This document shows positions 1 to 64,000 of a stretch of 64,000 bases of DNA, one piece after another (position 1 is the first letter of the stretch; the number at the start of each line of letters is the position of its first letter). Source of the stretch: a virus (lineage: Duplodnaviria > Caudoviricetes); the IMG/VR virus record IMGVR_UViG_3300038345_000087, positions 32,001 to 96,000 of that record; one strand, given 5' to 3'. The position numbers and the translations under genes were made by a program. Below the pieces are notes generated by a model. It had not been told where the DNA came from, searched no databases, and saw only the letters and a program-made list of their open reading frames with translations.

Positions 1-433
1 TTCCAAGTTCCCTGATTGCGATGTCTTGAAGTCGTTGCTGTTCTTCCTGACGTTTCAAACCTTCTGCAACAGCTTGTGCCTGGTGCGGAGAGGTTACGGT
101 TCGGTCTTTGATGCGTGTCTCTACTATTCCGCGTCCGCGCCCTTCTTTGATACCGTAGCCGTCAGTTGGTAAGATCTGGCTGTGTCGGTCGGGTAGGGGA
201 GGACGTACTTCTACGGGCAGTCCATCCCCATCATAGAAGAATCCGTCCAAGGGAATGTTGTAGAAGTTACACATGCGAAGCATGGCTGTTACATGGACGG
301 GCACTTTCCCGTCTAACCATTTGTTTAGCGACACATAGTCGCCACATCCAAGAGCCTCCAGGAGGTCTTTCTTGACTAATTTGTGGCTTTCCATGAACTC
401 ACGGAGGTAGCCATAATTGTACGACAAATCCAT
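1..433 (-). CDS. XRE/CI-like HTH repressor (runs off the window edge)
   Basis: Translated manually; not in the ORF track because there is no stop in the window. MDLSYNYGYLREFMESHKLVKKDLLEALGCGDYVSLNKWLDGKVPVHVTAMLRMCNFYNIPLDGFF... fits an XRE HTH pattern. It is the only clear leftward gene and is divergent from the replication operon. Confidence 0.65.
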   Translation of the reverse strand, partial: MDLSYNYGYLREFMESHKLVKKDLLEALGCGDYVSLNKWLDGKVPVHVTAMLRMCNFYNIPLDGFFYDGDGLPVEVRPPLPDRHSQILPTDGYGIKEGRGRGIVETRIKDRTVTSPHQAQAVAEGLKRQEEQQRLQDIAIRELG

Positions 434-672
434 AGTTTCGTCTGACTGAGATTAAAACAATTATTTTTAAGTTTATTTAACTATTGAATCGGATTTTTCG
501 CGAGTTTGTTCGCAAGATTAAAACCTTCTTCATTTTATTATACGAAATGCAAAATTATATTAAATCCACGTTAAAATGTTAAATCTGAAAAGAAAATCAG
601 AATAAAACCTTGTTTTTACAAAATAAATATCTTACCTTTGCACAAAATTACGCAAAATTATTGGATTAACAA
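434..672. promoter_or_regulatory. Divergent promoter / genetic switch region
   Basis: AT-rich. Bacteroidota -7 element TACCTTTG at 633-640 (+) and TAATTTTG on the - strand at 550-557. Confidence 0.6.
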
Positions 673-1156
673 TATGATTTCAGCATTATTAACAGCCCCG
701 CGAACACATTTGAACTGTGATGATCTAACCCCTAATCAGAAGGTTCTACTGTATGACATCATGCAGCGACATGAAGCCACCAAGGGCTTCGCTTACGATC
801 GCTTCTTCAAAGAAGGATTTGACCCTTGGGAAATGATGGGTGTCGATGCGATTAAACGCTCTTTTCTTACTGAACATGCAACTGACATCTTCCCCGAACA
901 CACAGATGGGGTAGAAGCTCTTATCAATGACATCATTGTGCTGTCTGGTGAGTTCTGGCGCACGTTGGGTAGAATCCCTGGACTGAAAAAGGACTTTAAG
1001 GAATACATGGCTTCGCTCTCGATGTGCGAAACAGCAGTAGTAGCGAATTTTACTACCGACAATTTCCGTGAGTTCCAGCGCATCGGCATCAATGCCATCA
1101 TCAGTGAGTTCGAGAGAGAGGTAGCAGCTCTCCCTGGCGGGGGAGGTGAAGAATGA
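673..1156 (+). CDS. hypothetical protein
   Basis: First gene after the rightward promoter; ATG at 673 lies within ORF 638..1156. Confidence 0.6.
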
Positions 1157-1165
1157 TGTGAAGCC

Positions 1166-1540
1166 ATGAAGTTCCGCGATAAACGACACAGGGACAAACG
1201 CCGCCACATCCTGATAGCGGCCACTATCGACTATCGGGGTGAAAATGACGACATCCTGACATTCGTTTTTCGAGGTGCTTCCGTGGATCTGATGACCAAG
1301 GTGTTTACCTATCTCATTGGAAAGGGACACGGCATAGCCTCCGCTGCTAAGGTCATAGAAGAACATGACATTATCAGGCGTAACGGGAAAGGATATTGGC
1401 GTGTGGCAGTTGAACTTCGGGAACCTAATTTCGATTTTTGTTCGCTCCCTGACATGCAGATCCTTATTGAAGCGATAATCCGCCGCCTTCACCCTGCTAC
1501 CGTCCATTGGCTCACGCTGGATAAGTTTTTGAATGTATAA
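1166..1540 (+). CDS. hypothetical protein
   Basis: 124-aa ORF tightly packed in the operon. Confidence 0.6.
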   Translation: MKFRDKRHRDKRRHILIAATIDYRGENDDILTFVFRGASVDLMTKVFTYLIGKGHGIASAAKVIEEHDIIRRNGKGYWRVAVELREPNFDFCSLPDMQILIEAIIRRLHPATVHWLTLDKFLNV

Positions 1541-1561
1541 TATATAATAATGTGTTAAGAC

Positions 1562-2227
1562 ATGAAAATTATTGATGTAACATTAGATCTCGAAACATTA
1601 TCATTGGCCGCGAATGCAGCCGTGCTTCAAGTGGCTGCGGTGGCGGCTGACAGATATGCAGAAGCACCTCTAAGCATCTTTCCGCATGACATCGTTCCTT
1701 TCGAGGCAAAGGTTGATTTGCGCTCTTGCGCAATGGAGGGGTTTGATTTTGACAATGAGACGCTAAAGTGGTGGGCTGATAAACCAAAAGCTCTTCGTGA
1801 TGTGATGGCTTCAGGTGATTGTTATCCTATTGATGAGGTTTTTCAGCAATTCTCAACGTGGATTGGTGAGGTAAAACAATATACTGGTGCGGATGACATT
1901 ATGCTTTGGGCGCAAGGATCAGACATGGATATAGCCATCTTACGTCATGTATTCCGGCATTTCAATATGGAATTGCCTTGTAAGTACTGGAACTTCCGCG
2001 ATGCACGTACTTTCATCATAGAAGTGGTGAATAGCATCCATTATCCTGCATCTAACGCTGGTCTTGAAGATCATAAGAAGGTGTATGACGTTTTGCCTCA
2101 GATGCCAGAGAATGCCGCTTTTGGCGGTGAAGCTCATAACGCTATCTATGATGCTGCTCGTACCGCATGGAATGTGTGTCATGTGTTCAAGCTATTGAAG
2201 GAAATGGCCGCAAGACCAGTTTCCTGA
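1562..2227 (+). CDS. DEDD 3'-5' exonuclease (Rv2179c-like phage family)
   Basis: Motifs DVTLDLETL, WAQGSDMDIAIL, RDART and HNAIYDA. Confidence 0.8.
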   Translation: MKIIDVTLDLETLSLAANAAVLQVAAVAADRYAEAPLSIFPHDIVPFEAKVDLRSCAMEGFDFDNETLKWWADKPKALRDVMASGDCYPIDEVFQQFSTWIGEVKQYTGADDIMLWAQGSDMDIAILRHVFRHFNMELPCKYWNFRDARTFIIEVVNSIHYPASNAGLEDHKKVYDVLPQMPENAAFGGEAHNAIYDAARTAWNVCHVFKLLKEMAARPVS

Positions 2228-2253
2228 ATGTGTTTCATTAGTTCTGTCATAGC

Positions 2254-5200
2254 ATGATATACGACCCATTCATCGACGAATTGGCGGCACTTCCGCTGAC
2301 TCTCCTTGTTTCTCCAGCTGACCAACAGACGGAGGAGGGACAAACGGCGTGTTGGTGCCCATTCTGCAAGGCTCCATCGGACACACCGCATTTCATCATA
2401 TACCAACATCGGCGCGGTGGTCTTTATGGTCGCCCCGTCGAGAAATGGATGTGTACCAAAACGCATCGCTCTGGCTATGGGGCAATAGAATTATATGCAG
2501 CCATTCATGGATATGGGTACTGGTGGAAGAAAGACAGTTATGCGCCATCAACATTTATATGTTCTGGTGAAGATCTGCGTCGAACATGTCTTGAGTTGGC
2601 AGAGAAAGCAGGGCATACTCGCGATGAAATAACGGAGAAATGGCCCGCTCTATGCAGACGTGATTACCGTGAAGTGGCTGTTAGACCACAAGAGGCTTTG
2701 ACGTTTGAGCCAAAGACAGATTTCACTCCGCAAGATTTGGCCGCGCTTGGATGTACGACGTGGCTTTCTAAGGATGGAGTGGAACAATATGGTTTTGACA
2801 CACAGAACAAAGAATCGGCATGGCATTTTCATCCTTCACAACTGCAAAAGGATTTCCATGTCTATGCCGTTGCTCGCGTCACACTGCCCGCTGTCTCTCG
2901 TCAGGGTACGGAACAGTCTGAAGTCTTGGTGAGCACGCCTTGGAATCCTATCTTCGTCTGTCTTGCTGATGACGAAAAAGAGGATTGCGGTTCAGTATTT
3001 TTCCCTGCGAATGACAACATTCATCCGATGGTATTCTCCACTACCGACGAACATACACCGGCTAAAGTGTCACGGTGGTTGGCAGGAGATCGCACGTTTA
3101 CACGAGCTGTGGAATTGCGTACCAGCGATAACACTGGCGTACATGCGGCCATTAAAGAGGTGGATGCGTCTGAGGATTATGTAACGGAAAAACAAGTGTG
3201 GAGTGAAGAAACTACGGAAAGTGGTAAGACGAAGGCGGAACAGGTGACGATGGAAATAAAGGAAAAGGATATCCGCGCTAAGGCTATCGTATATTGTACG
3301 TCTGCTCAGGATGCTATTAGTACTTATTATCACCTCAAAGCTCTTCGCCACACCTATCCGACTCAGTTTGGATCACGTTGGTTCCACGTCTGTTTCCCGT
3401 ATGGTGATGTGCCATTTTCTCCTGTTCATTACAATAAGATGCACCGATTCGCGGATAGTATCTATACCCTATTCCCTTCCACAACCAAGGCCCTCTTGCG
3501 TGCTCGCGATATCAGTTGTCGCTATCGTGACATCCTTCGCGCAGAATTGCCTCCATCTATTCAGGACCGCGCACACCTCTTCTTTGCACGTCTTTTCTGT
3601 CGCCCTGTTAGTTCTCCACGTGATTTCTTCCTGGCCTACGACATGCTTCCACGTGAAGCATCGCAGTATGATGGTGACATCAATCGCCTCTTCTCCTCTT
3701 GTGTTACTTCGGCTCTCTGCTCAGATCCTTTTGAGCGTAAGGAGAAACGCGACAAGAATGGTGTAGTGAAGGAGGTCTTTTATACTATCAATCCAGCGAC
3801 ATTATGGGAGTTTATGGCTTCGGCTGGTTACGCCCGCGATGTTCGTCCCGACGAACCTGATAAAATTGGCCGTTTCGTTCACATCGATGGTCCATTTGCG
3901 GATGAGCTTGATTCTGCTTCGATGGTACAGGCAACTATCGAGAAACTGAAGGAGTATGCTCGTCAGGTGAACGATGAACGATGCACACCCGATGAATATG
4001 AAAAAATGGTGCAAGCGGTTCTGCGTGCCAATAAGGAAATCAACGAAAAGACAATAGCATCCCTGCCATCCGTTAAGTTGAACTATACGGGTGGTTATGG
4101 CCGGCACATCGATCATTTCTTCTACGAAAACGGTGTCCTTCGCATTACTGACACGGAAATATCACTTCATTCTTACGATGATATTGATTTCAATGTTGAA
4201 CGATCTGAGTTGTTGCATTGGAATATAACTCCATACAAGAATCTCCCATTTGAGATTTCTGAGAATCCTGAATATCGCAAACGTCTTGAAGCCATCCAAC
4301 AGAAACGAAACGAGAAGGATGACCTTGGTAAACCGCTTTACACACTCCAGCAGCTTGCGACACAAGAGAATGAATTGGCATTGTGGGCACAGTCACATAG
4401 GTGGATTGTGGACTGGCACGGTAAGGCTGAAAACGAATTGTGGCCACCGCTTCGTGTTATCCGTGGATTTGCTAACGAGGAATGGGAACGTGAACAGGAA
4501 CTTTTGCATGATGGCCGTCAATTCTCTTCTGAGGAACAGATGGAACTTGACTGTCGTTTTGCCAATCTCATTTTTTGCCTTGGTCGTATGCTTTGGAGGT
4601 ATCGTGATAGCAAGTCAAACTGTATCAGTTATCTTATAGAGAATGTTGTAAGTGCTGCTAATCGCGCAGAAGGTGGTTCGGGTAAATCGACCTTCGTTCG
4701 TGTGTTCGCTGGTTGTGCTGCTCACATCTTGAATGTAAACGGGCGCGACTTGATTACATCCAAGGAGTTTTCTGCGAATCTTGCGGAATATCAGCATCAC
4801 AAACACCGAATAGTGCATTGGGAGGATGTGGATGCTTCTCTTGATTTTGGAAAACTATACAACTTGACCACGGGCGATTTCTCTGTTCGTTACATGTATA
4901 AGGATAGAATTACTATCCCGCTATCGGAGGGACCTGGCCATGTGGTGACTTCTAACTACCCGCTTCACGACCTCGATGACTCTACTATGCGTCGTGTTTG
5001 TCTTGGTGGTTTTTCACATCGCTTTTGTGGCCAAAACATTATGAAGAATAAGGCTGCCCGCTATATTAGCGATATTATGCCTGACTTCAATGCTGTATCT
5101 CCCGAAAAGTTATCTGCGGCATCACGTAATCAGATAGCCATGATTTGCGCCCTCGCGGTGCAGTTTGTCATGCGCTATGATGAAAAAGTGGATGCACAGA

Positions 5201-5892
5201 AGAAATACATGGAGGAACGCACCCTCACACAGTCGCTCGGCGAAGCCTTCTTGCGATTTGCACGTGTGTTCTTCGCTCAGGAGAATATATATGGTGTGCC
5301 TATCGATCTTGATTCGATGCTGGAAGAATACAAACTCTATTATGCCCAGGCATCGAAGAACAAAGAGGATAGTTTTTCTCCAAAGGCGTTCCGCCGTCGT
5401 ATAATGGATTACTGCGAGACAGCGGGCATACAGATGAACCCGCAACAACTGTTCAAGAAAGCGGATGGCAAAGTCCTGAAGAAGGCGGAACAGACGGGTT
5501 ATTTCGCTCATCAGGCTTGGTGTACCCGTCGTTATTTCGATGGCCGTGAATGGGCGGATGACACCACTATACAGCCTAAGTCTATCCGTGAATTGACACG
5601 AACGGAGCACGCTGTGTATTTCTATCGAACAGGTAAGGACACCATTCCAGCGAATAATGATGAATTGATGACGGCTTATCAGAAGTTCCTCACTATTCCA
5701 GATCCATCACCTATTACTGATGACCAGGGAAATCCTGTTATACTTACTCAGGAAGAGCAAGACCGTTGGCGTAACTATTTGGATTCTCGCCAGAGAAAAC
5801 GCACGGTGGCACCCGTCACTCCGGCTACTCCAACGACTGTTACGGCGACGGCTGCTGTGCCTACGGATGACCAGGCAGATCTACCATTCTAA
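2254..5892 (+). CDS. Primase/helicase-like replication protein
   Basis: N-terminal CPFC zinc motif, Walker A EGGSGKST, Walker B-like IVHWED, VVTSNYP; acidic DLPF C-terminus. Confidence 0.7.
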   Translation: MIYDPFIDELAALPLTLLVSPADQQTEEGQTACWCPFCKAPSDTPHFIIYQHRRGGLYGRPVEKWMCTKTHRSGYGAIELYAAIHGYGYWWKKDSYAPSTFICSGEDLRRTCLELAEKAGHTRDEITEKWPALCRRDYREVAVRPQEALTFEPKTDFTPQDLAALGCTTWLSKDGVEQYGFDTQNKESAWHFHPSQLQKDFHVYAVARVTLPAVSRQGTEQSEVLVSTPWNPIFVCLADDEKEDCGSVFFPANDNIHPMVFSTTDEHTPAKVSRWLAGDRTFTRAVELRTSDNTGVHAAIKEVDASEDYVTEKQVWSEETTESGKTKAEQVTMEIKEKDIRAKAIVYCTSAQDAISTYYHLKALRHTYPTQFGSRWFHVCFPYGDVPFSPVHYNKMHRFADSIYTLFPSTTKALLRARDISCRYRDILRAELPPSIQDRAHLFFARLFCRPVSSPRDFFLAYDMLPREASQYDGDINRLFSSCVTSALCSDPFERKEKRDKNGVVKEVFYTINPATLWEFMASAGYARDVRPDEPDKIGRFVHIDGPFADELDSASMVQATIEKLKEYARQVNDERCTPDEYEKMVQAVLRANKEINEKTIASLPSVKLNYTGGYGRHIDHFFYENGVLRITDTEISLHSYDDIDFNVERSELLHWNITPYKNLPFEISENPEYRKRLEAIQQKRNEKDDLGKPLYTLQQLATQENELALWAQSHRWIVDWHGKAENELWPPLRVIRGFANEEWEREQELLHDGRQFSSEEQMELDCRFANLIFCLGRMLWRYRDSKSNCISYLIENVVSAANRAEGGSGKSTFVRVFAGCAAHILNVNGRDLITSKEFSANLAEYQHHKHRIVHWEDVDASLDFGKLYNLTTGDFSVRYMYKDRITIPLSEGPGHVVTSNYPLHDLDDSTMRRVCLGGFSHRFCGQNIMKNKAARYISDIMPDFNAVSPEKLSAASRNQIAMICALAVQFVMRYDEKVDAQKKYMEERTLTQSLGEAFLRFARVFFAQENIYGVPIDLDSMLEEYKLYYAQASKNKEDSFSPKAFRRRIMDYCETAGIQMNPQQLFKKADGKVLKKAEQTGYFAHQAWCTRRYFDGREWADDTTIQPKSIRELTRTEHAVYFYRTGKDTIPANNDELMTAYQKFLTIPDPSPITDDQGNPVILTQEEQDRWRNYLDSRQRKRTVAPVTPATPTTVTATAAVPTDDQADLPF

Positions 5893-5922
5893 ACTCAAAT
5901 ATAAATAAAATTGTAAATTACA

Positions 5923-6522
5923 ATGGCTCGTTATCGAAATTCACAAGACCTTGGCGTGTTCATCGGAGCACGTTTTATCGCGCCTACCTTTGAGGAGGGC
6001 GGTAAACCTATCCGTGGAATTTTTATTCCAGTGGATATTAACGGTATTGAAGTGCAACAGGATAGCCGTGAGGAGGGTAAACGCAACGCCTCTGGCATTC
6101 GTGCATTTATTAACACACAGCAACGTAGTTGTAACCCGAAGTACATCGAAGCTGTGAAGCAGTCTCTTCAACGTAAGGGAGAGGAAATAACACTTTATAA
6201 TGTGCCGGCTTATCAGGTATGTTATACGTTGCCAGAAGAGAAACGCGCACGCATTCGTGCCTCTCTTGCAAAGCGTTTGATTGCACAGCATCCCGAATGG
6301 GCGAACCAGACGGACACGCAAGGTACAGAGTTGGCTCGCGCAATCTCGATGATGATGCCCTTCCAGATGGGCGACTCCTACTTGATGGAGGACAACAACA
6401 ATGCGGCTCCCCGCAATTCTTCTGCTCCTATTGCTCAGGGTGTTGCTGGTTATACGGCACAACAGGCCGACCCGTTTGACCAGGATGCCTTTGCTTCCGA
6501 TGATTCTGATTTGCCATTCTAA
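5923..6522 (+). CDS. SSB-like protein
   Basis: Lies between the helicase and the clamp; flexible tail ending DDSDLPF, like SSB C-termini. Confidence 0.5.
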   Translation: MARYRNSQDLGVFIGARFIAPTFEEGGKPIRGIFIPVDINGIEVQQDSREEGKRNASGIRAFINTQQRSCNPKYIEAVKQSLQRKGEEITLYNVPAYQVCYTLPEEKRARIRASLAKRLIAQHPEWANQTDTQGTELARAISMMMPFQMGDSYLMEDNNNAAPRNSSAPIAQGVAGYTAQQADPFDQDAFASDDSDLPF

Positions 6523-6533
6523 ATTCTTGATAT

Positions 6534-7673
6534 ATGAAATACAGTATTTCATCCCGCGAACTCCGCTCTGTGTTGGATGCGGTTCGTAAAGTAATTTTGA
6601 AGCGAAACACGCTTCCAGTGCTTGATAATGCTCTTATCTCTTATCGCGATGAGCGTTTCTTCGTTACGGGTTCATCCGTAGAAAACACGCTGACGATGCC
6701 TATTGACTTGCGTCCGCTGGATAAGGACCCGTTCGTCCCCTTCTGCATCGATGTGACAAACCTCACGGCGATTCTTGCTACACTGCCAGAACAGCCCATT
6801 GAACTGTCGGTGAACCCTGACACCTTCTTAACGACATTGAAATATCAGGGTGGAGAGTTCAACATCCCCGCCTATGACGGAAAGGAGTACCCGCTGCCGA
6901 AACCTATCACTCAGGTGGCAGTGGCATTCTCTGCTCCTACGAACATTCTTCTGCCGGCTATGAGATCGGCATTGAATGTGACTTCAGAGGATGAACTGCG
7001 TCCTCAGATGTCGGCTGTGGCTTTGGATGTATCTTCAGAAGGTATCACATTCGTTGGTACGAATGGTAAGATGCTGTATAAGTATGAATGGACGCATGGT
7101 ATGCCTTTCCTGACTGAAGGCCAACCGGCCATTGTTCTCTTCCCGCGTACTGTAATCAATGCGATGGATGCTCCTTTCTCTAAGGTGGAGGAGATTTCTG
7201 TTCGCTCAGATGGCCGTCAAGTAGAGGTGACGGCTGGCGATGTGTCCTTCTCCATCCGTTCCGTGGAAGGGCGTTATCCGAATTATAACAGCGTCATCCC
7301 GAAGGATAACCCTTACCATGTCACGTTGCCTGTGAAGGATCTGATGAACACCATTCGTCGTGTTTCGATGGTGGCTTCAGACAACTCAAAGTTGATTGCA
7401 CTGCGCCGCACAGACCTTTTCCTTCAAATGACTGCGGATGATGTTGACTTCTCTCGTTCTGCTCACGAGGAGTTGTCAATGGATGACTGCACGCTTCCAG
7501 AAGGCTTTGCCATCGGTCTCAACTATCCATGTTTGCTGACCCTTCTCTCGGCTATCTCTACGGAAAAAGTGCGTATTGAACTGTCTGCTCCAGAACGTCC
7601 TCTTATCTTGAAGGAGGATGCCAACAACTCTACCCTTCTTGAACTGCTGATGCCGATGGCTCTCAACACATGA
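6534..7673 (+). CDS. dnaN: DNA polymerase III beta sliding clamp
   Basis: 379 aa; KRNTLPVLDN, DELRPQM, GTNGKML, EGRYPNYNSVIP and LLMPM match the DnaN pattern. Confidence 0.9.
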   Translation: MKYSISSRELRSVLDAVRKVILKRNTLPVLDNALISYRDERFFVTGSSVENTLTMPIDLRPLDKDPFVPFCIDVTNLTAILATLPEQPIELSVNPDTFLTTLKYQGGEFNIPAYDGKEYPLPKPITQVAVAFSAPTNILLPAMRSALNVTSEDELRPQMSAVALDVSSEGITFVGTNGKMLYKYEWTHGMPFLTEGQPAIVLFPRTVINAMDAPFSKVEEISVRSDGRQVEVTAGDVSFSIRSVEGRYPNYNSVIPKDNPYHVTLPVKDLMNTIRRVSMVASDNSKLIALRRTDLFLQMTADDVDFSRSAHEELSMDDCTLPEGFAIGLNYPCLLTLLSAISTEKVRIELSAPERPLILKEDANNSTLLELLMPMALNT

Positions 7674-7679
7674 GAGACC

Positions 7680-7775
7680 ATGCCTGATAGTGCGCCCGCT
7701 GGTTCATCTGGCGGGTGCCTTTCAGTCTCATTGGATTCTTCACCACCATTAGTGCTGATTGAATATGAATTGTAA
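7680..7775 (+). CDS. 31-aa remnant TRD-type mini-ORF (ends PPLVLIEYEL)
   Basis: Translated manually. Shares the C-terminal tail of the downstream cassettes; the body is mostly a hairpin repeat. Confidence 0.3.
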   Translation: MPDSAPAGSSGGCLSVSLDSSPPLVLIEYEL

Positions 7776-8076
7776 ACTGGCAAAATTCTATGAATACGGC
7801 TCTACCTCATATTATGTGACAGGTGATGGTAGGGTGTTGAGTACACGGAATCCTGACCTCCCAATGGATTCTTGGCACGAGATAGCATCTTTCAACGGTA
7901 AGGGCTATCGTCGTGTGCGCATCCAGCGAAAGAACTTCAAGGTGCATCGTTTGGTGGCTGAAGCCTTTGTGCCAAACCCCGACAATCTCCCTCATGTTCT
8001 TCATATAGATGGCGACCGCTGTAATAATCATTATACAAATCTCGAATGGTCCGCGTCCCAATCCAATCACCAATAA
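7765..8076 (+). CDS. HNH endonuclease (NUMOD4/HNH_3-like)
   Basis: VHRLVAEAFVPNPDNLPHVLHIDGDRCNNHYTNLEW. Confidence 0.85.
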   Translation: MNCKLAKFYEYGSTSYYVTGDGRVLSTRNPDLPMDSWHEIASFNGKGYRRVRIQRKNFKVHRLVAEAFVPNPDNLPHVLHIDGDRCNNHYTNLEWSASQSNHQ

Positions 8077-8207
8077 TCCTTGGCTACTATTCTCCTTCGC
8101 AGAATGGTGTTGTGGTCTCTCCATACGGTATCGCGTTATGCCTTGCAGGGGGGGGTAAAGGACATGATACGGACAAACCTAAAATTCTCATAGAGTATGA
8201 TGTGTAA
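8046..8207 (+). CDS. Stand-alone MTase TRD-like cassette 1 (53 aa; G8 in frame)
   Basis: MVRVPIQSPIILGYYSPSQNGVVVSPYGIALCLAGGGKGHDTDKPKILIEYDV; G8 at 8148-8155. Confidence 0.65.
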   Translation: MVRVPIQSPIILGYYSPSQNGVVVSPYGIALCLAGGGKGHDTDKPKILIEYDV

Positions 8208-8346
8208 TGGTGTGGTCATTCTGGTGCTCGGTTCACTCCAGCCGCACGCAGCTGTGGTCAACGTAGTAGGGGGGGGTAATTTCATCCCTTGCTTAGGAAC
8301 AACAGATTTCGGACTTCCAAAATTGGTGATAGAATATGATGTTTAG
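8197..8346 (+). CDS. TRD-like cassette 2 (49 aa; G8 in frame)
   Basis: MMCNGVVILVLGSLQPHAAVVNVVGGGNFIPCLGTTDFGLPKLVIEYDV; G8 at 8269-8276. Confidence 0.55.
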   Translation: MMCNGVVILVLGSLQPHAAVVNVVGGGNFIPCLGTTDFGLPKLVIEYDV

Positions 8347-8526
8347 TATAACGAATATAGGCGCATTCCGCGTAACGAGGGGGGGGGGCAAATCTGTCCT
8401 ATCAATGTCACGCTTGATGGCTGTGCTGCTACCATCACTACACGTTATGGCGCAATGGACTATTCCAACATCATCAGTTTCGGCCATTTTCCTATGACGG
8501 CTTGTTTATTGGAGTATGATTTATAA
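8336..8526 (+). pseudogene. TRD-like cassette 3, frameshifted at G10 (putative phase-OFF)
   Basis: ATG at 8336. After G10 (8379-8388) the frame QICPINVTLDGCAATITTRYGAMDYSNIISFGHFPMTACLLEYDL is out of frame with the ATG; G8 or G11 would restore it. Paralogous to cassette 7. Confidence 0.6.
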
Positions 8527-8687
8527 GATAATAGGTTGGTCCCGCGATGCAGTAGGCAGGGTGGTATGTTATCACTTAAAGGACATCTGCAACACACTTA
8601 CCACCTTTGTAGGGGGGTAAATTTAAGGACTCAAAAACAGACCTCGGCAATACTACGCCTTATGTCTTTATAGAATATGAATTGTAA
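8516..8687 (+). pseudogene. TRD-like cassette 4, truncated at G6 (putative phase-OFF)
   Basis: MIYKIIGWSRDAVGRVVCYHLKDICNTLTTFVGG* stops right after G6 (8612-8617). G5 or G8 would continue into GKFKDSKTDLGNTTPYVFIEYEL. Confidence 0.65.
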
Positions 8688-8940
8688 AAAAAGTATGTTG
8701 ATAAAATCTATTAGATATATAGGATTCCTGAGACCTGACGTGAGTTGTGGCACTGGTTATTCAGAACCCGATAAGTTCCATGTGGTTTATGATACAGGGT
8801 TGGAAACTGATGTGTGGGTTGATATTTGGAATCTTCCAGAGGAATGTGTACGTAGTGCTTTTTTAGAGGATTGTATGATGCTTTTCATTCGCTACCCAAT
8901 AATCTTGATGAAGCATTTGAAATGTATAAGCAAGCAATAA
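8677..8940 (+). CDS. hypothetical protein
   Basis: 87-aa ORF coupled to cassette 4 through the same GAATATGA junction; no TRD-like tail. Confidence 0.5.
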   Translation: MNCKKSMLIKSIRYIGFLRPDVSCGTGYSEPDKFHVVYDTGLETDVWVDIWNLPEECVRSAFLEDCMMLFIRYPIILMKHLKCISKQ

Positions 8941-9001
8941 TTCCAACAGGACGTTGCCCACATTTTTGGCTTAATGAACGTAAAAAACAATAATATATAA
9001 T

Positions 9002-10252
9002 ATGATAGCTAAAATTTATCCAGACAATCATCCAGATTTGGCGGGCAAGCGTGACCCGTCACATCCAGTCCGTTACTTCGATATCCGTAAACTGACAGAA
9101 GGTGAATGCCTCCGTTTGATGGATGTTCCTGAACCTGACATCATCAAACTTTGTAATGCAACAAAGGGCAAGGCGGGGCGCATCAAAGAAAACGAACCCG
9201 CTTATGGTGAAGCAGGACATGGGAAAGGCTCTCCTGTGCTTTCTCGTTCTGCTATCTATAAACTTGCAGGAAACAGTATTGTTGTTTCATGCTTACGTCA
9301 TATCTTCAAGAATATCTATTTGACAGAGGATGATCCTAATGACGCTTTTGAATTGTTCCCTGAACCGACATTCCGTGCCCCTATTCCTTCTACCATTCGT
9401 CTTGTTACACTTTGCTCAGGTTATGACTCACAAGCCATCGCCCTTCAGCAAGTGGTAGATGAGATAAACCAGGGGGGGCAAATCAACGGTTCCGTATGTT
9501 GCGATGGTATCGCAACCCAATTAGATTTGCTTGCTTGGGCTGAATACGACCCAGATCGTCCGAAAATACCACTTGAAAGACAACCCGCCGTAGTTGCACA
9601 TAATATCCTTTTTCCCCAATATGCGGATCGTAACCTCGGCGATATGACAAAGATTGATTGGCCTTCCGTCTATGAGGAGTGGAAGGCGAAAGGAATCTCC
9701 GAAATCGATATTCTTACTTATTCTACGCCATGCCAAAGTATTTCTCAGGCTAGTAAAAGAGCCGGCATAAAGAAAGGTTCTGGCACCCGATCTTCTATAC
9801 TATGGTACACAGAGAATGCCATCCGTACACTCCGACCTAAATTTCTTCTTCAAGAAAATGTCCGCGCTCTGGTGAATGAGGTGAACATTGATGATTTCCG
9901 TGAGTGGCAACAAGTCTGTACTGATTGTGGATATGACAACTATTGGGCCATACTGAATGCAAAGGATTTTGGCGTACCGCAAAACCGTGAGCGTGTGTTC
10001 ATGCTTTCCGTCAGAAAGGATTTGAACCTACCCATATATCGTTTTCCTAAACCTTTCCGCCTCTTGAAGTGTATTGCAGACATCCTTGATGAGGATGTAC
10101 CAGAGAGTTATTTCTTGAAGCCGGATAGTGTTATCAAGTTCTTTCAGACCAATGAAGCAGATAAGAATGCGGCCATCTGTTATGCTTATACAGACCACAA
10201 ACTTTCTAATGAGGAAATCGCACGCATTCGTAAAGAGAATGGGGTGGGGTAA
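9002..10252 (+). CDS. Circularly permuted DNA (cytosine-5) methyltransferase lacking a TRD
   Basis: Motif order is IX (IRKLTEGECLRLM), X (YKLAGNSIVV), I (LVTLCSGYDSQ), IV (STPCQSIS), VI (QENV), VIII (PQNRERVF); the protein ends soon after. Internal in-frame G7 at 9472-9478. Confidence 0.85.
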   Translation: MIAKIYPDNHPDLAGKRDPSHPVRYFDIRKLTEGECLRLMDVPEPDIIKLCNATKGKAGRIKENEPAYGEAGHGKGSPVLSRSAIYKLAGNSIVVSCLRHIFKNIYLTEDDPNDAFELFPEPTFRAPIPSTIRLVTLCSGYDSQAIALQQVVDEINQGGQINGSVCCDGIATQLDLLAWAEYDPDRPKIPLERQPAVVAHNILFPQYADRNLGDMTKIDWPSVYEEWKAKGISEIDILTYSTPCQSISQASKRAGIKKGSGTRSSILWYTENAIRTLRPKFLLQENVRALVNEVNIDDFREWQQVCTDCGYDNYWAILNAKDFGVPQNRERVFMLSVRKDLNLPIYRFPKPFRLLKCIADILDEDVPESYFLKPDSVIKFFQTNEADKNAAICYAYTDHKLSNEEIARIRKENGVG

Positions 10253-10553
10253 TGAAAAAGATGCTGATAAAAGATACCGAACCGTCCGAAGATATGGCTC
10301 GCATCCGTATTTCGGCAAGCCGTGGCAGGGGGGGCAATCTATGACTTACCTCTATGACCGTTCGCCAAAAGATGATACTGCACCTGTTCGTGTGGCTTCA
10401 TCTGTTAATCGTGACCTTGATGACCTTTCTTTTCGTGGTGCTCATGCGACAAGGAACTTCCATCAAGTCATAGAACTTGGCTCTTCTCGGTTCACCAACA
10501 CTATCACTTCTGTTCTAAAAGACAATCTCGTATGGATAGAGTGTTTTCCGTAA
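10252..10553 (+). pseudogene. TRD-like cassette 5, frameshifted at G7 from the coupled ATG (putative phase-OFF)
   Basis: The ATG overlaps the MTase stop (TAATG): MKKMLIKDTEPSEDMARIRISASRGRGGNL*. G8 instead of G7 (10328-10334) would join it to ...FHQVIELGSSRFTNTITSVLKDNLVWIECFP. An alternative ATG at 10239 is already in the downstream frame. Confidence 0.55.
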
Positions 10554-10675
10554 GTTTGATTCGTTATCCACATGGTAAGTTTCGTGGTGGTCATTATCAT
10601 GTTCATGCTTTTCCTCCATTAACGACCTCTTGCTTCCAAAACAATAACTTTCTACTTATTGAATATGATTCCTAA
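10532..10675 (+). CDS. TRD-like cassette 6 (47 aa; no G tract)
   Basis: MDRVFSVSLIRYPHGKFRGGHYHVHAFPPLTTSCFQNNNFLLIEYDS. Confidence 0.6.
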   Translation: MDRVFSVSLIRYPHGKFRGGHYHVHAFPPLTTSCFQNNNFLLIEYDS

Positions 10676-10901
10676 TAGCCGCCCTGCATGTTGCGATTCT
10701 ATCGAAACTCTCTCATTGACCATTACTACCTCCGCACCTCCTAAACGTATTCCAGGGGGGGCACTTCTTCCTGTAAATACAACAGCCGACGGGCTGGCTT
10801 GCACTCTCAACACTCGTTACGAGGCTATGGCTCTTCCGCTCGACATCCTTTCCCTGGCTCATTACCCCAAGACAGTTATTTTGATAGAGTGGTTCCTATA
10901 A
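10665..10901 (+). CDS. TRD-like cassette 7 (G7 in frame)
   Basis: ...RIPGGALLPVNTTADGLACTLNTRYEAMALPLDILSLAHYPKTVILIEWFL; G7 at 10755-10761. Confidence 0.6.
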   Translation: MIPNSRPACCDSIETLSLTITTSAPPKRIPGGALLPVNTTADGLACTLNTRYEAMALPLDILSLAHYPKTVILIEWFL

Positions 10902-11014
10902 TGACCATCAACTCTTCACAAGATGGCATCGTGGTTTCTCCTTGGGGCATTTCTCCTACACACACAGCCGGTCATGGTAATATGCCCAAGGTAATAGTAG
11001 AATACGACTTGTAA
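10901..11014 (+). CDS. TRD-like cassette 8 (37 aa; no G tract)
   Basis: MTINSSQDGIVVSPWGISPTHTAGHGNMPKVIVEYDL; paralogous to cassette 1. Confidence 0.65.
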   Translation: MTINSSQDGIVVSPWGISPTHTAGHGNMPKVIVEYDL

Positions 11015-11025
11015 AGCCACTGTTT

Positions 11026-11052
11026 CCGATGGATCTCCATCGGGTCTTTTTT
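11026..11052 (+). terminator. Intrinsic terminator ending the replication/methylase operon
   Basis: Hairpin CCGATGG-ATCT-CCATCGG followed by a T tract. Confidence 0.7.
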
Positions 11053-11095
11053 GTCGTTTTTGTATGCAGCATGGTTTGCCCATGCTGTTTTTCAT

Positions 11096-11131
11096 TTGTT
11101 CCGTTCCCCTCCTCTTCCCTTTGTATCTTTG
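11096..11131 (+). promoter_or_regulatory. Putative late promoter TTGTTCCG-N20-TATCTTTG
   Basis: One of six copies with identical spacing, all upstream of genes in structural regions. Confidence 0.7.
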
Positions 11132-11169
11132 CCTTGTAAATAATGTAAAATCCTAAATAAATCAAAATT

Positions 11170-12309
11170 ATGCTTATCTCCTCCGTTGAAGAACTGCGTC
11201 TCTACGCTCCTGCCAATGCCATCGATCATATCGAAACACTGGCTGGTTTTCTGGATAGTTCTGAACACGATTTCCTTGCTGAGAAATTGGGTCATCCTCT
11301 TCACGCTTCTCTCACGGAATACTATCAGAACCTACTCAACTCTGAAGATGGCCTTGCTGATTATATCCAATCCATCACCAACGGTATAGAAATGCCTCCT
11401 TACGCACGCCTCTTGACTGTGGCACAGCGCATCGTGGCTTTTGATGCTCTTGGTCGTGCTATTGACATGCAAGCCATCAGTGTGAATGGTGCTGGCATCA
11501 ATATCTCCACGGCTGATGACTACGCAAAGGCTGATCGTGAAGCGGTGTCAGCTTACAAAAGTACGTGCATCAAAGAGGCACATGCGGCTGTCAATCGCCT
11601 TTTGGTCCTTCTCGAAGAGTGGACGAAGGATGCGGTAGAAGATACGGATCCTGTGCCAGACGGCTCTTCTTCGGGTTCCGAGGAAGAGGAAGAACAGACC
11701 ACTCCAGAACAGGAGAAATCAGAAATCGCCCGTCTTTGGCGTTCTTCTCGATTTTTCTACCTTGCTGCTGGTCTCATTATTCCGTCGGCAATAGTCCTTC
11801 AAGACTATCTCAATATCTATGAGTCTCGTGAAAAATTCATCACTTTGCTTCCTGAACTTCGTACCATTCAGGAGGACATCATAGCACCCATTATTGGAGA
11901 GGATTTTATGGACTATCTTATCGCGTTCTCGCGTGATCCGAAACCTTCTTTAGAAGCCTCCGTGCAAGAAGGTGATTCCTCTGGTCTTTCAGAAGCAGAC
12001 GTGCGCCTTCTTTCTCGCATCCTTCATCGACTTCGCAAGGCTGTAGCACGTCACTTGGAATCGCGTACCATGCAGATGAAGCTCACAGACCCGCGTCGCA
12101 ATGCGGCCCATAATGAGGCGGTACAGTTGACAACGGATCTTGCAGACTATATCGCCGCTCATCAGAGCGACCTACCAACGGATGCCATCACTGCTTTCAC
12201 CACCTCCCCATTGTATAAACCTACGGATGTGACCACGGAGGAAGAAGTACCCTCTTTTGAGAACAATGCTCCCGATTCTGTCATTTTCGTTACTCCTGCT
12301 CTGTCCTAA
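11170..12309 (+). CDS. Putative virion (head-tail connector-like) protein
   Basis: 379 aa, behind the late-type promoter and upstream of tail genes; function inferred from context only. Confidence 0.35.
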   Translation: MLISSVEELRLYAPANAIDHIETLAGFLDSSEHDFLAEKLGHPLHASLTEYYQNLLNSEDGLADYIQSITNGIEMPPYARLLTVAQRIVAFDALGRAIDMQAISVNGAGINISTADDYAKADREAVSAYKSTCIKEAHAAVNRLLVLLEEWTKDAVEDTDPVPDGSSSGSEEEEEQTTPEQEKSEIARLWRSSRFFYLAAGLIIPSAIVLQDYLNIYESREKFITLLPELRTIQEDIIAPIIGEDFMDYLIAFSRDPKPSLEASVQEGDSSGLSEADVRLLSRILHRLRKAVARHLESRTMQMKLTDPRRNAAHNEAVQLTTDLADYIAAHQSDLPTDAITAFTTSPLYKPTDVTTEEEVPSFENNAPDSVIFVTPALS

Positions 12310-12322
12310 ATCATAAATCAAT

Positions 12323-14863
12323 ATGACTCAAGCCCGTCCAGCCGATTATTGGTTTTCCAATTCGGCTCTATATATCCAACTGAATGCCGCTGGCGACCCT
12401 AATTACATCCATGCCAACTGTTCGTCTGGCTCGGCTGTGTTGTGCTTTATGCGCGGCATCAATGGTTTGGGCTATGATAACGGACACAACTATCGGCGAT
12501 GGTCATTGATAGCGTCGCCGACGGTGTTCCACGATAATGCCGTTCGTTATGTCTATATTGCCATCCCGAAAAGTGACGCAGTTGATGTGCCGGCACAAGT
12601 GGTGTTCCCTTCGGAGCTGATAGACCTATACGGCTGCAACGAAGGTGGTACGCAAATTGGTTCAACGGATTACTTCTACATCTTCACTCAGGGCATCATT
12701 TCTCCTTCAGAAGTGAATGGTGTTCGCCAAAACCGCACATGGCAGCAGAATGTGGATTGTGGCCAGTTGGCATCGGATGAAGCGATGGCGAATGGAGGCT
12801 CTGATTCATGGTGGGAATGGAACAGTGTCACGGACATGGTGAAGTTCCTGAAGGTGATTTCAGAGGCGACTTTCGATAAACTGACAGCTGCTTGGGCTTC
12901 CATCCGGCAACTTGTGTTGAACGGACACATTATCAATGGTGTTGCAGACCCAGAGACGGCTCAGGATGCCAACGCAGATGACAAGGTGGTGACTCCGGCA
13001 TACGCTCAGACACAGTACCTATCTCGTACACATGATGACGCTGCGGCTGGTGATATCACCTTCAACAACTCCATCATGGTCAAAGGTGAGACCATACTGA
13101 AGCGTGCTGTCACAATCGGAGAATATGAGAAGGACATCCAAGTAGGTATAGGTTCACGCACGGGCGCAAAAATTCTTCCAGATGGTACAATCATCGCCCG
13201 TAATCTCGAATTATCCGAAAGCCTCCAAGTGCCGACTATCAAATACAACTCCATTGAGGTGTTGGCTGGCACACGATGGGATTCTGCCGGTAAGGGACGC
13301 ATCAAGGAGATTATAGCAGTCGATGACAATGCTCATACATGTCAGTTTGTGCTCGATCTCAACGATGGTGAACCTGGTGAGTTTATTGTCAATGACATCC
13401 TTCGTGGCTTCTGGCATAACATGGACGGAACGAAGAATGCACAGAGTAATTCTGATGACCGCCGTGGAAATATCACACGTGCGGGGTTCCAGTCCATCTA
13501 TTGCCGTGTCATCGCCGTGGCGAATGTTGTTGAACGTACCACCGCTGACGCGACTATCTATATTGCCCAGGACAATCAGTACCTCGCTCAGGAGGGAGAT
13601 AAGATATTGGCGAATGGACTTGTGACTGTGCAGATGCGTCAGTACAATAATGGTTCCGATCCTGCAACGTGGTCGCCAACTCCTGAACAGTGGGCTGTCC
13701 TGTCTGTTTCCGGCTTCTTTGGCATCGACCATCCAGAACGTCAGAAGTTCTTTATCTACACCACGTCGTATATGGCTCGATTTGAGGGTGTCAACACGTG
13801 GGAATGGGAGGAACACTGCTTCATGGGAGGTTGGGGCGACTTGACTGGTTTTGCCATGATTCAGGAGGACGAACATGGTAATATCTCACGCAAGGAGTTT
13901 AATGGTGAAGGCTTCGTAACCAAGGATGCACATATATATGGTATTCTGGAACAGTTCACCCGTTTCTCTGATCGCATCAACATACTTCTTTCCCGTCCAG
14001 ATGGAACAATAGCGGATGGAGAGAATATGCGTGCTGACTTTGTTCTCGCAGACGTGGAGGGCAATATCATTTCGTCGGGCTACCGTCTTGACATCACCCG
14101 ACAATCTGGTAATGCTCAGGCTGATGCTGCATGGAATACGGCGATGGCCACTCGATATCCTGATGGCATACCATCGGCTCTGTATTTCCAGTTCTCCGAC
14201 GTTCCCGAAAATGGTGCGGTTTATATTGTGGCGGCTTCTCGTCAGGTGCCAGATGGTACTTCTTATACAACCTATACGACATCGGCATCCTTTGTTCTTT
14301 CACGTGCCTACGCTCAGGAGGTTTTCATGGGTGAATGGAGTCCTTTGACCACCTATACACGCAATGCTCGTACATATCCGACTGTGACCTATGGAGGTTG
14401 TAAGTGGTGGCTCGCTGTTTCAACATCCACAAACGACGAACCGCATCCGCTTTCTACGAAGTGGAAGATGGTTTATGGCATTAACGACCTCGAAATTCGC
14501 TTCTATAATGAGGCGGGCAATCGGATCACCTCTGCTGCTGCCTATCCTGGCTCTGTCAACATCTATCTGGAACCACGCCTTTTGTGTGGCCTCTATGACA
14601 TCACGGAATATCTGACGGACTCCGATTGGTCGTGGGATCGTTATACGGGCAACTATGGCGAACAGACGGACACAAGAACTCCAGCTGATAAGCAGTCAGA
14701 CCAGGGATGGCGCAATGCTCATTGGCCGTCACAACCAACCACACGCATTCTCCGTATCACCAACACTGACATGCCTCCTACATGGGGGTCTGGTGTAATG
14801 GTAAACTTCATCATAACTTGTAATTATGATGGTCTGATTATTTCTAATTCTGTCACCTTCTAA
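12323..14863 (+). CDS. Putative tail protein
   Basis: 846 aa, beta-rich, directly upstream of the tape measure gene. Confidence 0.5.
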   Translation: MTQARPADYWFSNSALYIQLNAAGDPNYIHANCSSGSAVLCFMRGINGLGYDNGHNYRRWSLIASPTVFHDNAVRYVYIAIPKSDAVDVPAQVVFPSELIDLYGCNEGGTQIGSTDYFYIFTQGIISPSEVNGVRQNRTWQQNVDCGQLASDEAMANGGSDSWWEWNSVTDMVKFLKVISEATFDKLTAAWASIRQLVLNGHIINGVADPETAQDANADDKVVTPAYAQTQYLSRTHDDAAAGDITFNNSIMVKGETILKRAVTIGEYEKDIQVGIGSRTGAKILPDGTIIARNLELSESLQVPTIKYNSIEVLAGTRWDSAGKGRIKEIIAVDDNAHTCQFVLDLNDGEPGEFIVNDILRGFWHNMDGTKNAQSNSDDRRGNITRAGFQSIYCRVIAVANVVERTTADATIYIAQDNQYLAQEGDKILANGLVTVQMRQYNNGSDPATWSPTPEQWAVLSVSGFFGIDHPERQKFFIYTTSYMARFEGVNTWEWEEHCFMGGWGDLTGFAMIQEDEHGNISRKEFNGEGFVTKDAHIYGILEQFTRFSDRINILLSRPDGTIADGENMRADFVLADVEGNIISSGYRLDITRQSGNAQADAAWNTAMATRYPDGIPSALYFQFSDVPENGAVYIVAASRQVPDGTSYTTYTTSASFVLSRAYAQEVFMGEWSPLTTYTRNARTYPTVTYGGCKWWLAVSTSTNDEPHPLSTKWKMVYGINDLEIRFYNEAGNRITSAAAYPGSVNIYLEPRLLCGLYDITEYLTDSDWSWDRYTGNYGEQTDTRTPADKQSDQGWRNAHWPSQPTTRILRITNTDMPPTWGSGVMVNFIITCNYDGLIISNSVTF

Positions 14864-14875
14864 CATCCCGATAAT

Positions 14876-17800
14876 ATGGATAAAAAGACCGAAGTTGTCA
14901 TCACATGTAATTCCAAGCAACCTGTCGCCGCTGTGCGTGCGATGGAAACGGAATTGAAAAAACTGCAAGGCACTTACCAGCAGCTCGTACAGGCTGGCAA
15001 GGCTGGAACAGAACGTGCTAAGACGATGGCGCACGAGATCAAGGAACTCTCTATTGCTATCAAAGAGGGAAAGGCGAACATGGATAAAATCGTGTCCGTT
15101 ACGAATAACCTTTCCCAATCTTCACTCTCTCAGTTGCAGCGTGCCCTTCGTCAGGTGAAGAAGGAAATGTCGCGTGTAAGTACGGATAGCCCGAAACTGG
15201 ATGATTTGCGTATGAAGTATAAGGCTATCACGGACCAGATTAAGATTCTGAGTGGTGAAATGCTGAATATAAAGAAGCATATTGGCAACCTCTCTGGAGT
15301 GACGGATTCTTGGCTTCAGAAAGCCGTCCAGCAACAGAAAGCCCTGGTGCAACAGACACGTCAGGGAACATCTGAGTATAACAAGCAGATGAGCGTGCTG
15401 TCTCAGCTCTCGACTGAACAGGCACGTCGCGCTGTATCTACCATATCATCGGGTACTGCCAGTGCAGAACAACTACGTTCTGCCCGTGCTGCCCTCGTTT
15501 CTCATCGTGATATGATAGGCTCTGGTGGTATTCAAGTACAGGGCAATCAGGCAACGGAAATAGCTAAAATCAATGAGGAACTGAAGAAGGCTGATGCACA
15601 ACTTGATACGATTGCTGGCAAGGAACAGAAATTGGTGTATTCAACACAGGAAATTGCAGATAAGGCGAATCAGATTATCATGGATCCCAAAAAGTTCACA
15701 CCAAAGGAGATTGAAACGGCTCTGACTAATGTGAACAATAAATTGAAGGAAATTCCACTCAATGACCCGTTCCGAAAGCAGCTAAAACAGTCTGCAACAC
15801 AGTTGAAGGCCATCCTCGATGGCGTGGATAAGGAACTTATCGACATCAAAAACTTGCTCCAACCGCAAAACCTCAAGAAAGCCTCTCTTGAACAGTTGAA
15901 GAATGCGGCTACTCAGTTGGAGAAGGAAATGGCGAAACTCAACCGTGATACACAAGAGTATATCAATAAGAAAAGCCAACTGGCTACCATTCGCGGGGAG
16001 ATAGATAAGGCTACGGGTTCTGTGCATAAACAATCGTCAGCATGGCAGACTACACTTCGCAATATGTCGGCATACTTTGGTGCCTTCCAACTGTTCTCTA
16101 TGGCTATCCAGAAGGTTCAGGCGTTTTTCCGTCTTAACCTCAAATTCTCGGATCAGTTGGCCGACATTCGTAAGGTGTCCGGCCTCGCTATGCAGGACAT
16201 CAATAACCTTGCTAATTCTCTTGCAAAACTTGATACTCGCACTACCATTCAGGAACTTAACGAGATTGCTTATGCGGGTGCCAAATTGGGTATGGGTAAG
16301 TATGGCACCGCCGGATTGGAGCAATTCGTTCGTGCGGCTAACCAGGTGAATGTGGCACTGAAAGAGGACTTGGGACAGGATGCACTCACGGCTCTCTCTA
16401 AGATTACGGAGGTCATGGGACTTATCCCGAAGATGGGCGTGGAGAAATCCATGCTGGCTGTAGGTTCTGCCATGTTCCAGTTGTCTGCCACATCTACGGC
16501 GACATCGAACAATATCGTAGAGTTCTCAAAACGTCTCACGGGTATGGCTCGTACAGCCGGTATCACCACGGATCAGCTGCTTGCACTTGGTTCTGCTTCT
16601 GATGCTATGTACCTCATGCCCGAAGTCGCCAGTACTGCATTTAATAAACTTATCACCTCTCTTCAGACGAAGCACAACCTCATTGAACAAGAACTTCAGA
16701 TTGAACCTGGTACCATCAACAACCTCTATTCTGCTGGCAAGACAATGGATGCCATCGTTCTCATCCTCGAAAAGATGAAGGCGAAGGGTAACATGAATGC
16801 CCTGCAAGGTGTGTTCAAAGACCTCGGTTCTGAAGGTGCTCGTCTCGTCAATGTCATGGTGACGATGAGCAAGAATGTAGATATGCTCAAAGATCACCTC
16901 GCTACATCTGAGGAAGCATTCTCAGAGGCGACGGCTGTCACTCAAGAGTATGCTATACAGCAAGAAACGGCTAATGCTCTGATGGAGCGTGCTTCAAATA
17001 TATGGGAAAAATCTTTTATCAATCCGAAGGGCGTAGATAATGTAAAGGAGTTAGCGCAACAATGGTATAACTTAACAAGGACTCTGACAGAATCTACATT
17101 TTTTATGGCACAGGCTAAGGCTGCTATTTGGCTTCTTATTAGTAGCATTAAAATTTTGATAGCATTACTTCCTGTGTTGATAGAGTTTTTCTTGTTTAGA
17201 GGAGCTTATGCTGCTATTATGGCCGTGGTTCGTGGTTTTGTCGCTCTTCGTACAGCAATTCAGGCGGCTACTGTGGCACAACATGGTTTGAATGCTGCTC
17301 AGAAGGCAAATCTATTTGGATTGATAGCGACCCTTATTGCTGCTGCTGTTAGTTGGTTTATCACGTATCGCGAAAAAGCAGAGGATGCAGCCGAAGCACA
17401 GCAAACCGTAAATCATGCTCTTGCTGATGCTCAAGCAGAGTATATGAAAACTAAAAAGAAACTTGACGATTATGTTAAGGCTCTTGATGATGCTAATATA
17501 TCTGAGGACACCCGTCAGAGATTGCTTCGTTCCTTTAATAAGGATTATAGGATTTATCTGGATAAGTTGGGTATAGAAGTCAATAGCGTAAATGATTTGA
17601 AAACGGCTTATGCCAAGTTGAATGATGAGATAAAGAAAAAGGCGTATTACGAACTGCGTGAAAGAACGCTCCAATCATACGTTGGTGATGCACAGACGGA
17701 ACAGGCTAACGCCATGATAGAGTTCCAGAAGGTGATGAAAAAGTATGGACTGGATGTTAATGCTGATTATGTGGTGAACAATCAGCATTTGGGTATGGTT

Positions 17801-20602
17801 GGAGCCACGCGGAAACTTTTAGAAGAACATGCTGGCGCAAAGTTCGTTGGTAGGTATAGTAATGGTACGGGTTATAAAGATAATGTTATCTATAGAAATG
17901 GCAATTATGCTCAGATAGCTAAAAGTTCGCCTTGGGTGGTTAATACTCCGTGGATGGATGAGGTGGAAGAGATTTCAACAGCAGTTAATAATATAATAGC
18001 TGCTTATCGCGATGTTCGCAGTAAAGAAAAAGAGGTACATGACGCATTTGATGGTTTGGTGGGTGATTGGGATGCAGATTTCAGATCTTTAACTGGTGAT
18101 GAACCGCCTGGATCACTTGATAACAACGCCCCTGACAAAGACGCTCTTCGTCGTGCCAAAGAAGAAGCTGCTCGCCAGAAGAAACAATGGCGTGATGATC
18201 TCAAAGAGGCTCAGGACCGCGCACGCGCCATCATTGATAACATCAAGAATTTCTACCAGCGTCAGATTAACGAGGTACTTCGTACTGCCAACGAACAGAA
18301 TTGGGACACCTCACTCACGGATGCTGCCGTCCGTGCCGTGGAAGGTCGCATGAACCTCGCCCTCTCCAATGCTCGCAAGGCGATTGCCGGTGTGCAAAAC
18401 GATTGGGGCACATTCAAGACGGAAATGGCCGCTGATATGCGGGAAATGGCGGATGAAACGGGTTATAATGAGTCTCAGCTGTTGTTGAACAGCATTCAAG
18501 AGGCTGATCCAGATGCCATCCGTAACCTGATTATGCAACTGTCCTCTAACCTCGAATTGCCTCAGAATGCAGCCATCGATGCCATCTGGAAGAATGCTTC
18601 GCACAATGAGACGAACATCGAGACAGCTGAACAGAAACGACGCAGGGAGGTACAGAAGCGACTCCTGGATGACAACTTCACTGGTAAGGTGGATAACGAA
18701 TACACTAATTCGATGGAAACTCTCGGTTTCTTCGACCTCTCTTCCGAACAGGCTAACACGTTGCTTGCGGGAGGGGAGGATGCTGAAGCCTTGCTCCAAC
18801 GTCGTGCTCAGGAAATAGGACAAGTGTTGCAACGTGCCCGTGAGACGAACTTGTTTGCAATCCAAGATAAATACGGATTGATGGAGGCTTTGTTTGGTAA
18901 GGATTGGCAGTCACAACCGACCGAATTGGCACATGTGCTTGAACTGACTGGCGATGACCTTCAAGTGTTCTATCGCGAACTGATTAAATACTCTGACTCT
19001 TATACTGAAGCCCTCAAACGCTCCCGTGAACGCCAGAAGAAAATCCTTGATGAGCAATGGATGAAAACTACCACATTCCATGCTAATGAGGATGCTCAGA
19101 AACAGACACAAATGCTTGCTTCTGGTGTGGGACAGTTTTCGGCGAATGTGCAACAGCAACAGGAGGCGGGCGAAAGCGTACCGCGTAAGGACACCTATGG
19201 CACGGCATCGTTTATCTCTTCGATGGGACATGACCCAGAGATAGATTCTTACCGTTTGAAGATGGAGGCTGCTGCTGCTTATTATGACTTCCTCAAAGCG
19301 CATCAAGCGGATGCTGAAACACTCCGTGACGCAGAACAGGCAATCCTTCAGTCAGAAATGGAGTATGCTAAATCGGTGGCAGAACAGATGAAGCAGCGCA
19401 TCAATGACATCTACGAACTTGCTGCTCCTATCGAGGACTTTGGTACAGAGGTGGGCGAAGCGTTCGCTACGATGACCGAGGATGCAGAAGAGGGACGTAA
19501 GGCCATGAAGAAGGCCATCGGCTCCATGATTAAAGCCTTTATGAAGCAGACCGTGGAAATGTCAAAGGAGTACATCAAGCGTCGCATGATGCAGAAGATG
19601 AACGACAAACTGACATCCAAGGCCATGAAGAAGTCTATCAAACTGGAGACTGGACTCGAACAGGATAAGCAAGATGCCGTTCTGGATGTGGCAAAGCAAG
19701 GCGGACAAGCTCGTACCTTCCTGAATGAAGAGGTGGAGGGCGATGTACTTCAGGCAAAGAAGGAAATCGGCAACGAGACTTTGATCACGCAACAGACACA
19801 GACGCAACAGGAGGTGCAGACCGAATCATCCAAGACTCAGGCGAACACCACAATGGGTATTGCCAGTGGTGCGTCTAAGATCATCGGCTCGCTTGGTTGG
19901 TGGGGCATTCCGCTTATCGCCGTTATCACTGCCTTGCTGAATGGCCTCCTGTCTTTTGCCATGAGCAAGGTGTCCTCGCTTTTTGGTGGAGGCAAGGAGG
20001 CTGGTGGCGATGAAGGTCCTAACGTCAAACTGGCTTCTGGTATGTTGACATACGACTCTGGTAACGTCCAAGCCTACGCGGGTGTTATCGATGGCAAGAC
20101 TTACCCCGTTGTGGGTTCCGACGGCAAGGTGTATGCAGCAAAGGATGGCGGCGAACTTTCTACGGGCCTTGTGAAAGACCCCATCACAACGCTCATCAAT
20201 GGTCAACCGGCTCTCGTAGCAGAAAAAGGCCCTGAAATGGTGATCGGTAGAGAAACAACAGCCGCAATGATGATGGCTCGGCCTGATATTATCGCTGAGA
20301 TAGTGAAGTTCGATAAGAACCGCTCTGGCCAAACGTACCGTGCTTACGATGCTGGTAATATCGCGGAACTGATAGCCAATGGTACTGTGCCAAACGGTTT
20401 ACCCGTTGGGGAAAATGGCCTCACTCCCGAAGATATTGCCTCTCTCCGTTCTTCTCTGGATGGCTTTGCCGCTGTCATGGCTCTTATACAGAAGAATGGC
20501 TTGCACGTCAACAAGTTTGGTCGCGGGTCTGTCACAGAGGCTTCCGCATCCGGCGCAAAATTCATGCGTCAGAACTCCGGCGATCGTCTTTGGCGTGGGT
20601 AA
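14876..20602 (+). CDS. Tail tape measure protein
   Basis: 1908 aa, helical and Ala/Gln-rich; TP901-type core (FSDQLADIRKVSGL...) and hydrophobic segments. Confidence 0.85.
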   Translation: MDKKTEVVITCNSKQPVAAVRAMETELKKLQGTYQQLVQAGKAGTERAKTMAHEIKELSIAIKEGKANMDKIVSVTNNLSQSSLSQLQRALRQVKKEMSRVSTDSPKLDDLRMKYKAITDQIKILSGEMLNIKKHIGNLSGVTDSWLQKAVQQQKALVQQTRQGTSEYNKQMSVLSQLSTEQARRAVSTISSGTASAEQLRSARAALVSHRDMIGSGGIQVQGNQATEIAKINEELKKADAQLDTIAGKEQKLVYSTQEIADKANQIIMDPKKFTPKEIETALTNVNNKLKEIPLNDPFRKQLKQSATQLKAILDGVDKELIDIKNLLQPQNLKKASLEQLKNAATQLEKEMAKLNRDTQEYINKKSQLATIRGEIDKATGSVHKQSSAWQTTLRNMSAYFGAFQLFSMAIQKVQAFFRLNLKFSDQLADIRKVSGLAMQDINNLANSLAKLDTRTTIQELNEIAYAGAKLGMGKYGTAGLEQFVRAANQVNVALKEDLGQDALTALSKITEVMGLIPKMGVEKSMLAVGSAMFQLSATSTATSNNIVEFSKRLTGMARTAGITTDQLLALGSASDAMYLMPEVASTAFNKLITSLQTKHNLIEQELQIEPGTINNLYSAGKTMDAIVLILEKMKAKGNMNALQGVFKDLGSEGARLVNVMVTMSKNVDMLKDHLATSEEAFSEATAVTQEYAIQQETANALMERASNIWEKSFINPKGVDNVKELAQQWYNLTRTLTESTFFMAQAKAAIWLLISSIKILIALLPVLIEFFLFRGAYAAIMAVVRGFVALRTAIQAATVAQHGLNAAQKANLFGLIATLIAAAVSWFITYREKAEDAAEAQQTVNHALADAQAEYMKTKKKLDDYVKALDDANISEDTRQRLLRSFNKDYRIYLDKLGIEVNSVNDLKTAYAKLNDEIKKKAYYELRERTLQSYVGDAQTEQANAMIEFQKVMKKYGLDVNADYVVNNQHLGMVGATRKLLEEHAGAKFVGRYSNGTGYKDNVIYRNGNYAQIAKSSPWVVNTPWMDEVEEISTAVNNIIAAYRDVRSKEKEVHDAFDGLVGDWDADFRSLTGDEPPGSLDNNAPDKDALRRAKEEAARQKKQWRDDLKEAQDRARAIIDNIKNFYQRQINEVLRTANEQNWDTSLTDAAVRAVEGRMNLALSNARKAIAGVQNDWGTFKTEMAADMREMADETGYNESQLLLNSIQEADPDAIRNLIMQLSSNLELPQNAAIDAIWKNASHNETNIETAEQKRRREVQKRLLDDNFTGKVDNEYTNSMETLGFFDLSSEQANTLLAGGEDAEALLQRRAQEIGQVLQRARETNLFAIQDKYGLMEALFGKDWQSQPTELAHVLELTGDDLQVFYRELIKYSDSYTEALKRSRERQKKILDEQWMKTTTFHANEDAQKQTQMLASGVGQFSANVQQQQEAGESVPRKDTYGTASFISSMGHDPEIDSYRLKMEAAAAYYDFLKAHQADAETLRDAEQAILQSEMEYAKSVAEQMKQRINDIYELAAPIEDFGTEVGEAFATMTEDAEEGRKAMKKAIGSMIKAFMKQTVEMSKEYIKRRMMQKMNDKLTSKAMKKSIKLETGLEQDKQDAVLDVAKQGGQARTFLNEEVEGDVLQAKKEIGNETLITQQTQTQQEVQTESSKTQANTTMGIASGASKIIGSLGWWGIPLIAVITALLNGLLSFAMSKVSSLFGGGKEAGGDEGPNVKLASGMLTYDSGNVQAYAGVIDGKTYPVVGSDGKVYAAKDGGELSTGLVKDPITTLINGQPALVAEKGPEMVIGRETTAAMMMARPDIIAEIVKFDKNRSGQTYRAYDAGNIAELIANGTVPNGLPVGENGLTPEDIASLRSSLDGFAAVMALIQKNGLHVNKFGRGSVTEASASGAKFMRQNSGDRLWRG

Positions 20603-20684
20603 TTCGCAAGGAGTCGCCAAAGGCTCCCACATTGGGTTCTTTTCAATAAAAGTTCGGTATGGTTTTCCCATACCGTTCTTTTTT

Positions 20685-20720
20685 TTGTTCCGTTTACTTC
20701 CCCTGTTTCCCCTATCTTTG
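20685..20720 (+). promoter_or_regulatory. Putative late promoter TTGTTCCG-N20-TATCTTTG
   Basis: Exact motif and spacing; preceded by the terminator-like hairpin CGGTATGG/CCATACCG plus a T run. Confidence 0.7.
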
Positions 20721-20742
20721 CTTTTGAAATTTGAAATCTATT

Positions 20743-21870
20743 ATGGCCGTACATATCAATCTTCACCTTCCGACTTCCTATAACCGCTGTTCTCTACCAG
20801 AACTGCGTGCTATCGCTGCTGTTATGAGTGACTGTGCCCTTCGTGCTTCCCGTTTCCATCCGTTTGACATGATGGAAGTGAAGGTGGCCGTGTTTCTCAG
20901 ACTGACAAACCTCGAAATAGTAGAACCGCTTAATCCACGTGTTCCTGTTGAGGAACAGTACTACGTTGTGCGCACGCTTCCCTATACTGTCAATGATGAA
21001 GAAAGAAGGTGGTTCCGTGTGTTTCGATGGCATCGCAACTTAAAAGCGTGGTGCCGTCGCCATATCCTCGGACATGATGATTCCTTTTCGCTGTATCTCT
21101 GGCAAATACACTCCTGGTTATCTTCATCTAAGAGTCGTGTGACGGGAAAGGTTACGCCTGGCCTTTTGGACTGGCTGGATGCCGACAACCCAGATTCGTT
21201 ACTTATATTCCCGTTATCTTCCATTCGTCGAAGTCACCGTGCCAGATGGTTTCCCTTCGGGTCTAAAGTTACTTTCGCTGGCCCCGCACCCCTGATGGAT
21301 GGATTTAGTTGGCAACGCTATCGCTTTGCTCAGGACTATATGCAGAATTATATCAACGCATCCAATCGCCTTCTCCAGTTGCAAAAGATGGGTAATCGCG
21401 CTTCTGCTGCCGACATCCTCCGCGCCTCCAAGAATCTTGACCTCGCAAAGGCTTTGTTCCTGGCTACCATTTTTTGTCGTCGCATCACTTATGTGGATGA
21501 AGAAACGGGGCGTACTAAGACGGATTATCGCTACCAATCTAACCAACATATAGACAATGCGCCATATTTCCGAAACTTCCCTGATACGGACTGGCAACTG
21601 GTCTTGTTGTGGTGGCAGGGTATGATGCACTACTTACAAAAGACGTACCCTAAAGTTTTTAAGAAACAAAAGGTATCGAAGGATCAGAAGGCGGCTAATC
21701 CGCTTGAACTCTATACTCGCACAACGGCCACAATGGAGAAATACATATCTGCCACGGCTTCTGAGGTGGATCACGAACCTTATACGACAATTCTTCAACA
21801 TATCGAAGATATCATCAAGAATAACGAGGAAATGGAACGCATCAATGCTTCCATGAAACGTAAATCATAA
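20743..21870 (+). CDS. hypothetical protein
   Basis: About 375-aa ORF after the late-type promoter. Confidence 0.6.
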   Translation: MAVHINLHLPTSYNRCSLPELRAIAAVMSDCALRASRFHPFDMMEVKVAVFLRLTNLEIVEPLNPRVPVEEQYYVVRTLPYTVNDEERRWFRVFRWHRNLKAWCRRHILGHDDSFSLYLWQIHSWLSSSKSRVTGKVTPGLLDWLDADNPDSLLIFPLSSIRRSHRARWFPFGSKVTFAGPAPLMDGFSWQRYRFAQDYMQNYINASNRLLQLQKMGNRASAADILRASKNLDLAKALFLATIFCRRITYVDEETGRTKTDYRYQSNQHIDNAPYFRNFPDTDWQLVLLWWQGMMHYLQKTYPKVFKKQKVSKDQKAANPLELYTRTTATMEKYISATASEVDHEPYTTILQHIEDIIKNNEEMERINASMKRKS

Positions 21871-21898
21871 ATTCATCAAATCATCAATTCATTAAATT

Positions 21899-22171
21899 AT
21901 GAATACAGAAAAACTTTATTCTCGCGTCCTCGAAATTCTTATGGCGCGTTATGACTCTCCATCCATGCCTCCGGCTTCGGAGATAACGATTGACAGTTCT
22001 CTTTCTGAGGATTTGGGTATGGAATCGCTCGACATCGTAGATTTCATCATCGGCTGTGAGACGGCTTTCGACATCAAATTGGATATGGCCGACGCGAAGA
22101 ATGTTCATACCATTCGTGATCTTATTGACTTTATTCTGGAAGTGAAGCCTTCGTTATGCAACCAACTTTAA
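21899..22171 (+). CDS. Acyl carrier protein
   Basis: 90 aa, acidic; EDLGMESLDIVDF contains the phosphopantetheine Ser; FDIKL..., TIRDLIDFI. Confidence 0.85.
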   Translation: MNTEKLYSRVLEILMARYDSPSMPPASEITIDSSLSEDLGMESLDIVDFIIGCETAFDIKLDMADAKNVHTIRDLIDFILEVKPSLCNQL

Positions 22172-23526
22172 TCACAGGCATTGGCATCTGGTCCTGCATA
22201 GGGGAGAATCGTCAGATTGTGGAGCAATCATTACGTGCCGGACGTTCTGGCATTGGTACGGATTATCGGCGCACGGAATATGGCTATCAGTCGCCGCTCA
22301 CGGGGGTTGTCCCAGAACCAGACCTGTCACATGAACCACTGCGTAATAGCCAACGCCGTTGCTTGGCTGAACAATCAGCTTATGCTTACTTTGCTGTGAA
22401 GGAGGCTATTGCTCAAGCGGGTCTCACACCTGAACAACTACGCCATGCCGCGCTTATCGTGAGTAATGACAGTTGTGCCGCTGCTGCCTCCGAAACGGAG
22501 GAGGTAATGGCCTTGCACCATGATAGCCGACGTTTGGGTGGTTTCCATGTGTTCAAGTCACTCAATAGTACAACGTCGATGTCATTGGCTTCGATCTTCG
22601 GAATTGGCGGATTGTCCCTCTCCCTCTCTGCCGCTTGTGCTGGTGGTGGCCATGCTATTGGTCTTGCACACTCTCTTATCAATGCCGGCGTGATAGATAC
22701 GGCTATTGTTGTGGGTGCTCAGGAGGTGGGGCTTCATTCCTACACCGCCTTTGATGCACTTGGCGTATTCAGTAAAAACGTGGAAAATCCGTCGGGGGCT
22801 TCACGCCCATTTGATGTGCATCGTGACGGTCTTGTGCCTTCTGGTGGTGCTGCGTGTATCATATTGGAGTCCCGTGCGTCTTTCTCGTTTCGCCTTCCCC
22901 AAGTGGATTCTCCCTGTGCGCTCGCTGCTGTTGTTGGCTATGGTTTCTCGACATCGCCCAATGTGGTATCTCCATCTTCAGAAAGCATCCTCGCGGCTAT
23001 GAAGATGGCTATGGGATGTCACCACTTATCTGTCGCGGCTCACCTCTCTACAATCTTTCCGCACGCAACATCTACACGCGATGGGGACCGTGCCGAAGCA
23101 GAAGCCATCACATCACTTCTTCAGTCCGTTCCAGATAATCCTCTCAGCATCTATGCTTGTCTTGGAAATCAGCTTGTAGATCCTCATGCCTCATATAGCA
23201 TGAATCCGTCAGAGATAGATGGTGTTTCTTCGTGTGGTGGTTTCATAAAAAAACCGTTAGTGATTCCAACTAAGGCTCTAACAGGCCATGAATGTTGGAT
23301 GGCTGGTGTATCTCAGATAGTGTATGCTATAATCCAGTCGCAAGGCGGCTTCGCTACCCCGCACCCCAATTTATCAGAGAAAGACTTGGCAGCATCATCC
23401 TTGCACATTCCTACGGATTTGCAACAGTATGACCATACGCTCTTCCTTTGTAACGCATTTGGATTCGGAGGCACGAACTCTTCCCTCTTGCTTGCTGCAC
23501 CATCCATGATACCATCTTTGGAATAG
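22156..23526 (+). CDS. Beta-ketoacyl-ACP synthase (FabB/FabF family)
   Basis: ITGIGIWS, catalytic SAACAGG, SRPFDVHRDGLV, HATST, KALTGH, NAFGFGGTN. Confidence 0.9.
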   Translation: MQPTLITGIGIWSCIGENRQIVEQSLRAGRSGIGTDYRRTEYGYQSPLTGVVPEPDLSHEPLRNSQRRCLAEQSAYAYFAVKEAIAQAGLTPEQLRHAALIVSNDSCAAAASETEEVMALHHDSRRLGGFHVFKSLNSTTSMSLASIFGIGGLSLSLSAACAGGGHAIGLAHSLINAGVIDTAIVVGAQEVGLHSYTAFDALGVFSKNVENPSGASRPFDVHRDGLVPSGGAACIILESRASFSFRLPQVDSPCALAAVVGYGFSTSPNVVSPSSESILAAMKMAMGCHHLSVAAHLSTIFPHATSTRDGDRAEAEAITSLLQSVPDNPLSIYACLGNQLVDPHASYSMNPSEIDGVSSCGGFIKKPLVIPTKALTGHECWMAGVSQIVYAIIQSQGGFATPHPNLSEKDLAASSLHIPTDLQQYDHTLFLCNAFGFGGTNSSLLLAAPSMIPSLE

Positions 23527-23562
23527 GGTAGTGCGCATATATGGTGTTTCTCTGTCTTGTAT

Positions 23563-23594
23563 GCCGCCGTAACGCGGCGGCTGGTATCTTTTTT
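23563..23594 (+). terminator. Terminator-like hairpin
   Basis: GCCGCCG-TAACG-CGGCGGC followed by a T-rich tract. Confidence 0.5.
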
Positions 23595-24440
23595 CAATCT
23601 TCTTATTCGTCGGATTTCATTCGGAGGCTGCCGTCAGGCACGCCTCCGCCAAAGGTATCTAAACCCACATCGCGCCAGCCTAAACATAAGAGACGCGCTT
23701 TTCTTTCTCTTGTATAGAGAAAGGCGCATAATACCCCAATTTAATTCGGGTACAAAATTACAATTATTTTTTCGCCCCGCCAAACATTTCTGGAGAAATC
23801 TTCTGTTTGGACTTCATTTTGTGTTCTTTTTCCCCGAAAAGACGCTAAAAGTCCCCAAAAGGATGGTATCATTGTCGCTGAAAATCCCTCAGATAACGCT
23901 TTTTCCGCATGATTTCGCCCGTCAAAAGGAGAAAATGATGGATTTTTCCATACCTCCCAAATTATTTTGCGTCAGAATCTTCTTAGGGGAACGGGGAAAC
24001 CCCGTACCTCAAAAGTAATTGAGCAATAATGCGAAAGCTCTGCTTTCTTCTTTGTTGTTCAGTAAGTTATGTGGAGGAAATATGAAAGCAACAATGTGGG
24101 CGAATTTGGTTTTTTGTGCCTTTTTCCTCTAATTCATTTTTTCTCATGTATGCGTAATGTTATTGAAAAAGAGGGTAAAATAACTTTTTACCTATAAATA
24201 TAGTTGTATTCCAGATAGTTTCCATAATTTAATTTTCTCTTTTCTCCGACTTTTCCCATCTTTTTACAACTTTACACTTGGTAAAAATCATCACCGAAAT
24301 CGGTTGTAGTCATAGTTGCAAGGAAAAAAGAAGAGTCAAGGGATAAATCTGTTTCTGATGAATGGTGAAATAACTTTCTTTCCCCGAAAATGGATGCCAA
24401 AACCCGAAAATAAAGCTCTGAAGTGTTAAAAATTAGCCAT

Positions 24441-24497
24441 AAATCAGAATAAAACCGCGAAATTGTTTTGTAAATCCAAATAAAACCTTTATTTTTG
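24441..24497 (+). promoter_or_regulatory. Early-type promoter with putative operator
   Basis: TATTTTTG -7 element at 24490-24497; AAATCAGAATAAAACC (24441-24456) is identical to 594-609. Confidence 0.55.
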
Positions 24498-24531
24498 CAC
24501 TTGAAATCAGTAATTCAAACAGATTAAAACA

Positions 24532-24921
24532 ATGTATAAGTATTTTTTCGTCCTAAATTGGCTAATACTTGGAATGGTCGTGCTTATCTATAATCAGATC
24601 GTTCCCTTGTTGCATGGGTATAGTGTACTCGCAGGATCCATATTCGCGGCGATGCTTTCTGGTGGATTGGTGTCGTGGCAGTTCTTCCGTGACAGTGATT
24701 CCGAAAAGGAGTGGAAATGGCGTAAACGCTATTTCCAAAAGGACTACGGAATCGAAGTGTCCGTTCAGGCGATTATAGCTGTTATCGGACTTGGGCTTTG
24801 TTGCTTGATATGGTCGAAGCTGCATGTCATTACTGGATTTGCCGTCACCTATTGTTTTAATGTCCTTATAGAATGGGGTTGGGCTAAGGCTCATCATTGG
24901 GGTAAATACGCCCGTCACTGA
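24532..24921 (+). CDS. Membrane protein
   Basis: About four hydrophobic segments. Confidence 0.6.
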   Translation: MYKYFFVLNWLILGMVVLIYNQIVPLLHGYSVLAGSIFAAMLSGGLVSWQFFRDSDSEKEWKWRKRYFQKDYGIEVSVQAIIAVIGLGLCCLIWSKLHVITGFAVTYCFNVLIEWGWAKAHHWGKYARH

Positions 24922-24942
24922 TATACATATATATAATAAGGT

Positions 24943-25953
24943 ATGTTCAACGTCCTTTGTTCCATATATACAGATGCCCATGACAACAGTGGTCGCTTTG
25001 TTGACCGCGAGACGGGCGAGGTCATTCAGCAGATGACCATACACGACTTCTGCCTCACAGACAGATGGAAGCCGGTGGTGGACCAGCTGCGTGGGATGGT
25101 GGCGCAATATGGGGCAAAGGCAGCGAAGGCCCGTGATGAATACAAACAGACTAAAACGCTACTCCCTGGGGCTACGTTATCTGGTCTCTTTGAACTGCGT
25201 GAGGTGGAAACGGAGAAGGTGAATAAGCGTACAGGGGAGGTATTCATGGCGAAGGAATGGGTGTCACGTCGCACGGCACATCTACTCCAGCATACAGGCT
25301 TCCTTTGTATAGACATTGACCTTCAGGACAATCAGAGTCTTGCGGATATGAAGATTATCCTACGTACACTTCGACATCGGCCAGAAGTGGCTCTTTTGAT
25401 GCAGTCGTGCTCTGGTACAGGTTATTTCGCTCTTATTCCATTGGCTTATCCGCAATATCATAAAGAACATTTCCGTGCTCTCCTTCGTGATTATGCCGCT
25501 CTTGGCATCAAAATAGACAAACAATGTGGTGATGTTACCCGCATTCGATTTGCCTCTTATGATGCAGATCCTTATATAAACAGCAATGCGATTCCATACT
25601 CAGGTATAGACCTCGGACAACAGATGTTGGCACCAAAGGCAGCGGTCTATTCGCCTCGTTCTGAAAGTACGGATGACCTGGTGAATAAGGTGGGTATTCT
25701 TGTGGAGAAACTGGAACGGCATCATGTAGATATCACTAACGATTACGGCGACTGGTTTCGGGTAGGTTTCTCGCTGGCGAACCTTCCAGAACCTTGGGGC
25801 CGTCAATTCTTTCATCGGGTTTCGGCCATCTGTGAGAAATACAATCCATCCATTTGTGATCAGAAGTTTAATACGCTTCAGCAACCAGATCGTATAGGCA
25901 TTGGTACGTTTTTCTCCATCTGCGCTGACTATGGCATAACACTTAAAAGTTAA
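24943..25953 (+). CDS. VirE N-terminal (BT4734-like) + PriCT-2 domain protein
   Basis: KTLLPGATLSG, HTGFLCIDID, SCSGTG, DVTRIRFASYD; C-terminal DITNDYGDWFRVGFSLA. Confidence 0.75.
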   Translation: MFNVLCSIYTDAHDNSGRFVDRETGEVIQQMTIHDFCLTDRWKPVVDQLRGMVAQYGAKAAKARDEYKQTKTLLPGATLSGLFELREVETEKVNKRTGEVFMAKEWVSRRTAHLLQHTGFLCIDIDLQDNQSLADMKIILRTLRHRPEVALLMQSCSGTGYFALIPLAYPQYHKEHFRALLRDYAALGIKIDKQCGDVTRIRFASYDADPYINSNAIPYSGIDLGQQMLAPKAAVYSPRSESTDDLVNKVGILVEKLERHHVDITNDYGDWFRVGFSLANLPEPWGRQFFHRVSAICEKYNPSICDQKFNTLQQPDRIGIGTFFSICADYGITLKS

Positions 25954-25973
25954 TTATAACTCTCAATTTATAT

Positions 25974-26858
25974 ATGAAAACAATTACACCATCTGCCGAA
26001 TTATGGCAACAACCTGAAGATTGGCATGAACATGTGGCTCGCTGTGCTCGTGTTTGCTATGCTTCTGAAACAGGCTCTCTCACACCTGAAGTGTTCTGTG
26101 ACTCACTCATCAAGAAAGTCCACCTTTCAATGTTTCGTCATGCCAGTCGATATTTTGTGTTCATGGTGGAGAATGTTGAACCGAAGTTCCCACAATGGAT
26201 TTGTAATGTACTCACTAATTCTCCATTCGTCGCTTGTGTCTATAAGAAGATAAAGCACCAAGGACGTATTTATTTCGTATCGACTAATGAACAGTTCCTT
26301 ATGGAGCACCCGAAGTATTTTGAGGAACTTCGGGGCTATGAGGTAACGGTAAGTGATTTCGTACAGAAGGTAGAGGAACATAGTTTTCCTATGGCTCTTA
26401 ACGTACTTCGTTATACAGTCTGTGTGACAACACAGATATCTACTTCTCGCGAATTGAATCGTACTTCACCAAACAACATCGCGGAACAGTCAACGCGCTT
26501 CGTGAACTTCGGTAAGAAGGGTGGTATCACCATTTGTACGCCGCATTGGTTCCAGTGTGCTCATTGGTCTAAAAGACTGTTGGCACATGTCACATGGAAA
26601 CTCGGCGAATGTGCCTATAATTTTGCTATTCGTCTCGGATTGCCGGCACAAGATGCCCGTGGATTCCTGCCGCTTGATACGGCTACACGTGTGGTATATA
26701 CTTATTCAGTTTTTGAGTGGAAGCACATTATGGGACTTCGCCTCGTTGGTTCGACGGGCAAACCACATCCAAACGCTCAAATAGCTGCACAACTGATACA
26801 CGATGCGATAATTCCCGTAATGCGTATCTATGGAGGAGAAAAGGCCAAATTAGTATAA
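25974..26858 (+). CDS. thyX: FAD-dependent thymidylate synthase
   Basis: ARCARVCY, HLSMFRH, SRELNR...EQSTRFV, QDARGFLP, LRL...PHP. Confidence 0.8.
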   Translation: MKTITPSAELWQQPEDWHEHVARCARVCYASETGSLTPEVFCDSLIKKVHLSMFRHASRYFVFMVENVEPKFPQWICNVLTNSPFVACVYKKIKHQGRIYFVSTNEQFLMEHPKYFEELRGYEVTVSDFVQKVEEHSFPMALNVLRYTVCVTTQISTSRELNRTSPNNIAEQSTRFVNFGKKGGITICTPHWFQCAHWSKRLLAHVTWKLGECAYNFAIRLGLPAQDARGFLPLDTATRVVYTYSVFEWKHIMGLRLVGSTGKPHPNAQIAAQLIHDAIIPVMRIYGGEKAKLV

Positions 26859-26877
26859 CTTTTAATTCAATAAACAA

Positions 26878-27432
26878 ATGAAAACATTTCTCTACATTCT
26901 AAAATCTCTGCTTATTGCAGTTGTTGTGATCGTCGCTGTGATGGTCTCTGAACATTTCCTTGGTCACATGTGGACGGAAGCCATTTTGTTGATTCTCTTG
27001 TTGACGATGATTGTATTTGATGTAACCCGTAAAAAGGAGAAACATAATTTATCCATTACGATTCACAAGCAGGAGGTGACAACAGAAGGGATTTTGGCTT
27101 TTCTTGAAGAGATAGGCAATGATAAAGCCATATCTATTCTTGACAAAGTGGATAGTTGTATTCAACCTCCATTCGCTGAACTCAATCCAGAACAACAGGT
27201 GATGAAGTCTGAGGAGAATGCTATCCGCACTCGACTTCGTGAAACGCTGAAATTCCTGTCCTCTGACACCTTCAAGTCTTGGTCTGATGAAAAGCAGATG
27301 GCACTACGCCGTCAGGTGGGTGCTATGATTTTGTATCATGGCACGCTGTATAATCGCTGCACCGACGAAGGGGTACTTATTGAAAGAAAAGAAGAAACTA
27401 CCGTATCTGCTGATGCGGATAAAGAAGAGTAG
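26878..27432 (+). CDS. hypothetical protein with two N-terminal TM helices
   Basis: Hydrophobic N-terminus and helical C-terminal domain. Confidence 0.55.
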   Translation: MKTFLYILKSLLIAVVVIVAVMVSEHFLGHMWTEAILLILLLTMIVFDVTRKKEKHNLSITIHKQEVTTEGILAFLEEIGNDKAISILDKVDSCIQPPFAELNPEQQVMKSEENAIRTRLRETLKFLSSDTFKSWSDEKQMALRRQVGAMILYHGTLYNRCTDEGVLIERKEETTVSADADKEE

Positions 27433-27437
27433 TAGAA

Positions 27438-28012
27438 TGATTACCATGTGTCTTGATTGGCGCGATTTCCTCTGCGCCGTGGAGGGTTTCGCGGGCGGTT
27501 CTCACCTTCGTCAACACATCTGGCATGAGATAGTAGTTCGTTATATCAAACAGATGGATGACTTGGAGCGTGATACGTTATGGTTCTTCTTCCGGCGTGA
27601 CATTTGGCCTCTTTATTTTGAGAGTGAATTTCACTCGTGTGGTGACAAAGATTTCCTTCAATGTATGGCGGCGATGCACCGTGGCAATTATCGCACTATT
27701 CGTTTCTGTGAAAACGGAAAGAAAAATGGTAAAAGACATGATCAGAGGTGCTATCGATTTCAGAATGAATGGCGCGTGGAAAACTCGTTCACGGGTTTCA
27801 TTCCTGAGAGTTGGATAGTGAAGGTTTCTGACCCTAATCCTGTGCTTGAGCCGTTGTATATTGAACAGGGTAAAGAGCATTGGTGGAGGGATCTCGAAGT
27901 GTATAATACCAACCCTGATGACGTGCGAATACAGACGATGATGGAGGTGAAAAGACATCATCAATCAAGATTGAACAACTATGTCAAAGAGGTTGATTCT
28001 AAAGGCATCTGA
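27438..28012 (+). CDS. hypothetical protein
   Basis: Within ORF 27338..28012; likely start MITMCLDW. Confidence 0.55.
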
Positions 28013-28208
28013 ATGTAAATGCTGCATTTGTGGTAACGCGGCTGTGGCGTTTTGGCCGAATATCGACCCCGACATTCCATCACATCCGTATTGCCGCAAA
28101 TGCCTCGATGAGCAACAAATCCAGATGCTTACAGCTACATTTTGCGAAGGTGACGAAAAAGCAGCTCGCGCAATGCACAAAGCCTTACAAAAAGACAAAC
28201 AACGATAA
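27981..28208 (+). CDS. Small zinc-finger protein
   Basis: CCIC...CRKC. Confidence 0.5.
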   Translation: MSKRLILKASECKCCICGNAAVAFWPNIDPDIPSHPYCRKCLDEQQIQMLTATFCEGDEKAARAMHKALQKDKQR

Positions 28209-29071
28209 TGACTGTTATTAAGACTACAACACCCATCGCACGCAATGATTACACTTGTGATCTGTGCCATCAACAAATTCCGCATGGCACACGATATAAG
28301 TGTGTTATTCTGCGTGCAGATGGCCGTCTCGTAACTCAGCACGTTCATCAGACATGTCCTGCCACGGTGTCAGAAGCATCATCTTCTGGTGTCGTTTCTA
28401 ATAATCCGCGTCAAACAGCTCCTCTGTTTATCCAGGGGGGGCATACTCCAGAAGATATTTTTCGCCAACAAATACACGCAGACGTTCAGGCACGCCTCCA
28501 TAAGTTTACCCGTGAGGAGAACTTACTGATAGCGTATGCGCCACTGGTTATTACTGAACTCTCTTGGAGGTTCGCTTTTAAGACTGTTGAATTGGCAGCT
28601 CACTATCGTATCTCTGAATTGAAAAAACTGTCACGTACCGTCAAGATGATGTTCGAGAAACAGAGGGGGCAATATCTTAAAGACCTCAAACCGTCACATA
28701 TCAAGCAAATAGAGACACAGACGGACAGATTCATGCAACTGTCATCCTCAGATCTTACCATCCTATATTTCTCTATCAATAACGAACTTAAAAAGAAGTT
28801 TCCAGATCTCTCTTACCTCGATCTGAGAACGGAGGCATGTCGAGCGATGGTGATGCTGAAGTTTCATAAAGAACATCAGAGAAAAATGGATGCGCTCATT
28901 AAGGAGCGTATGGGATATGTCAATCACTATGCAACACCCATACATGATGCTCTTTATGATGCAATGGATGCCTACGCCGATCCTGCTACTGTTGATTTCT
29001 CTGGCCATGTGGCCACATCTATGAAAATCTTACAGAAAAATATAGGTCAAATGGACTTTAAGACGTTCTGA
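28208..29071 (+). CDS. hypothetical protein (N-terminal Zn-binding motif; internal G7)
   Basis: CDLC...HxxC; in-frame G7 at 28435-28441. Confidence 0.55.
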   Translation: MTVIKTTTPIARNDYTCDLCHQQIPHGTRYKCVILRADGRLVTQHVHQTCPATVSEASSSGVVSNNPRQTAPLFIQGGHTPEDIFRQQIHADVQARLHKFTREENLLIAYAPLVITELSWRFAFKTVELAAHYRISELKKLSRTVKMMFEKQRGQYLKDLKPSHIKQIETQTDRFMQLSSSDLTILYFSINNELKKKFPDLSYLDLRTEACRAMVMLKFHKEHQRKMDALIKERMGYVNHYATPIHDALYDAMDAYADPATVDFSGHVATSMKILQKNIGQMDFKTF

Positions 29072-29114
29072 CACTATCGCATGATAATAATAGTTATGTT
29101 TAATAGGACGAAAA

Positions 29115-29933
29115 ATGAGTAAAAAGAAAGGTATTATATATCGGCCTGATGGCCCTGCCCTCGAATACTCTCCGTGGGGATGCAATCTCTATCGAGGTTG
29201 TTCGCATGGTTGCACCTACTGTTATCTTAAACGTGGCTTCCTGAAGAAGTCTCTTGGTGGCAATACTCCGATTTTGGAAAAGAAGGCAGGACGTACACCG
29301 GCTGAAGCATTCCAGAACTTCCGAAAGGAATTGGACGCTAATCGCGTCTCTATCATCGCTGATGGTGGCATTTTCTTCTCTTTTGCTACTGATCCCATGT
29401 TACACGAGACGATCGACCTCACGCTTCAATGTGCATCTTATGCGATGTCTCATGGCGTGCCTGTTCAAATACTCACGAAGGCTACTTGGTGGGCTAAGGA
29501 TCACATGCTTTTGAGCAATCTCTTTATCTATCGCCATCTGCTTCGTATTGGCTTCACGCTGACAGGCCATGATGAAAAGGAACCTGGTGCTCCATCAAAC
29601 CGCGAGCGCATTGAGGTTATGCGTAAGTTGCATGATATTAAAATCACCACCTTCGCATCCATTGAGCCGGTCATAGACTTCGTGGCTTCTCTCGAAATGA
29701 TTTTTGCCATTAAGGATATTTGCCCTGAAATCCGTATCGGATTACTTTCTCCATACTCTCCTAAACGCTACGATTGGAACCAATGTGACCGTTTTGTGGA
29801 TAAGGTGACAGAGGTGGCCAACTATGAAGGGATTACTGTTCATTGGAAGGAATCTATTAACCGCTTCTATCGTGAAGCAAATCCTGAACATCTACATGCA
29901 GATAAAAGTATTACATCTGGTTCTACGATATAA
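29115..29933 (+). CDS. Radical SAM protein
   Basis: GCSHGCTYCY (CxxxCxxC), TDPM, ILTK, ASIEPV. Confidence 0.8.
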   Translation: MSKKKGIIYRPDGPALEYSPWGCNLYRGCSHGCTYCYLKRGFLKKSLGGNTPILEKKAGRTPAEAFQNFRKELDANRVSIIADGGIFFSFATDPMLHETIDLTLQCASYAMSHGVPVQILTKATWWAKDHMLLSNLFIYRHLLRIGFTLTGHDEKEPGAPSNRERIEVMRKLHDIKITTFASIEPVIDFVASLEMIFAIKDICPEIRIGLLSPYSPKRYDWNQCDRFVDKVTEVANYEGITVHWKESINRFYREANPEHLHADKSITSGSTI

Positions 29934-30228
29934 GTGGTATGATATGATAGCCGATGGCATCAAGAAAGAGGAATACCGCCGCATGACTCCTTATTGGATA
30001 AAGCGTTTGGTACAAAATGCCACGATTGAAGGTGATACCAATGTCATTACTTTTAAGCCATACACACATGTCTGCTTCCATCGGGCTTATACCTCTACAA
30101 CGATGTTATTTGAACTGGATGGATTGGGCGTAGGTTATGGAAAGCCGGAATGGGGAGCGAAAGACGAACGTACTTTCATCTTACGACTCGGAAAACAAGA
30201 ACATTGTATTTGGAAATACATAAAATGA
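29896..30228 (+). CDS. ASCH/PUA-like protein
   Basis: LHLVLRYKWYDMIADGIKKEEYR. Confidence 0.6.
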   Translation: MQIKVLHLVLRYKWYDMIADGIKKEEYRRMTPYWIKRLVQNATIEGDTNVITFKPYTHVCFHRAYTSTTMLFELDGLGVGYGKPEWGAKDERTFILRLGKQEHCIWKYIK

Positions 30229-30635
30229 AACAACCACGTATCTACATATCAGGTCCTATCACAGGACACAGTGACTATAAAGAACGCTTTGCTGAAGCAG
30301 CTGATACGTTACGTAAGGCTGGATGGGTGAAACCTGTCAATCCTACGACGATGTTCGGCTGGTTCCAACCTGTTTTCAACAGACTACCTTATCGGCTTCA
30401 GGTGTTCATTGATTGTATGGTGCTCTCTACGTGTAAAGGCATCTATTTGATGTCGGATTACAATTTGTCTCGTGGTGCCCGTCTTGAAAAGGCTGTGGCA
30501 GAGTTCTTGCAACTATCCATATATGAGCAAAGGCTTAATAATCCTTTCTCGCCTCTAATCAAGTCTTTTGTTGATATGGGAGAGCAAATGTCACGATTTA
30601 GTTCAATCTGTTGCGGTGCATTCGCAACCAAATAA
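30225..30635 (+). CDS. DUF4406-like (nucleoside deoxyribosyltransferase fold) protein
   Basis: IYISGPITG ... SRGARLEKAVA. Confidence 0.7.
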   Translation: MKQPRIYISGPITGHSDYKERFAEAADTLRKAGWVKPVNPTTMFGWFQPVFNRLPYRLQVFIDCMVLSTCKGIYLMSDYNLSRGARLEKAVAEFLQLSIYEQRLNNPFSPLIKSFVDMGEQMSRFSSICCGAFATK

Positions 30636-30657
30636 TAAATAAACAAAATTTCAAATT

Positions 30658-31164
30658 ATGGGTAAACAAAATCTTTCCATCATGGACCGCATCAAGACTT
30701 TCGAGGATGCTGTCAAGGAATTGGGTGAAAAGCACCCCGCCGTATGTGAGTACAATGCCATCGTTTCCGCCGGTCTTGAAACGTCTATGTCTCCTGACAT
30801 TCTCGCATACTTCAAACTTCGTATCATCACCGCCGCACTCAATGATGGCTGGGAGCCTCAGTTTACGGTGGGTGAATATCGCTATTGGCCGTGGTTCTGG
30901 CTCTATACACAAGAGGAAGTGGATGCTATGACCGAAGCGGAGCGTTCTGAGCTGCTGTACGTCGGGGGTTACGCGTCTGACGGTGCGCTATGCGGTATTT
31001 CGTATGCGAACTCGATTTACGCTTTCTCGCTCTCGGACGCGGTCATCGGTGCTCGTCTGGCCTTCAAATCTCAGGAACTCGCGAAGTACGCTGGTCGCCA
31101 GTTCATAGAACTGTGGTCTGATTTTTCGTTCAAACCTGTTGACGGGCATGGCAAAGAAGAATAA
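30658..31164 (+). CDS. Remote DGR target protein (168 aa)
   Basis: Contains VR2, which matches the TR at 50633-50743. Confidence 0.85.
   Translation: MGKQNLSIMDRIKTFEDAVKELGEKHPAVCEYNAIVSAGLETSMSPDILAYFKLRIITAALNDGWEPQFTVGEYRYWPWFWLYTQEEVDAMTEAERSELLYVGGYASDGALCGISYANSIYAFSLSDAVIGARLAFKSQELAKYAGRQFIELWSDFSFKPVDGHGKEE
30949..31059 (+). repeat. DGR variable repeat VR2
   Basis: 111 bp; 14 mismatches to the TR, all at TR adenines. Confidence 0.93.
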
Positions 31165-31408
31165 CAATAAGCCGCTTGACCAGAAGGCAATTCTCTTACG
31201 AGAAATATCAGAGGTTTTCAAACGCCATCAGGCAGATCCTAATATGTCTGTTGAGGTTTTGGGAGAAATGATGATGCACGTGTTCGTCGCGATGCAAACT
31301 TTCACTCCTGATGACATCACTCCTCATATCCTGGCCTTCTTTGACACCATGAAGGATAAAGCCTCAGAGGTGTTATCACAAGTTCTGGCGGATAGAAACA
31401 AGAATTGA
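31139..31408 (+). CDS. hypothetical protein
   Basis: Overlapping ORF in the operon. Confidence 0.5.
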   Translation: MTGMAKKNNNKPLDQKAILLREISEVFKRHQADPNMSVEVLGEMMMHVFVAMQTFTPDDITPHILAFFDTMKDKASEVLSQVLADRNKN

Positions 31409-31737
31409 CTATGCCTTACGGAGTTTGTAAAATTTGTGGTTGTACGGATAATGATCCGTGTCATAATCCGCTCCACGGTAACTGTTGGTGGGTTGATGAA
31501 ACCCATGAGCTGTGTAGTCATTGTGCAGATAAATCCATCGCTGATGATCCAGCAACACAGCACTGTATTAACAGCAAAGGCTTTGACCCCTATCCTGGCA
31601 TTAAGCGCAAAGACCTTGCTTCTCTTGGTTGTCCTTTTCCTGATGATACTGGTGATATGTGTGCTGAATGTTCGCACATGAGTTTTACAAGCGTATTTAC
31701 AGGTGAATGTGATTTAGGTATAAGAATTGATAATTAA
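31405..31737 (+). CDS. Cys-rich hypothetical protein
   Basis: CKICGCTDNDPC...CWW...LCSHC. Confidence 0.55.
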   Translation: MTMPYGVCKICGCTDNDPCHNPLHGNCWWVDETHELCSHCADKSIADDPATQHCINSKGFDPYPGIKRKDLASLGCPFPDDTGDMCAECSHMSFTSVFTGECDLGIRIDN

Positions 31738-32566
31738 AGAATATCAAGTAATGAATAGATATATTTGTCGTGCAAAGGCCGTTGAAGATGGCCGTTGGGT
31801 ACAGGGTGAGCCACATACTATGTCCTCACATCCGCACATACATATTTCTGCATTGGAATCTGTTAGAATCAATCCCAATACACTTGGAAGGTTTACGGGC
31901 TGGCGTGATAAGAACGGTAATCCCATTTTTGAGGATGATATTCTGGCATTGACTATTCCTGATGGTACTACTCGACTATTCATTGTAGAGTGGCAACGTC
32001 AGGTAAGACATTTGAAGTCTCTGAAAGATTTTGTTCCAGATGGCAATCCAGTAGAGGTTAGTGGATGGTGCTTTACTTGGGGGCAAAACTGTCTATTACC
32101 ATCGGTTATAGGACATGTGCCAGACTATTATCGTATGGAAATTGTCGGAAATGTATATGACAATATAGATCTGCTTGAACCTGGTGCTGAAGAACAGTTC
32201 AAAAGCCATCGTGAACTAATCGGTAATACTTGCTGTCTGTCAAACAAACCAGGTGTGCAAGTGTTTATGTATGATCTAAAGAATGATAATGGCAGTTGGT
32301 TGGCTCGCTGTTTCCTTACTTCTGATGGCGTTTATATGTCCTACTCTGAATGGGGAAATTTCTTCCATTACTTTAATGCACCTGGTAAGGATGGTATTCG
32401 TAAGTTTATGCTTGGTATTAGCGAAGGCTACTTTGCCAACAAACTCTGTGAGGTGGAATGGAATACAGCACCGACCAAAGTAGCCGCTGCTGCAAAACGT
32501 CATGCAAAGCATGTCTTGCCAGTACTTCAGCAGACTATTCGTGAACAGTTGGAAAAGGAGGGGTAG
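31727..32566 (+). CDS. YopX-domain protein with extra C-terminal domain
   Basis: GRFTGWRDKNGNPIFEDDI ... EIVGNVYDN. Confidence 0.7.
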   Translation: MIIKEYQVMNRYICRAKAVEDGRWVQGEPHTMSSHPHIHISALESVRINPNTLGRFTGWRDKNGNPIFEDDILALTIPDGTTRLFIVEWQRQVRHLKSLKDFVPDGNPVEVSGWCFTWGQNCLLPSVIGHVPDYYRMEIVGNVYDNIDLLEPGAEEQFKSHRELIGNTCCLSNKPGVQVFMYDLKNDNGSWLARCFLTSDGVYMSYSEWGNFFHYFNAPGKDGIRKFMLGISEGYFANKLCEVEWNTAPTKVAAAAKRHAKHVLPVLQQTIREQLEKEG

Positions 32567-32568
32567 TT

Positions 32569-32814
32569 ATGGCTCATTCAACAATGCTTTATGCTGCTGA
32601 AATCGGTTTGTGTCTGAAGGAAATCAATATCCCAAAGATGTTTCTGGAAGATACACTTCGCAAGATGGCTTCAGAACTCAAGTCTATGGATCCTCAATCA
32701 GAGGACTGTAAGCAGTTATCTTACTATGCGCAGATACTCCATGCCGCTCTCCTCTCAATCAATGCTGCTGAAGATGCTGTATCAGGTCTATCTCTATTGA
32801 TGCTTAAACAGTAA
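32569..32814 (+). CDS. hypothetical protein
   Basis: 81-aa ORF in the operon. Confidence 0.5.
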   Translation: MAHSTMLYAAEIGLCLKEINIPKMFLEDTLRKMASELKSMDPQSEDCKQLSYYAQILHAALLSINAAEDAVSGLSLLMLKQ

Positions 32815-33114
32815 TGGTATGACAGAAATTGAAAAGGTACTTCAAGTGTTTGCTGATAGTGTAGAAAAATTGAGTTATCCTGAACCAACGGGTGATCCCA
32901 ATAAAGACTACGCTGGTTTCTGGCCTATCATCGAGAAAGAAGAAGCATATCATAAGCAATGTGAAATGACTCCAATTTGGTATTAAATTCTTATGAAGAA
33001 TAACTTAACAATCTCCTTCCGACACTGCTCCACCTGTGGTTATTTCTGTGATATGGGATAAAGAAGGTTGGTGTTCATGGCTCGGCACAATGCGCAAAGC
33101 AAGACAGCAAGAAT

Positions 33115-33600
33115 GTGAGGATGGGTATAAGGAAAAAGATTAGCACAATGATACATCGTCCAATAGAAGAAATAAAGAATGAACTGAAGGCTTCTGGTTT
33201 TCAGGTTCCAGAGCATTTCCCTTACGCCGTCGAATACTATCCGAATGCGAAGGACATGCGGGATGCTCTGCCATTGTTGCATGATGAACTACAACAATGG
33301 TATTTGTATGCTTATAAAATGATGACGGTTCAAATTCCATATCATTCAAGGATGGATGTTTGGGTCTATCTGAGACTCGGTTCTAAATATGGCGGATGTT
33401 CTCGTGTAGAAGCGGTCCTGAAATATGAAGAACGCGAATATAAGTATGACCTTTTATTGTCTGAAACTACCATCGCTCATGCTGTTAGTCCAGTAGGTGT
33501 TGTACGTACATGTATTAAAGACACACTGGCAAGAGTGTTCCGCCTTGTTTCCGCTTTTTTTGCAACTGGTGTTATACCCAAGGATGAATTTGATATTTAA
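33115..33600 (+). CDS. hypothetical protein
   Basis: 161-aa ORF in the operon. Confidence 0.5.
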   Translation: MRMGIRKKISTMIHRPIEEIKNELKASGFQVPEHFPYAVEYYPNAKDMRDALPLLHDELQQWYLYAYKMMTVQIPYHSRMDVWVYLRLGSKYGGCSRVEAVLKYEEREYKYDLLLSETTIAHAVSPVGVVRTCIKDTLARVFRLVSAFFATGVIPKDEFDI

Positions 33601-33665
33601 TCGTCATGTATGCTGCTATATCATAGCAGCCAATTTTAATCAATAATTTATAAAAAGCAAACATT

Positions 33666-34115
33666 ATGAATTTAGATGAAATGGCCCATAAGTACATTGG
33701 GCTGCTGGAAAACAAATCTGGCGTATTTAATGAAGGCGACATGGAAACATGTTACGTTACTGGAGCACAACAGGCTTCTGAATTACAGGAAGGACAATCT
33801 GGCAATTTCGGACAGGCTATTGGTTCACTGAAGTTCGGAAAACTTGTTCGTCGTGCCGGATGGAATGGAAAGGGAATGTTTCTCTTTATGCGTCCTTTCG
33901 ATGTTTTGTCTGACAGCTTCATTGTTGATACTGTGAAGTCTCTTCCACACAACTTTAAGGAATGGGTAAAGAACCATCCTAATGAGCGTAAGGAACGCTT
34001 TTTCGCTCAGTATATTTGTATGAAAGCTGCCGACGGTTCCGTTGTCAATGGATGGCTTGCTTCTCAGACGGACATGCTGGCTGACGATTGGGAACTGGTA
34101 AACCCTGAAGAATAG
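33666..34115 (+). CDS. DUF2829 / Tad2-like protein
   Basis: FGQAIGSLKFGKLVRRAGWNGKGMFL ... GWLASQTDMLADDW. Confidence 0.7.
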   Translation: MNLDEMAHKYIGLLENKSGVFNEGDMETCYVTGAQQASELQEGQSGNFGQAIGSLKFGKLVRRAGWNGKGMFLFMRPFDVLSDSFIVDTVKSLPHNFKEWVKNHPNERKERFFAQYICMKAADGSVVNGWLASQTDMLADDWELVNPEE

Positions 34116-34322
34116 ACCTATGACACATCCAATCGGTTTTCAGTTCAAACCTACTTTCCCCTCTAACCTCGATCACTTCGAGGTTAGAGGTTTCGATGAA
34201 GAGAAAAAACATGTACTTACTATCGTCTATCCCAAGAATGGATCACCGTTCAATGATAGTATAGAAGAAGAGTACTACGAAGCTGCTTTTGCTATTGGTG
34301 ACTATGTACCGTTAAATCTTGA

Positions 34323-34619
34323 TTGATTATGGCTGGCCCTAAATGCGACATATTTGAGTATATCAGAGATACCGTTCATATCTACGATAAGATGACAGAG
34401 ACCAACAAGAATCTCCGTTATCTTTTCAAAGACTATGAAGAGAAGGTTGTTCCCGTCAAAGAGTGTATTCGTAAAGTCATGGCTGCTCAGAAGAAAGATG
34501 TCCTTCCTGCTACCATTGACTTGATGACAGCGGCAATGGAAAAAGATAATGCAGTTCATGCCATGTGGTTTATGTCAGCTGCCGTAGATATCTGTAATGA
34601 AAAGCAAATCAAACAATGA
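34323..34619 (+). CDS. hypothetical protein
   Basis: 98-aa ORF in the operon. Confidence 0.5.
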   Translation: MIMAGPKCDIFEYIRDTVHIYDKMTETNKNLRYLFKDYEEKVVPVKECIRKVMAAQKKDVLPATIDLMTAAMEKDNAVHAMWFMSAAVDICNEKQIKQ

Positions 34620-34669
34620 AAAAATTACATCGAATAATCCTATTCCGTGGCTACAATGCCAAAAACAAA
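34613..34669 (+). repeat. 57-bp direct repeat, copy 1
   Basis: Identical to 36770-36826 (start of the YopX gene). Confidence 0.9.
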
Positions 34670-34818
34670 CCGCACCTCGTACATGTCGGCTCAGGCTTGG
34701 AGCGCGGCTGTCCCTTCCTCGTCGCTGATGATACAAACAAACATATCGTCACCTGTAACTTTATGCCAGACTTCTTCCCTGGCCTCGTTTATGACTCAAA
34801 ATAACCCTAACACTCCCT

Positions 34819-35451
34819 ATGAAAGTATATGTGTTCGATACAAATGACTTGGCAGAACCTTTGAAGAGGGATGACAATGTTTATTCGCTTCCTATTTTCA
34901 AGAAAGGGAGTGGAATGTATGGACTGAATGATGTCAGTGTATTCGTTTCAGATCCTATCATGGAAGGTGTGCATCGCCCATTCTGTCTCATTGTAAACAT
35001 GAAATTTGGGAAATCCGTTTATGATGTATTGAAAGATCTGCCCATCGAAAGATGTGTGTTCGCAATTCCTCAGCATCATGTAACGAAAGAATGCGTAAGA
35101 ATCTTCGGTTGTTCTTATGAAATGAACTATGAGCTGAAGCCAACATCGTTGTCTATGACATTCTTGGTGCCATTCTCGCATTGTTACATCTTTAACTCTT
35201 TATCTGTATTTGAGGATTTATGTGTTAAAAACTCTGACAGTAAGACGATGTTCCCATCTTCTGATTTTGTTCGATGTGTGGTCACAAAGGATGGCATTTT
35301 CTTCAAGAATGAGGCCATCTTTGATTTCTATAATAAGACGAAAAACTATGTCCCAGAGAATTATGAGGATGCCATCAGAAAAGAAACCATCCTCTCACTT
35401 TGCCAGGACGTTTTGTGTCATATATCTCTCGTGAAAAATAAAAGTAAATAA
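34819..35451 (+). CDS. hypothetical protein
   Basis: 210-aa ORF. Confidence 0.55.
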   Translation: MKVYVFDTNDLAEPLKRDDNVYSLPIFKKGSGMYGLNDVSVFVSDPIMEGVHRPFCLIVNMKFGKSVYDVLKDLPIERCVFAIPQHHVTKECVRIFGCSYEMNYELKPTSLSMTFLVPFSHCYIFNSLSVFEDLCVKNSDSKTMFPSSDFVRCVVTKDGIFFKNEAIFDFYNKTKNYVPENYEDAIRKETILSLCQDVLCHISLVKNKSK

Positions 35452-35463
35452 TAGCTTCGTTAA

Positions 35464-36174
35464 TTGCATTGTGATCCCATCACAATACTTAAAACTCCTC
35501 GTATGATTGACCAAAAAATGTTTTTCTCCAACCGCACCATCATGGAATATCGGGATATGGTGCTCGATGACATCCTGAAGGAGTACCTTCTTTTCAAAGG
35601 TACATGGGATGCGGATGACAATGCCATCAATAAAGAAGTTCAGATCAAGGACATTGTGCGCTCTGGACTCTTTATCTATGGCCTGAAAGATAATGCCACC
35701 AACAAGTCGGCTGTCAGCTACTATTGTGAACGTGAGGCACAGAGAAGGCTAATCATCCATGATGGACTTATCACCGTGCCAGAAAAACTCTGGAAGGAAT
35801 GCGATGAGTATAACCGCGCTCACTGCGTAAAAAAAGCCTTTGACCTCGACTGCGACGATTACGAACACGGCACGCCTGAAGGCGGTTGTGACGGCATGGG
35901 ACATTACCTCTGCAATGAGTGCAAATGGCGTTCACAAGAATCTCTCCGTCGAATCCATGAGGATGAATTGCACGGTAAGACCATCCGCAAGCGTTCCAAA
36001 ACCAACCAGTACATCCGTGCCCGTGTCATCGAATCCGATGAAGAGGTATTGGTAGATGACTTCGATATCGATGGCATCTATAACATGTGGCACAACACTG
36101 AGTCCGGCATAATCTACCACGATGACGAACTGGAGTTCCTGGACCCACGCCTCCAATCTATCCCCAATAAATAA
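35464..36174 (+). CDS. hypothetical protein with Cys cluster
   Basis: CDDY...CDGMGHYLCNEC. Confidence 0.55.
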   Translation: MHCDPITILKTPRMIDQKMFFSNRTIMEYRDMVLDDILKEYLLFKGTWDADDNAINKEVQIKDIVRSGLFIYGLKDNATNKSAVSYYCEREAQRRLIIHDGLITVPEKLWKECDEYNRAHCVKKAFDLDCDDYEHGTPEGGCDGMGHYLCNECKWRSQESLRRIHEDELHGKTIRKRSKTNQYIRARVIESDEEVLVDDFDIDGIYNMWHNTESGIIYHDDELEFLDPRLQSIPNK

Positions 36175-36218
36175 TTAGTGTGCTCGGTGGTTTCCTCACC
36201 GAGAAAAATCCAAACGAT

Positions 36219-36769
36219 ATGAATAAATCCCCAATGCCTTCCATCCTTGATGCCTGTTGTGGCGGTAAGATGTTCTGGTTTGATAAGAATGACCCTCGTG
36301 TTCTCTTTCAGGACATCCGTTGCATAGAAACGACTCTCAAAGATCGTGATAAGCTACGACATTTTTCGGTTAAGCCGGATGTGATGGCTGATTTCACCTC
36401 TATGCCTTACCCAGACAATAGTTTTCGCATGGTTGTATTTGACCCACCACATTTGAAATATACTGGATCCAAGAAAGAACCTCAGAACTGGCAGATGAAA
36501 AAGTATGGATGGCTGCCCGCTCATGGATGGCAGGACATCATTCGCAAGGGGTTCTCGGAGTGCTTTCGTGTTCTTATGCCTGGTGGGTTTCTTATCTTCA
36601 AATGGAACGAAACAGACATACGTGTATCGGAAATTCTGAAACTTACCCCCCCACTACTCCACCTCTTTTCGGGCATATCTCTGGCAAACGGGCTAATACC
36701 CATTGGATATGTTTTATGAAAGAGGATGACGAACCAATTAACGCTGTGTTTCCAGATATAAAGCAATAG
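36219..36769 (+). pseudogene. SAM-dependent (amino-type DNA) methyltransferase frameshifted at C7
   Basis: ILDACCGGKMFWFDK, VVFDPPH, LIFKWNE. The expected tail PLFGHISGKRANTHWICFMK is in another frame after C7 (36646-36652). Confidence 0.75.
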
Positions 36770-36826
36770 ACAATGAAAAAATTACATCGAATAATCCTAT
36801 TCCGTGGCTACAATGCCAAAAACAAA
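36770..36826 (+). repeat. 57-bp direct repeat, copy 2
   Basis: Identical to 34613-34669. Confidence 0.9.
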
Positions 36827-37225
36827 ACGTGGCTTCATGGCTACTATATCCAGAATCGGCTTGGTCATTTCGTTACTCCCAATGAGTTTGCACGAGGTAA
36901 AGATTGGGATGATTACGAAGTAGATCCTGATACTGTCGGACAGTTTACTGGTACATACGATAAAACGGGCGCGATGGTTTATGAAGGTGACATCGTGGAT
37001 GCCTGGAGTGCTGGCTCACATATTAGTCATGGAATTGTAAAATTTGCTTCTCCTCGTTTCTTCATTCTCGTCAATCATTCAGAGAAGGGGACACCTATTG
37101 ACTGTTGGAGTCTTGCACCAAGCCAGTTTGATGGTAACGATGAGCATTTGAAGGTAGTTGGCAATATCCATGATAACCCAGAACTCGTAAAAGCATATTT
37201 GGAATATCAAAAGCATCATGTATGA
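36773..37225 (+). CDS. YopX family protein
   Basis: ILFRG..., TVGQFTGTYDKTGAMVYEGDIV, VVGNIHDNPEL. Confidence 0.8.
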   Translation: MKKLHRIILFRGYNAKNKTWLHGYYIQNRLGHFVTPNEFARGKDWDDYEVDPDTVGQFTGTYDKTGAMVYEGDIVDAWSAGSHISHGIVKFASPRFFILVNHSEKGTPIDCWSLAPSQFDGNDEHLKVVGNIHDNPELVKAYLEYQKHHV

Positions 37226-37518
37226 ATAAGAATTGTATATCTTGTATCCATTCAAAGTTTGACTCGGACATCAAGCAGTTCGTGTGTCAGCTGAATGATA
37301 TGACTGTCAACAATCGTATGATTTGTGAAGAGTATTCTCCTTGCAGGGTGCTGATAGCTGCTAAAAGAGCGAAGGAATTTAGGGATGTTGGAACGATGAC
37401 GAAAGATGACGTGTTGAAAGCCTGTCAATCCGTGACATCTATGATGAACTCTTAGCATAATAACAGTTATTTTACCGTTTTTGATACAGACAACGACCAC
37501 CTAAAACGTATCTTTGCA

Positions 37519-38277
37519 ATGAGAAATAAAAACTCTATGGCAAATATATATCTACGCATATCGCGTTATGTAGCGGCATTCATGCGTTCCACGGGCGACG
37601 GGCAATCCATGCCTTATAACTCGCCAGTGGAGTTTTCTCCATATACTCCTGAGTATGTAGTCCTCACGAATGGCCTTCGTGTGATTCCAGAAGCACAACA
37701 GCATCGGGCCTCGTGTTACTCTCAGTCTGCATGGAAGAATATGTCACGTGGATGTCTGCCGCAAGGTGGTAAACCTATTCTCTTGCGCGATCCGAAGGAT
37801 TATCTCACCTATGCCGAGATCTGTACGCTGGAGCATCTGCCGAATAAAACAAAAACTGATGCTTATGAGTTTCTTTGCATCAATATACCGCGTGAAATAA
37901 TTGTCGATGGACGGGTGCAAAGAACAACAGCATCACATACTCTTGATACCCGTGCGGCTCAACAACTGCGTAAGATGTTGCGTGAGTCATTCATCCGTAC
38001 ATTTTTGGACTTCGAGACAAGAAACAACCTATTTGCCAAATCGCAAGGCATTCATCGCTCTGGTGTGGAAATCCTCGAACGCTTCTTTATGGAGTACGAC
38101 CTTCCAGTGTCTCATTCTCAGAAAGAACGTGAGTCGTTGCGTCACCTCGTACAAAGATGGAGAAAGGAAGCGGAATACCTGGTGCAATCTCCTCGTATTA
38201 TCAACGATGACTTGGTAACTCGCATCGATGAGCACGAATATACTGGCGGACCTCCAAAGTATGACGATAATGATTGA
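37519..38277 (+). CDS. hypothetical protein
   Basis: 252-aa ORF after TATCTTTG at 37509. Confidence 0.6.
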   Translation: MRNKNSMANIYLRISRYVAAFMRSTGDGQSMPYNSPVEFSPYTPEYVVLTNGLRVIPEAQQHRASCYSQSAWKNMSRGCLPQGGKPILLRDPKDYLTYAEICTLEHLPNKTKTDAYEFLCINIPREIIVDGRVQRTTASHTLDTRAAQQLRKMLRESFIRTFLDFETRNNLFAKSQGIHRSGVEILERFFMEYDLPVSHSQKERESLRHLVQRWRKEAEYLVQSPRIINDDLVTRIDEHEYTGGPPKYDDND

Positions 38278-38419
38278 TTTTTAACGATGTTAAACAAATC
38301 AAATTTGGCTCTTAATAAATGTTAAATAATAGCAATTTTCGTGATTTTTATATTTACAGCGTGTTCCATATCGTTTCAACCCCCTTGTAACTCGGTTTTC
38401 ACTAAAAAGAAATCTCCAC

Positions 38420-38902
38420 ATGAACTGCTCTGAACTCCGCCTATCTGAAATTGTCCGCATAGCCATCTTTCTGGCTTCTGCATCCAATATCTCCGTTCCT
38501 CGAAATGTGTGTTGCAATTCTGTCGCAACGGCTACTCCATTCTCAGGATCGCCAGTATTATCCTTTGCGCTTACTCCTGATACGGAGAATGAAGTGCGTC
38601 TGTCGTTGGTGCCAACTCGTAAAATTACGAACGCACGTCAGGCTGGTGGCACTATATATACACACGACTTGCAAATGTCCGTGGAAAACCCGCCAATATC
38701 GGTGTCTGAGGCTCTTAATGCCCTTGCTGGTAAGGACTTTCACGTGTTATACACTCATGCGGATGGCTCAAAGTCTGTGTCTTACTCTCTTCCTAATGCC
38801 TCCAATATCGACATAGAAGCAAATCTTTCTTCGGTATGCGCGATGACGCTCAAGGCAAAACTCTTATCCATGAGCGATGCTATAACGATTACTACGCCAT
38901 AA
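38420..38902 (+). CDS. hypothetical protein
   Basis: 160-aa ORF upstream of the head genes. Confidence 0.55.
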   Translation: MNCSELRLSEIVRIAIFLASASNISVPRNVCCNSVATATPFSGSPVLSFALTPDTENEVRLSLVPTRKITNARQAGGTIYTHDLQMSVENPPISVSEALNALAGKDFHVLYTHADGSKSVSYSLPNASNIDIEANLSSVCAMTLKAKLLSMSDAITITTP

Positions 38903-38976
38903 TATATATATAATAAGGTATAAGGTATAGCTCATAGTTTTTGGTTATTGATTGATTAGTCTTTAAGGTTAGTGCG

Positions 38977-39008
38977 CCCGCTGGTTCCTTCCAGCGGGTT
39001 TCTTTTTT
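38977..39008 (+). terminator. Intrinsic terminator
   Basis: CCCGCTGG-TTCCTT-CCAGCGGG plus a T tract. Confidence 0.7.
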
Positions 39009-39100
39009 CCATCCCTAAACGCGAATCTATCAACCTTAAACCGTTCCTTTACCCCTTCCGCACATGCGTACCTTTGCGTCGTAATCAATTCGCATTTCGC

Positions 39101-40720
39101 ATGAACGGACTACTCGAAATACTCACTAATAAGGAATGGATGATCTCGCCAGAGTTCGTCCACGCCTCTCGCACGCTGTTCGAGCACAACTTGAACACGC
39201 ATACACCATTTGCAAAGGAGAAGAAACTTCCATACGCTGCCCGTGTGGGAGCTGCAACTTCTTCGGAAGAGTCCCAAGAGTCTGCTGGTTCTACCATCGA
39301 TATTCAGCAATATCAAGTTGGCGAGAATGGTAACGTCGTTGGCTATTATTATCAACTCGGTAATATGGAACAGCCGTTCGTCAACATCATGCCGGTGGAT
39401 GGCCCTATCACTCGAAACGGAGGTGCATGTTCTTATGGATCCGTGGAATTGCGTGATTGGCTCATTCGTGCAGCCAATGACCCAATGTGTCGCGGACATG
39501 TTTTCTATGTTGACACTCCTGGAGGTTCGGCATGGGCTAAAAACGATTTCCAACAGGCTATCGATTATGCACATTCCATGAACCAGAAGGTTATCGCCTT
39601 CATTGACGGACAATGTGCTTCCGCTGGTATGTACCTGGCTTCGCTCTGTGATGAAGTGTATTACATGCACCCGAAAAACCAATTTGGATGTATCGGTGTC
39701 ATGGCTGCATTCTACACAGAAAAGCCGGACACAACCAACAAGTTCACAAACGAGACCTATCGCGAATACTATGACCCTGAATCATACGAGAAGAATCAGT
39801 GGTACCGCGAGATTGAGAAGGATGGCGATGCCACCTTGCTCATTGAAGAACTGAAGGAGTTGGGTGTGGAGTTCCGCGCAGACGTACAAAAGGCTTTCCC
39901 TGCTGCTACCGATGAATATATCCACGGTAAGATTTTCGATGCTGAGAAAGTTGTTGGCATCCTCTGTGACGGACAATCCACCTTTGGCGAAGTCGTTGCA
40001 CGCGCTTTCGCACTTTACGATGGTGCAGAACCGGTCAAGCGCAAAGAGGCAACACCTCCCGCATCTTCTGAAGGTTCTTCTGATGGTGATGCCTCAGAAG
40101 GTAATGCTACAGTTCCCGCCGCTTCTGCGGAGGGTTCCAAAGAGAACAACCAAAATAGTAATAACCCCCAAAATCAAGAAAACATGAAGAAGTACGAATC
40201 TATCGCTGCTGCTTGTGGCGTGGACGAACTGGTCGTGACGGAGGAAGGTTCACACTTCGTTCCTGAAATGCTCGACCAACTCGAAGCATCACTGGCTACG
40301 GCTTCTACTGAAAAGCAGAACGCCGAAAAGCGTGCCGATGACCTTCAGGCTAAACTTGATGCTGCTGCAACCGAACAGACGGAGGCGGTCAACAACAAGG
40401 AGAAAGAACTGAACGAGGCACATGAGACTGTCGTAAACAACCTGAACACCGAGAAGGCTCAGTTGGAAAAAGATCTTGCTGACGCTCGCAAGGCGAAAGA
40501 GGATGCTGAGAAGGCTCTTGAAACAGCCAATCAGACCATCAAAGACCAGACGGCTCAGATTGAATCGCTCACTACCGCCGCCGCTGCAATGCACGACGAA
40601 GGCGCAAAGAACAACGGTCAAGGTGCTGCTGCCGAGGAGCCTAAGTGTGCCATGCCTGAGTATGACCACACAAAGTCTCCGCTCGAAAACGCTCGCATCC
40701 GTAAGGCTGCTGGCTTCTAA
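39101..40720 (+). CDS. S49-family prohead protease fused to a coiled-coil scaffold-like region
   Basis: VDTPGG, CASAGMYLAS, GCIGV; C-terminal coiled coil; precedes the capsid gene. Confidence 0.8.
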   Translation: MNGLLEILTNKEWMISPEFVHASRTLFEHNLNTHTPFAKEKKLPYAARVGAATSSEESQESAGSTIDIQQYQVGENGNVVGYYYQLGNMEQPFVNIMPVDGPITRNGGACSYGSVELRDWLIRAANDPMCRGHVFYVDTPGGSAWAKNDFQQAIDYAHSMNQKVIAFIDGQCASAGMYLASLCDEVYYMHPKNQFGCIGVMAAFYTEKPDTTNKFTNETYREYYDPESYEKNQWYREIEKDGDATLLIEELKELGVEFRADVQKAFPAATDEYIHGKIFDAEKVVGILCDGQSTFGEVVARAFALYDGAEPVKRKEATPPASSEGSSDGDASEGNATVPAASAEGSKENNQNSNNPQNQENMKKYESIAAACGVDELVVTEEGSHFVPEMLDQLEASLATASTEKQNAEKRADDLQAKLDAAATEQTEAVNNKEKELNEAHETVVNNLNTEKAQLEKDLADARKAKEDAEKALETANQTIKDQTAQIESLTTAAAAMHDEGAKNNGQGAAAEEPKCAMPEYDHTKSPLENARIRKAAGF

Positions 40721-40766
40721 GCTAAACCAAACGTAAGTTAGTAATAAACCCAAAATCTCAAACATT

Positions 40767-42041
40767 ATGCCAAATCAAGCTCCCGTTTTCATCGGCAAAG
40801 AGGCTCTTACGCACGTTGCCGAGACTGTAGGCAAACAGATCATCATGGGTCCTGCCTACAACGACCCTGAACTGCTCGACCGCTTGGGCATTCAGGTGAT
40901 TTCTGGTGTGCAGTTTAAGAAAACTGACCACCTGCTCGTTCGCAAGGGTGGCACCACACGCCGTAAGGTGGTTGGTACTCCCGTAGAGAACAAGATTGGC
41001 TTCCTCAAGGAACGCACGCTCGTCGCAAAGCTGACCTGGAACCGTTACAAGGACAACATCGACAACTATGTTGAGACTGTCTTTGGTACGGACGGTAAGC
41101 CTGGTGGCGACTACCCATTCTCTACGATTGCGGCTACCGCTATTCTGGCTTCCTATGCCGAGGATCTTCAGGCATGTCTCTTCTTCGGCGACATGTCATT
41201 GGAGAATGACCCCGACGAGGCAAAGCAGAAGCTCTCTCTCTACGATGGTTTCCACACCGACATGGCAAAGGACATGGAGGAGGGTATCATCAGTGCCGAG
41301 AACAAGAACCTCATCCCTTGCGACGCTATCGCTGCTCCTACCAACGCTCACGACTCCACTCCGTTCGACACGGTGCTGGAATGGTACACCAAGTGGGATG
41401 CTCGTCTGCGCCAGCAGAAGGATGTGCGTCTCGTCTGCGACATCTTGCGCGGTATCTATATCGCACAGGGCTATGCCAACAAGTACCACGGCAACAGCAA
41501 GGTGAAGTACCTCGACAATGGCAACTTCACTGTGCCTGAAATGCCTCGCGTGCAGTTCGTTCCTACCGACGCTTGGGGTGTTGGAACTCGCCTCGCTGCT
41601 TGGATCCCCAACAACCTCCAGTATGGTGTTGACTCTGAGAGCAACCAGAGCTTCGTCAAGACGCAGTTCGGCTCCGATGACGATGCTCAGGACGTAATCT
41701 TCCAGATTCAGTCCATCCAGGGCACTCGTCTGATGAACCCGCTCTCCAGCGCATTCGTGATGACGAACGGCTCTATCGCTGAGAACGTCATCAACGGCGA
41801 CTACACCAACTCCAAGTTGGTTGTCAACGTAGATCCTAATGCTGGTGGCACCGTGACTGTCAACGGCGAAGCCTACACCGAACCCGTAGAGTTCGCTGCT
41901 AACGACATCATCACACTCGTGGCTACTCCTGCCGAGGGCAAGCACTTCAAGTCTTGGTCTAATGGCAAGACTACTGCGACCATCACAGTAACGGCTACGG
42001 GTCTGCCTATGGCTCTCACTGCGTTCTTCGAGAACAACTAA
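40767..42041 (+). CDS. Major capsid protein with C-terminal Ig-like/InlB-B-type domain
   Basis: Follows the protease; strongly C-ending codon bias; C-terminus GGTVTVNG...ITLVATPAEGKHFKSWSNG. Confidence 0.7.
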   Translation: MPNQAPVFIGKEALTHVAETVGKQIIMGPAYNDPELLDRLGIQVISGVQFKKTDHLLVRKGGTTRRKVVGTPVENKIGFLKERTLVAKLTWNRYKDNIDNYVETVFGTDGKPGGDYPFSTIAATAILASYAEDLQACLFFGDMSLENDPDEAKQKLSLYDGFHTDMAKDMEEGIISAENKNLIPCDAIAAPTNAHDSTPFDTVLEWYTKWDARLRQQKDVRLVCDILRGIYIAQGYANKYHGNSKVKYLDNGNFTVPEMPRVQFVPTDAWGVGTRLAAWIPNNLQYGVDSESNQSFVKTQFGSDDDAQDVIFQIQSIQGTRLMNPLSSAFVMTNGSIAENVINGDYTNSKLVVNVDPNAGGTVTVNGEAYTEPVEFAANDIITLVATPAEGKHFKSWSNGKTTATITVTATGLPMALTAFFENN

Positions 42042-42133
42042 ACCCTTGGGGAGTGTGCGGCGTGGTTATGCCACGCCGACCTCCTCCCCATGATTCTGTA
42101 ATCGAAATTATCAACTCGTAAATTTATAAGATT

Positions 42134-42694
42134 ATGCCTACACCTACTGTTACATGTCCCACGCTGACTGACTTCCTCAATGAGGAACAGTGCTTGGAGA
42201 ACATCGCTGGTACAAGTGCTATCGCATATTACTTTGTCAAGAGCGATTTGGCTGCGCCTCTCACTCGTTCTGGCTGCGTATATTCGACTCCCACTTTCAA
42301 GACTGGCAAGGGTCTCTACAAGTTCGACCTCAAGGACGGCTCACAGAAGATCGAAGGCGAGAGCCAGGGCAACAACAAGGGTTTCAACCTGACTTACGAC
42401 GCTGTGCTTGACGCAGTGAACAAGAAGGCTGCTGAACTCTCTCGTGCGCTCAACAATCTCGACATCGGTATCATCGTGCCTGACAACGAGGACACACAGA
42501 TCATGTATGACCCCAACCATCGTGTGAAATGCGATACCGGCGGTATCAAATCGACCACGGGTGCCGCTCCTGGCGATGAGCGCAACACGACGTTGCAGTT
42601 CAAGCTCGAAGGTGTCCACTACGACAACCTGTATGTCACTCCTCCTTCTGCTGAAGGTGGTTGGGATTCTCTGCTCGCATCCGCTGGTTCTTAA
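42134..42694 (+). CDS. Putative major tail (tube) protein
   Basis: High-expression codon bias; follows the capsid gene. Confidence 0.45.
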   Translation: MPTPTVTCPTLTDFLNEEQCLENIAGTSAIAYYFVKSDLAAPLTRSGCVYSTPTFKTGKGLYKFDLKDGSQKIEGESQGNNKGFNLTYDAVLDAVNKKAAELSRALNNLDIGIIVPDNEDTQIMYDPNHRVKCDTGGIKSTTGAAPGDERNTTLQFKLEGVHYDNLYVTPPSAEGGWDSLLASAGS

Positions 42695-42760
42695 TTCGCG
42701 TTCGACCAAAGAAACGCTTGTACTCGTTACCCCCTCGGCTTTCTGCCGCTCCTATCAATG

Positions 42761-42791
42761 CCCGCTGGTTCATACCAGCGGGTTTTCTTTT
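42761..42791 (+). terminator. Intrinsic terminator
   Basis: CCCGCTGG-TTCATA-CCAGCGGG plus a T tract. Confidence 0.7.
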
Positions 42792-42827
42792 GTAACCGTA
42801 TTCATTTTCGGGGAAAATCCCCTAAAA

Positions 42828-42863
42828 TTGTTCCGCTACACAAAATCCCCCGTTTTACCTTTG
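42828..42863 (+). promoter_or_regulatory. Putative late promoter TTGTTCCG-N20-TACCTTTG
   Basis: Same motif and spacing. Confidence 0.65.
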
Positions 42864-42907
42864 CGTCAGTAATTCATAAATTCATTAAATCATTCATTCA
42901 TCATTTC

Positions 42908-44095
42908 ATGGAAACAAAACTTTTTACCCAACTTTCGGCTACCGAGAAACAGACGTGGCTCGAAAACTATCAGACATGGCTCACTAAACTTCCAGCCATT
43001 GAAAAGGCGACTAACATCACCTCTACTCTTCGTGCTGACATCGAAGAAGGTTTAACCCTCCTGGCTGCATTTCCTTACTGCCGTTCGTTTGTGGCTGAAG
43101 CATTCCGTTTCAAGGATTACAAGTACCGCCTCAAACTGATTCGTCGCTATGCCGACCAAGTAACGGCTGACGCAAAAGAAATCATGCAGAAAACCATTGA
43201 CCTTTCTGATCCATCCCTGCTTGTGCCTCATGTTGGCCGTCCCACCAAGGAGGAAGCCGCTGCTCGTGCCATGAAAGCAGAACAGGAACGTATCGAGAAG
43301 GAGGCGAACGAAGAAACGCTATTCGGTAAGAAGGCTGACATCCCAACCGTGGAACCAGCGGCTCCCGCTACGGTGTCTGGTTCACTCATCGGCGATGCCC
43401 GTCTGCATCTGGATCAGTTGAAGTGGTTGCTCTCCCCTACTCTGCAAGAGGCTGTGGATAGTGTTCACGAACTCCGCACCAAAGCCGCCGAAGCAGCTAC
43501 CATCGCAAAGCAGATGGCAACGGACGGCAAACCTGAGAAGGATATAGAACCGTTTGCTCAGGAGGCGGCTGAAAAGACTGAGGCGTATGAAAACATCTAT
43601 GCTCGTGTAGATGACGAAATGGCTCGCGTTTATGTCCGTTTGAAGGAGGATAAGACTTTCATCGCATCTATTCAGGCAAAGAAGATTGACCCGTCTGAAC
43701 TGCGTACCATGTTGCGCCCATATTGGGACAAACTGGAAGATGGAGATAAGGAGAAGGTGAAGAATGAGGTCATAGACTTCATCAAGGCTAACGACCCCGA
43801 ACAGGCTGCTATCCGCGAGAAGGAGGAGAAGAAGAAAAAGGCTGCTGCCGATATCATCAAATACCTCCAGCGCAAGGATAAGGTGAATACGGAAAAACGT
43901 ATTGCTGGAATGAAGGCAAAATTCGAGGAACTGAAGGCTCTCATTGGTGAGGAAGAAGCGAACATTTATCTTCCAGTGCTCAATGCGGCCATTGAGGATT
44001 ACGAAAAGAACGTGAAGCCGAAGAAGGAGGCTGATAAGGCCGAGAAGGAGGCTAAAAAGGCCGCAAAGACAGCGGAAAAGAAAGATAAAAAGTAG
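42908..44095 (+). CDS. hypothetical charged helical protein
   Basis: Long ORF; ATG at 42908. Confidence 0.65.
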   Translation: METKLFTQLSATEKQTWLENYQTWLTKLPAIEKATNITSTLRADIEEGLTLLAAFPYCRSFVAEAFRFKDYKYRLKLIRRYADQVTADAKEIMQKTIDLSDPSLLVPHVGRPTKEEAAARAMKAEQERIEKEANEETLFGKKADIPTVEPAAPATVSGSLIGDARLHLDQLKWLLSPTLQEAVDSVHELRTKAAEAATIAKQMATDGKPEKDIEPFAQEAAEKTEAYENIYARVDDEMARVYVRLKEDKTFIASIQAKKIDPSELRTMLRPYWDKLEDGDKEKVKNEVIDFIKANDPEQAAIREKEEKKKKAAADIIKYLQRKDKVNTEKRIAGMKAKFEELKALIGEEEANIYLPVLNAAIEDYEKNVKPKKEADKAEKEAKKAAKTAEKKDKK

Positions 44096-44100
44096 TGCTC

Positions 44101-44832
44101 ATGTCTAAGCCTTCACCTCAATACTTCGACCTCGTGGAACGCTGGATATTGGGCGGTGTGACCATCGAAAAGGTGATCATGTCGCCCGACCAGCGGTACC
44201 GCGCTCTTGCTGCCTACGAAGCATACCAGATTTGGCTTCAGGACAAACAAATCCGTCCGACGGACATCATGCGTCGCATCGCAGCTCGCGAATACCCTAT
44301 CATTCTCAAAAAAGCGGAATCCGGCGACCCGACGGCTCAGGAGTATGTGCGTGCCTTAAATCTTGTACCAGGCAAACAACGTACCATTACGGAGATATCC
44401 AATGACGTGGCTCTCTTTAATCACCTCATTGGCGTTTTTGACACGCCAACGGAGAATATCGAGAAGGCAAAGGTGATGGATGCCTCAGACTGGCTTATTC
44501 GGGAAGGGATGAAAATGGGTGATGCCCGCGCCGTAAAGTCTGGTGCGGACATCAAAATGCAGATGAACAATAACTTCCAAGAGAAGGAATCACCGACCGA
44601 CCAAATGCCGAACGTGGAAATCAATATCACTGGCGATGTATCTGTTATCAAGCGTGACCGTGTGAACTACACTGATGAGGAGAAAAAGAAGTATGCACGT
44701 CAATATGGACTCACTCAAAAACAGGTGCAGGAACTCGTACAGCAGCCAGACGGCTCATGGGAAATTCCGTCAGACAATGCAGAACCGAATCCAGACCTAA
44801 ATCCTGATATTTTCATAGCCAATGAAGAATAG
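44101..44832 (+). CDS. Putative terminase small subunit
   Basis: Overlaps the start of the large subunit; positional inference only. Confidence 0.4.
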   Translation: MSKPSPQYFDLVERWILGGVTIEKVIMSPDQRYRALAAYEAYQIWLQDKQIRPTDIMRRIAAREYPIILKKAESGDPTAQEYVRALNLVPGKQRTITEISNDVALFNHLIGVFDTPTENIEKAKVMDASDWLIREGMKMGDARAVKSGADIKMQMNNNFQEKESPTDQMPNVEINITGDVSVIKRDRVNYTDEEKKKYARQYGLTQKQVQELVQQPDGSWEIPSDNAEPNPDLNPDIFIANEE

Positions 44833-46816
44833 CCGTCGTGATGTATATATGAACGCGATGCAGCAACGCATCTACTATTCCAATGCCCGTGATGTGCGGT
44901 TGTTGGCTTCGCGTCGTTTTGGAAAGACAGACGGCTCTATCGGTCCTCGTATTTACCGTGTCAGTATGTCGATGGAACGAGCAACGAACATCTGGCTTGG
45001 TAATAGTCGTAAGCAGCTCTACACTCGTACAGTCCCTGGCACTATCGCGGCCATTGAGCGTTTCTTCGGGCTTCAGGAAGGAAGGCATTTTGGATGGGGG
45101 AAACCGCCTCGATGGGTGCCAGACCCTATCATCAAACCTAAGACATGGGATAATATAGTGTGGTTCGCAAACGGAACGATATGGCAACTTGTGTCACTCG
45201 GTGTCACAGGTTCTGCCAACTCTATTACGGCAAATTCCATCGTGGGCGATGAGTGTAAATTCATGTCTAAGGCTAAGATTGATGGTGAGGTAATGGCGGC
45301 TTTGTCAGGTATTGTGCATCCGCTTGGAGATCCTGCATTTACCGAAAACAATCCTCTCTTCAAATCCACCTTCTTCGCTTCTGATGCCTCGCTGACGGTC
45401 AAAGGAAACTGGCTTGAAAAGGAAGAGAAAAAATTGGAAGCACACCCCGAAAATGGTCCTTTCCAGAAGATGTCATACCGTGCCATCCAAGAGGAATTGA
45501 CGGCGTATGCGGAGAAAGTGATGTTTTACAATGAACTTCTCAGAAACGCAAAACGTGATAATTGCAAGATTCAGGTGCTTCGTGCAGAACAGATAGCTGC
45601 TGTTCGGGCGAAGGCTGAAGCAATGATGAACCATGAAGGCCCGTTCCGCATCCTTCCTAACTATGGCCGGCGCATCAATAAAGCGATGTTGGATCAGTGT
45701 ATCGCATACAAACTGATTACACCCGATGAAGCGGAATTGCTATTCTGCCATCAATATCTCATCACGCCTGAACAGGATTTTGAATTGCAGATGATAGCAA
45801 ATTCAAAGTCTTATCAGAAGCGCATCCGTGAATTACAATGTAATGCTTTTACGTTCTGGCGCGGCACAACGCTTGACAATATCGACCTCCTTGGGGATGC
45901 TTACATCGCAAAGATGAAGCGTGATCTTCCACCTATCGTCTTTGCCATTTCTATCTTGAACCTTAAACAGGCAAAATGTAACGATGGCTTCTATTCCAAT
46001 CTTGATATAGAGAATGTTCATGGCTACATTCCTGAAGAATGTCCGGCCATTGAACAGCAGATGACAAAGCGCACGGCTTCTACTATCCACGGAGGACAGC
46101 AGATAGATATGGAGTATGAGACTCCTGATTTCGGAGAACTCCAGAAGTTGAAGGATTGCACGCTGGATGGTGATGTGGTGGATGCCCTGCCGCTTTATAT
46201 CGCGATGGATTATAACGCTAACATCAACTGGATTGTCACAGGACAAATGTACCGACGTGATAATCAGGAATGCCTTAATGTCATTTCTTCCATGTTTGTA
46301 AAGAATGAACGCAAACTTCGGGAATTGGCGGGTGACTGGCACCATTATTATAAACCGAAAATGGGTAAGTGCCGTGATGTGGTCTTTTTCTATGACTCTA
46401 CGGCAAAGTTCCGTGGATATGCCATTGAAGGGGCTGAGGACTTCAAGGATGTCATCATCAATAGTCTTACATCTTTTGGCTGGAATGTACGACCTGTTCC
46501 TATGGGTGCTCCGTTTGAACATGAAATGAAATATAAGGAAATCAACGAAGCCCTTGCTGGTCTCTCCTACCCCGCTATCCGCTTTAATCGTGATAATAAT
46601 GAGGCTCTGATTGTCGCGCTTCAGACAGCAGAGGTTTCCATCGGTTATAAAGGTTTCCGCAAATCAAAAGCGGGTGAAAAACTCTCCGAGGATGCTGACG
46701 ATGCGGTACGTCTTGAATACCGAACAGACGGGACGGATGCTTTTGACACACTTTTCATCGGAGTTAAGCATTTCCTCAACTCTATGTCTGGACTGTGCCT
46801 ACCTCTTGGAGATTGA
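44822..46816 (+). CDS. Terminase large subunit
   Basis: Walker A ASRRFGKT, Walker B VGDECK, nuclease motifs AMDYN and DGTDAFD. Confidence 0.85.
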   Translation: MKNSRRDVYMNAMQQRIYYSNARDVRLLASRRFGKTDGSIGPRIYRVSMSMERATNIWLGNSRKQLYTRTVPGTIAAIERFFGLQEGRHFGWGKPPRWVPDPIIKPKTWDNIVWFANGTIWQLVSLGVTGSANSITANSIVGDECKFMSKAKIDGEVMAALSGIVHPLGDPAFTENNPLFKSTFFASDASLTVKGNWLEKEEKKLEAHPENGPFQKMSYRAIQEELTAYAEKVMFYNELLRNAKRDNCKIQVLRAEQIAAVRAKAEAMMNHEGPFRILPNYGRRINKAMLDQCIAYKLITPDEAELLFCHQYLITPEQDFELQMIANSKSYQKRIRELQCNAFTFWRGTTLDNIDLLGDAYIAKMKRDLPPIVFAISILNLKQAKCNDGFYSNLDIENVHGYIPEECPAIEQQMTKRTASTIHGGQQIDMEYETPDFGELQKLKDCTLDGDVVDALPLYIAMDYNANINWIVTGQMYRRDNQECLNVISSMFVKNERKLRELAGDWHHYYKPKMGKCRDVVFFYDSTAKFRGYAIEGAEDFKDVIINSLTSFGWNVRPVPMGAPFEHEMKYKEINEALAGLSYPAIRFNRDNNEALIVALQTAEVSIGYKGFRKSKAGEKLSEDADDAVRLEYRTDGTDAFDTLFIGVKHFLNSMSGLCLPLGD

Positions 46817-46824
46817 AAAATCAT

Positions 46825-46860
46825 TTGTTCCGCTCGCCTTTCTGGTACGATGTATCTTTG
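46825..46860 (+). promoter_or_regulatory. Putative late promoter TTGTTCCG-N20-TATCTTTG
   Basis: Same motif and spacing. Confidence 0.7.
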
Positions 46861-46899
46861 CTTCCGTAATTAAAATAACTCCCCTAAAATGGTTTCGAC

Positions 46900-47361
46900 A
46901 TGACAGCCATCGATTTTTACTACCACACTGAAGATAGCAATTTCTATTCTTCAACACTTGAAGGTGGTGTGAACGTACAACTGACGTTTAACACTCCGAA
47001 CCCTGTTCGCGTCACACTGGAAACTCGTCTTGACGAAGATTTGCCTTGGACGTTTATGCGCACAATGATGGCTTCTGAAAGCCTCTTGTTTTCACTCTCT
47101 CGATATGCCGAAGGGCAGCAGTTCCGCGTTCGTTGTTCCGTTCGTCCGGCTACAGCAAACCATTCTCCGATTGACCCTGGTGCAGTACCTACGGATGAAG
47201 AATTTAATGAATTGACGCAGAGAGTGGTTGATCTCGAAGAGGGAAACGAACCCCTGGTGCTTTCTATCAATCCTGAGACGGGAAATCTCGAACAGGAAGG
47301 TGTTTCTTCTGGCACATTCTCTATCGACACCGAAACAGGACACCTCTGTTTTGAAAGTTAG
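46900..47361 (+). CDS. Putative tail-associated protein
   Basis: Context; C-terminal INPETGNL/IDTETGHL repeat. Confidence 0.45.
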   Translation: MTAIDFYYHTEDSNFYSSTLEGGVNVQLTFNTPNPVRVTLETRLDEDLPWTFMRTMMASESLLFSLSRYAEGQQFRVRCSVRPATANHSPIDPGAVPTDEEFNELTQRVVDLEEGNEPLVLSINPETGNLEQEGVSSGTFSIDTETGHLCFES

Positions 47362-47385
47362 TAAATCTCTAAATAGTATATCATC

Positions 47386-47763
47386 ATGCCTACAAAGAAG
47401 ATTATCGGTCGAATTATTCCCTTCTCGCGTGGGGAGTATGACGCTACCTACAATTATGACGTGTTAGACCAGGTACAATCGGCTACGGCTATTTACCAGT
47501 CTCGTAAACCAAACAATCTCGGACACCCCGTGACTGACACGGAATGGTGGACGAAGTACTTTGACGTTGGCGCGGCTATTGAAGCGGCCACTTCACAAGA
47601 GACTCCTGAAGCTCAGTCTGGTGCGGTGGTGCGTCGTATCATGGCAATCGATCAGAACGGACAGCCTTGTTCCATCACGCCCGCTGTTCTGGTGAACTAC
47701 GTGCTTGAAAACCTCCTGTCTTACGACCTTTTGGCCATCGAGCGTAACAACAACGACGATTAA
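47386..47763 (+). CDS. Putative tail-associated protein
   Basis: RGEYDATYNYDVLDQV...HPVTDTEWW module; context. Confidence 0.45.
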   Translation: MPTKKIIGRIIPFSRGEYDATYNYDVLDQVQSATAIYQSRKPNNLGHPVTDTEWWTKYFDVGAAIEAATSQETPEAQSGAVVRRIMAIDQNGQPCSITPAVLVNYVLENLLSYDLLAIERNNNDD

Positions 47764-47807
47764 AGTACTGTGCCCCGTGGTTTACTCACGAGGATAAAGA
47801 TTAGAAT

Positions 47808-48992
47808 ATGAAAAGACTCAATAACTCTCAACCACTGGCGGTCACTACAACATTCAGACCACTCAACACCTCTATGCACATTGAGGTGATGGGTGGTTTG
47901 TCATCGTTGCAGTTTTACCGTCAGACGTTGCAGGAGTGGGTGCCAGATCATTCCATCGCTCCTGTCATCGATGCGCATGGTACGCAGACGGATGGAGCTA
48001 TGCGATTGAGGGCTGTGTATTCTATCATCGACCCTGACAACAATTTGAACACCAACGACCTGGTGCCGCAAATTTTCTGGTATGTCGATGGTACACAAGT
48101 CACGTCAACGGATTCTACACAGGACTACTACATCGTTGGCAATATCCTCTACGTCCGTAAGAACTTCACGCATTTGTTGGGCGCGAATATCTATTGTGAG
48201 TGCCGTTTCACTGACACCCGTACATCAACGCCATTCGTATTGTCAGACACGTTGCCGCTGACAGCAATACTGCAAGCAGATGAACAATGGAGTATCAACA
48301 TCTTGTGCGACCGTACACGAAAGCATTTTCCGCTTCATGCTGCAACAACCATCTACTCTTTTGAGGCAGAAGCACGTCAGGGTAGTGCCGATAAAACGGA
48401 TGCGGTGGCGTGGTTCTGGGATTATTCCATTGACAGAGGAGAGCATTGGCTGACGATTACAGACGATTGCCTCTGGTACGTTAGTGGTAAGAACGCATCC
48501 ACATTATCTGTTGACATGGATTTCATCGAGAGTATCATGGTGCGCTGTCGTATCGGCACTGCAAATGGTACTTCTACGGTGGCTCCAGATCTTCCAAACG
48601 AGGCTACGGCATGTATCGCATGGCGTTTGCCTAAGATCATTCCTGTTGTGTTCTCATACGGTGGCGACCGCATATTTGCCGAAAACTCATTTATGACTTT
48701 CGGGCTGATTGTGCATGTCACCAAGCATAACGACTTGACAGAGGAACAACAACGTCATTGGCTGATGTGCGATTGGGCTGTGCGCCGTCAAGGTAGCAAC
48801 GACACGCCTGTTGCGCTCGGTGCATACGGATTGGAGGTCGTGGTGCCACAACGCTTCATCTATGACACGTCTGGAGCGAAGTTTATCGTGGATCCTCGCT
48901 GCGCTATCCGTGGTGTATATGACATCATAGCCGACCCGTCAGGCGAAGTGTTCCAATCGGCTTCGGGCCATGAGCTTGCTATCCGTACATAG
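47808..48992 (+). CDS. Putative tail protein
   Basis: Beta-rich; directly upstream of the DGR target. Confidence 0.5.
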   Translation: MKRLNNSQPLAVTTTFRPLNTSMHIEVMGGLSSLQFYRQTLQEWVPDHSIAPVIDAHGTQTDGAMRLRAVYSIIDPDNNLNTNDLVPQIFWYVDGTQVTSTDSTQDYYIVGNILYVRKNFTHLLGANIYCECRFTDTRTSTPFVLSDTLPLTAILQADEQWSINILCDRTRKHFPLHAATTIYSFEAEARQGSADKTDAVAWFWDYSIDRGEHWLTITDDCLWYVSGKNASTLSVDMDFIESIMVRCRIGTANGTSTVAPDLPNEATACIAWRLPKIIPVVFSYGGDRIFAENSFMTFGLIVHVTKHNDLTEEQQRHWLMCDWAVRRQGSNDTPVALGAYGLEVVVPQRFIYDTSGAKFIVDPRCAIRGVYDIIADPSGEVFQSASGHELAIRT

Positions 48993-49034
48993 TAGTTAAT
49001 TCGTAAATAATAATAACCCTTAAAAAAAGACAAG

Positions 49035-50285
49035 ATGAAAAAAGCGAAAACTTCTCTTGCATCTGGTGAAGGCATAGCCAAAGTGTTGTGCTTGACCAGT
49101 CTTGACAACCTCTATGAGGCTACGCCGGAAGAGGTGAACAACAGCGCGATTCCATCCACTGTTGTAGGTGCGCTCACTTCCAGTCTCACGCTGGAACAGA
49201 ACTCTAATCCTGCCATCACGGTCAAAAACCGTGGAGCGGCTGAACTCTATCAGGGTCAAATGGGCGGATATGCCTTCTTCATCAAGGATGGCAAAGTCTA
49301 TGCGGCAAAACTGAATGGAGGTGATTGGACGAAGTTTGCCGATGGCACTCCTTTCACATCTGCTCTGGAGCAAGTGTGTGAAACAATGGTACATGTGCCT
49401 GACTGCCATTTCAAAGGCGAAGGTAAGACTCTCCACTTCGGCGGTCTCGTGCCTATCGATGGAGGCCATGTGTTTGAGTCTCCTCATTGGGTAGGTGCAT
49501 ACAAGATCTGGCTTGATGCCAACAACAAGGCACATTCGCGCCCCGACAAGACTCCTGCTCACTCTAAGACGATGAGCAACTTCTGGACTTATGCACAGAA
49601 CCTCGGTACTGAGTTTGGTCTGGCTAACTACCAGTTCCATTGTCTCATCAATGCGCTCTTCCAGGCACGCTATGGCAATCTCAATTCTCAGAGCGTCATC
49701 GGTGCTGGCTTCCAGACTTCTTCGTGGGAGGCTGCTCGTGATGTGCCAATGGGTCTTACAAAGGCTCTTGGTGATGGATCTGGTAGAGTGTTCTACACAG
49801 ATGGTACTATCGGCGACCAGTACCCCGTTAAACTCTTCGGCTTCGAGGATCTTTGGGGCAAACTCTGGGAGTTCCGTCCTGGCATCCGTTTCTACATGGA
49901 TGACACCGTGCGTAAGGCTGTTGTCTATTCAGGCAACAAAGTCAGCAACACGGCTACGGGTCGTGAGTTTGTGTGCAGCCTTACTACTCAGAGCGGTAGC
50001 GGCACTTATGCCAAGTCAATGGAACTTGGTGAGTGGTGGGACATGATAGCTCAGTCTGTCAATGGCTCTGACTCTACGTACTATTGCGATGGCTTCTGGT
50101 ACGCTACGACTGGAGAGCTGCTGGGCGTCGGGGGTCGCGCGGCTTACGGTGCGCTATGCGGGCTTTCGTCTGCGGGCTCGACTGGCGCTTTCTCGCGCTC
50201 GGCCTCGGACATCGGTGCTCGTCTGGCCTTCTACGGTGAGCCGGAAATCGTTAGCGGTGCGCAGCTGGTGGCCTTGACCGCCTGA
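49035..50285 (+). CDS. DGR target; putative receptor-binding tail protein (C-type lectin-like C-terminus)
   Basis: LFGFEDLWGKLWEF and a C-terminal VR ending IGARLAF, typical of CLec-fold DGR targets. Confidence 0.85.
   Translation: MKKAKTSLASGEGIAKVLCLTSLDNLYEATPEEVNNSAIPSTVVGALTSSLTLEQNSNPAITVKNRGAAELYQGQMGGYAFFIKDGKVYAAKLNGGDWTKFADGTPFTSALEQVCETMVHVPDCHFKGEGKTLHFGGLVPIDGGHVFESPHWVGAYKIWLDANNKAHSRPDKTPAHSKTMSNFWTYAQNLGTEFGLANYQFHCLINALFQARYGNLNSQSVIGAGFQTSSWEAARDVPMGLTKALGDGSGRVFYTDGTIGDQYPVKLFGFEDLWGKLWEFRPGIRFYMDDTVRKAVVYSGNKVSNTATGREFVCSLTTQSGSGTYAKSMELGEWWDMIAQSVNGSDSTYYCDGFWYATTGELLGVGGRAAYGALCGLSSAGSTGAFSRSASDIGARLAFYGEPEIVSGAQLVALTA
50115..50225 (+). repeat. DGR variable repeat VR1
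   Basis: 111 bp; 22 mismatches to the TR, 21 of them at TR adenines (one T>G). Confidence 0.95.
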
Positions 50286-50632
50286 TAAGGCGGGTCATTG
50301 GCCAGCCGGCTTGCGTGACCGCTCCTGCTGGCCATGACCGCCTCTGTCGCGTATTTAGCAACCACTAATAATAAGTAGTAATAACCATTTAACAAAATCA
50401 TCAGAGGACAGGCCGCAAGCGGCGACCATCCTAAAACAATTTGACATATTGAGACAACGACGTGGAACAGGTTGTACTTCCTGAACACACATAAACCAAT
50501 AAGCATCTTTGCCGAGGAAGAGTTGAATAGTTCGAGATTCTTCTACAGCTTTCTTGGAGAACAAAGGTGTAGGGACGGAGTGATTGGTGGTTCTCCACCG
50601 AGAATTTCATCCCGAAAAGGCAATAAATCGTG

Positions 50633-50743
50633 GAGCTGCTGAACGTCGGGGGTAACGCGAATAACGGTGCGCAATGCGGTATTTCGTATGCGAACTCGAA
50701 TAACGCTTTCTCGAACTCGAACACGAACATCGGTGCTCGTCTG
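50633..50743 (+). repeat. DGR template repeat (TR)
   Basis: Non-coding; 10 AAY codons and 27 adenines; aligns without gaps to VR1 and VR2; lies upstream of the RT. Confidence 0.95.
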
Positions 50744-51010
50744 AAATTTTACACTAATTATCCACTGTTTATCTCTACCGGCCTCGTGTAGGTCAACGGG
50801 GATGAGCACACGATTGAGCCTGACTCGATGGAAGGATATAGGGTGTGCAAAGCGGTTTTCCCGCTTTGACCTCCTATCCTGACAGAGCGAACACATAAAG
50901 GCGTAGGGTGTTATGAGTCCCCTCGCGCAAGTAAGCAAGGCAGTTGTACGCCTATACCGAAAGCCCGTGAGCCGAGAAGTGTAGAAGGCATAACCGTTTC
51001 CGTAATCAAT

Positions 51011-52378
51011 TTGTCTCGTAAAAGAAGAACGATGGCTGAAGAGTTGGCATACAAAAGAAAGGCAAGCCGTCGCGGTAAGAACCGCAAGGTGCGCATCGCC
51101 CAAGTCTATGACATGGGCAACCTACGTATGGCAGACCGTGAGGCACGAAAAGGTAAGGATGCACATAAGGGTGTTCGCATCTTTGACCGTAATCCAGAAA
51201 AGAACCTTCAGACCTTGCAGGACCAACTTCGCACAGCCACATACCATACTTCGCCAGGACATGAATGTGTGCGCCATTGTCCCTGTGGAAAAGACAGACT
51301 GCTGCATAAGCTGCCGTACTATCCAGACCACGTAGAGAACCATGCGCTCATGCAGATCATCATGCCGATAATGATGCGGGCATATTACTATGACTCGTCG
51401 GCATCTATAAAAGGTAAAGGTATGCACTTCGCAGCACAACGCACGGAGCGTTATATCGATGCACATAAGTATGCCGGTCGTATCTATTATGCCAAACTGG
51501 ACTTCGTGAAGTTCTATCACAACATCAATCAGAAGAAGATTAACCATGTCCTGAGTCGAAAGTTCGGCGATAAAGGCATACGTTATCTGATTTGGGAGAT
51601 TGTTTCAGCATGTGAGGAGGGATTAGGCATAGGATTGTTCCCGATTCAACCGATGGCGAATTTCTACACTTGTGCGCTATGCCGTCTGTTGATGGCTCTC
51701 TTCGACGTATGGGTAGAGATTTATTGTGATGATATGGTCATCATGGGTCTTGATAAGAAAGAAGTATGGCGTGCCGTGAATTTCGTCAGGAAGTATGCTG
51801 AAGAGGTGATGGAACAGCCGTTGCATGACAATATCGGTGTGCAGATTATCGACGAACATCACGGACTCGATTTTGTCGGGTATCAGTTCTTCTTTAATCA
51901 TACGTTGCTCAGAAAACGTATGAAAGCCAAGTTCAAACAGAAGATGCACCGTCTGAAAGACCCTATGCGTCGCTATCAGGCTGCTACTTCATATAAGGGA
52001 TGGCTCATGCACTGCAACGGATTCAACCTCTGGTGTAAGGTGATGCACATGAAATCGTTTAAGGATCTCCAAGTTCCGAAGTTTGAGAAGAAGGATGCCG
52101 ATGGTAAGCGTATGCTTGAAGGTACGAAGGTGTCAGCCTCCATGCTCTGCGGACGTGAAGTTGTCTTTACGGATGTGGAGTTGGGCGTGAAGTCTAAGTA
52201 TAAGAAGAACGCGGCCATCGTACAGGTGGAGGATAACGGACAAAAGTTCAAGTTCTTTACGTGTAACCAGAAACTCATTCAGACGCTCGAATATATCAAT
52301 ACCCATGACGGCTTCCCGTTCACGGGCACCATCGTTCGTGCCAACAACGCGGGATTGCCTGACTACGAGATTACATAA
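51011..52378 (+). CDS. DGR reverse transcriptase with fused C-terminal domain
   Basis: KLPYYPDHVENHA, IKGKGMH, KLDFVKFYHNI, GLGIGLFPIQ, YCDD (51722-51733), GLDFVGY; about 109 extra aa from 52049. Confidence 0.92.
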   Translation: MSRKRRTMAEELAYKRKASRRGKNRKVRIAQVYDMGNLRMADREARKGKDAHKGVRIFDRNPEKNLQTLQDQLRTATYHTSPGHECVRHCPCGKDRLLHKLPYYPDHVENHALMQIIMPIMMRAYYYDSSASIKGKGMHFAAQRTERYIDAHKYAGRIYYAKLDFVKFYHNINQKKINHVLSRKFGDKGIRYLIWEIVSACEEGLGIGLFPIQPMANFYTCALCRLLMALFDVWVEIYCDDMVIMGLDKKEVWRAVNFVRKYAEEVMEQPLHDNIGVQIIDEHHGLDFVGYQFFFNHTLLRKRMKAKFKQKMHRLKDPMRRYQAATSYKGWLMHCNGFNLWCKVMHMKSFKDLQVPKFEKKDADGKRMLEGTKVSASMLCGREVVFTDVELGVKSKYKKNAAIVQVEDNGQKFKFFTCNQKLIQTLEYINTHDGFPFTGTIVRANNAGLPDYEIT

Positions 52379-52448
52379 TCTCTGTGCCAAACGGTTCTCC
52401 CGTTTGGAAAGAAAGGACTAAGTATAAACCCTAAAATATCAGTAAAAA

Positions 52449-53111
52449 ATGAAGAAATCTGAATTTTACGAGAATCCCGCTGCTGTTACTCTCGAAGGTA
52501 ACGTGCTGCGTATCTGCTTCGACAAAGAAGAAGCAGATGAAGTGATCAACAACGAAGTGGAAGGACAGGAGCCTGAGACGCGCAAGGTCTATAAGGCGTT
52601 TGTGGTCCGTGTTAGCGAACCTTTCACCCTCGACAATGTGGCTCAGGCCGTACTGAAGGAGGGCTTCGATGAGTTCAAAGCTGTGGGCGTGGCCGCCGAA
52701 GCTCTGCTTTTGGCTACACAGCAGGGTATCGTCTCTGGCAATGCGCTGGAACTGGCTCGTCAGATGGTCATCGCACGCATCAATGCCTACGATGCTTCTG
52801 AAAATGTCAATCAGTTCTCCTACAACGATGTCCCCATGTGGCTTGACAAAGACACACGCAATGGTCTCATCGCTCGTCTGAATGCTGAGAAGGCCGTTGG
52901 TAAAGAGACATCGACGCTTTGGCTCGGTACACAGTCATTCACCATTACTCCTGATGCCGGCCTTCAGATGTTGTCCGCGCTCGAAGTGTATGCGTCTGAG
53001 TGCTACGATAAGACTGCCGAACATAAGGCTGCTGTCGTTGCAATGAATGACGTAGAGACTATCGTCGCCTACGACTTCACCGCCGGTTATCCCAACCACC
53101 TCGCATTTTAA
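52449..53111 (+). CDS. DUF4376-like tail fibre-associated protein
   Basis: INAYDASENVNQF...MWLDKDTR...LEVYASECYDKTAEHKAAV. Confidence 0.6.
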   Translation: MKKSEFYENPAAVTLEGNVLRICFDKEEADEVINNEVEGQEPETRKVYKAFVVRVSEPFTLDNVAQAVLKEGFDEFKAVGVAAEALLLATQQGIVSGNALELARQMVIARINAYDASENVNQFSYNDVPMWLDKDTRNGLIARLNAEKAVGKETSTLWLGTQSFTITPDAGLQMLSALEVYASECYDKTAEHKAAVVAMNDVETIVAYDFTAGYPNHLAF

Positions 53112-53203
53112 GTAGTGCGCCCGCTGGTTCTTCCAGTGGGTTCACCACTGGTGCTCGGTGGTTGCACGCCGAGGAGTTCTAAACCCGTAATAACGTATCA
53201 AAA

Positions 53204-53692
53204 ATGACTGTATTACTCCTTATCTCTATTGCCCTGGCTCTCCTCTATACAGGAGTGACCATCTGCTTGAACCGTAAACTGCCAAACTCTATATCGCACA
53301 TGGTGTTCTCGCTCAAGAGACCCTATCAGTTTGTGTGGACGCTGTTCATCTGGTCGATGGCTTTCGGTATTTGCCCTTCGTTGCTTGAGGTGATGGATGG
53401 TTCACCATTCCAGTTCCTCGGTTTCCTGACAATAGCATCCCTCGCTTTTGTAGGAGCCATGCCGCTGATCAAACACGACCCGAACACAGCACACAACATC
53501 CTGGCGATTGCTGCTGGCATAGGTTCTCAACTGTGTGTGCTGATAATCAGTCCGTGGTGGCTGCTGCTATGGCTGCTTTTCTTGCCGATTCTGCTGTTCC
53601 CCATGCGCTGTTTTGAGGGTAAGGGCATCTTTGTCCTCGAATTGTTCTGTTATATCACGTTAATAACTTCTGTCCTATGCCAAATACTATAA
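53204..53692 (+). CDS. Multi-pass membrane protein
   Basis: About five hydrophobic helices. Confidence 0.65.
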   Translation: MTVLLLISIALALLYTGVTICLNRKLPNSISHMVFSLKRPYQFVWTLFIWSMAFGICPSLLEVMDGSPFQFLGFLTIASLAFVGAMPLIKHDPNTAHNILAIAAGIGSQLCVLIISPWWLLLWLLFLPILLFPMRCFEGKGIFVLELFCYITLITSVLCQIL

Positions 53693-54774
53693 GTAATCAT
53701 TTTGCCATCACAGCCCTTCAAGAGGGCGTGACGGTGCAAGGATCGTTGCGAATCGACGGCACGCTCTCACAGGCTTGGAACAACAACACGCAGAAGGCTA
53801 TTCCGAACTGGAAGGCGACACAAGCCGACCCGAACCCAAGCCAGCCGCGTGTCTATCCTGTTGTCCGTAAAGGTGTGCAGTATATGAACAACGCTCAGTT
53901 GGTCAACACGCATTGGCTCTACAATGATGTGGTTATCACTTTTGACAACAATGGTGATTCCACCAACTGTGTGGATGCGAACAATGATCCGTTGTTCCAT
54001 GTCGGTACAACCACGGTATCGCTTGGTGGCTCCAGTTATCTTGTTCCATGTCTCACGGTCATCGCCAACCTCGCAACGGCGACGAATATCGACCTCGACA
54101 CCATCGGTTATGAGGGTAGCATTGAACTGTTGGGTAAACAGCAGCCGTTCCAGTGTGCGGTAGATGTCAAAATCTCACAGATGAGCGCACAGGGCTACCT
54201 CGGTCTGCTCTCTCCTGAATCTGCCATTATCACGGAGAAAAATCAGTCCGTGAGCATCGCGGCCTCCCTCTATGCGGAGGATGGCCAGTCGCCCGCAAGT
54301 TGGTACACAAAATGGTACAACGCTGGTACGGGTGATGAATATGTTGCAGCTCGCAATGCTCGTTCGTTCACTGTCAATGAGGCTGATGTGACGGATAACC
54401 TGATTATCCGTTGTGACTTCTTCACGGACAGCAACTATGCGAACCGCGTGACAACGGCCTTCGCTTCCATTGATGATACTCAGGATCCAGAATTTCTGTA
54501 TATCTCGCTCAATGGTTCTAACAGCGATTTCAGTGGTCAACTGTCGCCTGGTGAGTCTTGCACCGTTACAGCGTGGGTGGCCGCTATGGAGGATTCTACC
54601 GACATCAATACGGGATATACCAATTTCTCGTGCAGACTGTATGACGGCCAGCAAAACGAAATCTCCAGTGGTCCGACAATGACCACATCGAACAATCGTG
54701 GCACCATGACTATACCTTATGACTTCGTGGCGCAGAATGGCTACAAGGTCAACGGTATCGTCACAGCGTCTTAG
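53677..54774 (+). CDS. Putative tail protein (Ig-like folds)
   Basis: Beta-rich; context. Confidence 0.5.
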   Translation: MPNTISNHFAITALQEGVTVQGSLRIDGTLSQAWNNNTQKAIPNWKATQADPNPSQPRVYPVVRKGVQYMNNAQLVNTHWLYNDVVITFDNNGDSTNCVDANNDPLFHVGTTTVSLGGSSYLVPCLTVIANLATATNIDLDTIGYEGSIELLGKQQPFQCAVDVKISQMSAQGYLGLLSPESAIITEKNQSVSIAASLYAEDGQSPASWYTKWYNAGTGDEYVAARNARSFTVNEADVTDNLIIRCDFFTDSNYANRVTTAFASIDDTQDPEFLYISLNGSNSDFSGQLSPGESCTVTAWVAAMEDSTDINTGYTNFSCRLYDGQQNEISSGPTMTTSNNRGTMTIPYDFVAQNGYKVNGIVTAS

Positions 54775-54864
54775 TCTGTTCCGTCTAAACCACGGTGCTC
54801 GATGCGTAAGCGTCAGTGCCATCCTTCTCTCTTATGCAGCGCGGCTCATCCGCGCTGTATCTTT

Positions 54865-54900
54865 TTGTTCCGCTCCCCTACTCCACTATTACTATCTTTG
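54865..54900 (+). promoter_or_regulatory. Putative late promoter TTGTTCCG-N20-TATCTTTG
   Basis: Same motif and spacing. Confidence 0.7.
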
Positions 54901-54923
54901 CCCTATAAAAATATCGCGTTCAC

Positions 54924-57900
54924 ATGCAGAATCTTATATCACAGACTTTCGCAGTAACAGCTCAGAAGCCTACTGTATCGGTGGATCACATTGATAATTA
55001 CTACATCACCGAGGCTTCTGGCATCATGCCGTCGGTCAATGACTCACGATGGACGCTGGTGCCTGATGGTCAGCAAGTGCCTGTACCTACAGCATCGGCT
55101 CCATATCTGTGGCATAAATATATCACCTACCTTACGGATGGCACCGCACTGGATCCTATCGTGGAGTTTGCGGGGTCTCTCGGACAGAATGGTTTTGACT
55201 ATGACCTCGTGCCGTCTAATTCGGCCATCATCAAAGATACTTCCGATAACCTCACTCCTGCAAATGTAACTTGCTCGCTCATCAAACGTAATGCCGATGG
55301 TTCTGCTGAGACACAATCCACCGTACCTTCTGGCTACTCGGTGGTGGTATATCGCGACAATACCCCTTCTTCTTATACGCTTGGTGCCAATGTTTCAACG
55401 TCGGGTATTACTTCGGTTATCACTTTTGTGCTGAAGTATGGTTCTATTGAGGTGGAACGCCACGATATTCGTGTCATCGCAGAAGGTGCAGAAGGTCTTA
55501 CTGGTCGTGGCATTCAGTCGCAAGATACAAGATTCAAGGCGACGGCAACCAATTCGCAGCCAGCAACACCCACCAATGATACGACGTGGAACACATGGTC
55601 TGCTCTTTCTTCTGCCGGCTACTCTCAGGACACGCCTTATCTCTGGAAGTGCATAAGAACGGTGTACCGCAATGGTAATGGCACAACTGATACAGAATAC
55701 CTCGTGGAAGGCCCTACTGTATGGGGACAGAATGGTGCTGATGCTATATTTATTGATCTCGACAATGAAATGGATGCCATACCATGTGACAGCACGGGTA
55801 AGGTTACATCGAGAACGGTGCTCACTTCTTATGCCCGTTTATATCGAGGCTCTGCTATCATTAACACCGACCTTACGGCTCCCGTCGCAGCTAATTGTAA
55901 ACTTGGATCTGTAACGCCAACGGTCACTTCTCAGGCTGATGGCTCCTACAAATTGGAATGGGTCTTTGCTGTAAATACACAGTTAAGTGTTGACCGTATC
56001 ACGGCCAATGTCGCTATTGGTTATGGAGGAAAATCTTATGCAGCACTCTTCACAGCCAATGTCGTGAAGTCTGGTTCTCCTGGCGTTTCTCCTGCTATCT
56101 ACCAACTCTTGCTCTCTCAAAACGAGGCTTCTTTTGCCCGTAACAGCAGCAATCAACTTACGCCCGCCTCTATCTCTATCCGTTGTGGTTATACCAAAAA
56201 CTACAATGGCACCATCGATAAGCATGTAGGAAGTCAGGCTTCAGATCTCCAAAACATTGACTCGAAGTATAACATCTTCTACCGTCCTATCGCTTCTAAT
56301 GGAAATCCTGGCTCATGGGCATGGATGAAAGATTTATCTTCAGCAAACTTTTATTTGGTCATCCCAAACTCAACTACCAATATCGCCTATGAGTTTGTCT
56401 TGAGTACGGCTTCTGGCACTGCATCGATTGAAGAATCCAACATTTTTGACCGCGAGACACTACCCATCAACAAGGATGGCCTCAATGGTGCCCCTGGAGA
56501 GTCTGCTCTGATTATCGACCTAACCAATGAGAACGATGCTTTCGGTACGAAGGCTGACGGAAAAATCACCGCGTCTGTGTCTCGTGAAACAAGAGCCTCG
56601 ATGTTCTATGGCATTACGCCATTGACGGCAACATATCAATCCACGAAAACCTATGAGGATGGCACGAATTGTGGAAACGAGGTAGATGTGGTGATAGATT
56701 CTGAAACGGGTCTCGTTACCGTGACGATGAATAACACCAACTTTGTCTATAACAAGACCATCTTCATCGATATAACAGGAACCGCAAGCGGTTACACGGA
56801 TAAGCCTAAGACGGCTCGGTTCACCATACAACCACAAGCAGCCGGAAGTGATGGTAAGACTCCAATCATTTACCAACTGATGCCGTCGCCGTCTCAACTT
56901 TCGTTTGCTCGAAATTCTGATGGTACGCTGAACATGGCTAATAATGTGATAACAGGGTATGTCAAAAAGATAGAGGATGAAGATACAACGATTCTATCCT
57001 CTCTCTCTGGTTATCGCATTTATTACGGCTATGGTAATCCTACAACACCTTCCAATTATATCAGTGTTGGTGGCACGATTACCGTTTCTGCATCCAATGC
57101 GGCTTCTTATGCTTCATTGGTGTTGGAACTCTGGAAGATGAATGGCACGACGAAGCAGAAACGACTTGACCGCGAGACTATCCCAATCAATAAAGAAGGC
57201 CAGAAGGGTGATCCAGGTGATCCAGGCGATGATGGTATAACACCGTTTATTATCGATGTCGATAATGAAATGACCTCTGTGCCTGTCTCTCAGGAGGGTG
57301 CGGTAATTGCAGCAACTACTTTGGAGTTTAATCTTGCTGCATATTATGGTCAAACTAATGTCATCGATGATTGTACGGTTGCATGTGTTTCTGGATCTGA
57401 TCAACAGGTTACAGTGGACGTGACAACAAATAAGGCAAAACCTAAGATTGTCATCGCGCAAGGTTTTACTCCTCCGACGATGATTGAATTGTGCTTCCGC
57501 GTTACACATGCCAACTATGGCTCGCGTGATGCTATTTTCTCTATTGCTTTCGTGAAAGCGGGCGGTCAAGGTTTGAATGCTATTCTCTATGAATTGCTGC
57601 CCTCTCTTTCGCAGATTGCTGTGGGACGTACAGATAATGGTGCTTATAATCCCGCTAATGTGGCTCTGACATGCGGATATACTAAGACAGACGGACCTAA
57701 TACTACGTCTGTGGCAGATTGCACCTCTTCTTTTGACGGATATGAAATATATTTCCGTCGCTTTTCGCGTTCGTCTAACGCATGGCAAACAACATATTAC
57801 AAATATCGTACTTATAAGTCTCATTTGGCTTCTATTGTTGTTGCTACATATTCCAAGGTTCAATTTATCATTTGCACGAATACATCTGGAACTATTACCA

Positions 57901-60900
57901 ATACTAATCTTGATGATGTCAATGTTACTGGTCTCATCGATCGTGAGACCGTTCCCATTGTGGCAGATGGGCAAAAAGGAGATAAAGGCGATAATGCGTT
58001 CATTCTTGACCTCGACAACGAAATGGCGGCTGTTCCCGTCAATCAGTCTGGTGCTGTAGAAGCGCAGAAACAGCTTACTTTCGGTCTTAATGCGTATTAT
58101 GGCACAACAGCTGTGCTTAATGATTGTACTGTTACCGTAGATGGTACTGTTCCATCTGGATTTTCTGTAAATCTTGATGATAAATTTAACCCTGTTGTTA
58201 CAATCAGTGCAAATACTACACCGGCTGAGATAACGGAGCTTACTTTCAAGGCCGTTCATGCTACTTATGGAACTCGTTACGCGACTTTCTCCGTATGTGC
58301 GGTAAAGGCTGGTGGAAATGGTGCTGACGCTGAAATATATCAGTTGAAGCCGTACTATACTGCTATTCAGTTTGCTCGTGATGGTAATGGGGACTTGACA
58401 GGTGGCCCTTATACGCTAACGTGTCAAATCCAGAAAACAAAAGGAACGTCGGTCAATAATTATAACTCACTGTCTGGCTATTATATCTACTATGATTGGG
58501 ATGGTGCAGCATCACCGGCTACTTCTCTTCCTATAGCGGGTCGTTCGGTTAGTACGTCAGATGCTTCAAGCCATACGAACATTGTACTCGAATTGTGGAA
58601 GGGTGCTCGAGATGTATCAGGATCCGTCCGACTTGACCGCGAGACTATCCCCATCTTGAAGGATGGCTCGCGTGGTGGTACGGGACCTGATGGAACAGGT
58701 ATCGCGTCTATTACCTTTCATCGTATGTTCACGATGTCGTTGGATGGAGAACCGTTACCAACGGATTCGGGTTGGATAGCATCTACATCTTCGTCTTATC
58801 CTTCTGAAAGCGGGCTGTCTGAGACGAATCGCTACCTCTGGCAGAAAAAGACTACGACATACACGAAGAATGATGTCGCTACAACTTATGAAGTTTCCCT
58901 GTTGGCTCAATTCAATTCGGGACTTAAAGAGAATCTGCTGGAAGATACGTCGTTCTTTTCTGAGGGACAAATGGAGGCGTGGAATGTGAAGAATGGAACG
59001 ATTGGCATTGGTACGGTAAGTGGGCACAATAGTTTCGGACTTACACCTGATTTCACTGTCGAATTATCCCCGATGCTTCGCCAGATAGTCCACGATGGAT
59101 CTACGCTTAAAAAACTGAAAGCTAATACTTGGTACACGCTTTCGTTCTATGCAGCCATGCAAGCGAAGCAAAATCTGTTCTCTGGAACGGATTACAACGG
59201 AAATGGCAATACAGATTACGCTATGTTCCGCGAATCTTATCGTGAAGTATGGCTTGGGGCTAATCAATCGATGGATGTTGAAGTGAAGGCTTACTGTGCT
59301 TCTTCCAATGTTTTTCTTCGTTACTTCGCATGGTCGTATGATACAGGGGATAGCACAAACTGGAAGAACACAACAAAAGTGGACTTTACCGAGACTTCGG
59401 AAACGACAAAGACGATGCGTGTTACCAACACGGCTTCTTATGGCAGATTGTTCCGTATGCGTGGTTATGTCTATCTCAATGGGACCTTCACCATCAATGG
59501 TCAACAGGTGGTGAGCAATCCTACGGTTGCTTCGCCCTTGCTGAACAACTCCACTAACAATCCGAATGGGTACAACACCACAACTTATCGGTGTTACATT
59601 AAAACCATCAATGTTAATCGTGGATGCCGACTGTCAACTTATCTCTATCGTGCAGATCACGGCGCAGCTGTGCAACATTCATCATCGGCCCCTTGGTATG
59701 TGGATGGCAAAAAGTACACGGCTGCTGATCAAAGCGCAAACACCAATCTTCAATCTGGCACGCTTGTGGCATTTTCCGATGATGGTTGCGTCCATTGGCA
59801 ACTGTCACCTGGCACTGTCCGACATACCGTAACATTTAAGACACCTTCTTCTCTTTCTTCATCTACGGAGTATGCTGTCCTCTTCCGAATGAATCAGTAT
59901 TCTCACTATGGATGGGTGTCGATGCCAAAACTGGAAGAGAACACGATGGCTACGGAGTGGATTGAGCATACCAGCGATCGTTTCGCGGATGACATGCAGC
60001 ATATCTTTGTGGGTGATTGGGTTGCAAGTACACAAGGCACCACTTCTACATATTATCATTTTGATAACGGTGTTCGCCATGTGGTGCTTGCGAAAGAAAG
60101 TGCATCTTCTACGAAAAAAGTGTACTTCCGTATGAAGCAGCGTACAACGGCTGAAGGTTATTGCTCTACGACGCAACCTTATTCCGACACAAACCATTGG
60201 GAAAAAGCGTCTAATCTCCGTTTTATCGCTGCTGAGTTTATTCTTGCAGACCAGGCTTTGCTCAAATTCGCACAGACGAATCGCATTCTGGTTTATAATT
60301 CTGCGGGCAACGTCGCCGCTGGAATGGGTGGTGCTGAAGGTGGATCAAACGACTACCCTCTTTGGGTTGGTGCCGACTATGAGAATCGTGCGACTGCCGC
60401 ATTTCGTGTGTCTCTGCTTGGTAAATTATATGCGACTGGTGCGGAGATCTCTGGTAAAATCACGGCAACACAAGGTACTATCGGAGGTTTTACTATTGGT
60501 ACTGATAGCATTGTCTCTACTGGAAATGCTGTCCTTCGTATTGGAAACGATAACTTCAAAACACAGTTTGGTATAACGGAATCTTCTAAAACTGTTCAAA
60601 TGAATGGAAGTGAACAAGGTGTTGTTTTGGTGAACTATACTTTCAGTTATAAGGAGAATAATCGTTTTACATTAAGGAAAACCACAACAAGTCATTATAA
60701 CTGGACGAATTTTGGAGCAGCCAATGTTATAGATTTGGATTTCCATTCTGGTACGCATTCAGGTAGTGCATCTAATAATAGATACGGCTTCCAGTATGCA
60801 ATGATAGGTAACGGGCACGTGATAATGAATGGAATAGTTGAAGGTGCTGCTTATGATAGGGTTGCTAATTGGAGTGCTGCAAATCAGATTCAGATGGTAC

Positions 60901-61286
60901 AGATGCCGTTGTATAGTAACCGTATTGTGGTAAGCACAACCTATGACAATGATATTCTTATCCTTCCTGATAAGTATTCTATGTTTTCCGCGTTAGGATG
61001 TGGGTTTATTAAATCTGCTACGTCTCAGTATTTTACCTTCAGACTTGACATCATAAATACGGGTACAAAGAATGTATATGTTGCAGGATATAATTCTTTG
61101 AAAGTTGGCACATCAAGCAATTATACTCAACCATATATGAATACAAACCTCCCTTATATGAGGTATCGTAATAATTCATATTCTGGTGAAAAGGATATTT
61201 ACGTTAGACCTAAAAATATACTTTCTTTGATGTTGGTCTATGACAATGGAACTTATTACGCATTTATCATTAACGATCCAAATTAA
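54924..61286 (+). CDS. Large tail fibre / host-specificity protein with four internal repeats of about 245 aa
   Basis: 2120 aa; D(L/V)xNE(M/N) and DRET(I/L/V)PI..(D/E)G each occur four times; GTIGGFTIG motif. Confidence 0.75.
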   Translation: MQNLISQTFAVTAQKPTVSVDHIDNYYITEASGIMPSVNDSRWTLVPDGQQVPVPTASAPYLWHKYITYLTDGTALDPIVEFAGSLGQNGFDYDLVPSNSAIIKDTSDNLTPANVTCSLIKRNADGSAETQSTVPSGYSVVVYRDNTPSSYTLGANVSTSGITSVITFVLKYGSIEVERHDIRVIAEGAEGLTGRGIQSQDTRFKATATNSQPATPTNDTTWNTWSALSSAGYSQDTPYLWKCIRTVYRNGNGTTDTEYLVEGPTVWGQNGADAIFIDLDNEMDAIPCDSTGKVTSRTVLTSYARLYRGSAIINTDLTAPVAANCKLGSVTPTVTSQADGSYKLEWVFAVNTQLSVDRITANVAIGYGGKSYAALFTANVVKSGSPGVSPAIYQLLLSQNEASFARNSSNQLTPASISIRCGYTKNYNGTIDKHVGSQASDLQNIDSKYNIFYRPIASNGNPGSWAWMKDLSSANFYLVIPNSTTNIAYEFVLSTASGTASIEESNIFDRETLPINKDGLNGAPGESALIIDLTNENDAFGTKADGKITASVSRETRASMFYGITPLTATYQSTKTYEDGTNCGNEVDVVIDSETGLVTVTMNNTNFVYNKTIFIDITGTASGYTDKPKTARFTIQPQAAGSDGKTPIIYQLMPSPSQLSFARNSDGTLNMANNVITGYVKKIEDEDTTILSSLSGYRIYYGYGNPTTPSNYISVGGTITVSASNAASYASLVLELWKMNGTTKQKRLDRETIPINKEGQKGDPGDPGDDGITPFIIDVDNEMTSVPVSQEGAVIAATTLEFNLAAYYGQTNVIDDCTVACVSGSDQQVTVDVTTNKAKPKIVIAQGFTPPTMIELCFRVTHANYGSRDAIFSIAFVKAGGQGLNAILYELLPSLSQIAVGRTDNGAYNPANVALTCGYTKTDGPNTTSVADCTSSFDGYEIYFRRFSRSSNAWQTTYYKYRTYKSHLASIVVATYSKVQFIICTNTSGTITNTNLDDVNVTGLIDRETVPIVADGQKGDKGDNAFILDLDNEMAAVPVNQSGAVEAQKQLTFGLNAYYGTTAVLNDCTVTVDGTVPSGFSVNLDDKFNPVVTISANTTPAEITELTFKAVHATYGTRYATFSVCAVKAGGNGADAEIYQLKPYYTAIQFARDGNGDLTGGPYTLTCQIQKTKGTSVNNYNSLSGYYIYYDWDGAASPATSLPIAGRSVSTSDASSHTNIVLELWKGARDVSGSVRLDRETIPILKDGSRGGTGPDGTGIASITFHRMFTMSLDGEPLPTDSGWIASTSSSYPSESGLSETNRYLWQKKTTTYTKNDVATTYEVSLLAQFNSGLKENLLEDTSFFSEGQMEAWNVKNGTIGIGTVSGHNSFGLTPDFTVELSPMLRQIVHDGSTLKKLKANTWYTLSFYAAMQAKQNLFSGTDYNGNGNTDYAMFRESYREVWLGANQSMDVEVKAYCASSNVFLRYFAWSYDTGDSTNWKNTTKVDFTETSETTKTMRVTNTASYGRLFRMRGYVYLNGTFTINGQQVVSNPTVASPLLNNSTNNPNGYNTTTYRCYIKTINVNRGCRLSTYLYRADHGAAVQHSSSAPWYVDGKKYTAADQSANTNLQSGTLVAFSDDGCVHWQLSPGTVRHTVTFKTPSSLSSSTEYAVLFRMNQYSHYGWVSMPKLEENTMATEWIEHTSDRFADDMQHIFVGDWVASTQGTTSTYYHFDNGVRHVVLAKESASSTKKVYFRMKQRTTAEGYCSTTQPYSDTNHWEKASNLRFIAAEFILADQALLKFAQTNRILVYNSAGNVAAGMGGAEGGSNDYPLWVGADYENRATAAFRVSLLGKLYATGAEISGKITATQGTIGGFTIGTDSIVSTGNAVLRIGNDNFKTQFGITESSKTVQMNGSEQGVVLVNYTFSYKENNRFTLRKTTTSHYNWTNFGAANVIDLDFHSGTHSGSASNNRYGFQYAMIGNGHVIMNGIVEGAAYDRVANWSAANQIQMVQMPLYSNRIVVSTTYDNDILILPDKYSMFSALGCGFIKSATSQYFTFRLDIINTGTKNVYVAGYNSLKVGTSSNYTQPYMNTNLPYMRYRNNSYSGEKDIYVRPKNILSLMLVYDNGTYYAFIINDPN

Positions 61287-61291
61287 GATTT

Positions 61292-61564
61292 ATGAAAATC
61301 AATTTTGACAAAATCGAGGTCTATACCGACCTTTCCAAAACTCACGCTGTTATCCAGAACATGCGTAAGGACTTCGCAAATTTCATCTATACGCAAGGCA
61401 ATGGTATTGCAGCCCACGCCCTCGCGTTAAAGATCTTCAACGGAAATGAGGAAACTGACTATGACGAAAGGGAAGTGGCTATCATTCGTGATTTCGTGAA
61501 TGGATGCACTCCTTGTGTCATAGATGCTTTCAACGCCATCTTAAACCCTCCATCCCATGAATAA
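61292..61564 (+). CDS. hypothetical protein
   Basis: 90 aa, between the fibre and the lysin. Confidence 0.55.
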   Translation: MKINFDKIEVYTDLSKTHAVIQNMRKDFANFIYTQGNGIAAHALALKIFNGNEETDYDEREVAIIRDFVNGCTPCVIDAFNAILNPPSHE

Positions 61565-62261
61565 ATCTCTTTTCCACATCATCCTCGGTACTGCACACCT
61601 CGACACAACGCCTGGTAAATGTGCCCCCGACCGCTCTATCCGCGAAGCGATCTATTCCCGTGAACGTATTGTTGCCATCAATAAGGTATTGAAGGCGCAA
61701 GGCTACAACACGCATATAGACTATCCCGACCTTCAACCGAATAGCCTTATCAAGGCTTCCTATTGGAAAACAGAGCAAACACGCGAACTCCAGTACCGTG
61801 TGAAGGTGGTCAACGACCTATGCCGTAAGTATGGTGCTGCAAACTGCCTCTATGTGTCTCTACATCTCAATGCTGCCGGCAATGGCGGACAGTGGATGAA
61901 TGCAGGAGGATGGGCTGCTTACACCACCGTAGGTAAGACCAACTCAGATATCGCCGCTGAACACCTCTATGTCGCTGCTGAATACTGCCTTGCACCATAC
62001 GTAACTATCATGGCTGAAGGTAAGAAGAAGGGCATCTATTCTAAGGCGCAACGTCCGTTCCGCACGGACACTACAGATGGTGATCGTGACCTCGAAAGCA
62101 ATTTCTACGTCATCAAACACACATCATGTCCGGCTGTCCTCACAGAAAACCTCTTCCAGGACAACCGTTCGGATGTGGCTTTCCTCCTTTCTGACGAAGG
62201 AAAAGCGGCTATTGAACAGCTACACATCGACGGTATCAAGACCTACATCGCCTCCCTGTAG
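61557..62261 (+). CDS. Endolysin, N-acetylmuramoyl-L-alanine amidase (Amidase_3)
   Basis: ILGTAH, REAIYSRE, VSLHLNAAG, PAVLTENLFQDN. Confidence 0.85.
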   Translation: MNKSLFHIILGTAHLDTTPGKCAPDRSIREAIYSRERIVAINKVLKAQGYNTHIDYPDLQPNSLIKASYWKTEQTRELQYRVKVVNDLCRKYGAANCLYVSLHLNAAGNGGQWMNAGGWAAYTTVGKTNSDIAAEHLYVAAEYCLAPYVTIMAEGKKKGIYSKAQRPFRTDTTDGDRDLESNFYVIKHTSCPAVLTENLFQDNRSDVAFLLSDEGKAAIEQLHIDGIKTYIASL

Positions 62262-62291
62262 TGTGCCCGTTGGCTTGACCAACGGGAAAAT

Positions 62292-62327
62292 TTGTTCCGC
62301 CTTTATTCTCACTCAATCGTATCTTTG
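62292..62327 (+). promoter_or_regulatory. Putative late promoter TTGTTCCG-N20-TATCTTTG
   Basis: Same motif and spacing. Confidence 0.7.
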
Positions 62328-62351
62328 CTTCAGAAATAAAAGTTTTCCATC

Positions 62352-64000
62352 ATGGCTAAAAGAACAAAAACATCGCCGATTACCCACGTCCGCTCTGATC
62401 AGTTCCTCAAGAAAGCGGTGCAGATGGCACAGGATAATTTCTCAGTCCTGTCGCCTGGCGACCAGTCGTTTTATAGCGACCCGACACCCGCAACTTGGGC
62501 AGACTTCATCGGTGCCCAACTGCGTGGCGCAATAGGCTCGAATGGGGCTTACCAACGCAAACAGGCTCCAGTACTCTATTTCTCGTCTGGAAACGAAATC
62601 AAGCAGGGTACGGAGAAGTCTGGAACGAAAGACTTGGGATTCATGGAATGGGGATTCGGCAATACGCTCCCCAATCTTGTGGCGTTTTTGACACATCTTC
62701 TTCCATACACTGCTGCTGGCATCAAGTTCAATACAGACCTCTGTGCGGGTCTTGGACCACAACCGATGTATGACACGGCTCAGTATGTAGGTGGCAATAT
62801 CACCACACGCTTCATCCGTTATAAGGATGCGGGCACCTTCCTTCGTGGCCAAATCATCGACAAACAGCGTGAACTTCTCAAACTACGCTCGGAGTGGCCG
62901 TCATCCTCGCAAACTCATCCTGACGGTGGCAGTTCTGAGGGTGATGCCTCCGAGGGTAGTGTGCTCAGTGGTTTGCCCACCGAGGATGACCCTGCAAAGA
63001 AGATTTATGATGAACTCTGTGCCACACTTGAAGAACAAATCGAAGAATTGCAGACAGCCTTGGAGTCGTGGAAAACCACCAACGATGAAGTGCAGAAGTT
63101 CCTCGACCGCAATAATATCGCACAGACATGGCTTTCGCTCGTTCTCGACCATGAATTGTTTGGTATCGCCTTCCCTGAGTTGCTGTTGAACCAACAGGAT
63201 CTTGGGAAAGACGGCAAACCCGTGGAAACTGAGGTGTGGAATCCAAAGGTGACGGGCATCGCGCATCGAAGCTGCCACACCACACGTCTGGAGCGTATGG
63301 ATGATGAAGGTATCATCAATTTCGTCTATTGCTCAAATCGCTGGCTCGACCGTGTGTTTGTGGAACAGGGCAATATCAATGACCCCATCAATGCCATTCC
63401 TTCACTGAACACAAGGGAACCGCTGAACTCGCTGAATGAAAAGGTGCGAAAGGCACGCCAAAACAAGGTAAGCGTAAAAGAACGCCCGACCCATTTTGTG
63501 CTGCCATCGGTTTATCCTACTGCTGGTCGCCCCTACTACCCTACCCCTGCATGGCATTCTATCTTTGGCGGGGATATCTACGAATATATCTCGACCATTA
63601 TCAGTGACCGTCTGAATCGTAAGCGTAACAGCAATATCATTGGCCGTGTCATATACCTTAATAATGAGTATATGCAGCAACTCTTCGTACAGAAGAAGGC
63701 TACGGGCGATGAGAATAAGCAGAAGGTTATCCGTGATAAACTATACAGCCAGATTAACACCTGGCTCGGTAATCGTAACAACGCCGGTCAATCGCTGCTG
63801 GCATTCACTTTCACTGGTGCCGACGGAAAGGAACATAAGTCTTTTGAAATAGTCGAAATTGAGGCAGCAAAGAAATCCACTGCCGATGCCAATGAGAAGG
63901 AAACGGCTGAAATCAGTTCCATCGTGTTCATGGCGATGGGGCTTGATGGTCGCCTTATGGGTTCCTCCCCGCTCTCACTCGTAGGATCAAATGGCGGCAC
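62352..64000 (+). CDS. Portal protein (partial; runs off the window)
   Basis: Translated manually from MAKRTKTSP...; contains MEWGFGNTLPN and PYYPTPAWHSIF, which resemble Bacteroidota phage portals. Confidence 0.65.
   Translation, partial: MAKRTKTSPITHVRSDQFLKKAVQMAQDNFSVLSPGDQSFYSDPTPATWADFIGAQLRGAIGSNGAYQRKQAPVLYFSSGNEIKQGTEKSGTKDLGFMEWGFGNTLPNLVAFLTHLLPYTAAGIKFNTDLCAGLGPQPMYDTAQYVGGNITTRFIRYKDAGTFLRGQIIDKQRELLKLRSEWPSSSQTHPDGGSSEGDASEGSVLSGLPTEDDPAKKIYDELCATLEEQIEELQTALESWKTTNDEVQKFLDRNNIAQTWLSLVLDHELFGIAFPELLLNQQDLGKDGKPVETEVWNPKVTGIAHRSCHTTRLERMDDEGIINFVYCSNRWLDRVFVEQGNINDPINAIPSLNTREPLNSLNEKVRKARQNKVSVKERPTHFVLPSVYPTAGRPYYPTPAWHSIFGGDIYEYISTIISDRLNRKRNSNIIGRVIYLNNEYMQQLFVQKKATGDENKQKVIRDKLYSQINTWLGNRNNAGQSLLAFTFTGADGKEHKSFEIVEIEAAKKSTADANEKETAEISSIVFMAMGLDGRLMGSSPLSLVGSNGG

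Follow-up and report, generated by a model that had tools for sequence, protein, structure and literature searches.

A TRD-less permuted C5-methyltransferase core in a rumen phage, surrounded by mini-genes that probably encode separately switched recognition subunits

The locus described here belongs to a rumen phage and combines a gene for a catalytic core with eight tiny genes, most of which contain a slippery G run. In the window, that is, the whole 64,000-nucleotide (64 kb) stretch of DNA that was analysed, the eight mini-genes and one remnant surround the core gene, all on the same strand:

7680-7775, + strand: cassette 0, a 31-aa remnant with the common tail and no G tract (ORF and tail)
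7765-8076, + strand: HNH endonuclease, 103 aa, with its ATG inside the tail of cassette 0 (Pfam HNH_3, E = 4e-9; PHROG 59, E = 2e-28)
8046-8207, + strand: cassette 1, 53 aa, ON, G8 at 8148-8155 (ORF; tract of 7, 8 or 9 in ten strains)
8197-8346, + strand: cassette 2, 49 aa, ON, G8 at 8269-8276 (ORF; tract of 7-9 in ten strains)
8336-8526, + strand: cassette 3, a paralog of cassette 7, OFF, G10 at 8379-8388 between leader and TRD part (reading frames)
8516-8687, + strand: cassette 4, OFF, G6 at 8612-8617, ON length 8 (reading frames)
8677-8993, + strand: ORF adjoining the core upstream, a 99-aa frame in most strains but interrupted in the window by a frameshift at T6 (8859-8864)
9002-10252, + strand: permuted C5-methyltransferase core, 416 aa, without a TRD core (Pfam and M.HhaI alignment)
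10252-10344, + strand: leader ORF of cassette 5, 30 aa, G7 at 10328-10334 (ORF; leader kept in 11 loci)
10341-10553, + strand: cassette 5b, complete TRD of 70 aa, core NTITS, tail aberrant (hhalign, BLASTP, alignment A3)
10532-10675, + strand: cassette 6, 47 aa, no G tract (ORF; relatives in 8 loci)
10665-10901, + strand: cassette 7, 78 aa, ON, G7 at 10755-10761 (ORF; alignment A2)
10901-11014, + strand: cassette 8, 37 aa, no G tract (ORF; relatives in 17 loci)
11025-11044 and 11066-11088, + strand: two terminator-like hairpins closing the array, each followed by a T run (stems)

The core protein matches the Pfam family PF00145 (E = 8e-41) over profile positions 54-216 only, and aligns with M.HhaI in two blocks: residues 228-367 correspond to M.HhaI 65-201, that is, motifs IV-VIII, and residues 81-105 to M.HhaI 294-318, that is, motif X. 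The motif order is IX-X-I...VIII, a circular permutation of the M.BssHII type, and the catalytic motifs I, IV (PCQ), VI (ENV), VIII (QNRER), IX and X are all present and invariant in alignment A1. The M.HhaI alignment ends at residue 367 and only 49 residues remain past that point, beyond motif VIII; the core protein therefore lacks a TRD core, and the segment between the N-terminus and motif IX consists of ~27 residues and contains no TRD. The claim of the initial annotation that a TRD-less permuted C5-methyltransferase is encoded at 9002-10252 is thus upheld by both the Pfam match and the M.HhaI alignment. The IX-X and I-VIII blocks reside on one chain in the window core, not on two as in M.AquI, and this core is the only gene of the PF00145 family in the entire genome.

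The mini-genes share a C-terminal tail of the form hydrophobic-E-Y-D/E that overlaps the following start codon: each module ends with a stop and the next restarts at its own ATG, located within the tail of the preceding cassette. In the six frames of the 106.65-kb genome, a strict version of this pattern (three hydrophobic residues, then E, Y/W/F and D/E, with the stop no more than 2 codons later) has 8 occurrences; seven are at this locus and the eighth ends the remote cassette described below, a recurrence that is far beyond chance. At cassettes 0, 1, 2 and 4, a tail segment of about 20 nt has a stop in each of the three frames, along with a dedicated ATG, so that the reading frame is reset at these points. 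All the ORFs and tails listed in the initial annotation are present, with several amendments. The tails attributed to the ORFs at 8336 and 8516 exist but lie in another frame, and the ORFs stop short of them; the N-terminal and tail-bearing parts meet at the G10 of cassette 3 and the G6 of cassette 4, so that the frame is lost exactly at the tract. The ORF at 10252, previously taken for a cassette, is a 30-aa leader, and the complete 70-aa TRD ORF starts at 10341, where it overlaps the leader stop (ATGA); locus L013 has the same layout. The paralogy of cassettes 3 and 7 is substantiated (44% identity, alignment A2), and cassettes 1 and 8, also proposed as a pair, look related by eye. The poly-G tracts do not figure in that earlier account. 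The HNH endonuclease gene is kept upstream of the cassette arrays in loci L007, L009-L011, L013 and L014. The ORF adjoining the core upstream (8677-8993), which has no Pfam or PHROG match, contains an additional T in three other strains and is called as a 99-aa protein in L082-L087, L089 and L090.

Neither Pfam nor PHROG yields a match to the cassettes themselves. The profile of cassette 5b aligns (hhalign probability 91%, E = 1.2e-6) to residues 229-272 of 349-aa relatives with the normal motif order, a stretch that lies between motifs VIII and IX and that also aligns to the M.MpeI (4dkj) region with the TL motif; BLASTP with cassette 5b gives an E-value of 0.002. The profile of the cassette 3/7 type retrieves the long PF00145 proteins P0065, P0072 and P0082, in which the same module types are arranged in tandem before motif IX; P0096, a protein without a Pfam hit, has a similar tandem layout as judged by eye. 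Most of the 123 clusters retrieved by this profile (109) are proteins of at most 126 aa, and 49 of the 50 best clusters are proteins of at most 98 aa. For cassette 1, PF00145 clusters make up 28 of the 30 named Atlas neighbours. The cassette types are found in many gut and rumen phages, with relatives of cassette 2 in 7 loci, and are kept as separate ORFs in many related phages. The dN/dS ratios for seven cassette types, OFF copies included, are in the range of 0.11 to 0.20, values that are approximate because dS is saturated in many pairs. Purifying selection extends over leaders and tails, and both halves of cassette 3 are conserved in its relatives. At the level of sequence comparison, these observations identify the cassettes as TRD modules on which purifying selection acts and, given both the similarity to TRDs and the conservation as separate ORFs, the initial reading of the mini-ORFs as TRDs stands.

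The multispecific C5-methyltransferases of Bacillus phages (M.SPRI, M.Phi3TI, M.Rho11sI and M.H2I), known from the work of the Trautner laboratory, carry several TRDs between motifs VIII and IX of a single polypeptide. The system described here resembles these enzymes and P0065, P0072, P0082 and P0096, which contain modules homologous to those in the window, in that a single catalytic framework works with a number of short TRD modules, which are expected to differ in the motif that they read. In the multispecific single chains, however, the TRDs are contiguous and are not individually regulated, whereas the window has a permuted core and TRDs in separate ORFs, five of which contain a poly-G switch.

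An additional, intact cassette with a leader, a G9 tract and a tail is located ~18 kb away on the opposite strand, and its neighbours are adenine methyltransferase genes. Such a location, far from the core, could fit a different function of the cassette proteins, in which they would not serve the phage core but, for instance, modulate methyltransferases or restriction enzymes of the host. We regard this as very unlikely because, in the loci examined, cassettes always co-occur with a TRD-less or split C5 core, the relatives that keep a TRD in cis in the core have neither cassettes nor G tracts, and the tail motif and the core N-terminus covary between clades.

Tracts of G6-G10 on the coding strand are found in five cassettes and in the core, and 7 of the 8 G runs of at least 6 within the 64 kb belong to this locus. 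As in SSR contingency loci, these homopolymers lie within ORFs, and the tract length sets whether the unit is in frame; cassettes 6 and 8, having no G tract, are fixed ON. The window was compared with nine other strains, 97-99% identical and represented by assembled contigs, and the ten strains display ten different on/off patterns (phasotypes). Relative to the window, the nine strains differ by 23-70 substitutions each, and 40 of the 41 indels are in homopolymers. The tract inside the core gene (G7 at 9472-9478 in the window) is G7 in seven strains, G8 in a single strain and G9 in the other two; in the three strains with G8 or G9, the core gene is broken into two ORFs, that is, the core is OFF in 3 of 10 strains, and on this sequence evidence the internal G7 is the predicted master switch. 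The tract of cassette 3 measures 6-10 across the strains, and lengths of 8 or 11 put the cassette ON; it is OFF in 9 of the 10 strains and has a 62-aa ON form with G8 in L085. Cassette 4 contains two extra G in Logan contigs X2, X3 and X8, and its 57-aa ON form is present in L082, L086, L089 and L090. All 27 parsable OFF cassettes are restored by changing 1-2 G. Tract-length polymorphism among near-identical genomes is also seen in independent Logan contigs and in L013 and L014. Because the length of the G runs differs between near-identical phages, the phage population probably can switch each methylation specificity on and off to get past host restriction.

Related split loci contain 44 G5, 8 G6, 43 G7, 37 G8 and 29 G9 runs, and runs of G7 or longer number 118 in 244 kb of these loci vs 3 in 436 kb of relatives with TRDs in cis. 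This distribution bears on the possibility that the mini-ORFs are decay fragments of a former multispecific gene and that the tract differences are sequencing or assembly errors. Some pieces do look eroded, namely, cassette 5 with its aberrant tail and cassette 0, which has no relative in any of the related loci compared and may be non-functional, and homopolymers are error-prone in some sequencing chemistries. However, the strong over-representation of long G runs, the depletion of G6, tract lengths from 6 to 10 across independent assemblies, the confinement of lesions to the tracts, dN/dS values of 0.1-0.2 and the retention of the layout in dozens of phages leave decay and error largely refuted. 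The system is widespread: it is found in dozens of IMG/VR contigs as well as in contigs binned with Bacteroidales and Clostridia MAGs.

Comparison of the related loci reveals other arrangements of the same parts. Natural fusions of cassette types to the core in cis are found in L001-L005, where it is the N-terminal part of the cassette 4 type that is joined to the core, and in L011, L014 and L016, and in L020, L029 and L030 the core is split in an AquI-like manner, with the cassette array between the two halves. Covalent linkage, which the relatives with cis-fused TRDs also use, might be required; under this scenario, cassettes would be active only when joined into tandem-TRD chains linked to the core, through RNA polymerase or ribosome slippage at the G tracts or through stop/start frameshifting. 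Single-chain proteins with the same modules in tandem, the reading frame that the core and the last upstream cassette share in L011 and L014, and the G8 of L085, which fuses the cassette 5 leader to its TRD in a 100-aa product, all fit this scenario. We nevertheless consider it unlikely, given the three-frame stops and dedicated ATG at four tails, the unrelated 99-aa ORF that separates the upstream cassettes from the core in the window, and the remote opposite-strand cassette, which cannot be joined by slippage or frameshifting. The latter cassette, together with the single C5 core in the genome, is counted in favor of action in trans.

Six of the nine close strains (98% identical to the window) have two extra cassettes downstream. 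Such variation in cassette content, the DNA strings common to the tails and the cis-fused forms in relatives could also indicate that the array serves chiefly to store silent modules that are recombined into cis beside the core, in the manner of pilin or hsdS genes, such that the free ORFs are not the active form. This appears quite improbable: there is no cis expression site in the window or the close strains and no recombinase gene within the locus, leaders and tails are under purifying selection, and every cassette has its own start and five have their own frame switch, features that would be needless in silent copies.

We therefore favor, as a fairly probable reading of these comparisons, a multispecific methylase split into trans-acting recognition subunits, each with its own phase switch. 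The locus would represent a multispecific phage C5-methyltransferase dismantled into one catalytic core and free-standing TRD mini-proteins, and the cassettes on both sides of the permuted core would be the expected leftover of a tandem duplication of a gene with the organization 'core, TRD array, IX-X'. Slipped-strand mispairing at the G tracts would toggle the specificities independently of one another, and likewise the enzyme as a whole. Once expressed, a TRD mini-protein would bind the core non-covalently and direct methylation of its own motif; its C-terminal hydrophobic-E-Y-D/E strand would replace the one that runs into motif IX when the enzyme is a single chain. The resulting many methylation patterns within one phage population could be a hedge against the differing restriction, methylation-blocked and methylation-dependent, of rumen hosts. 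On balance, we lean towards a combinatorial, heritable and reversible methylome, with up to 2^n patterns per operon, generated by free, interchangeable recognition subunits of ~40-100 aa that dock on one core via a short C-terminal strand, most of them, and the core too, with their own mutational switch.

The natural permutants M.BssHII, M.Alw26I, M2.Eco31I, M.Esp3I and M2.BsaI keep an N-terminal TRD ahead of motif IX (PMC5944983). The core resembles these enzymes in that IX-X precede I-VIII and the permutation point is in the variable region, but has no cis TRD at its N-terminus, a form found in the relatives with cis fusions; accordingly, the comparison with M.BssHII drawn in the initial annotation holds for the permuted order and fails for the TRD in cis. 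M.AquI consists of two polypeptides, and M.SssI and M.HhaI have been engineered for fragment complementation (PMC5944983; PMC3404938; PMC3439449). On our reading, the phage C5-methyltransferase too is put together from more than one chain, with the break within or close to the variable region; the M.AquI type, however, has two fixed halves, one specificity and no interchangeable recognition-only subunits. M.EcoHK31I is another two-polypeptide C5-methyltransferase.

Poly-G and other SSR contingency in methyltransferase genes is known from the phasevarions of Haemophilus, Neisseria and Helicobacter, and Campylobacter has poly-G genes (PMC5149525, PMC6321876). Like phasevarions, the phage locus has homopolymer tracts in coding sequences, and these tracts vary in length between close strains, which toggles the frame. 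Unlike phasevarions, which are bacterial and usually have one tract per mod or hsd gene, it contains up to a dozen tracts per operon, which appear to gate specificity modules one by one, in addition to the one in the catalytic core. The specificity subunits HsdS of type I systems exist in shuffling or phase-variable variants (PMC7672463) and are similar in logic only, as a separate, exchangeable specificity component of a common methylase that is varied within populations; they belong to amino-methyltransferase complexes of unrelated proteins and vary mostly by inversion, and no homology was found between the proteins of this locus and HsdS systems.

C5-methyltransferases have so far been known as single chains or fixed two-piece enzymes, and a trans-acting TRD library with a per-module switch is, in our somewhat guarded estimate, what is new here; no paper on this layout was found in the literature. 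To our knowledge, there is no denser cluster of contingency switches in a phage. If the modules indeed work in trans, this would be the first C5-methyltransferase with exchangeable specificity subunits. Such a system would account for the ability of gut and rumen phages that have a broad host range or switch hosts to deal with highly variable restriction-modification and methyl-dependent restriction, would be an extra source of epigenetic heterogeneity in viral metagenomes, and would provide a natural parts list (a core and recognition modules of ~40-100 aa) for programmable cytosine methylation. On the annotation side, these genes are missed or fragmented by gene callers, and assemblies break at the tracts.

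The region at 7680-11014 carries, on the plus strand, a 416-aa gene, eight small ORFs and one remnant, exactly the set of elements that the initial annotation had placed there. The 416-aa gene is the methyltransferase core:

9002-10252, plus strand: core gene (416 aa), C5 cytosine methyltransferase, Pfam PF00145

The Pfam search covers PF00145 profile positions 54-216 only; in the alignment with M.HhaI, core residues 228-367 correspond to M.HhaI 65-201 (motifs IV-VIII) and core residues 81-105 to M.HhaI 294-318 (motif X), so that the motif order is IX-X-I...VIII. Just 49 residues follow residue 367, the last aligned one, beyond motif VIII; the small domain therefore lacks its recognition core. 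These alignments bear out the earlier reading of a permuted enzyme that lacks the core of the target-recognition domain (TRD). This is the only C5 core in the phage genome.

The small ORFs (cassettes 1 to 8; the remnant at 7680 is cassette 0) share, as had been proposed, a C-terminal tail in which E-Y-D/E comes after hydrophobic residues. In its strict form (three hydrophobic residues, E, Y/W/F, D/E and a stop within 2 codons), the tail occurs eight times across the full 106,650-bp record (six frames), seven times at the locus and once at the end of a remote cassette. The ATG of the next unit sits within the last codons of each tail (GAATATGA-type junction), the stops at the tails of cassettes 0, 1, 2 and 4 close all three frames within about 20 nt, and two terminator-like hairpins lie 3' of the last cassette. 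Three of the annotated mini-genes had to be redrawn. The ORFs at 8336 and 8516 (cassettes 3 and 4) do not reach the tails themselves and are not simple ORFs: leader and tail-bearing part lie in different frames that meet exactly at a poly-G tract (G10 and G6, respectively), and G8 would join them. The small ORF at 10252 is present as well, but it encodes a 30-aa leader, which is conserved and contains a G7 tract; the stop of this leader overlaps the ATG (10341) of a separate, complete 70-aa TRD ORF. This arrangement of cassette 5 recurs in the related locus L013; in strain L085, the tract is G8 and the product a 100-aa fusion. An alternative start of cassette 5, the frame-0 ATG at 10239, was dropped in favor of the frame-1 leader, the one conserved across 11 loci.

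The suggestion that the mini-ORFs are TRD modules gains support from profile comparisons. The profile of the 5b type (the cassette ORF 10341-10553) aligns with residues 229-272 of 349-aa relatives with the normal motif order, between motifs VIII and IX (hhalign probability 91%, E 1.2e-6; BLASTP E 0.002). When these relatives are aligned with M.MpeI (4dkj, E 2e-31), the NTITS core coincides with the TL motif and the tail with the strand just ahead of motif IX. Searched against 1.84 billion representatives, the profile of the type shared by cassettes 3 and 7 retrieved 123 clusters, 109 of which (including 49 of the 50 best) comprise proteins of at most 126 aa. Among the few long matches are the PF00145 proteins P0065, P0072 and P0082, where window-type modules stand in tandem in one chain before motif IX, each ending, as judged by eye, in a short hydrophobic-E strand; the long protein P0096, with no Pfam match, has, again by eye, the same layout. 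Single cassette types are cis-fused to the permuted core in eight related loci (L001-L005, L011, L014 and L016), and three others (L020, L029 and L030) contain a normal-order split: a core with motifs I-VIII, a cassette array and a last ORF with a TRD plus motifs IX-X. Searches with the cassettes themselves gave no match in Pfam or PHROGs, only a chance match to the PDB (cassette 3/7 alignment), no usable neighbour in the Atlas (cassette 7) and, in a word-based search with cassette 1, no longer proteins containing it, the matches being just 96-144 aa. Some other role of the mini-proteins is very improbable.

The same cassette types surround related cores in many IMG/VR contigs. The 55 parsable cassettes include 28 in frame and 27 that a change of 1-2 G in one tract would restore. 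For seven cassette types, dN/dS ranges from 0.11 to 0.20, including pairs with one or both copies out of frame (OFF), these values being approximate because dS is often saturated. Given this recurrence, the dN/dS values, the TRD profiles and the tandem, cis-fused and split relatives, the array is best read as a multispecific enzyme that has come apart into separate ORFs, each switched individually. A tandem duplication and then a putative X-to-I fusion would leave a permuted core flanked by cassettes, as here.

Seven of the eight runs of six or more G in the 64-kb window fall within these 3.3 kb and lie on the coding strand; the core has one, as does each of cassettes 1, 2, 3, 4, 5 and 7. The initial annotation of the locus made no mention of these tracts. 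Hypervariable tracts set the reading frame of the core and of five modules, as seen in nine other assemblies from different samples, which were found via an exact look-up of the HNH protein and are 97-99% identical over the region.

Poly-G tract lengths, read from assembled contigs, in the order window, then strains L082-L090
Cassette 1: 8, 8, 8, 9, 7, 8, 7, 8, 7, 7
Cassette 2: 8, 8, 9, 8, 8, 7, 7, 7, 8, 9
Cassette 3: 10, 7, 6, 7, 8, 7, 7, 7, 7, 7
Cassette 4: 6, 8, 10, 7, 9, 8, 7, 7, 8, not read
Core: 7, 7, 9, 7, 8, 7, 7, 7, 7, 9

On direct translation, the ten strains show ten distinct on/off patterns, with the core split in three of them. Over 2.65 kb in the nine strains, 40 of 41 indel events are in homopolymers, at 23-70 substitutions per strain; in Logan contigs from three further runs, indels are limited to the tracts (+G, -3/-4 G, +GG and +T). 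The related loci L013 and L014, 97% identical, differ in eight G/C tracts, and a cassette that is in frame (ON) in one of them is OFF in the other. Counts of G runs across 30 related split loci are G5 44, G6 8, G7 43, G8 37, G9 29 and G10 8, and runs of G7 or longer number 118 in 244 kb of split loci versus 3 in 436 kb of relatives whose TRD is retained in cis. As far as assembled contigs can tell, this variation is the comparative signature of contingency loci, and at the sequence level the window locus agrees with simple sequence repeat (SSR) loci of that kind. Sequencing artefact as the source of the tract differences, or decay (raised in the initial annotation) as that of the mini-ORFs, is extremely improbable: dN/dS is low, and OFF cassettes are a G or two from restoration.

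Further variation was observed among the strains and related loci. In six strains (L083, L084, L086, L087, L089 and L090; about 6470-7400), the downstream array differs from window 10252-10790, though upstream they are 98% identical; their two extra cassettes are a 5a type overlapping the core 3' end and the type that L011 and L014 have in cis fusion with the core. The set of cassettes is therefore itself polymorphic. Core genes of L007, L009 and L011-L015 have a C8-C10 tract within motif IX (T-P-P-E codons, about 4095), in frame in L014 and out of frame in L013 and L009, and a 100-150-aa acidic, helical insertion between IX and X (about 4100-4500) that the window core lacks. The related locus in L018, an IMG isolate-genome record (3836-5124), has zero poly-G tracts and a core split mid-gene into two overlapping frames; it may be a decaying prophage copy.

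The locus thus combines one TRD-less core with TRD modules organized as insulated translational units. An expressed module would bind the core non-covalently, its tail supplying the strand that runs into motif IX when the enzyme is a single chain, and each module would confer one specificity. Independent switching could then generate many methylation patterns in the population, and the master switch and the off states might limit exposure to methyl-dependent restriction. Action in trans is indirectly supported by a complete cassette far from the locus:

L171 (contig part before the window):9657-9950, about 10.1 kb before the window start, minus strand: orphan TRD cassette with conserved leader, G9 (off by one) and shared tail

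This cassette belongs to a type that L007, L011 and L013 carry within their arrays. It lies on the opposite strand from the only C5 core and about 18 kb away from it, after an adenine-methyltransferase-like gene and among other DNA-modification genes. Tail and core N-terminus also co-vary between clades (E-Y-D/E tails go with a conserved N-terminus of 27 residues, and the Y-E tails of L017 and L023 with a short one), which is again indirect support, as is, by analogy, the well-documented fragment complementation of C5 methyltransferases (PMC3404938, PMC3439449, PMC5944983). AlphaFold2 gave no confident fold for cassette 7 alone (mean pLDDT 48), and the module may fold only on its partner. For the natural cis fusion of L014, the mean pLDDT is 77, with just 37-62 in the TRD part; this model places short strands at the tail, the first core residues and the stretch entering motif IX. 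Covalent joining of cassettes via slippage or frameshifting, to which such natural fusions are relevant, is unlikely in view of the three-frame stops and the remote cassette. Use of the array as a silent-cassette store for recombination is decidedly unlikely.

The system would work like the multispecific Bacillus-phage enzymes, although the contiguous TRDs in one chain that define those are missing here; its motif order is that of M.BssHII-type permutants, without their cis TRD, it is not a two-piece enzyme of the M.AquI type, and it resembles Type I HsdS subunits in logic, without homology. No description of this layout came up in full-text searches, and blastn found no match of the locus among deposited phage genomes. 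Metagenomes carrying the locus are from bovine, sheep and other gut samples (16 studies), and no RNA dataset is listed for the sequencing runs. Among binned genomes, Bacteroidales and Prevotella MAGs contain the nearest cores (40-48% identity), a weak pointer to the host.

Several other genes deserve mention. An HNH_3 endonuclease gene (7765-8076, plus strand) is inserted at a cassette junction and has homologs upstream of the array in L007, L009, L010, L011, L013 and L014; it may be a homing element or belong to the system. Directly 5' of the core, an ORFan (8677-8993, plus strand) encodes 99 aa in most strains (T7) and is frameshifted in the window (T6 at 8859-8864); searches gave it neither a family match nor a relative among the more distant loci. 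The one other G7 of the window (28435-28441), in the same context as the cassette tracts (ccaGGGGGGGca), lies in a 287-aa ORF (28208-29071, plus strand) to which weak AIPR and ZZ matches assign no function. A small amino-methyltransferase-like gene with a DPPH motif (36180-36719, plus strand; weak Pfam N6_N4_Mtase and Methyltransf_11 matches) has a C7 tract (36646-36652) near its 3' end, past which an overlapping alternative frame continues to 36769, so that this gene may be another switch. A second DNA-modification cluster, at 19.7-25.2 kb of the genome, 6.8-12.3 kb before the window start (L171:7726-13244, minus strand), comprises radical-SAM-like, Dam, MazG, PAPS-reductase-like and N6/N4 methyltransferase genes, with six G8-G9 tracts on the coding strand in a 4-kb stretch; this cluster and the C5 locus together hold 12 of the 15 G/C runs of seven or more in the genome.

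Follow-up and report, generated by a model that had tools for sequence, protein, structure and literature searches.

Which enzyme is encoded by a phage locus in which a cytosine methyltransferase gene is flanked by mini-genes, most of them carrying a run of guanines, and do these runs act as switches? This question was raised by a 64 kb stretch of DNA (the window), for which a first-pass annotation had reported seven G runs at positions 8148-10761 and a scarcity of such runs elsewhere. Taken as a whole, the locus probably encodes a multispecific cytosine-C5 DNA methyltransferase that is modular and phase-variable and belongs to a Prevotella-type gut phage, with methylation, docking and specificity being inferred. 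No description of this system, i.e., poly-G-switched free TRD mini-genes combined with a TRD-less core, was found in the literature. Moreover, blastn of the locus against a phage collection gave no match, and an exact-pattern scan of IMG/VR around the c3 tract returned nothing; close relatives of the window were collected via the protein cluster of the core.

G runs, mini-genes and their junctions

In total, eight G runs of at least six bases are present in the window, and seven of these fall within the locus (8148 G8, 8269 G8, 8379 G10, 8612 G6, 9472 G7, 10328 G7 and 10755 G7), which confirms the reported clustering. The sole run outside the locus is a G7 at 28435, and just one C run of at least six bases exists (36646). 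In first-order Markov simulations of a 3.3 kb stretch (200 simulations), G runs of this size occurred with a mean of 0.33 and a maximum of 3, compared to the seven observed. Furthermore, GGG accounts for only 7.4% of Gly codons and GGG-GGG for 1 of 79 Gly-Gly pairs outside the locus, and this rare codon is retained at every tract. Judged by run number and codon rarity, the G tracts are under selection and not a product of chance. The locus comprises the following features, numbered c0 to c8 for the cassettes:

7680..7775, plus strand: c0, tract-less mini-ORF of 31 aa ending LIEYEL*; the HNH gene starts at an ATG within this tail, and the TRD nature of c0 is not established (no family match)
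7765..8076, plus strand: HNH endonuclease gene inserted in the array, starting at a junction-embedded ATG (Pfam HNH_3, E 4e-9; PHROG HNH endonuclease, E 2e-28)
8046..8207, plus strand: c1, TRD-like mini-ORF of 53 aa; G8 at 8148-8155, ON; G7-G10 in relatives
8197..8346, plus strand: c2, TRD-like mini-ORF of 49 aa; G8 at 8269-8276, ON; G7-G10 in relatives, mostly G7 (OFF)
8336..8526, plus strand: c3, TRD-like mini-ORF split by G10 at 8379-8388 (OFF); one 62-aa ORF at G8; G6-G9 in relatives
8516..8687, plus strand: c4, TRD-like mini-ORF split by G6 at 8612-8617 (OFF); one 57-aa ORF at G8; G7-G11 in relatives
8677..8993, plus strand: cargo ORF of unknown function between c4 and the core, starting at a junction ATG
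9002..10252, plus strand: C5 cytosine methyltransferase core of 416 aa; G7 at 9472-9478 in frame (ON); Pfam PF00145, E 8e-41
10252..10553, plus strand: c5, TRD-like mini-ORF split by G7 at 10328-10334 (OFF from the ATG at 10252); one 100-aa ORF at G8
10532..10675, plus strand: c6, tract-less TRD-like mini-ORF of 47 aa ending LIEYDS*; the same type carries a G8 tract in two other loci (L015, L020)
10665..10901, plus strand: c7, TRD-like mini-ORF of 78 aa; G7 at 10755-10761, ON at G7; G7 or G8 in relatives
10901..11014, plus strand: c8, terminal tract-less TRD-like mini-ORF of 37 aa ending IVEYDL*, with TAC as Tyr codon

A further cassette, of a type ending CVFIEYD, is located approx. 19 kb away on the opposite strand. 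The cargo ORF was matched by neither Pfam nor PHROG; it is broken in the window at T6 (8859-8864), while relatives carry a T run one base longer and a 99-aa gene.

The frame arithmetic of the first-pass annotation was right: c1, c2, c7 and the core are in frame, and translation from the ATG within the preceding tail puts c3, c4 and c5 out of frame, with G8 restoring each of them to one intact ORF. The three tract-less cassettes c0, c6 and c8 had not been counted. For c1, the type is also ON at G8 in the loci L007, L009, L011 and L013.

Cassette tails end in IEY(D/E), and the TAT-GA codons of the tail hold the next start codon. TAT-G was observed in 62 of 62 non-terminal tails, as opposed to TAC in 3 of 3 terminal ones, with the amino acids EYD/E being kept; c8 thus lacks an embedded ATG because its Tyr codon is TAC. 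As inferred from this codon split, the embedded start codons are real. Each cassette ends at its own stop codon and the next one begins in another frame, leaving no tandem TRDs in one chain in the window. As had been cautioned, frame 1 is open across the TAG at 8344-8346 between c2 and c3. Recoding of this stop, by which read-through would fuse c2 and c3, was ruled out, since TAA, TGA and TAG all terminate long ORFs; TAG ends 13 of 54 of them, so the code is standard.

A second caveat, concerning the ATG at 10239, likewise held, as this codon is in frame with the c5 body at G7. In-frame alternative starts of c5 exist at 10239 and 10341, from which its body could be expressed at any tract length; this counts against the switch reading for c5, whose tract may be a modifier and not a pure ON/OFF switch. 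In the second haplotype of close relatives (haplotype B), the ATG at 10239 starts a different cassette and the c5 body starts at MTYLYD. The c5 leader motif RISASRGRGG is kept in L002, L009, L011, L012 and L013.

A core without TRD and free TRD relatives

The core matches the C5 cytosine DNA methyltransferase family (PF00145, E 8.4e-41) and aligns with M.HhaI over motifs IV-VIII. Its translation contains the catalytic motifs TPCQS (IV, PCQ), QENV (VI, ENV) and QNRER (VIII, QxRxR). Motif order is IX-X, a linker and then I-VIII, representing a circular permutation with the chain break in the variable region. For a core homologue, a two-piece alignment was obtained in which M.HhaI 52-204 corresponds to residues 225-382 and 271-319 to residues 80-133; for the window core itself this alignment is less clear, the second piece being weaker. 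The window core starts approx. 28 residues before motif IX and ends approx. 85 residues past motif VIII. A T-[LI]-T TRD core was looked for in this chain and is absent; TRD-like sequences reside in separate ORFs. On the evidence of motif positions, the chain ends sit at the usual TRD position and the core is devoid of a TRD of its own. At a cutoff of E 1e-10, over 7,900 homologues of the core were found, which makes the family a large one.

Naturally permuted C5 methyltransferases (M.BssHII, M.Alw26I, M2.Eco31I, M.Esp3I and M2.BsaI) and the naturally split M.AquI have been described, and an active enzyme can form from separate pieces when the cut lies in the variable region (PMC5944983). These enzymes share with the window core the placement of motifs IX-X before I-VIII and the chain break in the variable region. 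Accordingly, the motif order of M.BssHII-type enzymes is met and the break position matches that of M.AquI-type ones, whereas the in-chain TRD kept by known permuted enzymes is missing; M.AquI, in contrast, consists of two fixed subunits. Neither a TRD-only subunit nor the choice among many such subunits was found described in the literature.

To relate the cassettes to TRDs, a profile of the c3/c7 type was searched against cluster representatives covering 1.84 billion proteins. It matched 110 representatives, 97 of which are stand-alone proteins of 43-111 aa. Among the long matches, six of eight tested are PF00145 proteins, and in the three that were read (P0197, P0223, P0231) the match lies upstream of motif IX, inside tandem arrays of TRD-like segments. 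Hence, c3 is homologous to TRDs inside C5 methyltransferases and, as far as profile homology can tell, at least one cassette family (c3/c7) is related to them by descent. The database-wide link covers c3/c7 only; for other cassettes it rests on motif resemblance, alignment to the conventional relative L031 or fused forms. The c5 body aligns with the TRD of L031, and the c4 loop TLTTFVGGGK resembles TLSAYGGGI, the recognition loop of M.HhaI. Moreover, in L002 and L018 a cassette of the c4 type forms an in-frame fusion with the N-terminus of the core. Pfam and PHROG recognized no family in the cassettes. A word-index search for longer proteins containing c7 gave no match, whereas the profile search over all representatives did find such proteins.

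The AlphaFold model of the natural TRD-core fusion in L002 (pLDDT 82.8) shows a C5-methyltransferase fold, and only this fold is confirmed by Foldseek; confidence is good for the core but below pLDDT 50 for TRD residues 1-39; the model therefore says nothing on docking. For c7 alone (13 sequences), pLDDT was 50 and the model is uninformative.

Two ideas concerning the tail were not retained. Its derivation as a copy of core motif II (AWAEYD) was dropped, as L031 and the cis forms place the strand just before motif IX. A clean tail difference between free and in-chain TRDs is not clear-cut, Glu being common to both; the aromatic residue after the tail Glu is found chiefly in free forms, a bias confounded by the embedded ATG.

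Length variation of the tracts among relatives

For comparison, 25 near-identical loci from independent metagenomes were used, whose identity to the window ranges from 84 to 98.5%, 18 of them reaching at least 95%. All length comparisons refer to consensus contigs, without reads or cultures. Invariant tract lengths across relatives had been named in advance as a refutation of phase variation; instead, all seven tracts vary among the 25 loci in the range of G6 to G11 (c1 G7-10, c2 G7-10, c3 G6-9, c4 G7-11, core G7-9, c5 G6-8, c7 G7-8). The most common length of c2 and c3 (G7) falls one base below the ON length. Between the window and genomes sharing its haplotype, three to five tract indels and just two other indels were counted in 6.2 kb, the tracts thus making up the majority of indels between same-haplotype genomes. 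Between L013 and L014 (96.8% identical), eight of 15 indels lie in homopolymer tracts of the locus.

Homopolymers are error-prone on some platforms and only consensus contigs were at hand, which leaves sequencing or assembly error to be considered. Lengths nevertheless cluster around the ON value in unrelated assemblies, and within the core protein cluster dozens of contigs encode forms of 416 aa (G7), 180 aa (G8) and 174 aa (G9), the same truncated proteins recurring on independent contigs from several sources. The loci of sample series SRR253887xx carry core G9 and agree at c2, c3 and c5 where scorable, their core state being fixed by how the loci were fetched. Furthermore, the control homopolymer A6 at 8982 stays A6 in 24 of 25 relatives; it is the only usable control, since flank matching failed in most relatives at A7 (8686) and T6 (8859). 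Error as the source of the variation can therefore be given next to no weight.

Of the 101 cassette copies scored, 39 are ON and 62 OFF; with the tract adjusted to ON length, every copy gives an intact ORF, and the encoded proteins hardly vary. As no other lesion was detected in their reading frames, the OFF alleles are not pseudogenes. In distant loci, G8 was ON in 19 of 24 cases and G7 OFF in 25 of 26. Cassettes of one type are ON at G8 even where the cores of their loci have diverged to 45-77% identity, and the leader peptides preceding the tracts are also conserved at this distance. The ON fraction amounts to 39% in the window's lineage and 35% in distant loci, close to the one third expected if frame were irrelevant.

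This fraction would also be expected if the mini-ORFs were broken remains of a tandem multi-TRD enzyme, of which only a core-fused or adjacent TRD, or none, is used, with tract variation as functionless mutational noise. The presence of these TRD types side by side within single chains of relatives (P0197, P0223, P0231) and the absence of the cassettes from family libraries fit such neutral debris. Debris would not, however, be expected to remain intact in 101 of 101 copies apart from the tract, to conserve leaders and bodies across divergent cores, to keep GGG at every tract, or to show TAT in 62 of 62 tails preceding a cassette and TAC in the terminal three. In addition, 97 of 110 family representatives stand alone, and the window core, lacking a TRD, would have no target recognition. 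Decay is thus a very unlikely account of the array.

The same one-third fraction, together with G7 as the commonest length of c2 and c3 and the commonest OFF state in distant loci, would likewise suit a tuning of expression, in which RNA polymerase or ribosomes slip on the G runs, all cassettes are made at low level and DNA length sets dose instead of ON/OFF. Transcriptional slippage on long homopolymers is established, but G runs of 6-8 generally promote it less well than A or T runs of at least nine do. Length variation at the DNA level, in contrast, was directly seen and is sufficient alone. Tuning as the main role of the tracts is considered improbable, although it and DNA-level switching are not mutually exclusive.

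The ON/OFF states form 11 patterns among 16 genomes, which bears out the combinatorial character proposed previously; the 64 specificity combinations derived from it remain a nominal count only, to which the core switch, three unswitched cassettes and the alternative starts of c5 have to be added. Two downstream array haplotypes exist among genomes that are 95-98% identical. Together with the HNH gene within the array and the in-frame fusion of the core-adjoining cassette in L002, L018, L009, L011, L013 and L014, these haplotypes could point to recombination of silent cassettes, the mini-ORFs being donors moved into one core-joined expression site, as in pilin or Type I hsdS shufflons, with the HNH endonuclease or the conserved junction promoting exchange. 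Silent donors need no start codons or frame switches of their own, and cassette order is identical in L013 and L014 and, upstream of the core, in 25 of 25 close relatives. Moreover, no recombinase or inverted repeats were seen, and no cassette is joined to the core in the window. A donor role of the mini-ORFs is accordingly rated as highly improbable.

Phase variation by tract slippage is thus supported at the DNA level by between-genome variation and intact OFF alleles, while switching within a population is not shown by consensus contigs. Features of phase-variable genes are met: a repeat tract inside the frame sets the frame, and its length is polymorphic between near-identical genomes with otherwise intact alleles. 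Since near-identical phages have G runs of different length, the individual methylation specificities are probably turned ON and OFF independently of one another.

Proposed mode of action and related systems

In this locus, one core is accompanied by about nine flanking mini-genes (31-100 codons, on both sides), each representing one TRD-like module. The start ATG of a module lies inside the Tyr-Asp/Glu codons (TAT-GA) of the preceding IEY(D/E) tail, so that, according to the proposed mechanism, the array would be translated by coupled termination and re-initiation. In six modules and the core, the G run encodes a Gly-Gly(-Gly) loop. Slipped-strand mispairing during replication would alter the run by one or two bases and thereby bring the module body into frame with its start codon or shift it out (ON at G8 for most modules, at G7 for c7 and the core); each genome would consequently carry its own subset of translatable modules.

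The free modules are further inferred to dock on the core in trans, partly via the C-terminal beta-strand tail, each giving one target sequence; this step is favored with some reservation. The location of cassettes on both sides of the core, one of them approx. 19 kb off, speaks for action in trans. The in-frame fusion of the core-adjoining cassette in some relatives allows a cis-only reading for that one position. We know of no earlier case in which a free TRD docks on a C5 core. That each cassette confers its own methylation specificity is an inference without methylome or biochemical data, as is the assumption that the methylation mix hedges between hosts with methylation-blocked restriction enzymes and hosts with Type IV enzymes attacking methylated DNA.

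Multispecific C5 methyltransferases of Bacillus phages (M.SPRI, M.Phi3TI, M.Rho11sI and M.H2I) were reportedly described by Trautner et al. in 1996. Like the present system, they are phage enzymes in which a single catalytic core is served by several short, mutually independent TRD modules. Each of these modules presumably addresses one target, protecting the phage from several host restriction enzymes. In the Bacillus phage enzymes, the TRDs follow one another between motifs VIII and IX of a single chain and are constitutively expressed, whereas the window features a permuted core without TRD and TRD mini-genes on either side, most with their own homopolymer switch. Relatives of the window cassettes also occur as tandem TRDs in one chain, as in the Bacillus phage enzymes.

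Phase-variable methyltransferases controlled by simple sequence repeats are known from bacteria (Type III mod, Type I hsdS/hsdM, Type IIG) and underlie phasevarions (PMC12707154); poly-G switching in Campylobacter jejuni is an example (PMC4889913). In both cases, a coding homopolymer slips and shifts the frame, and lengths differ between near-identical genomes. The bacterial systems are cellular adenine methyltransferases with one or two switches each and mainly regulatory or defence roles, in contrast to the phage C5 enzyme, for which seven switches are packed into 2.6 kb, one for each of six specificity modules and one for the core, with six further ones in other modification genes of this genome. 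Hypermutable poly-G tracts creating phenotypic subpopulations are also known from Campylobacter phages (Sorensen et al. 2021 Cell Rep 35:109214, cited in PMC12823448). Those tracts reside in receptor-binding protein genes and vary host adsorption, whereas the window tracts reside in DNA-modification genes.

In principle, the arrangement is comparable to Type I HsdS systems, in which a catalytic subunit without recognition is combined with a separate, exchangeable and sometimes phase-variable specificity protein. The latter systems differ in fold and class (N6-adenine, multi-subunit M2S), and HsdS is a large two-TRD protein as opposed to peptides of approx. 50 aa. We lean slightly towards the broader view that C5 methyltransferases can work like Type I systems: a permuted TRD-less core would accept many specificity peptides of approx. 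50 aa, docking by beta-strand complementation via the shared IEY(D/E) tail and each having its own poly-G switch, and would form, with switched modification genes elsewhere, a whole phase-variable repertoire.

If the inferred steps are true, free recognition peptides sharing one core would give a cytosine methyltransferase its sequence specificity in a new way, and switching of each peptide by its own hypermutable tract would render phage populations epigenetically heterogeneous by design. This bears on how Prevotella/Bacteroidales gut phages cope with host restriction and methyl-dependent defence systems, and a core taking interchangeable 50-aa TRDs could provide a small platform for the programmable writing of 5mC. 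The fragmentation of such loci by gene callers into dozens of unannotated mini-ORFs and truncated methyltransferases would likewise be explained; homopolymer frameshifts at these loci should not be "corrected" as errors during annotation.

Poly-G tracts are not confined to the locus described. The same genome harbors a second cluster with six poly-G tracts in other DNA-modification genes, and the putatively switched genes elsewhere encode an N6/N4 methyltransferase as well as PAPS-reductase-like and radical-SAM-like proteins. Within the 106.6 kb genome, 13 of 17 G or C runs of at least six bases fall in DNA-modification genes.

Permuted methyltransferase core and cassette array

The gene at 9002-10252 encodes a C5 cytosine methyltransferase (Pfam E-value 8e-41). 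It is circularly permuted: M.HhaI residues 271-319, which cover motifs IX-X, align close to the N-terminus, and M.HhaI residues 52-204, up to motif VIII, align further along the chain. This alignment is clearest in a homologue and is also visible in the window's own copy. The chain begins approximately 28 residues before motif IX and ends approximately 85 residues after motif VIII, and therefore lacks a target recognition domain (TRD). Permuted C5 enzymes broken in the variable region, as well as split C5 enzymes that reassemble, occur naturally (PMC5944983). Relatives of the core were found at 79 IMG/VR loci, and the family is very large (at least 7,940 proteins at E-values of 1e-10 or better). 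Some homologues of the permuted core, 717-743 aa long (P0025, P0029, P0032, P0035, P0040, P0048, P0072) carry intein and LAGLIDADG domains (PF14890, PF14528, PF13403).

Open reading frames around the core gene; cassettes c0-c8 are mini-ORFs deduced from three-frame translation
c0, 7680-7775, mini-ORF
HNH endonuclease gene, 7765-8076, starting at a junction ATG, as most cassettes do
c1, 8046-8207, mini-ORF
c2, 8197-8346, mini-ORF
c3, 8336-8526, mini-ORF
c4, 8516-8687, mini-ORF
cargo ORF without known function, 8677-8993, starting at a junction ATG
c5, 10252-10553, mini-ORF
c6, 10532-10675, mini-ORF
c7, 10665-10901, mini-ORF
c8, 10901-11014, mini-ORF

In most cassettes, the tail consists of two hydrophobic residues, then E-Y-(D/E), then one or two further residues; variant tails are VWIECFP in c5 and LIEWFL in c7. 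The following ORF usually starts at an ATG within the TAT-GA of the preceding E-Y-(D/E) tail, and for c6 and c8 a different ATG, overlapping the tail of the preceding cassette, serves as the start. In total, 18 loci were scanned, 14 of which provided 65 E-Y-(D/E) tails. All 62 tails preceding another ORF read TAT-G, and all three terminal tails (window c8, the final cassette of the related locus L007 and, in the related locus L015, the final upstream one) read TAC with unchanged amino acids. Because codon choice follows position in this way, the embedded ATG is under selection as a start codon. The tail is under selection as protein too.

The cargo ORF product had no match in Pfam or PHROG. 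It comprises 87 aa in the window. Nearly all close relatives have a 99-aa version and one base more than the window's T6 (8859-8864), so the window copy is either frameshifted or mis-assembled at this run. In the close relative L099, a 16-bp indel was found in c0 near window position 7716, and the HNH gene was not called there.

A profile of the c3/c7 type retrieved 110 clusters from 1.84 billion representatives, 97 of them proteins of 43-111 aa. Among the eight long hits, six are PF00145 proteins, and all three long hits whose sequences were inspected have the match ahead of motif IX, in tandem arrays of TRD-like segments. The protein P0223 features three TRD types in a row ahead of motif IX, and P0197 and P0231 are TRD-array-IX-X chains. 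Because of the PF00145 hits and the position of the match upstream of motif IX, at least the c3/c7 cassette family is assigned, by homology, to a TRD family. As judged from the same matches, the one-chain tandem form is present among the relatives, and the free mini-gene form predominates. Multispecific phage C5 enzymes are already known; they carry tandem TRDs in one chain, the form seen here in relatives of the c3/c7-type cassettes. Furthermore, in L031, a relative of conventional motif order (44% identity), the segment between motifs VIII and IX matches c5 from the IR.R..G element to the NTITS...LVV strand. In the related loci L002 and L018, a c4-type cassette and the core share one reading frame, with the cassette fused ahead of the core's N-terminus; in L009, L011, L013 and L014, another cassette type is joined to that N-terminus via a G7 tract.

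Poly-G tracts and their length variation

The first-pass annotation had listed seven G runs at the locus and described such runs as scarce elsewhere, which was borne out: seven of the window's eight G runs of at least six bases are located inside the locus. In a first-order Markov simulation (200 trials), a locus-sized stretch contained 0.33 such runs on average and three at most. Every tract in the locus encodes GGG-based Gly-Gly(-Gly); in the window's long ORFs outside the locus, GGG accounts for 7.4% of Gly codons, and GGG-GGG spells one of 79 Gly-Gly pairs. Since seven runs stand against an expectation of 0.33 and this spelling is rare outside the locus, the clustering is genuine and does not follow from base composition. 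The sole other G run (G7, 28435-28441) is in frame (QGGH) in a 287-aa ORF (28208-29071) without known function, and the only C run of at least six bases in the window is C7 at 36646-36652.

Tract states were compared with 25 loci from independent samples, whose identity to the window ranges from 84 to 98.5% (at least 95% in 18 of them).

Tract lengths in the window and in close relatives (number of relatives in brackets)
c1, G8 at 8148; relatives 7 (5), 8 (13), 9 (3), 10 (1)
c2, G8 at 8269; relatives 7 (12), 8 (3), 9 (3), 10 (1)
c3, G10 at 8379; relatives 6 (3), 7 (16), 8 (3), 9 (1)
c4, G6 at 8612; relatives 7 (6), 8 (8), 9 (1), 10 (2), 11 (1)
core, G7 at 9472; relatives 7 (9), 8 (9), 9 (7); counts biased by locus fetching
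c5, G7 at 10328; relatives 6 (2), 7 (4), 8 (2)
c7, G7 at 10755; relatives 7 (6), 8 (2)

Tract length differed at all seven tracts, so that the outcome that would have refuted the proposed switching, namely invariant lengths across relatives, did not occur. Compared with genomes that share its haplotype, the window shows 3-5 indels in the tracts and just two elsewhere in 6.2 kb. Moreover, the core cluster (90% identity) comprises proteins of 416 aa (G7) and truncated forms of 180 aa (G8, continuing in the +1 frame) and 174 aa (G9), each on many contigs. Across 16 fully scorable genomes, 11 ON/OFF patterns and 14 length patterns were observed, ON denoting a cassette body in frame with its own start.

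Homopolymer sequencing errors, the alternative named in the first-pass annotation, are argued against by this variation, by a control homopolymer (A6 at 8982, kept in 24 of 25 relatives) and by the intactness of the alleles. Pseudogene decay of the cassettes is likewise argued against: all 101 cassette copies (39 ON, 62 OFF) form intact ORFs at the ON tract length, and the encoded proteins hardly vary. Distant relatives complete this evidence. Approximately 20 of the 79 core-related loci, with cores 39-77% identical, show the same grouping of G7-G11 tracts in mini-ORFs that surround the core, where G8 corresponds to ON in 19 of 24 cases and G7 to OFF in 25 of 26. Between L013 and L014 (96.8% identity over 7.6 kb), eight of 15 indels are 1-2-base changes in locus homopolymer tracts, which reverse the ON/OFF state of five cassettes and of the core. 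Taken together, the tract, control, intactness and distant-locus results disfavour both error and decay. In the sister group L007, L009, L011, L013 and L014, the core carries a poly-C tract in motif IX (RKLTPPEC), approximately 95 nt into the gene, which is ON at C8 (L014) and measures C9 in L013 and C10 in L009; between their motifs IX and X, the same cores contain an inserted acidic stretch of approximately 100 aa.

Three-frame translation agreed with the earlier frame assignments: the frame is kept in c1, c2, c7 and the core and is lost, counting from the junction ATG, in c3 (G10), c4 (G6) and c5 (G7); setting the tract to G8 yields one intact ORF for each of the latter three. Read-through of the TAG between c2 and c3 is unlikely, since TAG terminates 13 of 54 long ORFs. 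The caveat about the ATG at 10239 was justified: with the tract at G7, this codon shares its frame with the c5 body. A further ATG at 10341 lies directly past the c5 tract. Ten close relatives (L082-L084, L086, L088, L097-L100, L103), 95-98% identical elsewhere, carry a different downstream array (haplotype B) in place of window 10239-10760, with an extra cassette from the ATG corresponding to window 10239, a leaderless c5-type body, an added G8/G9 tract and a C7/C8 tract; cassette content has therefore been exchanged between close relatives. In haplotype B, the c5-type body starts at the counterpart of ATG 10341 (MTYLYD) and the counterpart of ATG 10239 starts a different cassette. Because of these alternative starts and their usage in haplotype B, the c5 tract might alter the leader of the module instead of plainly silencing c5.

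Inferred trans action and a second tract cluster

The locus combines a permuted core without a TRD, TRD-homologous mini-genes with their own starts and hypervariable frame-setting tracts, all of which were observed; it is inferred that the free TRDs would act on the core in trans. This reading is favoured because the cassettes flank the core on both sides, stand-alone forms predominate, the common tail corresponds to the strand that one-chain enzymes place directly ahead of motif IX, the core has its two ends on either side of the TRD position, and another cassette is located approximately 19 kb away on the opposite strand (leader MSKVRHF..RGG, then G9 and a body ending in CVFIEYDI). Trans action is weakened or left without support in other respects: single-chain structure models gave low confidence for the TRD parts, and to our knowledge no C5 enzyme with a TRD-only subunit has been described before. 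Moreover, about one third of cassette copies are ON, a fraction that is also compatible with tract length setting dose via RNA-level slippage.

The remote cassette belongs to a second cluster outside the window. The genome (106,650 bp) contains 17 G or C runs of at least six bases, 13 of them in DNA-modification genes: seven at the methyltransferase locus and six poly-G runs on the coding (minus) strand at 20.6-24.6 kb.

Second cluster (G000:C1 20600-25300, locus L106)
plus-strand poly-C runs: C8 20635, C9 21846, C8 22295, C8 23655, C9 24335, C8 24629
N6_N4 methyltransferase, minus strand, split exactly at G8, with profile positions 1-183 and 181-221 on either side
PAPS-reductase-like gene, minus strand, two tracts: G9 between leader and body, G8 in frame
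PHROG-799 methyltransferase, minus strand, G8, in frame
remote TRD cassette, minus strand, G9
radical-SAM-like gene, minus strand, G8

Because 13 of the 17 runs are in DNA-modification genes, homopolymer switches appear to be spread across the phage's modification arsenal. A Dam gene without a tract is also among the genes of this cluster.

Novelty and host

Every ingredient of the system is known on its own. Homopolymer phase variation is known for bacterial methyltransferases (PMC4889913, PMC12707154), and poly-G tracts in receptor-binding genes of Campylobacter phages are described (Sorensen 2021, cited in PMC12823448). A literature search retrieved no account of a TRD-less core surrounded by free TRD mini-genes that are switched one by one. 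The present analysis adds tract data at the population scale of the lineage, a test of whether OFF alleles are intact, the TAT/TAC junction test, the tie to one-chain TRD arrays and a further switched cluster elsewhere in this genome.

Contig 204 (90,283 bp) of the Prevotella sp. MGM1 isolate assembly (locus L010 = L107) represents a related phage as a whole contig, with a core 73% identical and the same array including the HNH gene. Its occurrence in a cultured Prevotella isolate provides a host clue and a possible experimental system. The other relatives originate mostly from metagenome-assembled genomes of Prevotellaceae and other Bacteroidales.

Follow-up and report, generated by a model that had tools for sequence, protein, structure and literature searches.

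The window analyzed here is a stretch of 64,000 nucleotides, bases 32001 to 96000 of a 106,650-bp IMG/VR record, from a gut phage, that is complete according to CheckV. Between its tape-measure gene (14876-20602) and its head-protease gene (38972-40720) lies a block of co-directional, tightly packed accessory genes, whose order is kept in close relatives. This block holds a gene for a 168-aa protein that carries a variable repeat (VR2); further downstream are a tail-module gene with a second variable repeat (VR1), the template repeat (TR), and a reverse transcriptase (RT) gene. The features of both regions are as follows.

From 24943: primase gene, accessory block
From 25974: ThyX gene, accessory block
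From 29115: radical SAM gene, accessory block
30150-30635, + strand: DUF4406/nucleoside 2-deoxyribosyltransferase-like gene (PF14359, E 2.6e-16; phrog_355), syntenic in relatives
30658-31164, + strand: remote DGR target gene, 168 aa (phrog_11581 family; pI 4.7, 19 kDa)
30949-31059, + strand: VR2, codons 98-134 of the 168-aa ORF, with 34 residues after it
31044-31065, + strand: IMH-like 3' end of VR2, CATCGGTGCTCGTCTG plus GCCTTC
31099-31113, + strand: hairpin CAGTTC-ATA-GAACTG (6-bp stem, 3-nt loop), 40 nt after VR2
31148-31408, + strand: conserved 86-aa ORF, a called gene in relatives
From 31727: YopX gene, accessory block
33666-34115, + strand: AcrIIA7/Tad2-family (DUF2829) anti-defense homolog (PF11195, E 3.4e-22)
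From 36180: DNA methyltransferase gene, accessory block
49035-50285, + strand: proximal DGR target gene, 416 aa (phrog_5302 "tail protein," E 2.2e-40)
50115-50225, + strand: VR1
50633-50743, + strand: TR, non-coding, after the VR1 gene and before the RT gene
51011-52378, + strand: DGR reverse transcriptase gene, 455 aa (phrog_1423, E 7.3e-67; YCDD motif)

The remote target gene has close neighbors on both sides. [quoted passage not shown] The gene for the AcrIIA7/Tad2 homolog follows the VR2 gene at a distance of 2.5 kb, and its product matches AcrIIA7 (9kzr, E 1.9e-43), 8kbi (E 3e-38), and SptTad2 (E 1.4e-28) in the PDB. Pfam gave no match for the target or the small neighboring ORFs, and PADLOC gave none for these or for the fused forms of the target described below.

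According to a repeat search, the window contains three copies of one repeat family (D1), at 30949-31065, 50115-50231, and 50633-50749, and these are exactly the three copies present in the entire 106,650-bp record. The third copy is the most adenine rich (27 A in 111 nt), and the mismatches of the other two fall on its adenines (21 of 22 for VR1); therefore, we identify 50633-50743 as the template. No long + strand ORF runs across this segment. The original prediction held that VR2 matches the TR without gaps and differs from it at adenines only, and our recount over 111 nt agrees: all 14 mismatches lie at TR adenines, with a hypergeometric probability of 9.5e-11. The remaining coordinates and counts of that prediction also proved correct on recheck. 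VR1, likewise ungapped over 111 nt, has 22 mismatches, namely, 21 at A and 1 at T. Since the substitutions in VR1 differ from those in VR2, the two repeats have been rewritten independently. In the reading frames of both targets, 26 of the 27 TR adenines occupy codon positions 1 and 2. The distance from VR2 to the TR is 19.7 kb.

The six bases directly 3' of the homology are GCCTTC in both VRs and AAATTT in the TR. The same kind of difference recurs in other phages that carry the family, which supports the IMH/IMH*-like distinction proposed originally: after the homology, BI-TP1 has TTGC in its VRs versus ATAC in its TR, Versailles has GTGCC versus TTACC, and G001, a 96-kb relative, shows a comparable divergence. 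Judged by these alignments, the VR-versus-TR difference at the 3' end fits the IMH/IMH* distinction.

A small hairpin had also been pointed out downstream of VR2. It is present at 31099-31113 as described but is not supported as a functional element. It sits in codons for Q-F-I-E-L, part of a conserved family motif (Q-F-x-E-L-W). Among 83 homolog loci, all six pairs are kept only in close relatives and in BI-TP1, and the largest homolog group (63 loci) keeps two of the six. We therefore reject it as a DGR target-recognition element, given that the pairing is not conserved and that the stem consists of the Q-F and E-L codons. In our view, it arises simply from the coding of QFxELW. About 50 nt downstream of VR1 there is a GC-rich hairpin of much greater strength, which spans the stop codon of the VR1 gene.

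The RT gene starts 268 nt after the TR, and its translation contains the stretch ...EIYCDDMVIMG...; its match to PF00078 (RVT_1), at 23.6 bits, is under the cut-off. A search of the 106.6-kb genome for Avd found no PF05635 match at E ≤ 1, although a divergent accessory protein could escape it. The gap between VR1 and the TR contains no + strand ORF of at least 60 aa.

Adenine-specific variation of VR2 in relatives, on which the original prediction had staked its claim, is present. We compared six genomes at the DNA level (the window, L018, L097, L099, L100, and L101) and found 28 variable columns within VR2, 26 of them at TR adenines. Thus, 26 of the 27 adenine sites vary versus 2 of the 84 non-adenine sites (P ~6e-22). 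In the same genomes, 11 codons outside the VR vary only synonymously and 7 alter the residue; inside VR2, 16 codons alter the residue and none varies only synonymously. At the protein level, the 12 closest homologs (86 to 92% identical; 13 proteins with that of the window) are nearly invariant outside residues 101-131, and the residues that stay invariant inside VR2 are structural G, A, C, and S positions. Since the variation is adenine specific and the gene is otherwise conserved, VR2 is a genuine, currently active, remote DGR target. The 416-aa tail target, in turn, is hypervariable among relatives in its VR only. Both the repeats and the population variation thus support the proposal that a single TR and RT serve both a protein of the tail module and a small one of the accessory block. 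One VR2 protein (P0004) recurred unchanged in a second sample from the same subject series, which indicates that a VR2 allele can be stable. Some assemblies (P0012, L018) have indels or frame slips within the VR.

The 168-aa protein belongs to a PHROG of unknown function, phrog_11581, which it matches over residues 3-159 (E 5.8e-53). Its match to the tail-protein PHROG extends across the VR only. Likewise, BLASTP finds similarity between the 168-aa protein and the tail target nowhere but in the VR, and a profile-profile comparison of the two families with hhalign aligned 38 columns, all of them in the VR. We tried and rejected a scaffold homology beyond the repeat, for which neither BLASTP nor hhalign gave any match; the original statement that the two proteins share nothing outside the VR is therefore upheld, as is the count of residues that follow VR2. 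Given that homology is confined to these 38 columns, one VR cassette has been placed on two unrelated scaffolds. The protein has no signal peptide, TM segment, or hydrophobic segment; its maximum 19-residue hydropathy value is 1.0, and its N-terminus is charged.

Two AF2 models were made for the protein, one of them from a diverse alignment of 112 sequences. This model is confident overall (pLDDT 79, pTM 0.74, 91 residues above 90) and mostly helical, but it renders the VR (residues 103-129) as a low-confidence loop with pLDDT below 50 and thus lends no structural support to a binding surface. Foldseek searches of the model against the PDB gave nothing informative (E>7), nor did VIA-align, whose best Z among 48,161 chains was 4.1, or a search of the ESM Atlas. 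A PDB sequence profile search with the family gave no match, a Pfam scan of 112 family members gave no CLec-type match, and BFVD returned only uncharacterized family members, from gut phages. A minimal CLec fold, as raised in the original prediction, is thus not demonstrable by these searches, but it could still be present, given the low confidence of the VR in the model. A weak match to TetR_C_34 (E 0.004, below the cut-off) we took as chance, and PF11195 (DUF2829) has no match in the 168-aa protein.

The family extends far beyond the window. Homologs of the 168-aa protein form about 1,200 clusters at 90% identity, and a profile search collected 2,960 clusters at 50% identity, of which the top 150 are all small (114 to 362 aa). 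When 24.5 kb of the window was compared with GenBank phages by megablast, no match emerged; by tblastn, homologs were found in the Bacteroides phages LoVEphage, BI-TP1, PV4-TP1, BT-TP2, and Versailles. Identity to the LoVEphage and BI-TP1 proteins is 45 to 47% over 93% of the length, with BI-TP1 at 47%. Of the phages that carry the family, LoVEphage, BI-TP1, and PV4-TP1 are temperate, and BI-TP1, PV4-TP1, and Versailles are available in culture, as is induced LoVEphage. Our literature search found no virion proteomics or expression data for the family members of Versailles or LoVEphage.

Of four other Bacteroidota phages that we checked, BI-TP1, Versailles, and G001 have a homolog that is itself a remote target in a non-structural block. 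The VR of the BI-TP1 homolog differs from a TR tens of kilobases away at 14 positions, all adenines, and the gene is surrounded by methyltransferase, PAPS reductase, and radical SAM genes. In Versailles, 15 of the 16 mismatches with a TR 43 kb away are at adenines, and the neighbors of the gene are SbcC, RecT-like, NinB, and replisome organizer genes. The Versailles record labels this homolog a "tail protein," a label that probably stems from its VR-only similarity to phrog_5302. The target in G001 has 15 mismatches with the TR of its own genome, 14 of them at adenines. Two further records bear on whether the family might also occur without a DGR: in G005, two VR-bearing paralogs lie in tandem and neither a TR nor an RT is present, though the record may be a fragment, and in G007 the RT is at the contig end. 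As judged from the window, BI-TP1, Versailles, and G001, several phage lineages have conserved phrog_11581 as a remote DGR target within a non-structural block.

A clue to function may come from the relatives closest to the window's own clade. Among the nearest homologs outside it (60 to 64% identity) are single-ORF fusions with an N-terminal PF11195 (Tad2-like) domain followed by the target domain. Examples are P0113, P0024, P0063, and clusters like them, as well as the IMG/VR loci L019-L024 and L026. In the sister clade, the fused gene occupies the same slot as the window's gene, between DUF4406 and the overlapping 86-aa ORF. Since they share this syntenic slot, we consider the window's gene a Tad2-less ortholog of the fused one. 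The target gene in G001 is of the fused form and is still diversified by its DGR, with the mismatch pattern given above. The fused domain scores 31 to 42 bits against Pfam PF11195 (cut-off, 25), and its match to the solved SptTad2 is marginal (E 0.013), as for a distant DUF2829 member; it shows no BLAST similarity to the AcrIIA7-like gene of the window. Other N-terminal extensions in the family (P0147, P0157, P0177, P0211, P0212, and others) have no Pfam domains. We found no paper linking Tad2/DUF2829 with DGRs.

Taken together, these features suggest how the system may operate. Presumably, the TR (50633-50743) is transcribed, and the RT next to it (51011-52378) would copy the transcript with errors specific to adenines; the mutated cDNA would then replace VR1, which is 0.5 kb upstream in the tail-module protein, or the distant VR2. 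The two VRs have an IMH-like 3' end in common, which the TR lacks. In the 168-aa protein, such events would rewrite about 13 codons (those that are of the AAY type in the TR) within a loop of 37 residues; the 19-kDa scaffold around it is strongly conserved and is predicted to be mostly alpha-helical, acidic, and soluble.

We infer that the 168-aa protein is not a virion component but an intracellular, diversifiable binder encoded in a replication, nucleotide-metabolism, and anti-defense operon, where it would probably recognize, block, or sequester a fast-varying factor of the host (or of a competing phage). This reading draws on where the gene lies in four lineages, its orthologs always being in such blocks, and on the absence of features typical of structural proteins. 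It also draws on the AcrIIA7/Tad2 gene nearby and on the fusion to a Tad2-like domain, which is of a family of immune-signal sponges. The intracellular location, in particular, is predicted from gene context and from the missing signal peptide, a trait that the virion proteins of phages share. The original suggestion that the protein binds host defense factors inside the cell has thus gained circumstantial support (no signal peptide or TM segment, the operon, the AcrIIA7/Tad2 neighbor, and the fusion), and from the genomic evidence an intracellular counter-defense role is plausible. That the protein acts intracellularly as a diversifiable binder in phage-host conflict has, in our estimate, about an even chance of being correct. 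As a whole, the account of a remote DGR target whose product would serve as an intracellular conflict binder is the best explanation of the data, and we lean slightly toward it.

A broader hypothesis can be built on this reading, which we offer tentatively and hold to be possible rather than probable. Under it, phrog_11581 would comprise widespread, DGR-diversified intracellular counter-defense factors of gut Bacteroidota phages, in which programmed hypermutation would keep a soluble binder in step with fast-evolving immune proteins or signals of the host. The fused proteins would then be an ancestral or a fully armed form, combining a sponge domain with an adaptable recognition domain, and the window's gene would be a stand-alone recognition module beside a separately encoded AcrIIA7/Tad2 homolog. 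The protein might, in addition, be a non-CLec scaffold for a VR.

The main alternative is that the protein is an adhesin, either associated with the virion or released (a decoration, tail-accessory, or mucus/glycan-binding protein), that happens to be encoded outside the structural module and is diversified for adsorption or host range. Nearly all characterized phage DGR targets are receptor-binding proteins, such as Mtd of BPP-1. The peptide encoded by the VR is the same as that in the tail protein; with a TR-encoded loop that also serves the latter, the class of ligand could perhaps be a surface glycan. The distant second target of the Bacuni phages resembles a fimbrial tip, and the accessory block of the window is itself sandwiched between the tape-measure and head-protease genes. 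Nonetheless, we consider an adhesin unlikely. Outside the VR, the protein has no similarity to any structural protein, and four lineages place its gene among replication, recombination, DNA-modification, or anti-defense genes. In addition, the gene forms a tight operon with DUF4406 and small ORFs, and its fusion partner is a Tad2-like domain, with no fibre or baseplate domains.

Alternatively, the protein may act on the side of the lysogen, as a diversifiable sensor or exclusion factor that is expressed from the prophage and recognizes proteins of superinfecting phages. This scenario would suit the temperate lifestyle of LoVEphage, BI-TP1, and PV4-TP1, as well as the stability of the P0004 allele across two samples, and it finds an analogy in DGR-diversified antigen-sensor proteins, given the published links of bacterial DGRs to defense and sensing. 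We regard it as improbable, since the target has neither a fused nor a neighboring effector domain (such as an NTPase, nuclease, or TIR domain), the gene belongs to a lytic-type replication and nucleotide-metabolism operon and is not next to the repressor or integrase, and the known fusion partner is an anti-defense rather than a defense family. Finally, it is very improbable that VR2 is a neutral passenger, an IMH-bearing cassette in an accessory gene that is mutated as a by-product of the DGR without selection: the cassette is indeed modular, occurring on two unrelated scaffolds, and the VR of some assemblies has indels or frame slips (P0012, L018), yet the family is old and, with about 1,200 clusters at 90% and 2,960 at 50%, very large, the ORF is intact with a conserved scaffold and invariant structural residues in the VR, and no fewer than four diverged lineages of phages have the protein as a remote target.

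Discussions of DGRs almost always present them as host-range devices that act on receptor-binding proteins. A conserved, non-structural second target in abundant gut-phage lineages points to another use of hypermutation, plausibly an intracellular one. The idea of intracellular use is already in print, and the window adds a lineage rather than a concept. What our analysis contributes is clean evidence, from a comparison across genomes, of active diversification at VR2, a VR cassette on a scaffold that is unrelated to the tail target and has no recognizable known fold, and a functional handle in the form of the orthologous Tad2-like fusion and the neighboring AcrIIA7/Tad2 gene. Remote targets were undetectable in the survey of Roux et al. 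2021, and a 2026 survey states that no DGR-diversified anti-defense protein was found. If the counter-defense reading of the 168-aa protein is true, no earlier DGR would have been shown to act on such a protein. Since cultured relatives exist, the question is directly testable.

The DGR of the window resembles that of BPP-1 (mtd-avd-TR-brt) in its TR/VR pair, its adenine-specific mutagenesis, the distinction between IMH and IMH*, and the AAY codons of the TR. The BPP-1 system has a single, adjacent target, the tail-fibre tip protein Mtd, with a solved CLec fold, whereas the second target of the window lies 19.7 kb away and has a different scaffold. BPP-1 also has Avd, for which PF05635 gave no match in the window's genome, and requires a GC-rich hairpin after the IMH, unlike VR2, which has no conserved hairpin. 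The downstream hairpin or cruciform required in BPP-1 is not universal among DGRs, and Avd is common but not universal either.

A single TR that serves a proximal and a distant target is also known from the Bacuni phages (PMC8143477) and from the Toutatisvirus/tentaclin phages (PMC10743442; bioRxiv 10.1101/2024.10.15.618418); in Toutatis, the distant target lies 17.5 kb upstream of the TR. The second targets in these phages are fimbrial-tip-like or DUF6273 C-lec proteins, however, which have been read as receptor-binding proteins and are unrelated in sequence to phrog_11581.

With respect to the Tad2/AcrIIA7 sponges, the likeness lies in the syntenic orthologs of the sister clade, which bear an N-terminal PF11195 domain above the Pfam threshold, and in the close sponge homolog encoded 2.5 kb downstream in the window. 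In contrast, the window's 168-aa protein is itself without DUF2829, and the fused domain is a putative sponge, its match to the solved structure being marginal.

The closest parallel is found in Quimbyvirus and LoVEphage. Benler et al. 2021 (Microbiome 9:78, PMC8008677) described a Quimbyvirus DGR with two targets and adenine-specific variation; one target is located by the tail genes, and the other, non-structural and named a C-type lectin protein, is in a "defence-related island" with methyltransferases. As in the window, a small second target lies far from the RT cassette among defense-related genes, and BI-TP1, a phage of the LoVEphage type, has a homolog in the same PHROG that is a verified remote target. 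Both Quimbyvirus and LoVEphage reportedly share about 95% identity with the CP011531.1 prophage of B. dorei; therefore, we infer that the LoVEphage-type homolog corresponds to the published Quimbyvirus target (ORF 80/84), an assignment that depends on this shared sequence identity. The window's phage differs from both in its size (106.6 kb versus about 71 to 75 kb), in the neighbors of the target (DUF4406, radical SAM, YopX, and the AcrIIA7/Tad2 homolog), and in the minimal, 168-aa form of its protein. It differs from Quimbyvirus, in addition, in having the target on the same strand as the cassette rather than on the opposite one and in encoding the RT as a single ORF rather than in three overlapping frames. 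More recently, four prophage species of Bacteroidota were reported to carry a second VR near counter-defense genes such as a DNA methyltransferase (Nature 2025, PMC12629997); that report covers the layout only and, unlike the present analysis, does not characterize the target family, its fold, or its fusion partners. The novelty implied in the original prediction thus does not stand, since distal, non-structural second DGR targets had been described in both of these papers. Rather, the published distal targets and the 168-aa protein of the window apparently belong to the same protein family.

One identical VR2 allele of the small target (family phrog_11581), encoding protein P0004, was recovered from two assemblies in a single subject series (S002 and S003; loci L097 and L098) and is present on a total of 10 contigs; therefore, an individual VR2 variant can persist, without constant turnover. 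In another record, G005, the small target family is represented by two tandem paralogs, both within locus L106 (G005:7044-10204):

G005 7765-8241: small-target paralog, with one VR
G005 8260-8733: second small-target paralog, with one VR

Neither copy is the template. The 62.9-kb G005 record, possibly a fragment, yielded neither a TR nor an RT. The gene that follows the pair is packed with SATV(E/K)A(C/Y) repeats.

In some assemblies, the reading frame slips inside VR2. Part of the repeat in protein P0012 is read in a different frame before the original frame resumes, and the related locus L018:3001-3507 has a 1-nt gap within VR2. These slips may be true retrohoming indels or may reflect chimeric assembly of mixed VR variants.

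The window contains several further features (window coordinates):

33666-34115, + strand: AcrIIA7/Tad2-related protein, 149 aa (PDB 9kzr, E 1.9e-43; PF11195, E 3e-22)
34613-34672 and 36770-36829: 60-nt direct repeat, 98% identity, over the starts of two ORFs
~21870-23526: acyl-carrier protein (PF00550) and ketosynthase (PF00109/PF02801), also at L097 1233-2863
11095, 20684, 46824, 54864 and 62291: five copies of the 46-nt repeat family D3, motif TTTGTTCCG...N...TATCTTTGC
55725-58684: internal direct repeats of families D5, D6 and D8, spaced ~720-1500 nt
50262-50312: strong, extended GC-rich hairpin, GGTGGCCTTGACCGCC-TGATAA-GGCGGGTCATTGGCCAGC

Proteins of solved structure, namely, AcrIIA7, HgmTad2 and SptTad2, are close kin of the 149-aa product, a likely anti-CRISPR/anti-Thoeris sponge whose gene belongs to the accessory block. 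Of the two ORFs that begin at the 60-nt repeat, the one at the second copy (36773-37225) is YopX-like (phrog_98), and the one at the first copy has 62 aa and is possibly a truncated duplicate.

In the window's phage lineage, the acyl-carrier protein and ketosynthase genes lie directly 3' of the tape-measure gene, and one D3 copy precedes the block that starts there. All five D3 copies sit upstream of gene blocks, and their motif looks like a Bacteroidota-type promoter (TTTG/TAnnTTTG) reused for one temporal class. The D5, D6 and D8 repeats are internal to one or more large genes downstream of the DGR, which suggests a modular, repeat-built fibre or adhesin.

The GC-rich hairpin extends across the VR1 gene's stop codon, ~50 nt 3' of VR1, and has a DNA fold energy (100 nt) of -30.9 kcal/mol, versus ~-11 kcal/mol after VR2. 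It may serve as a VR1 target-recognition cruciform or as a transcript-stabilising element. In the DGR cassette, no Avd was recognisable at 50286-51010: a PF05635 search of the 106.6-kb genome gave no match, and neither the interval separating the VR1 gene from the TR nor the one separating the TR from the RT holds a + strand ORF of at least 60 aa. In the Bacteroides phages BI-TP1 and Versailles, too, VR1 and the TR are just ~90-180 nt apart.
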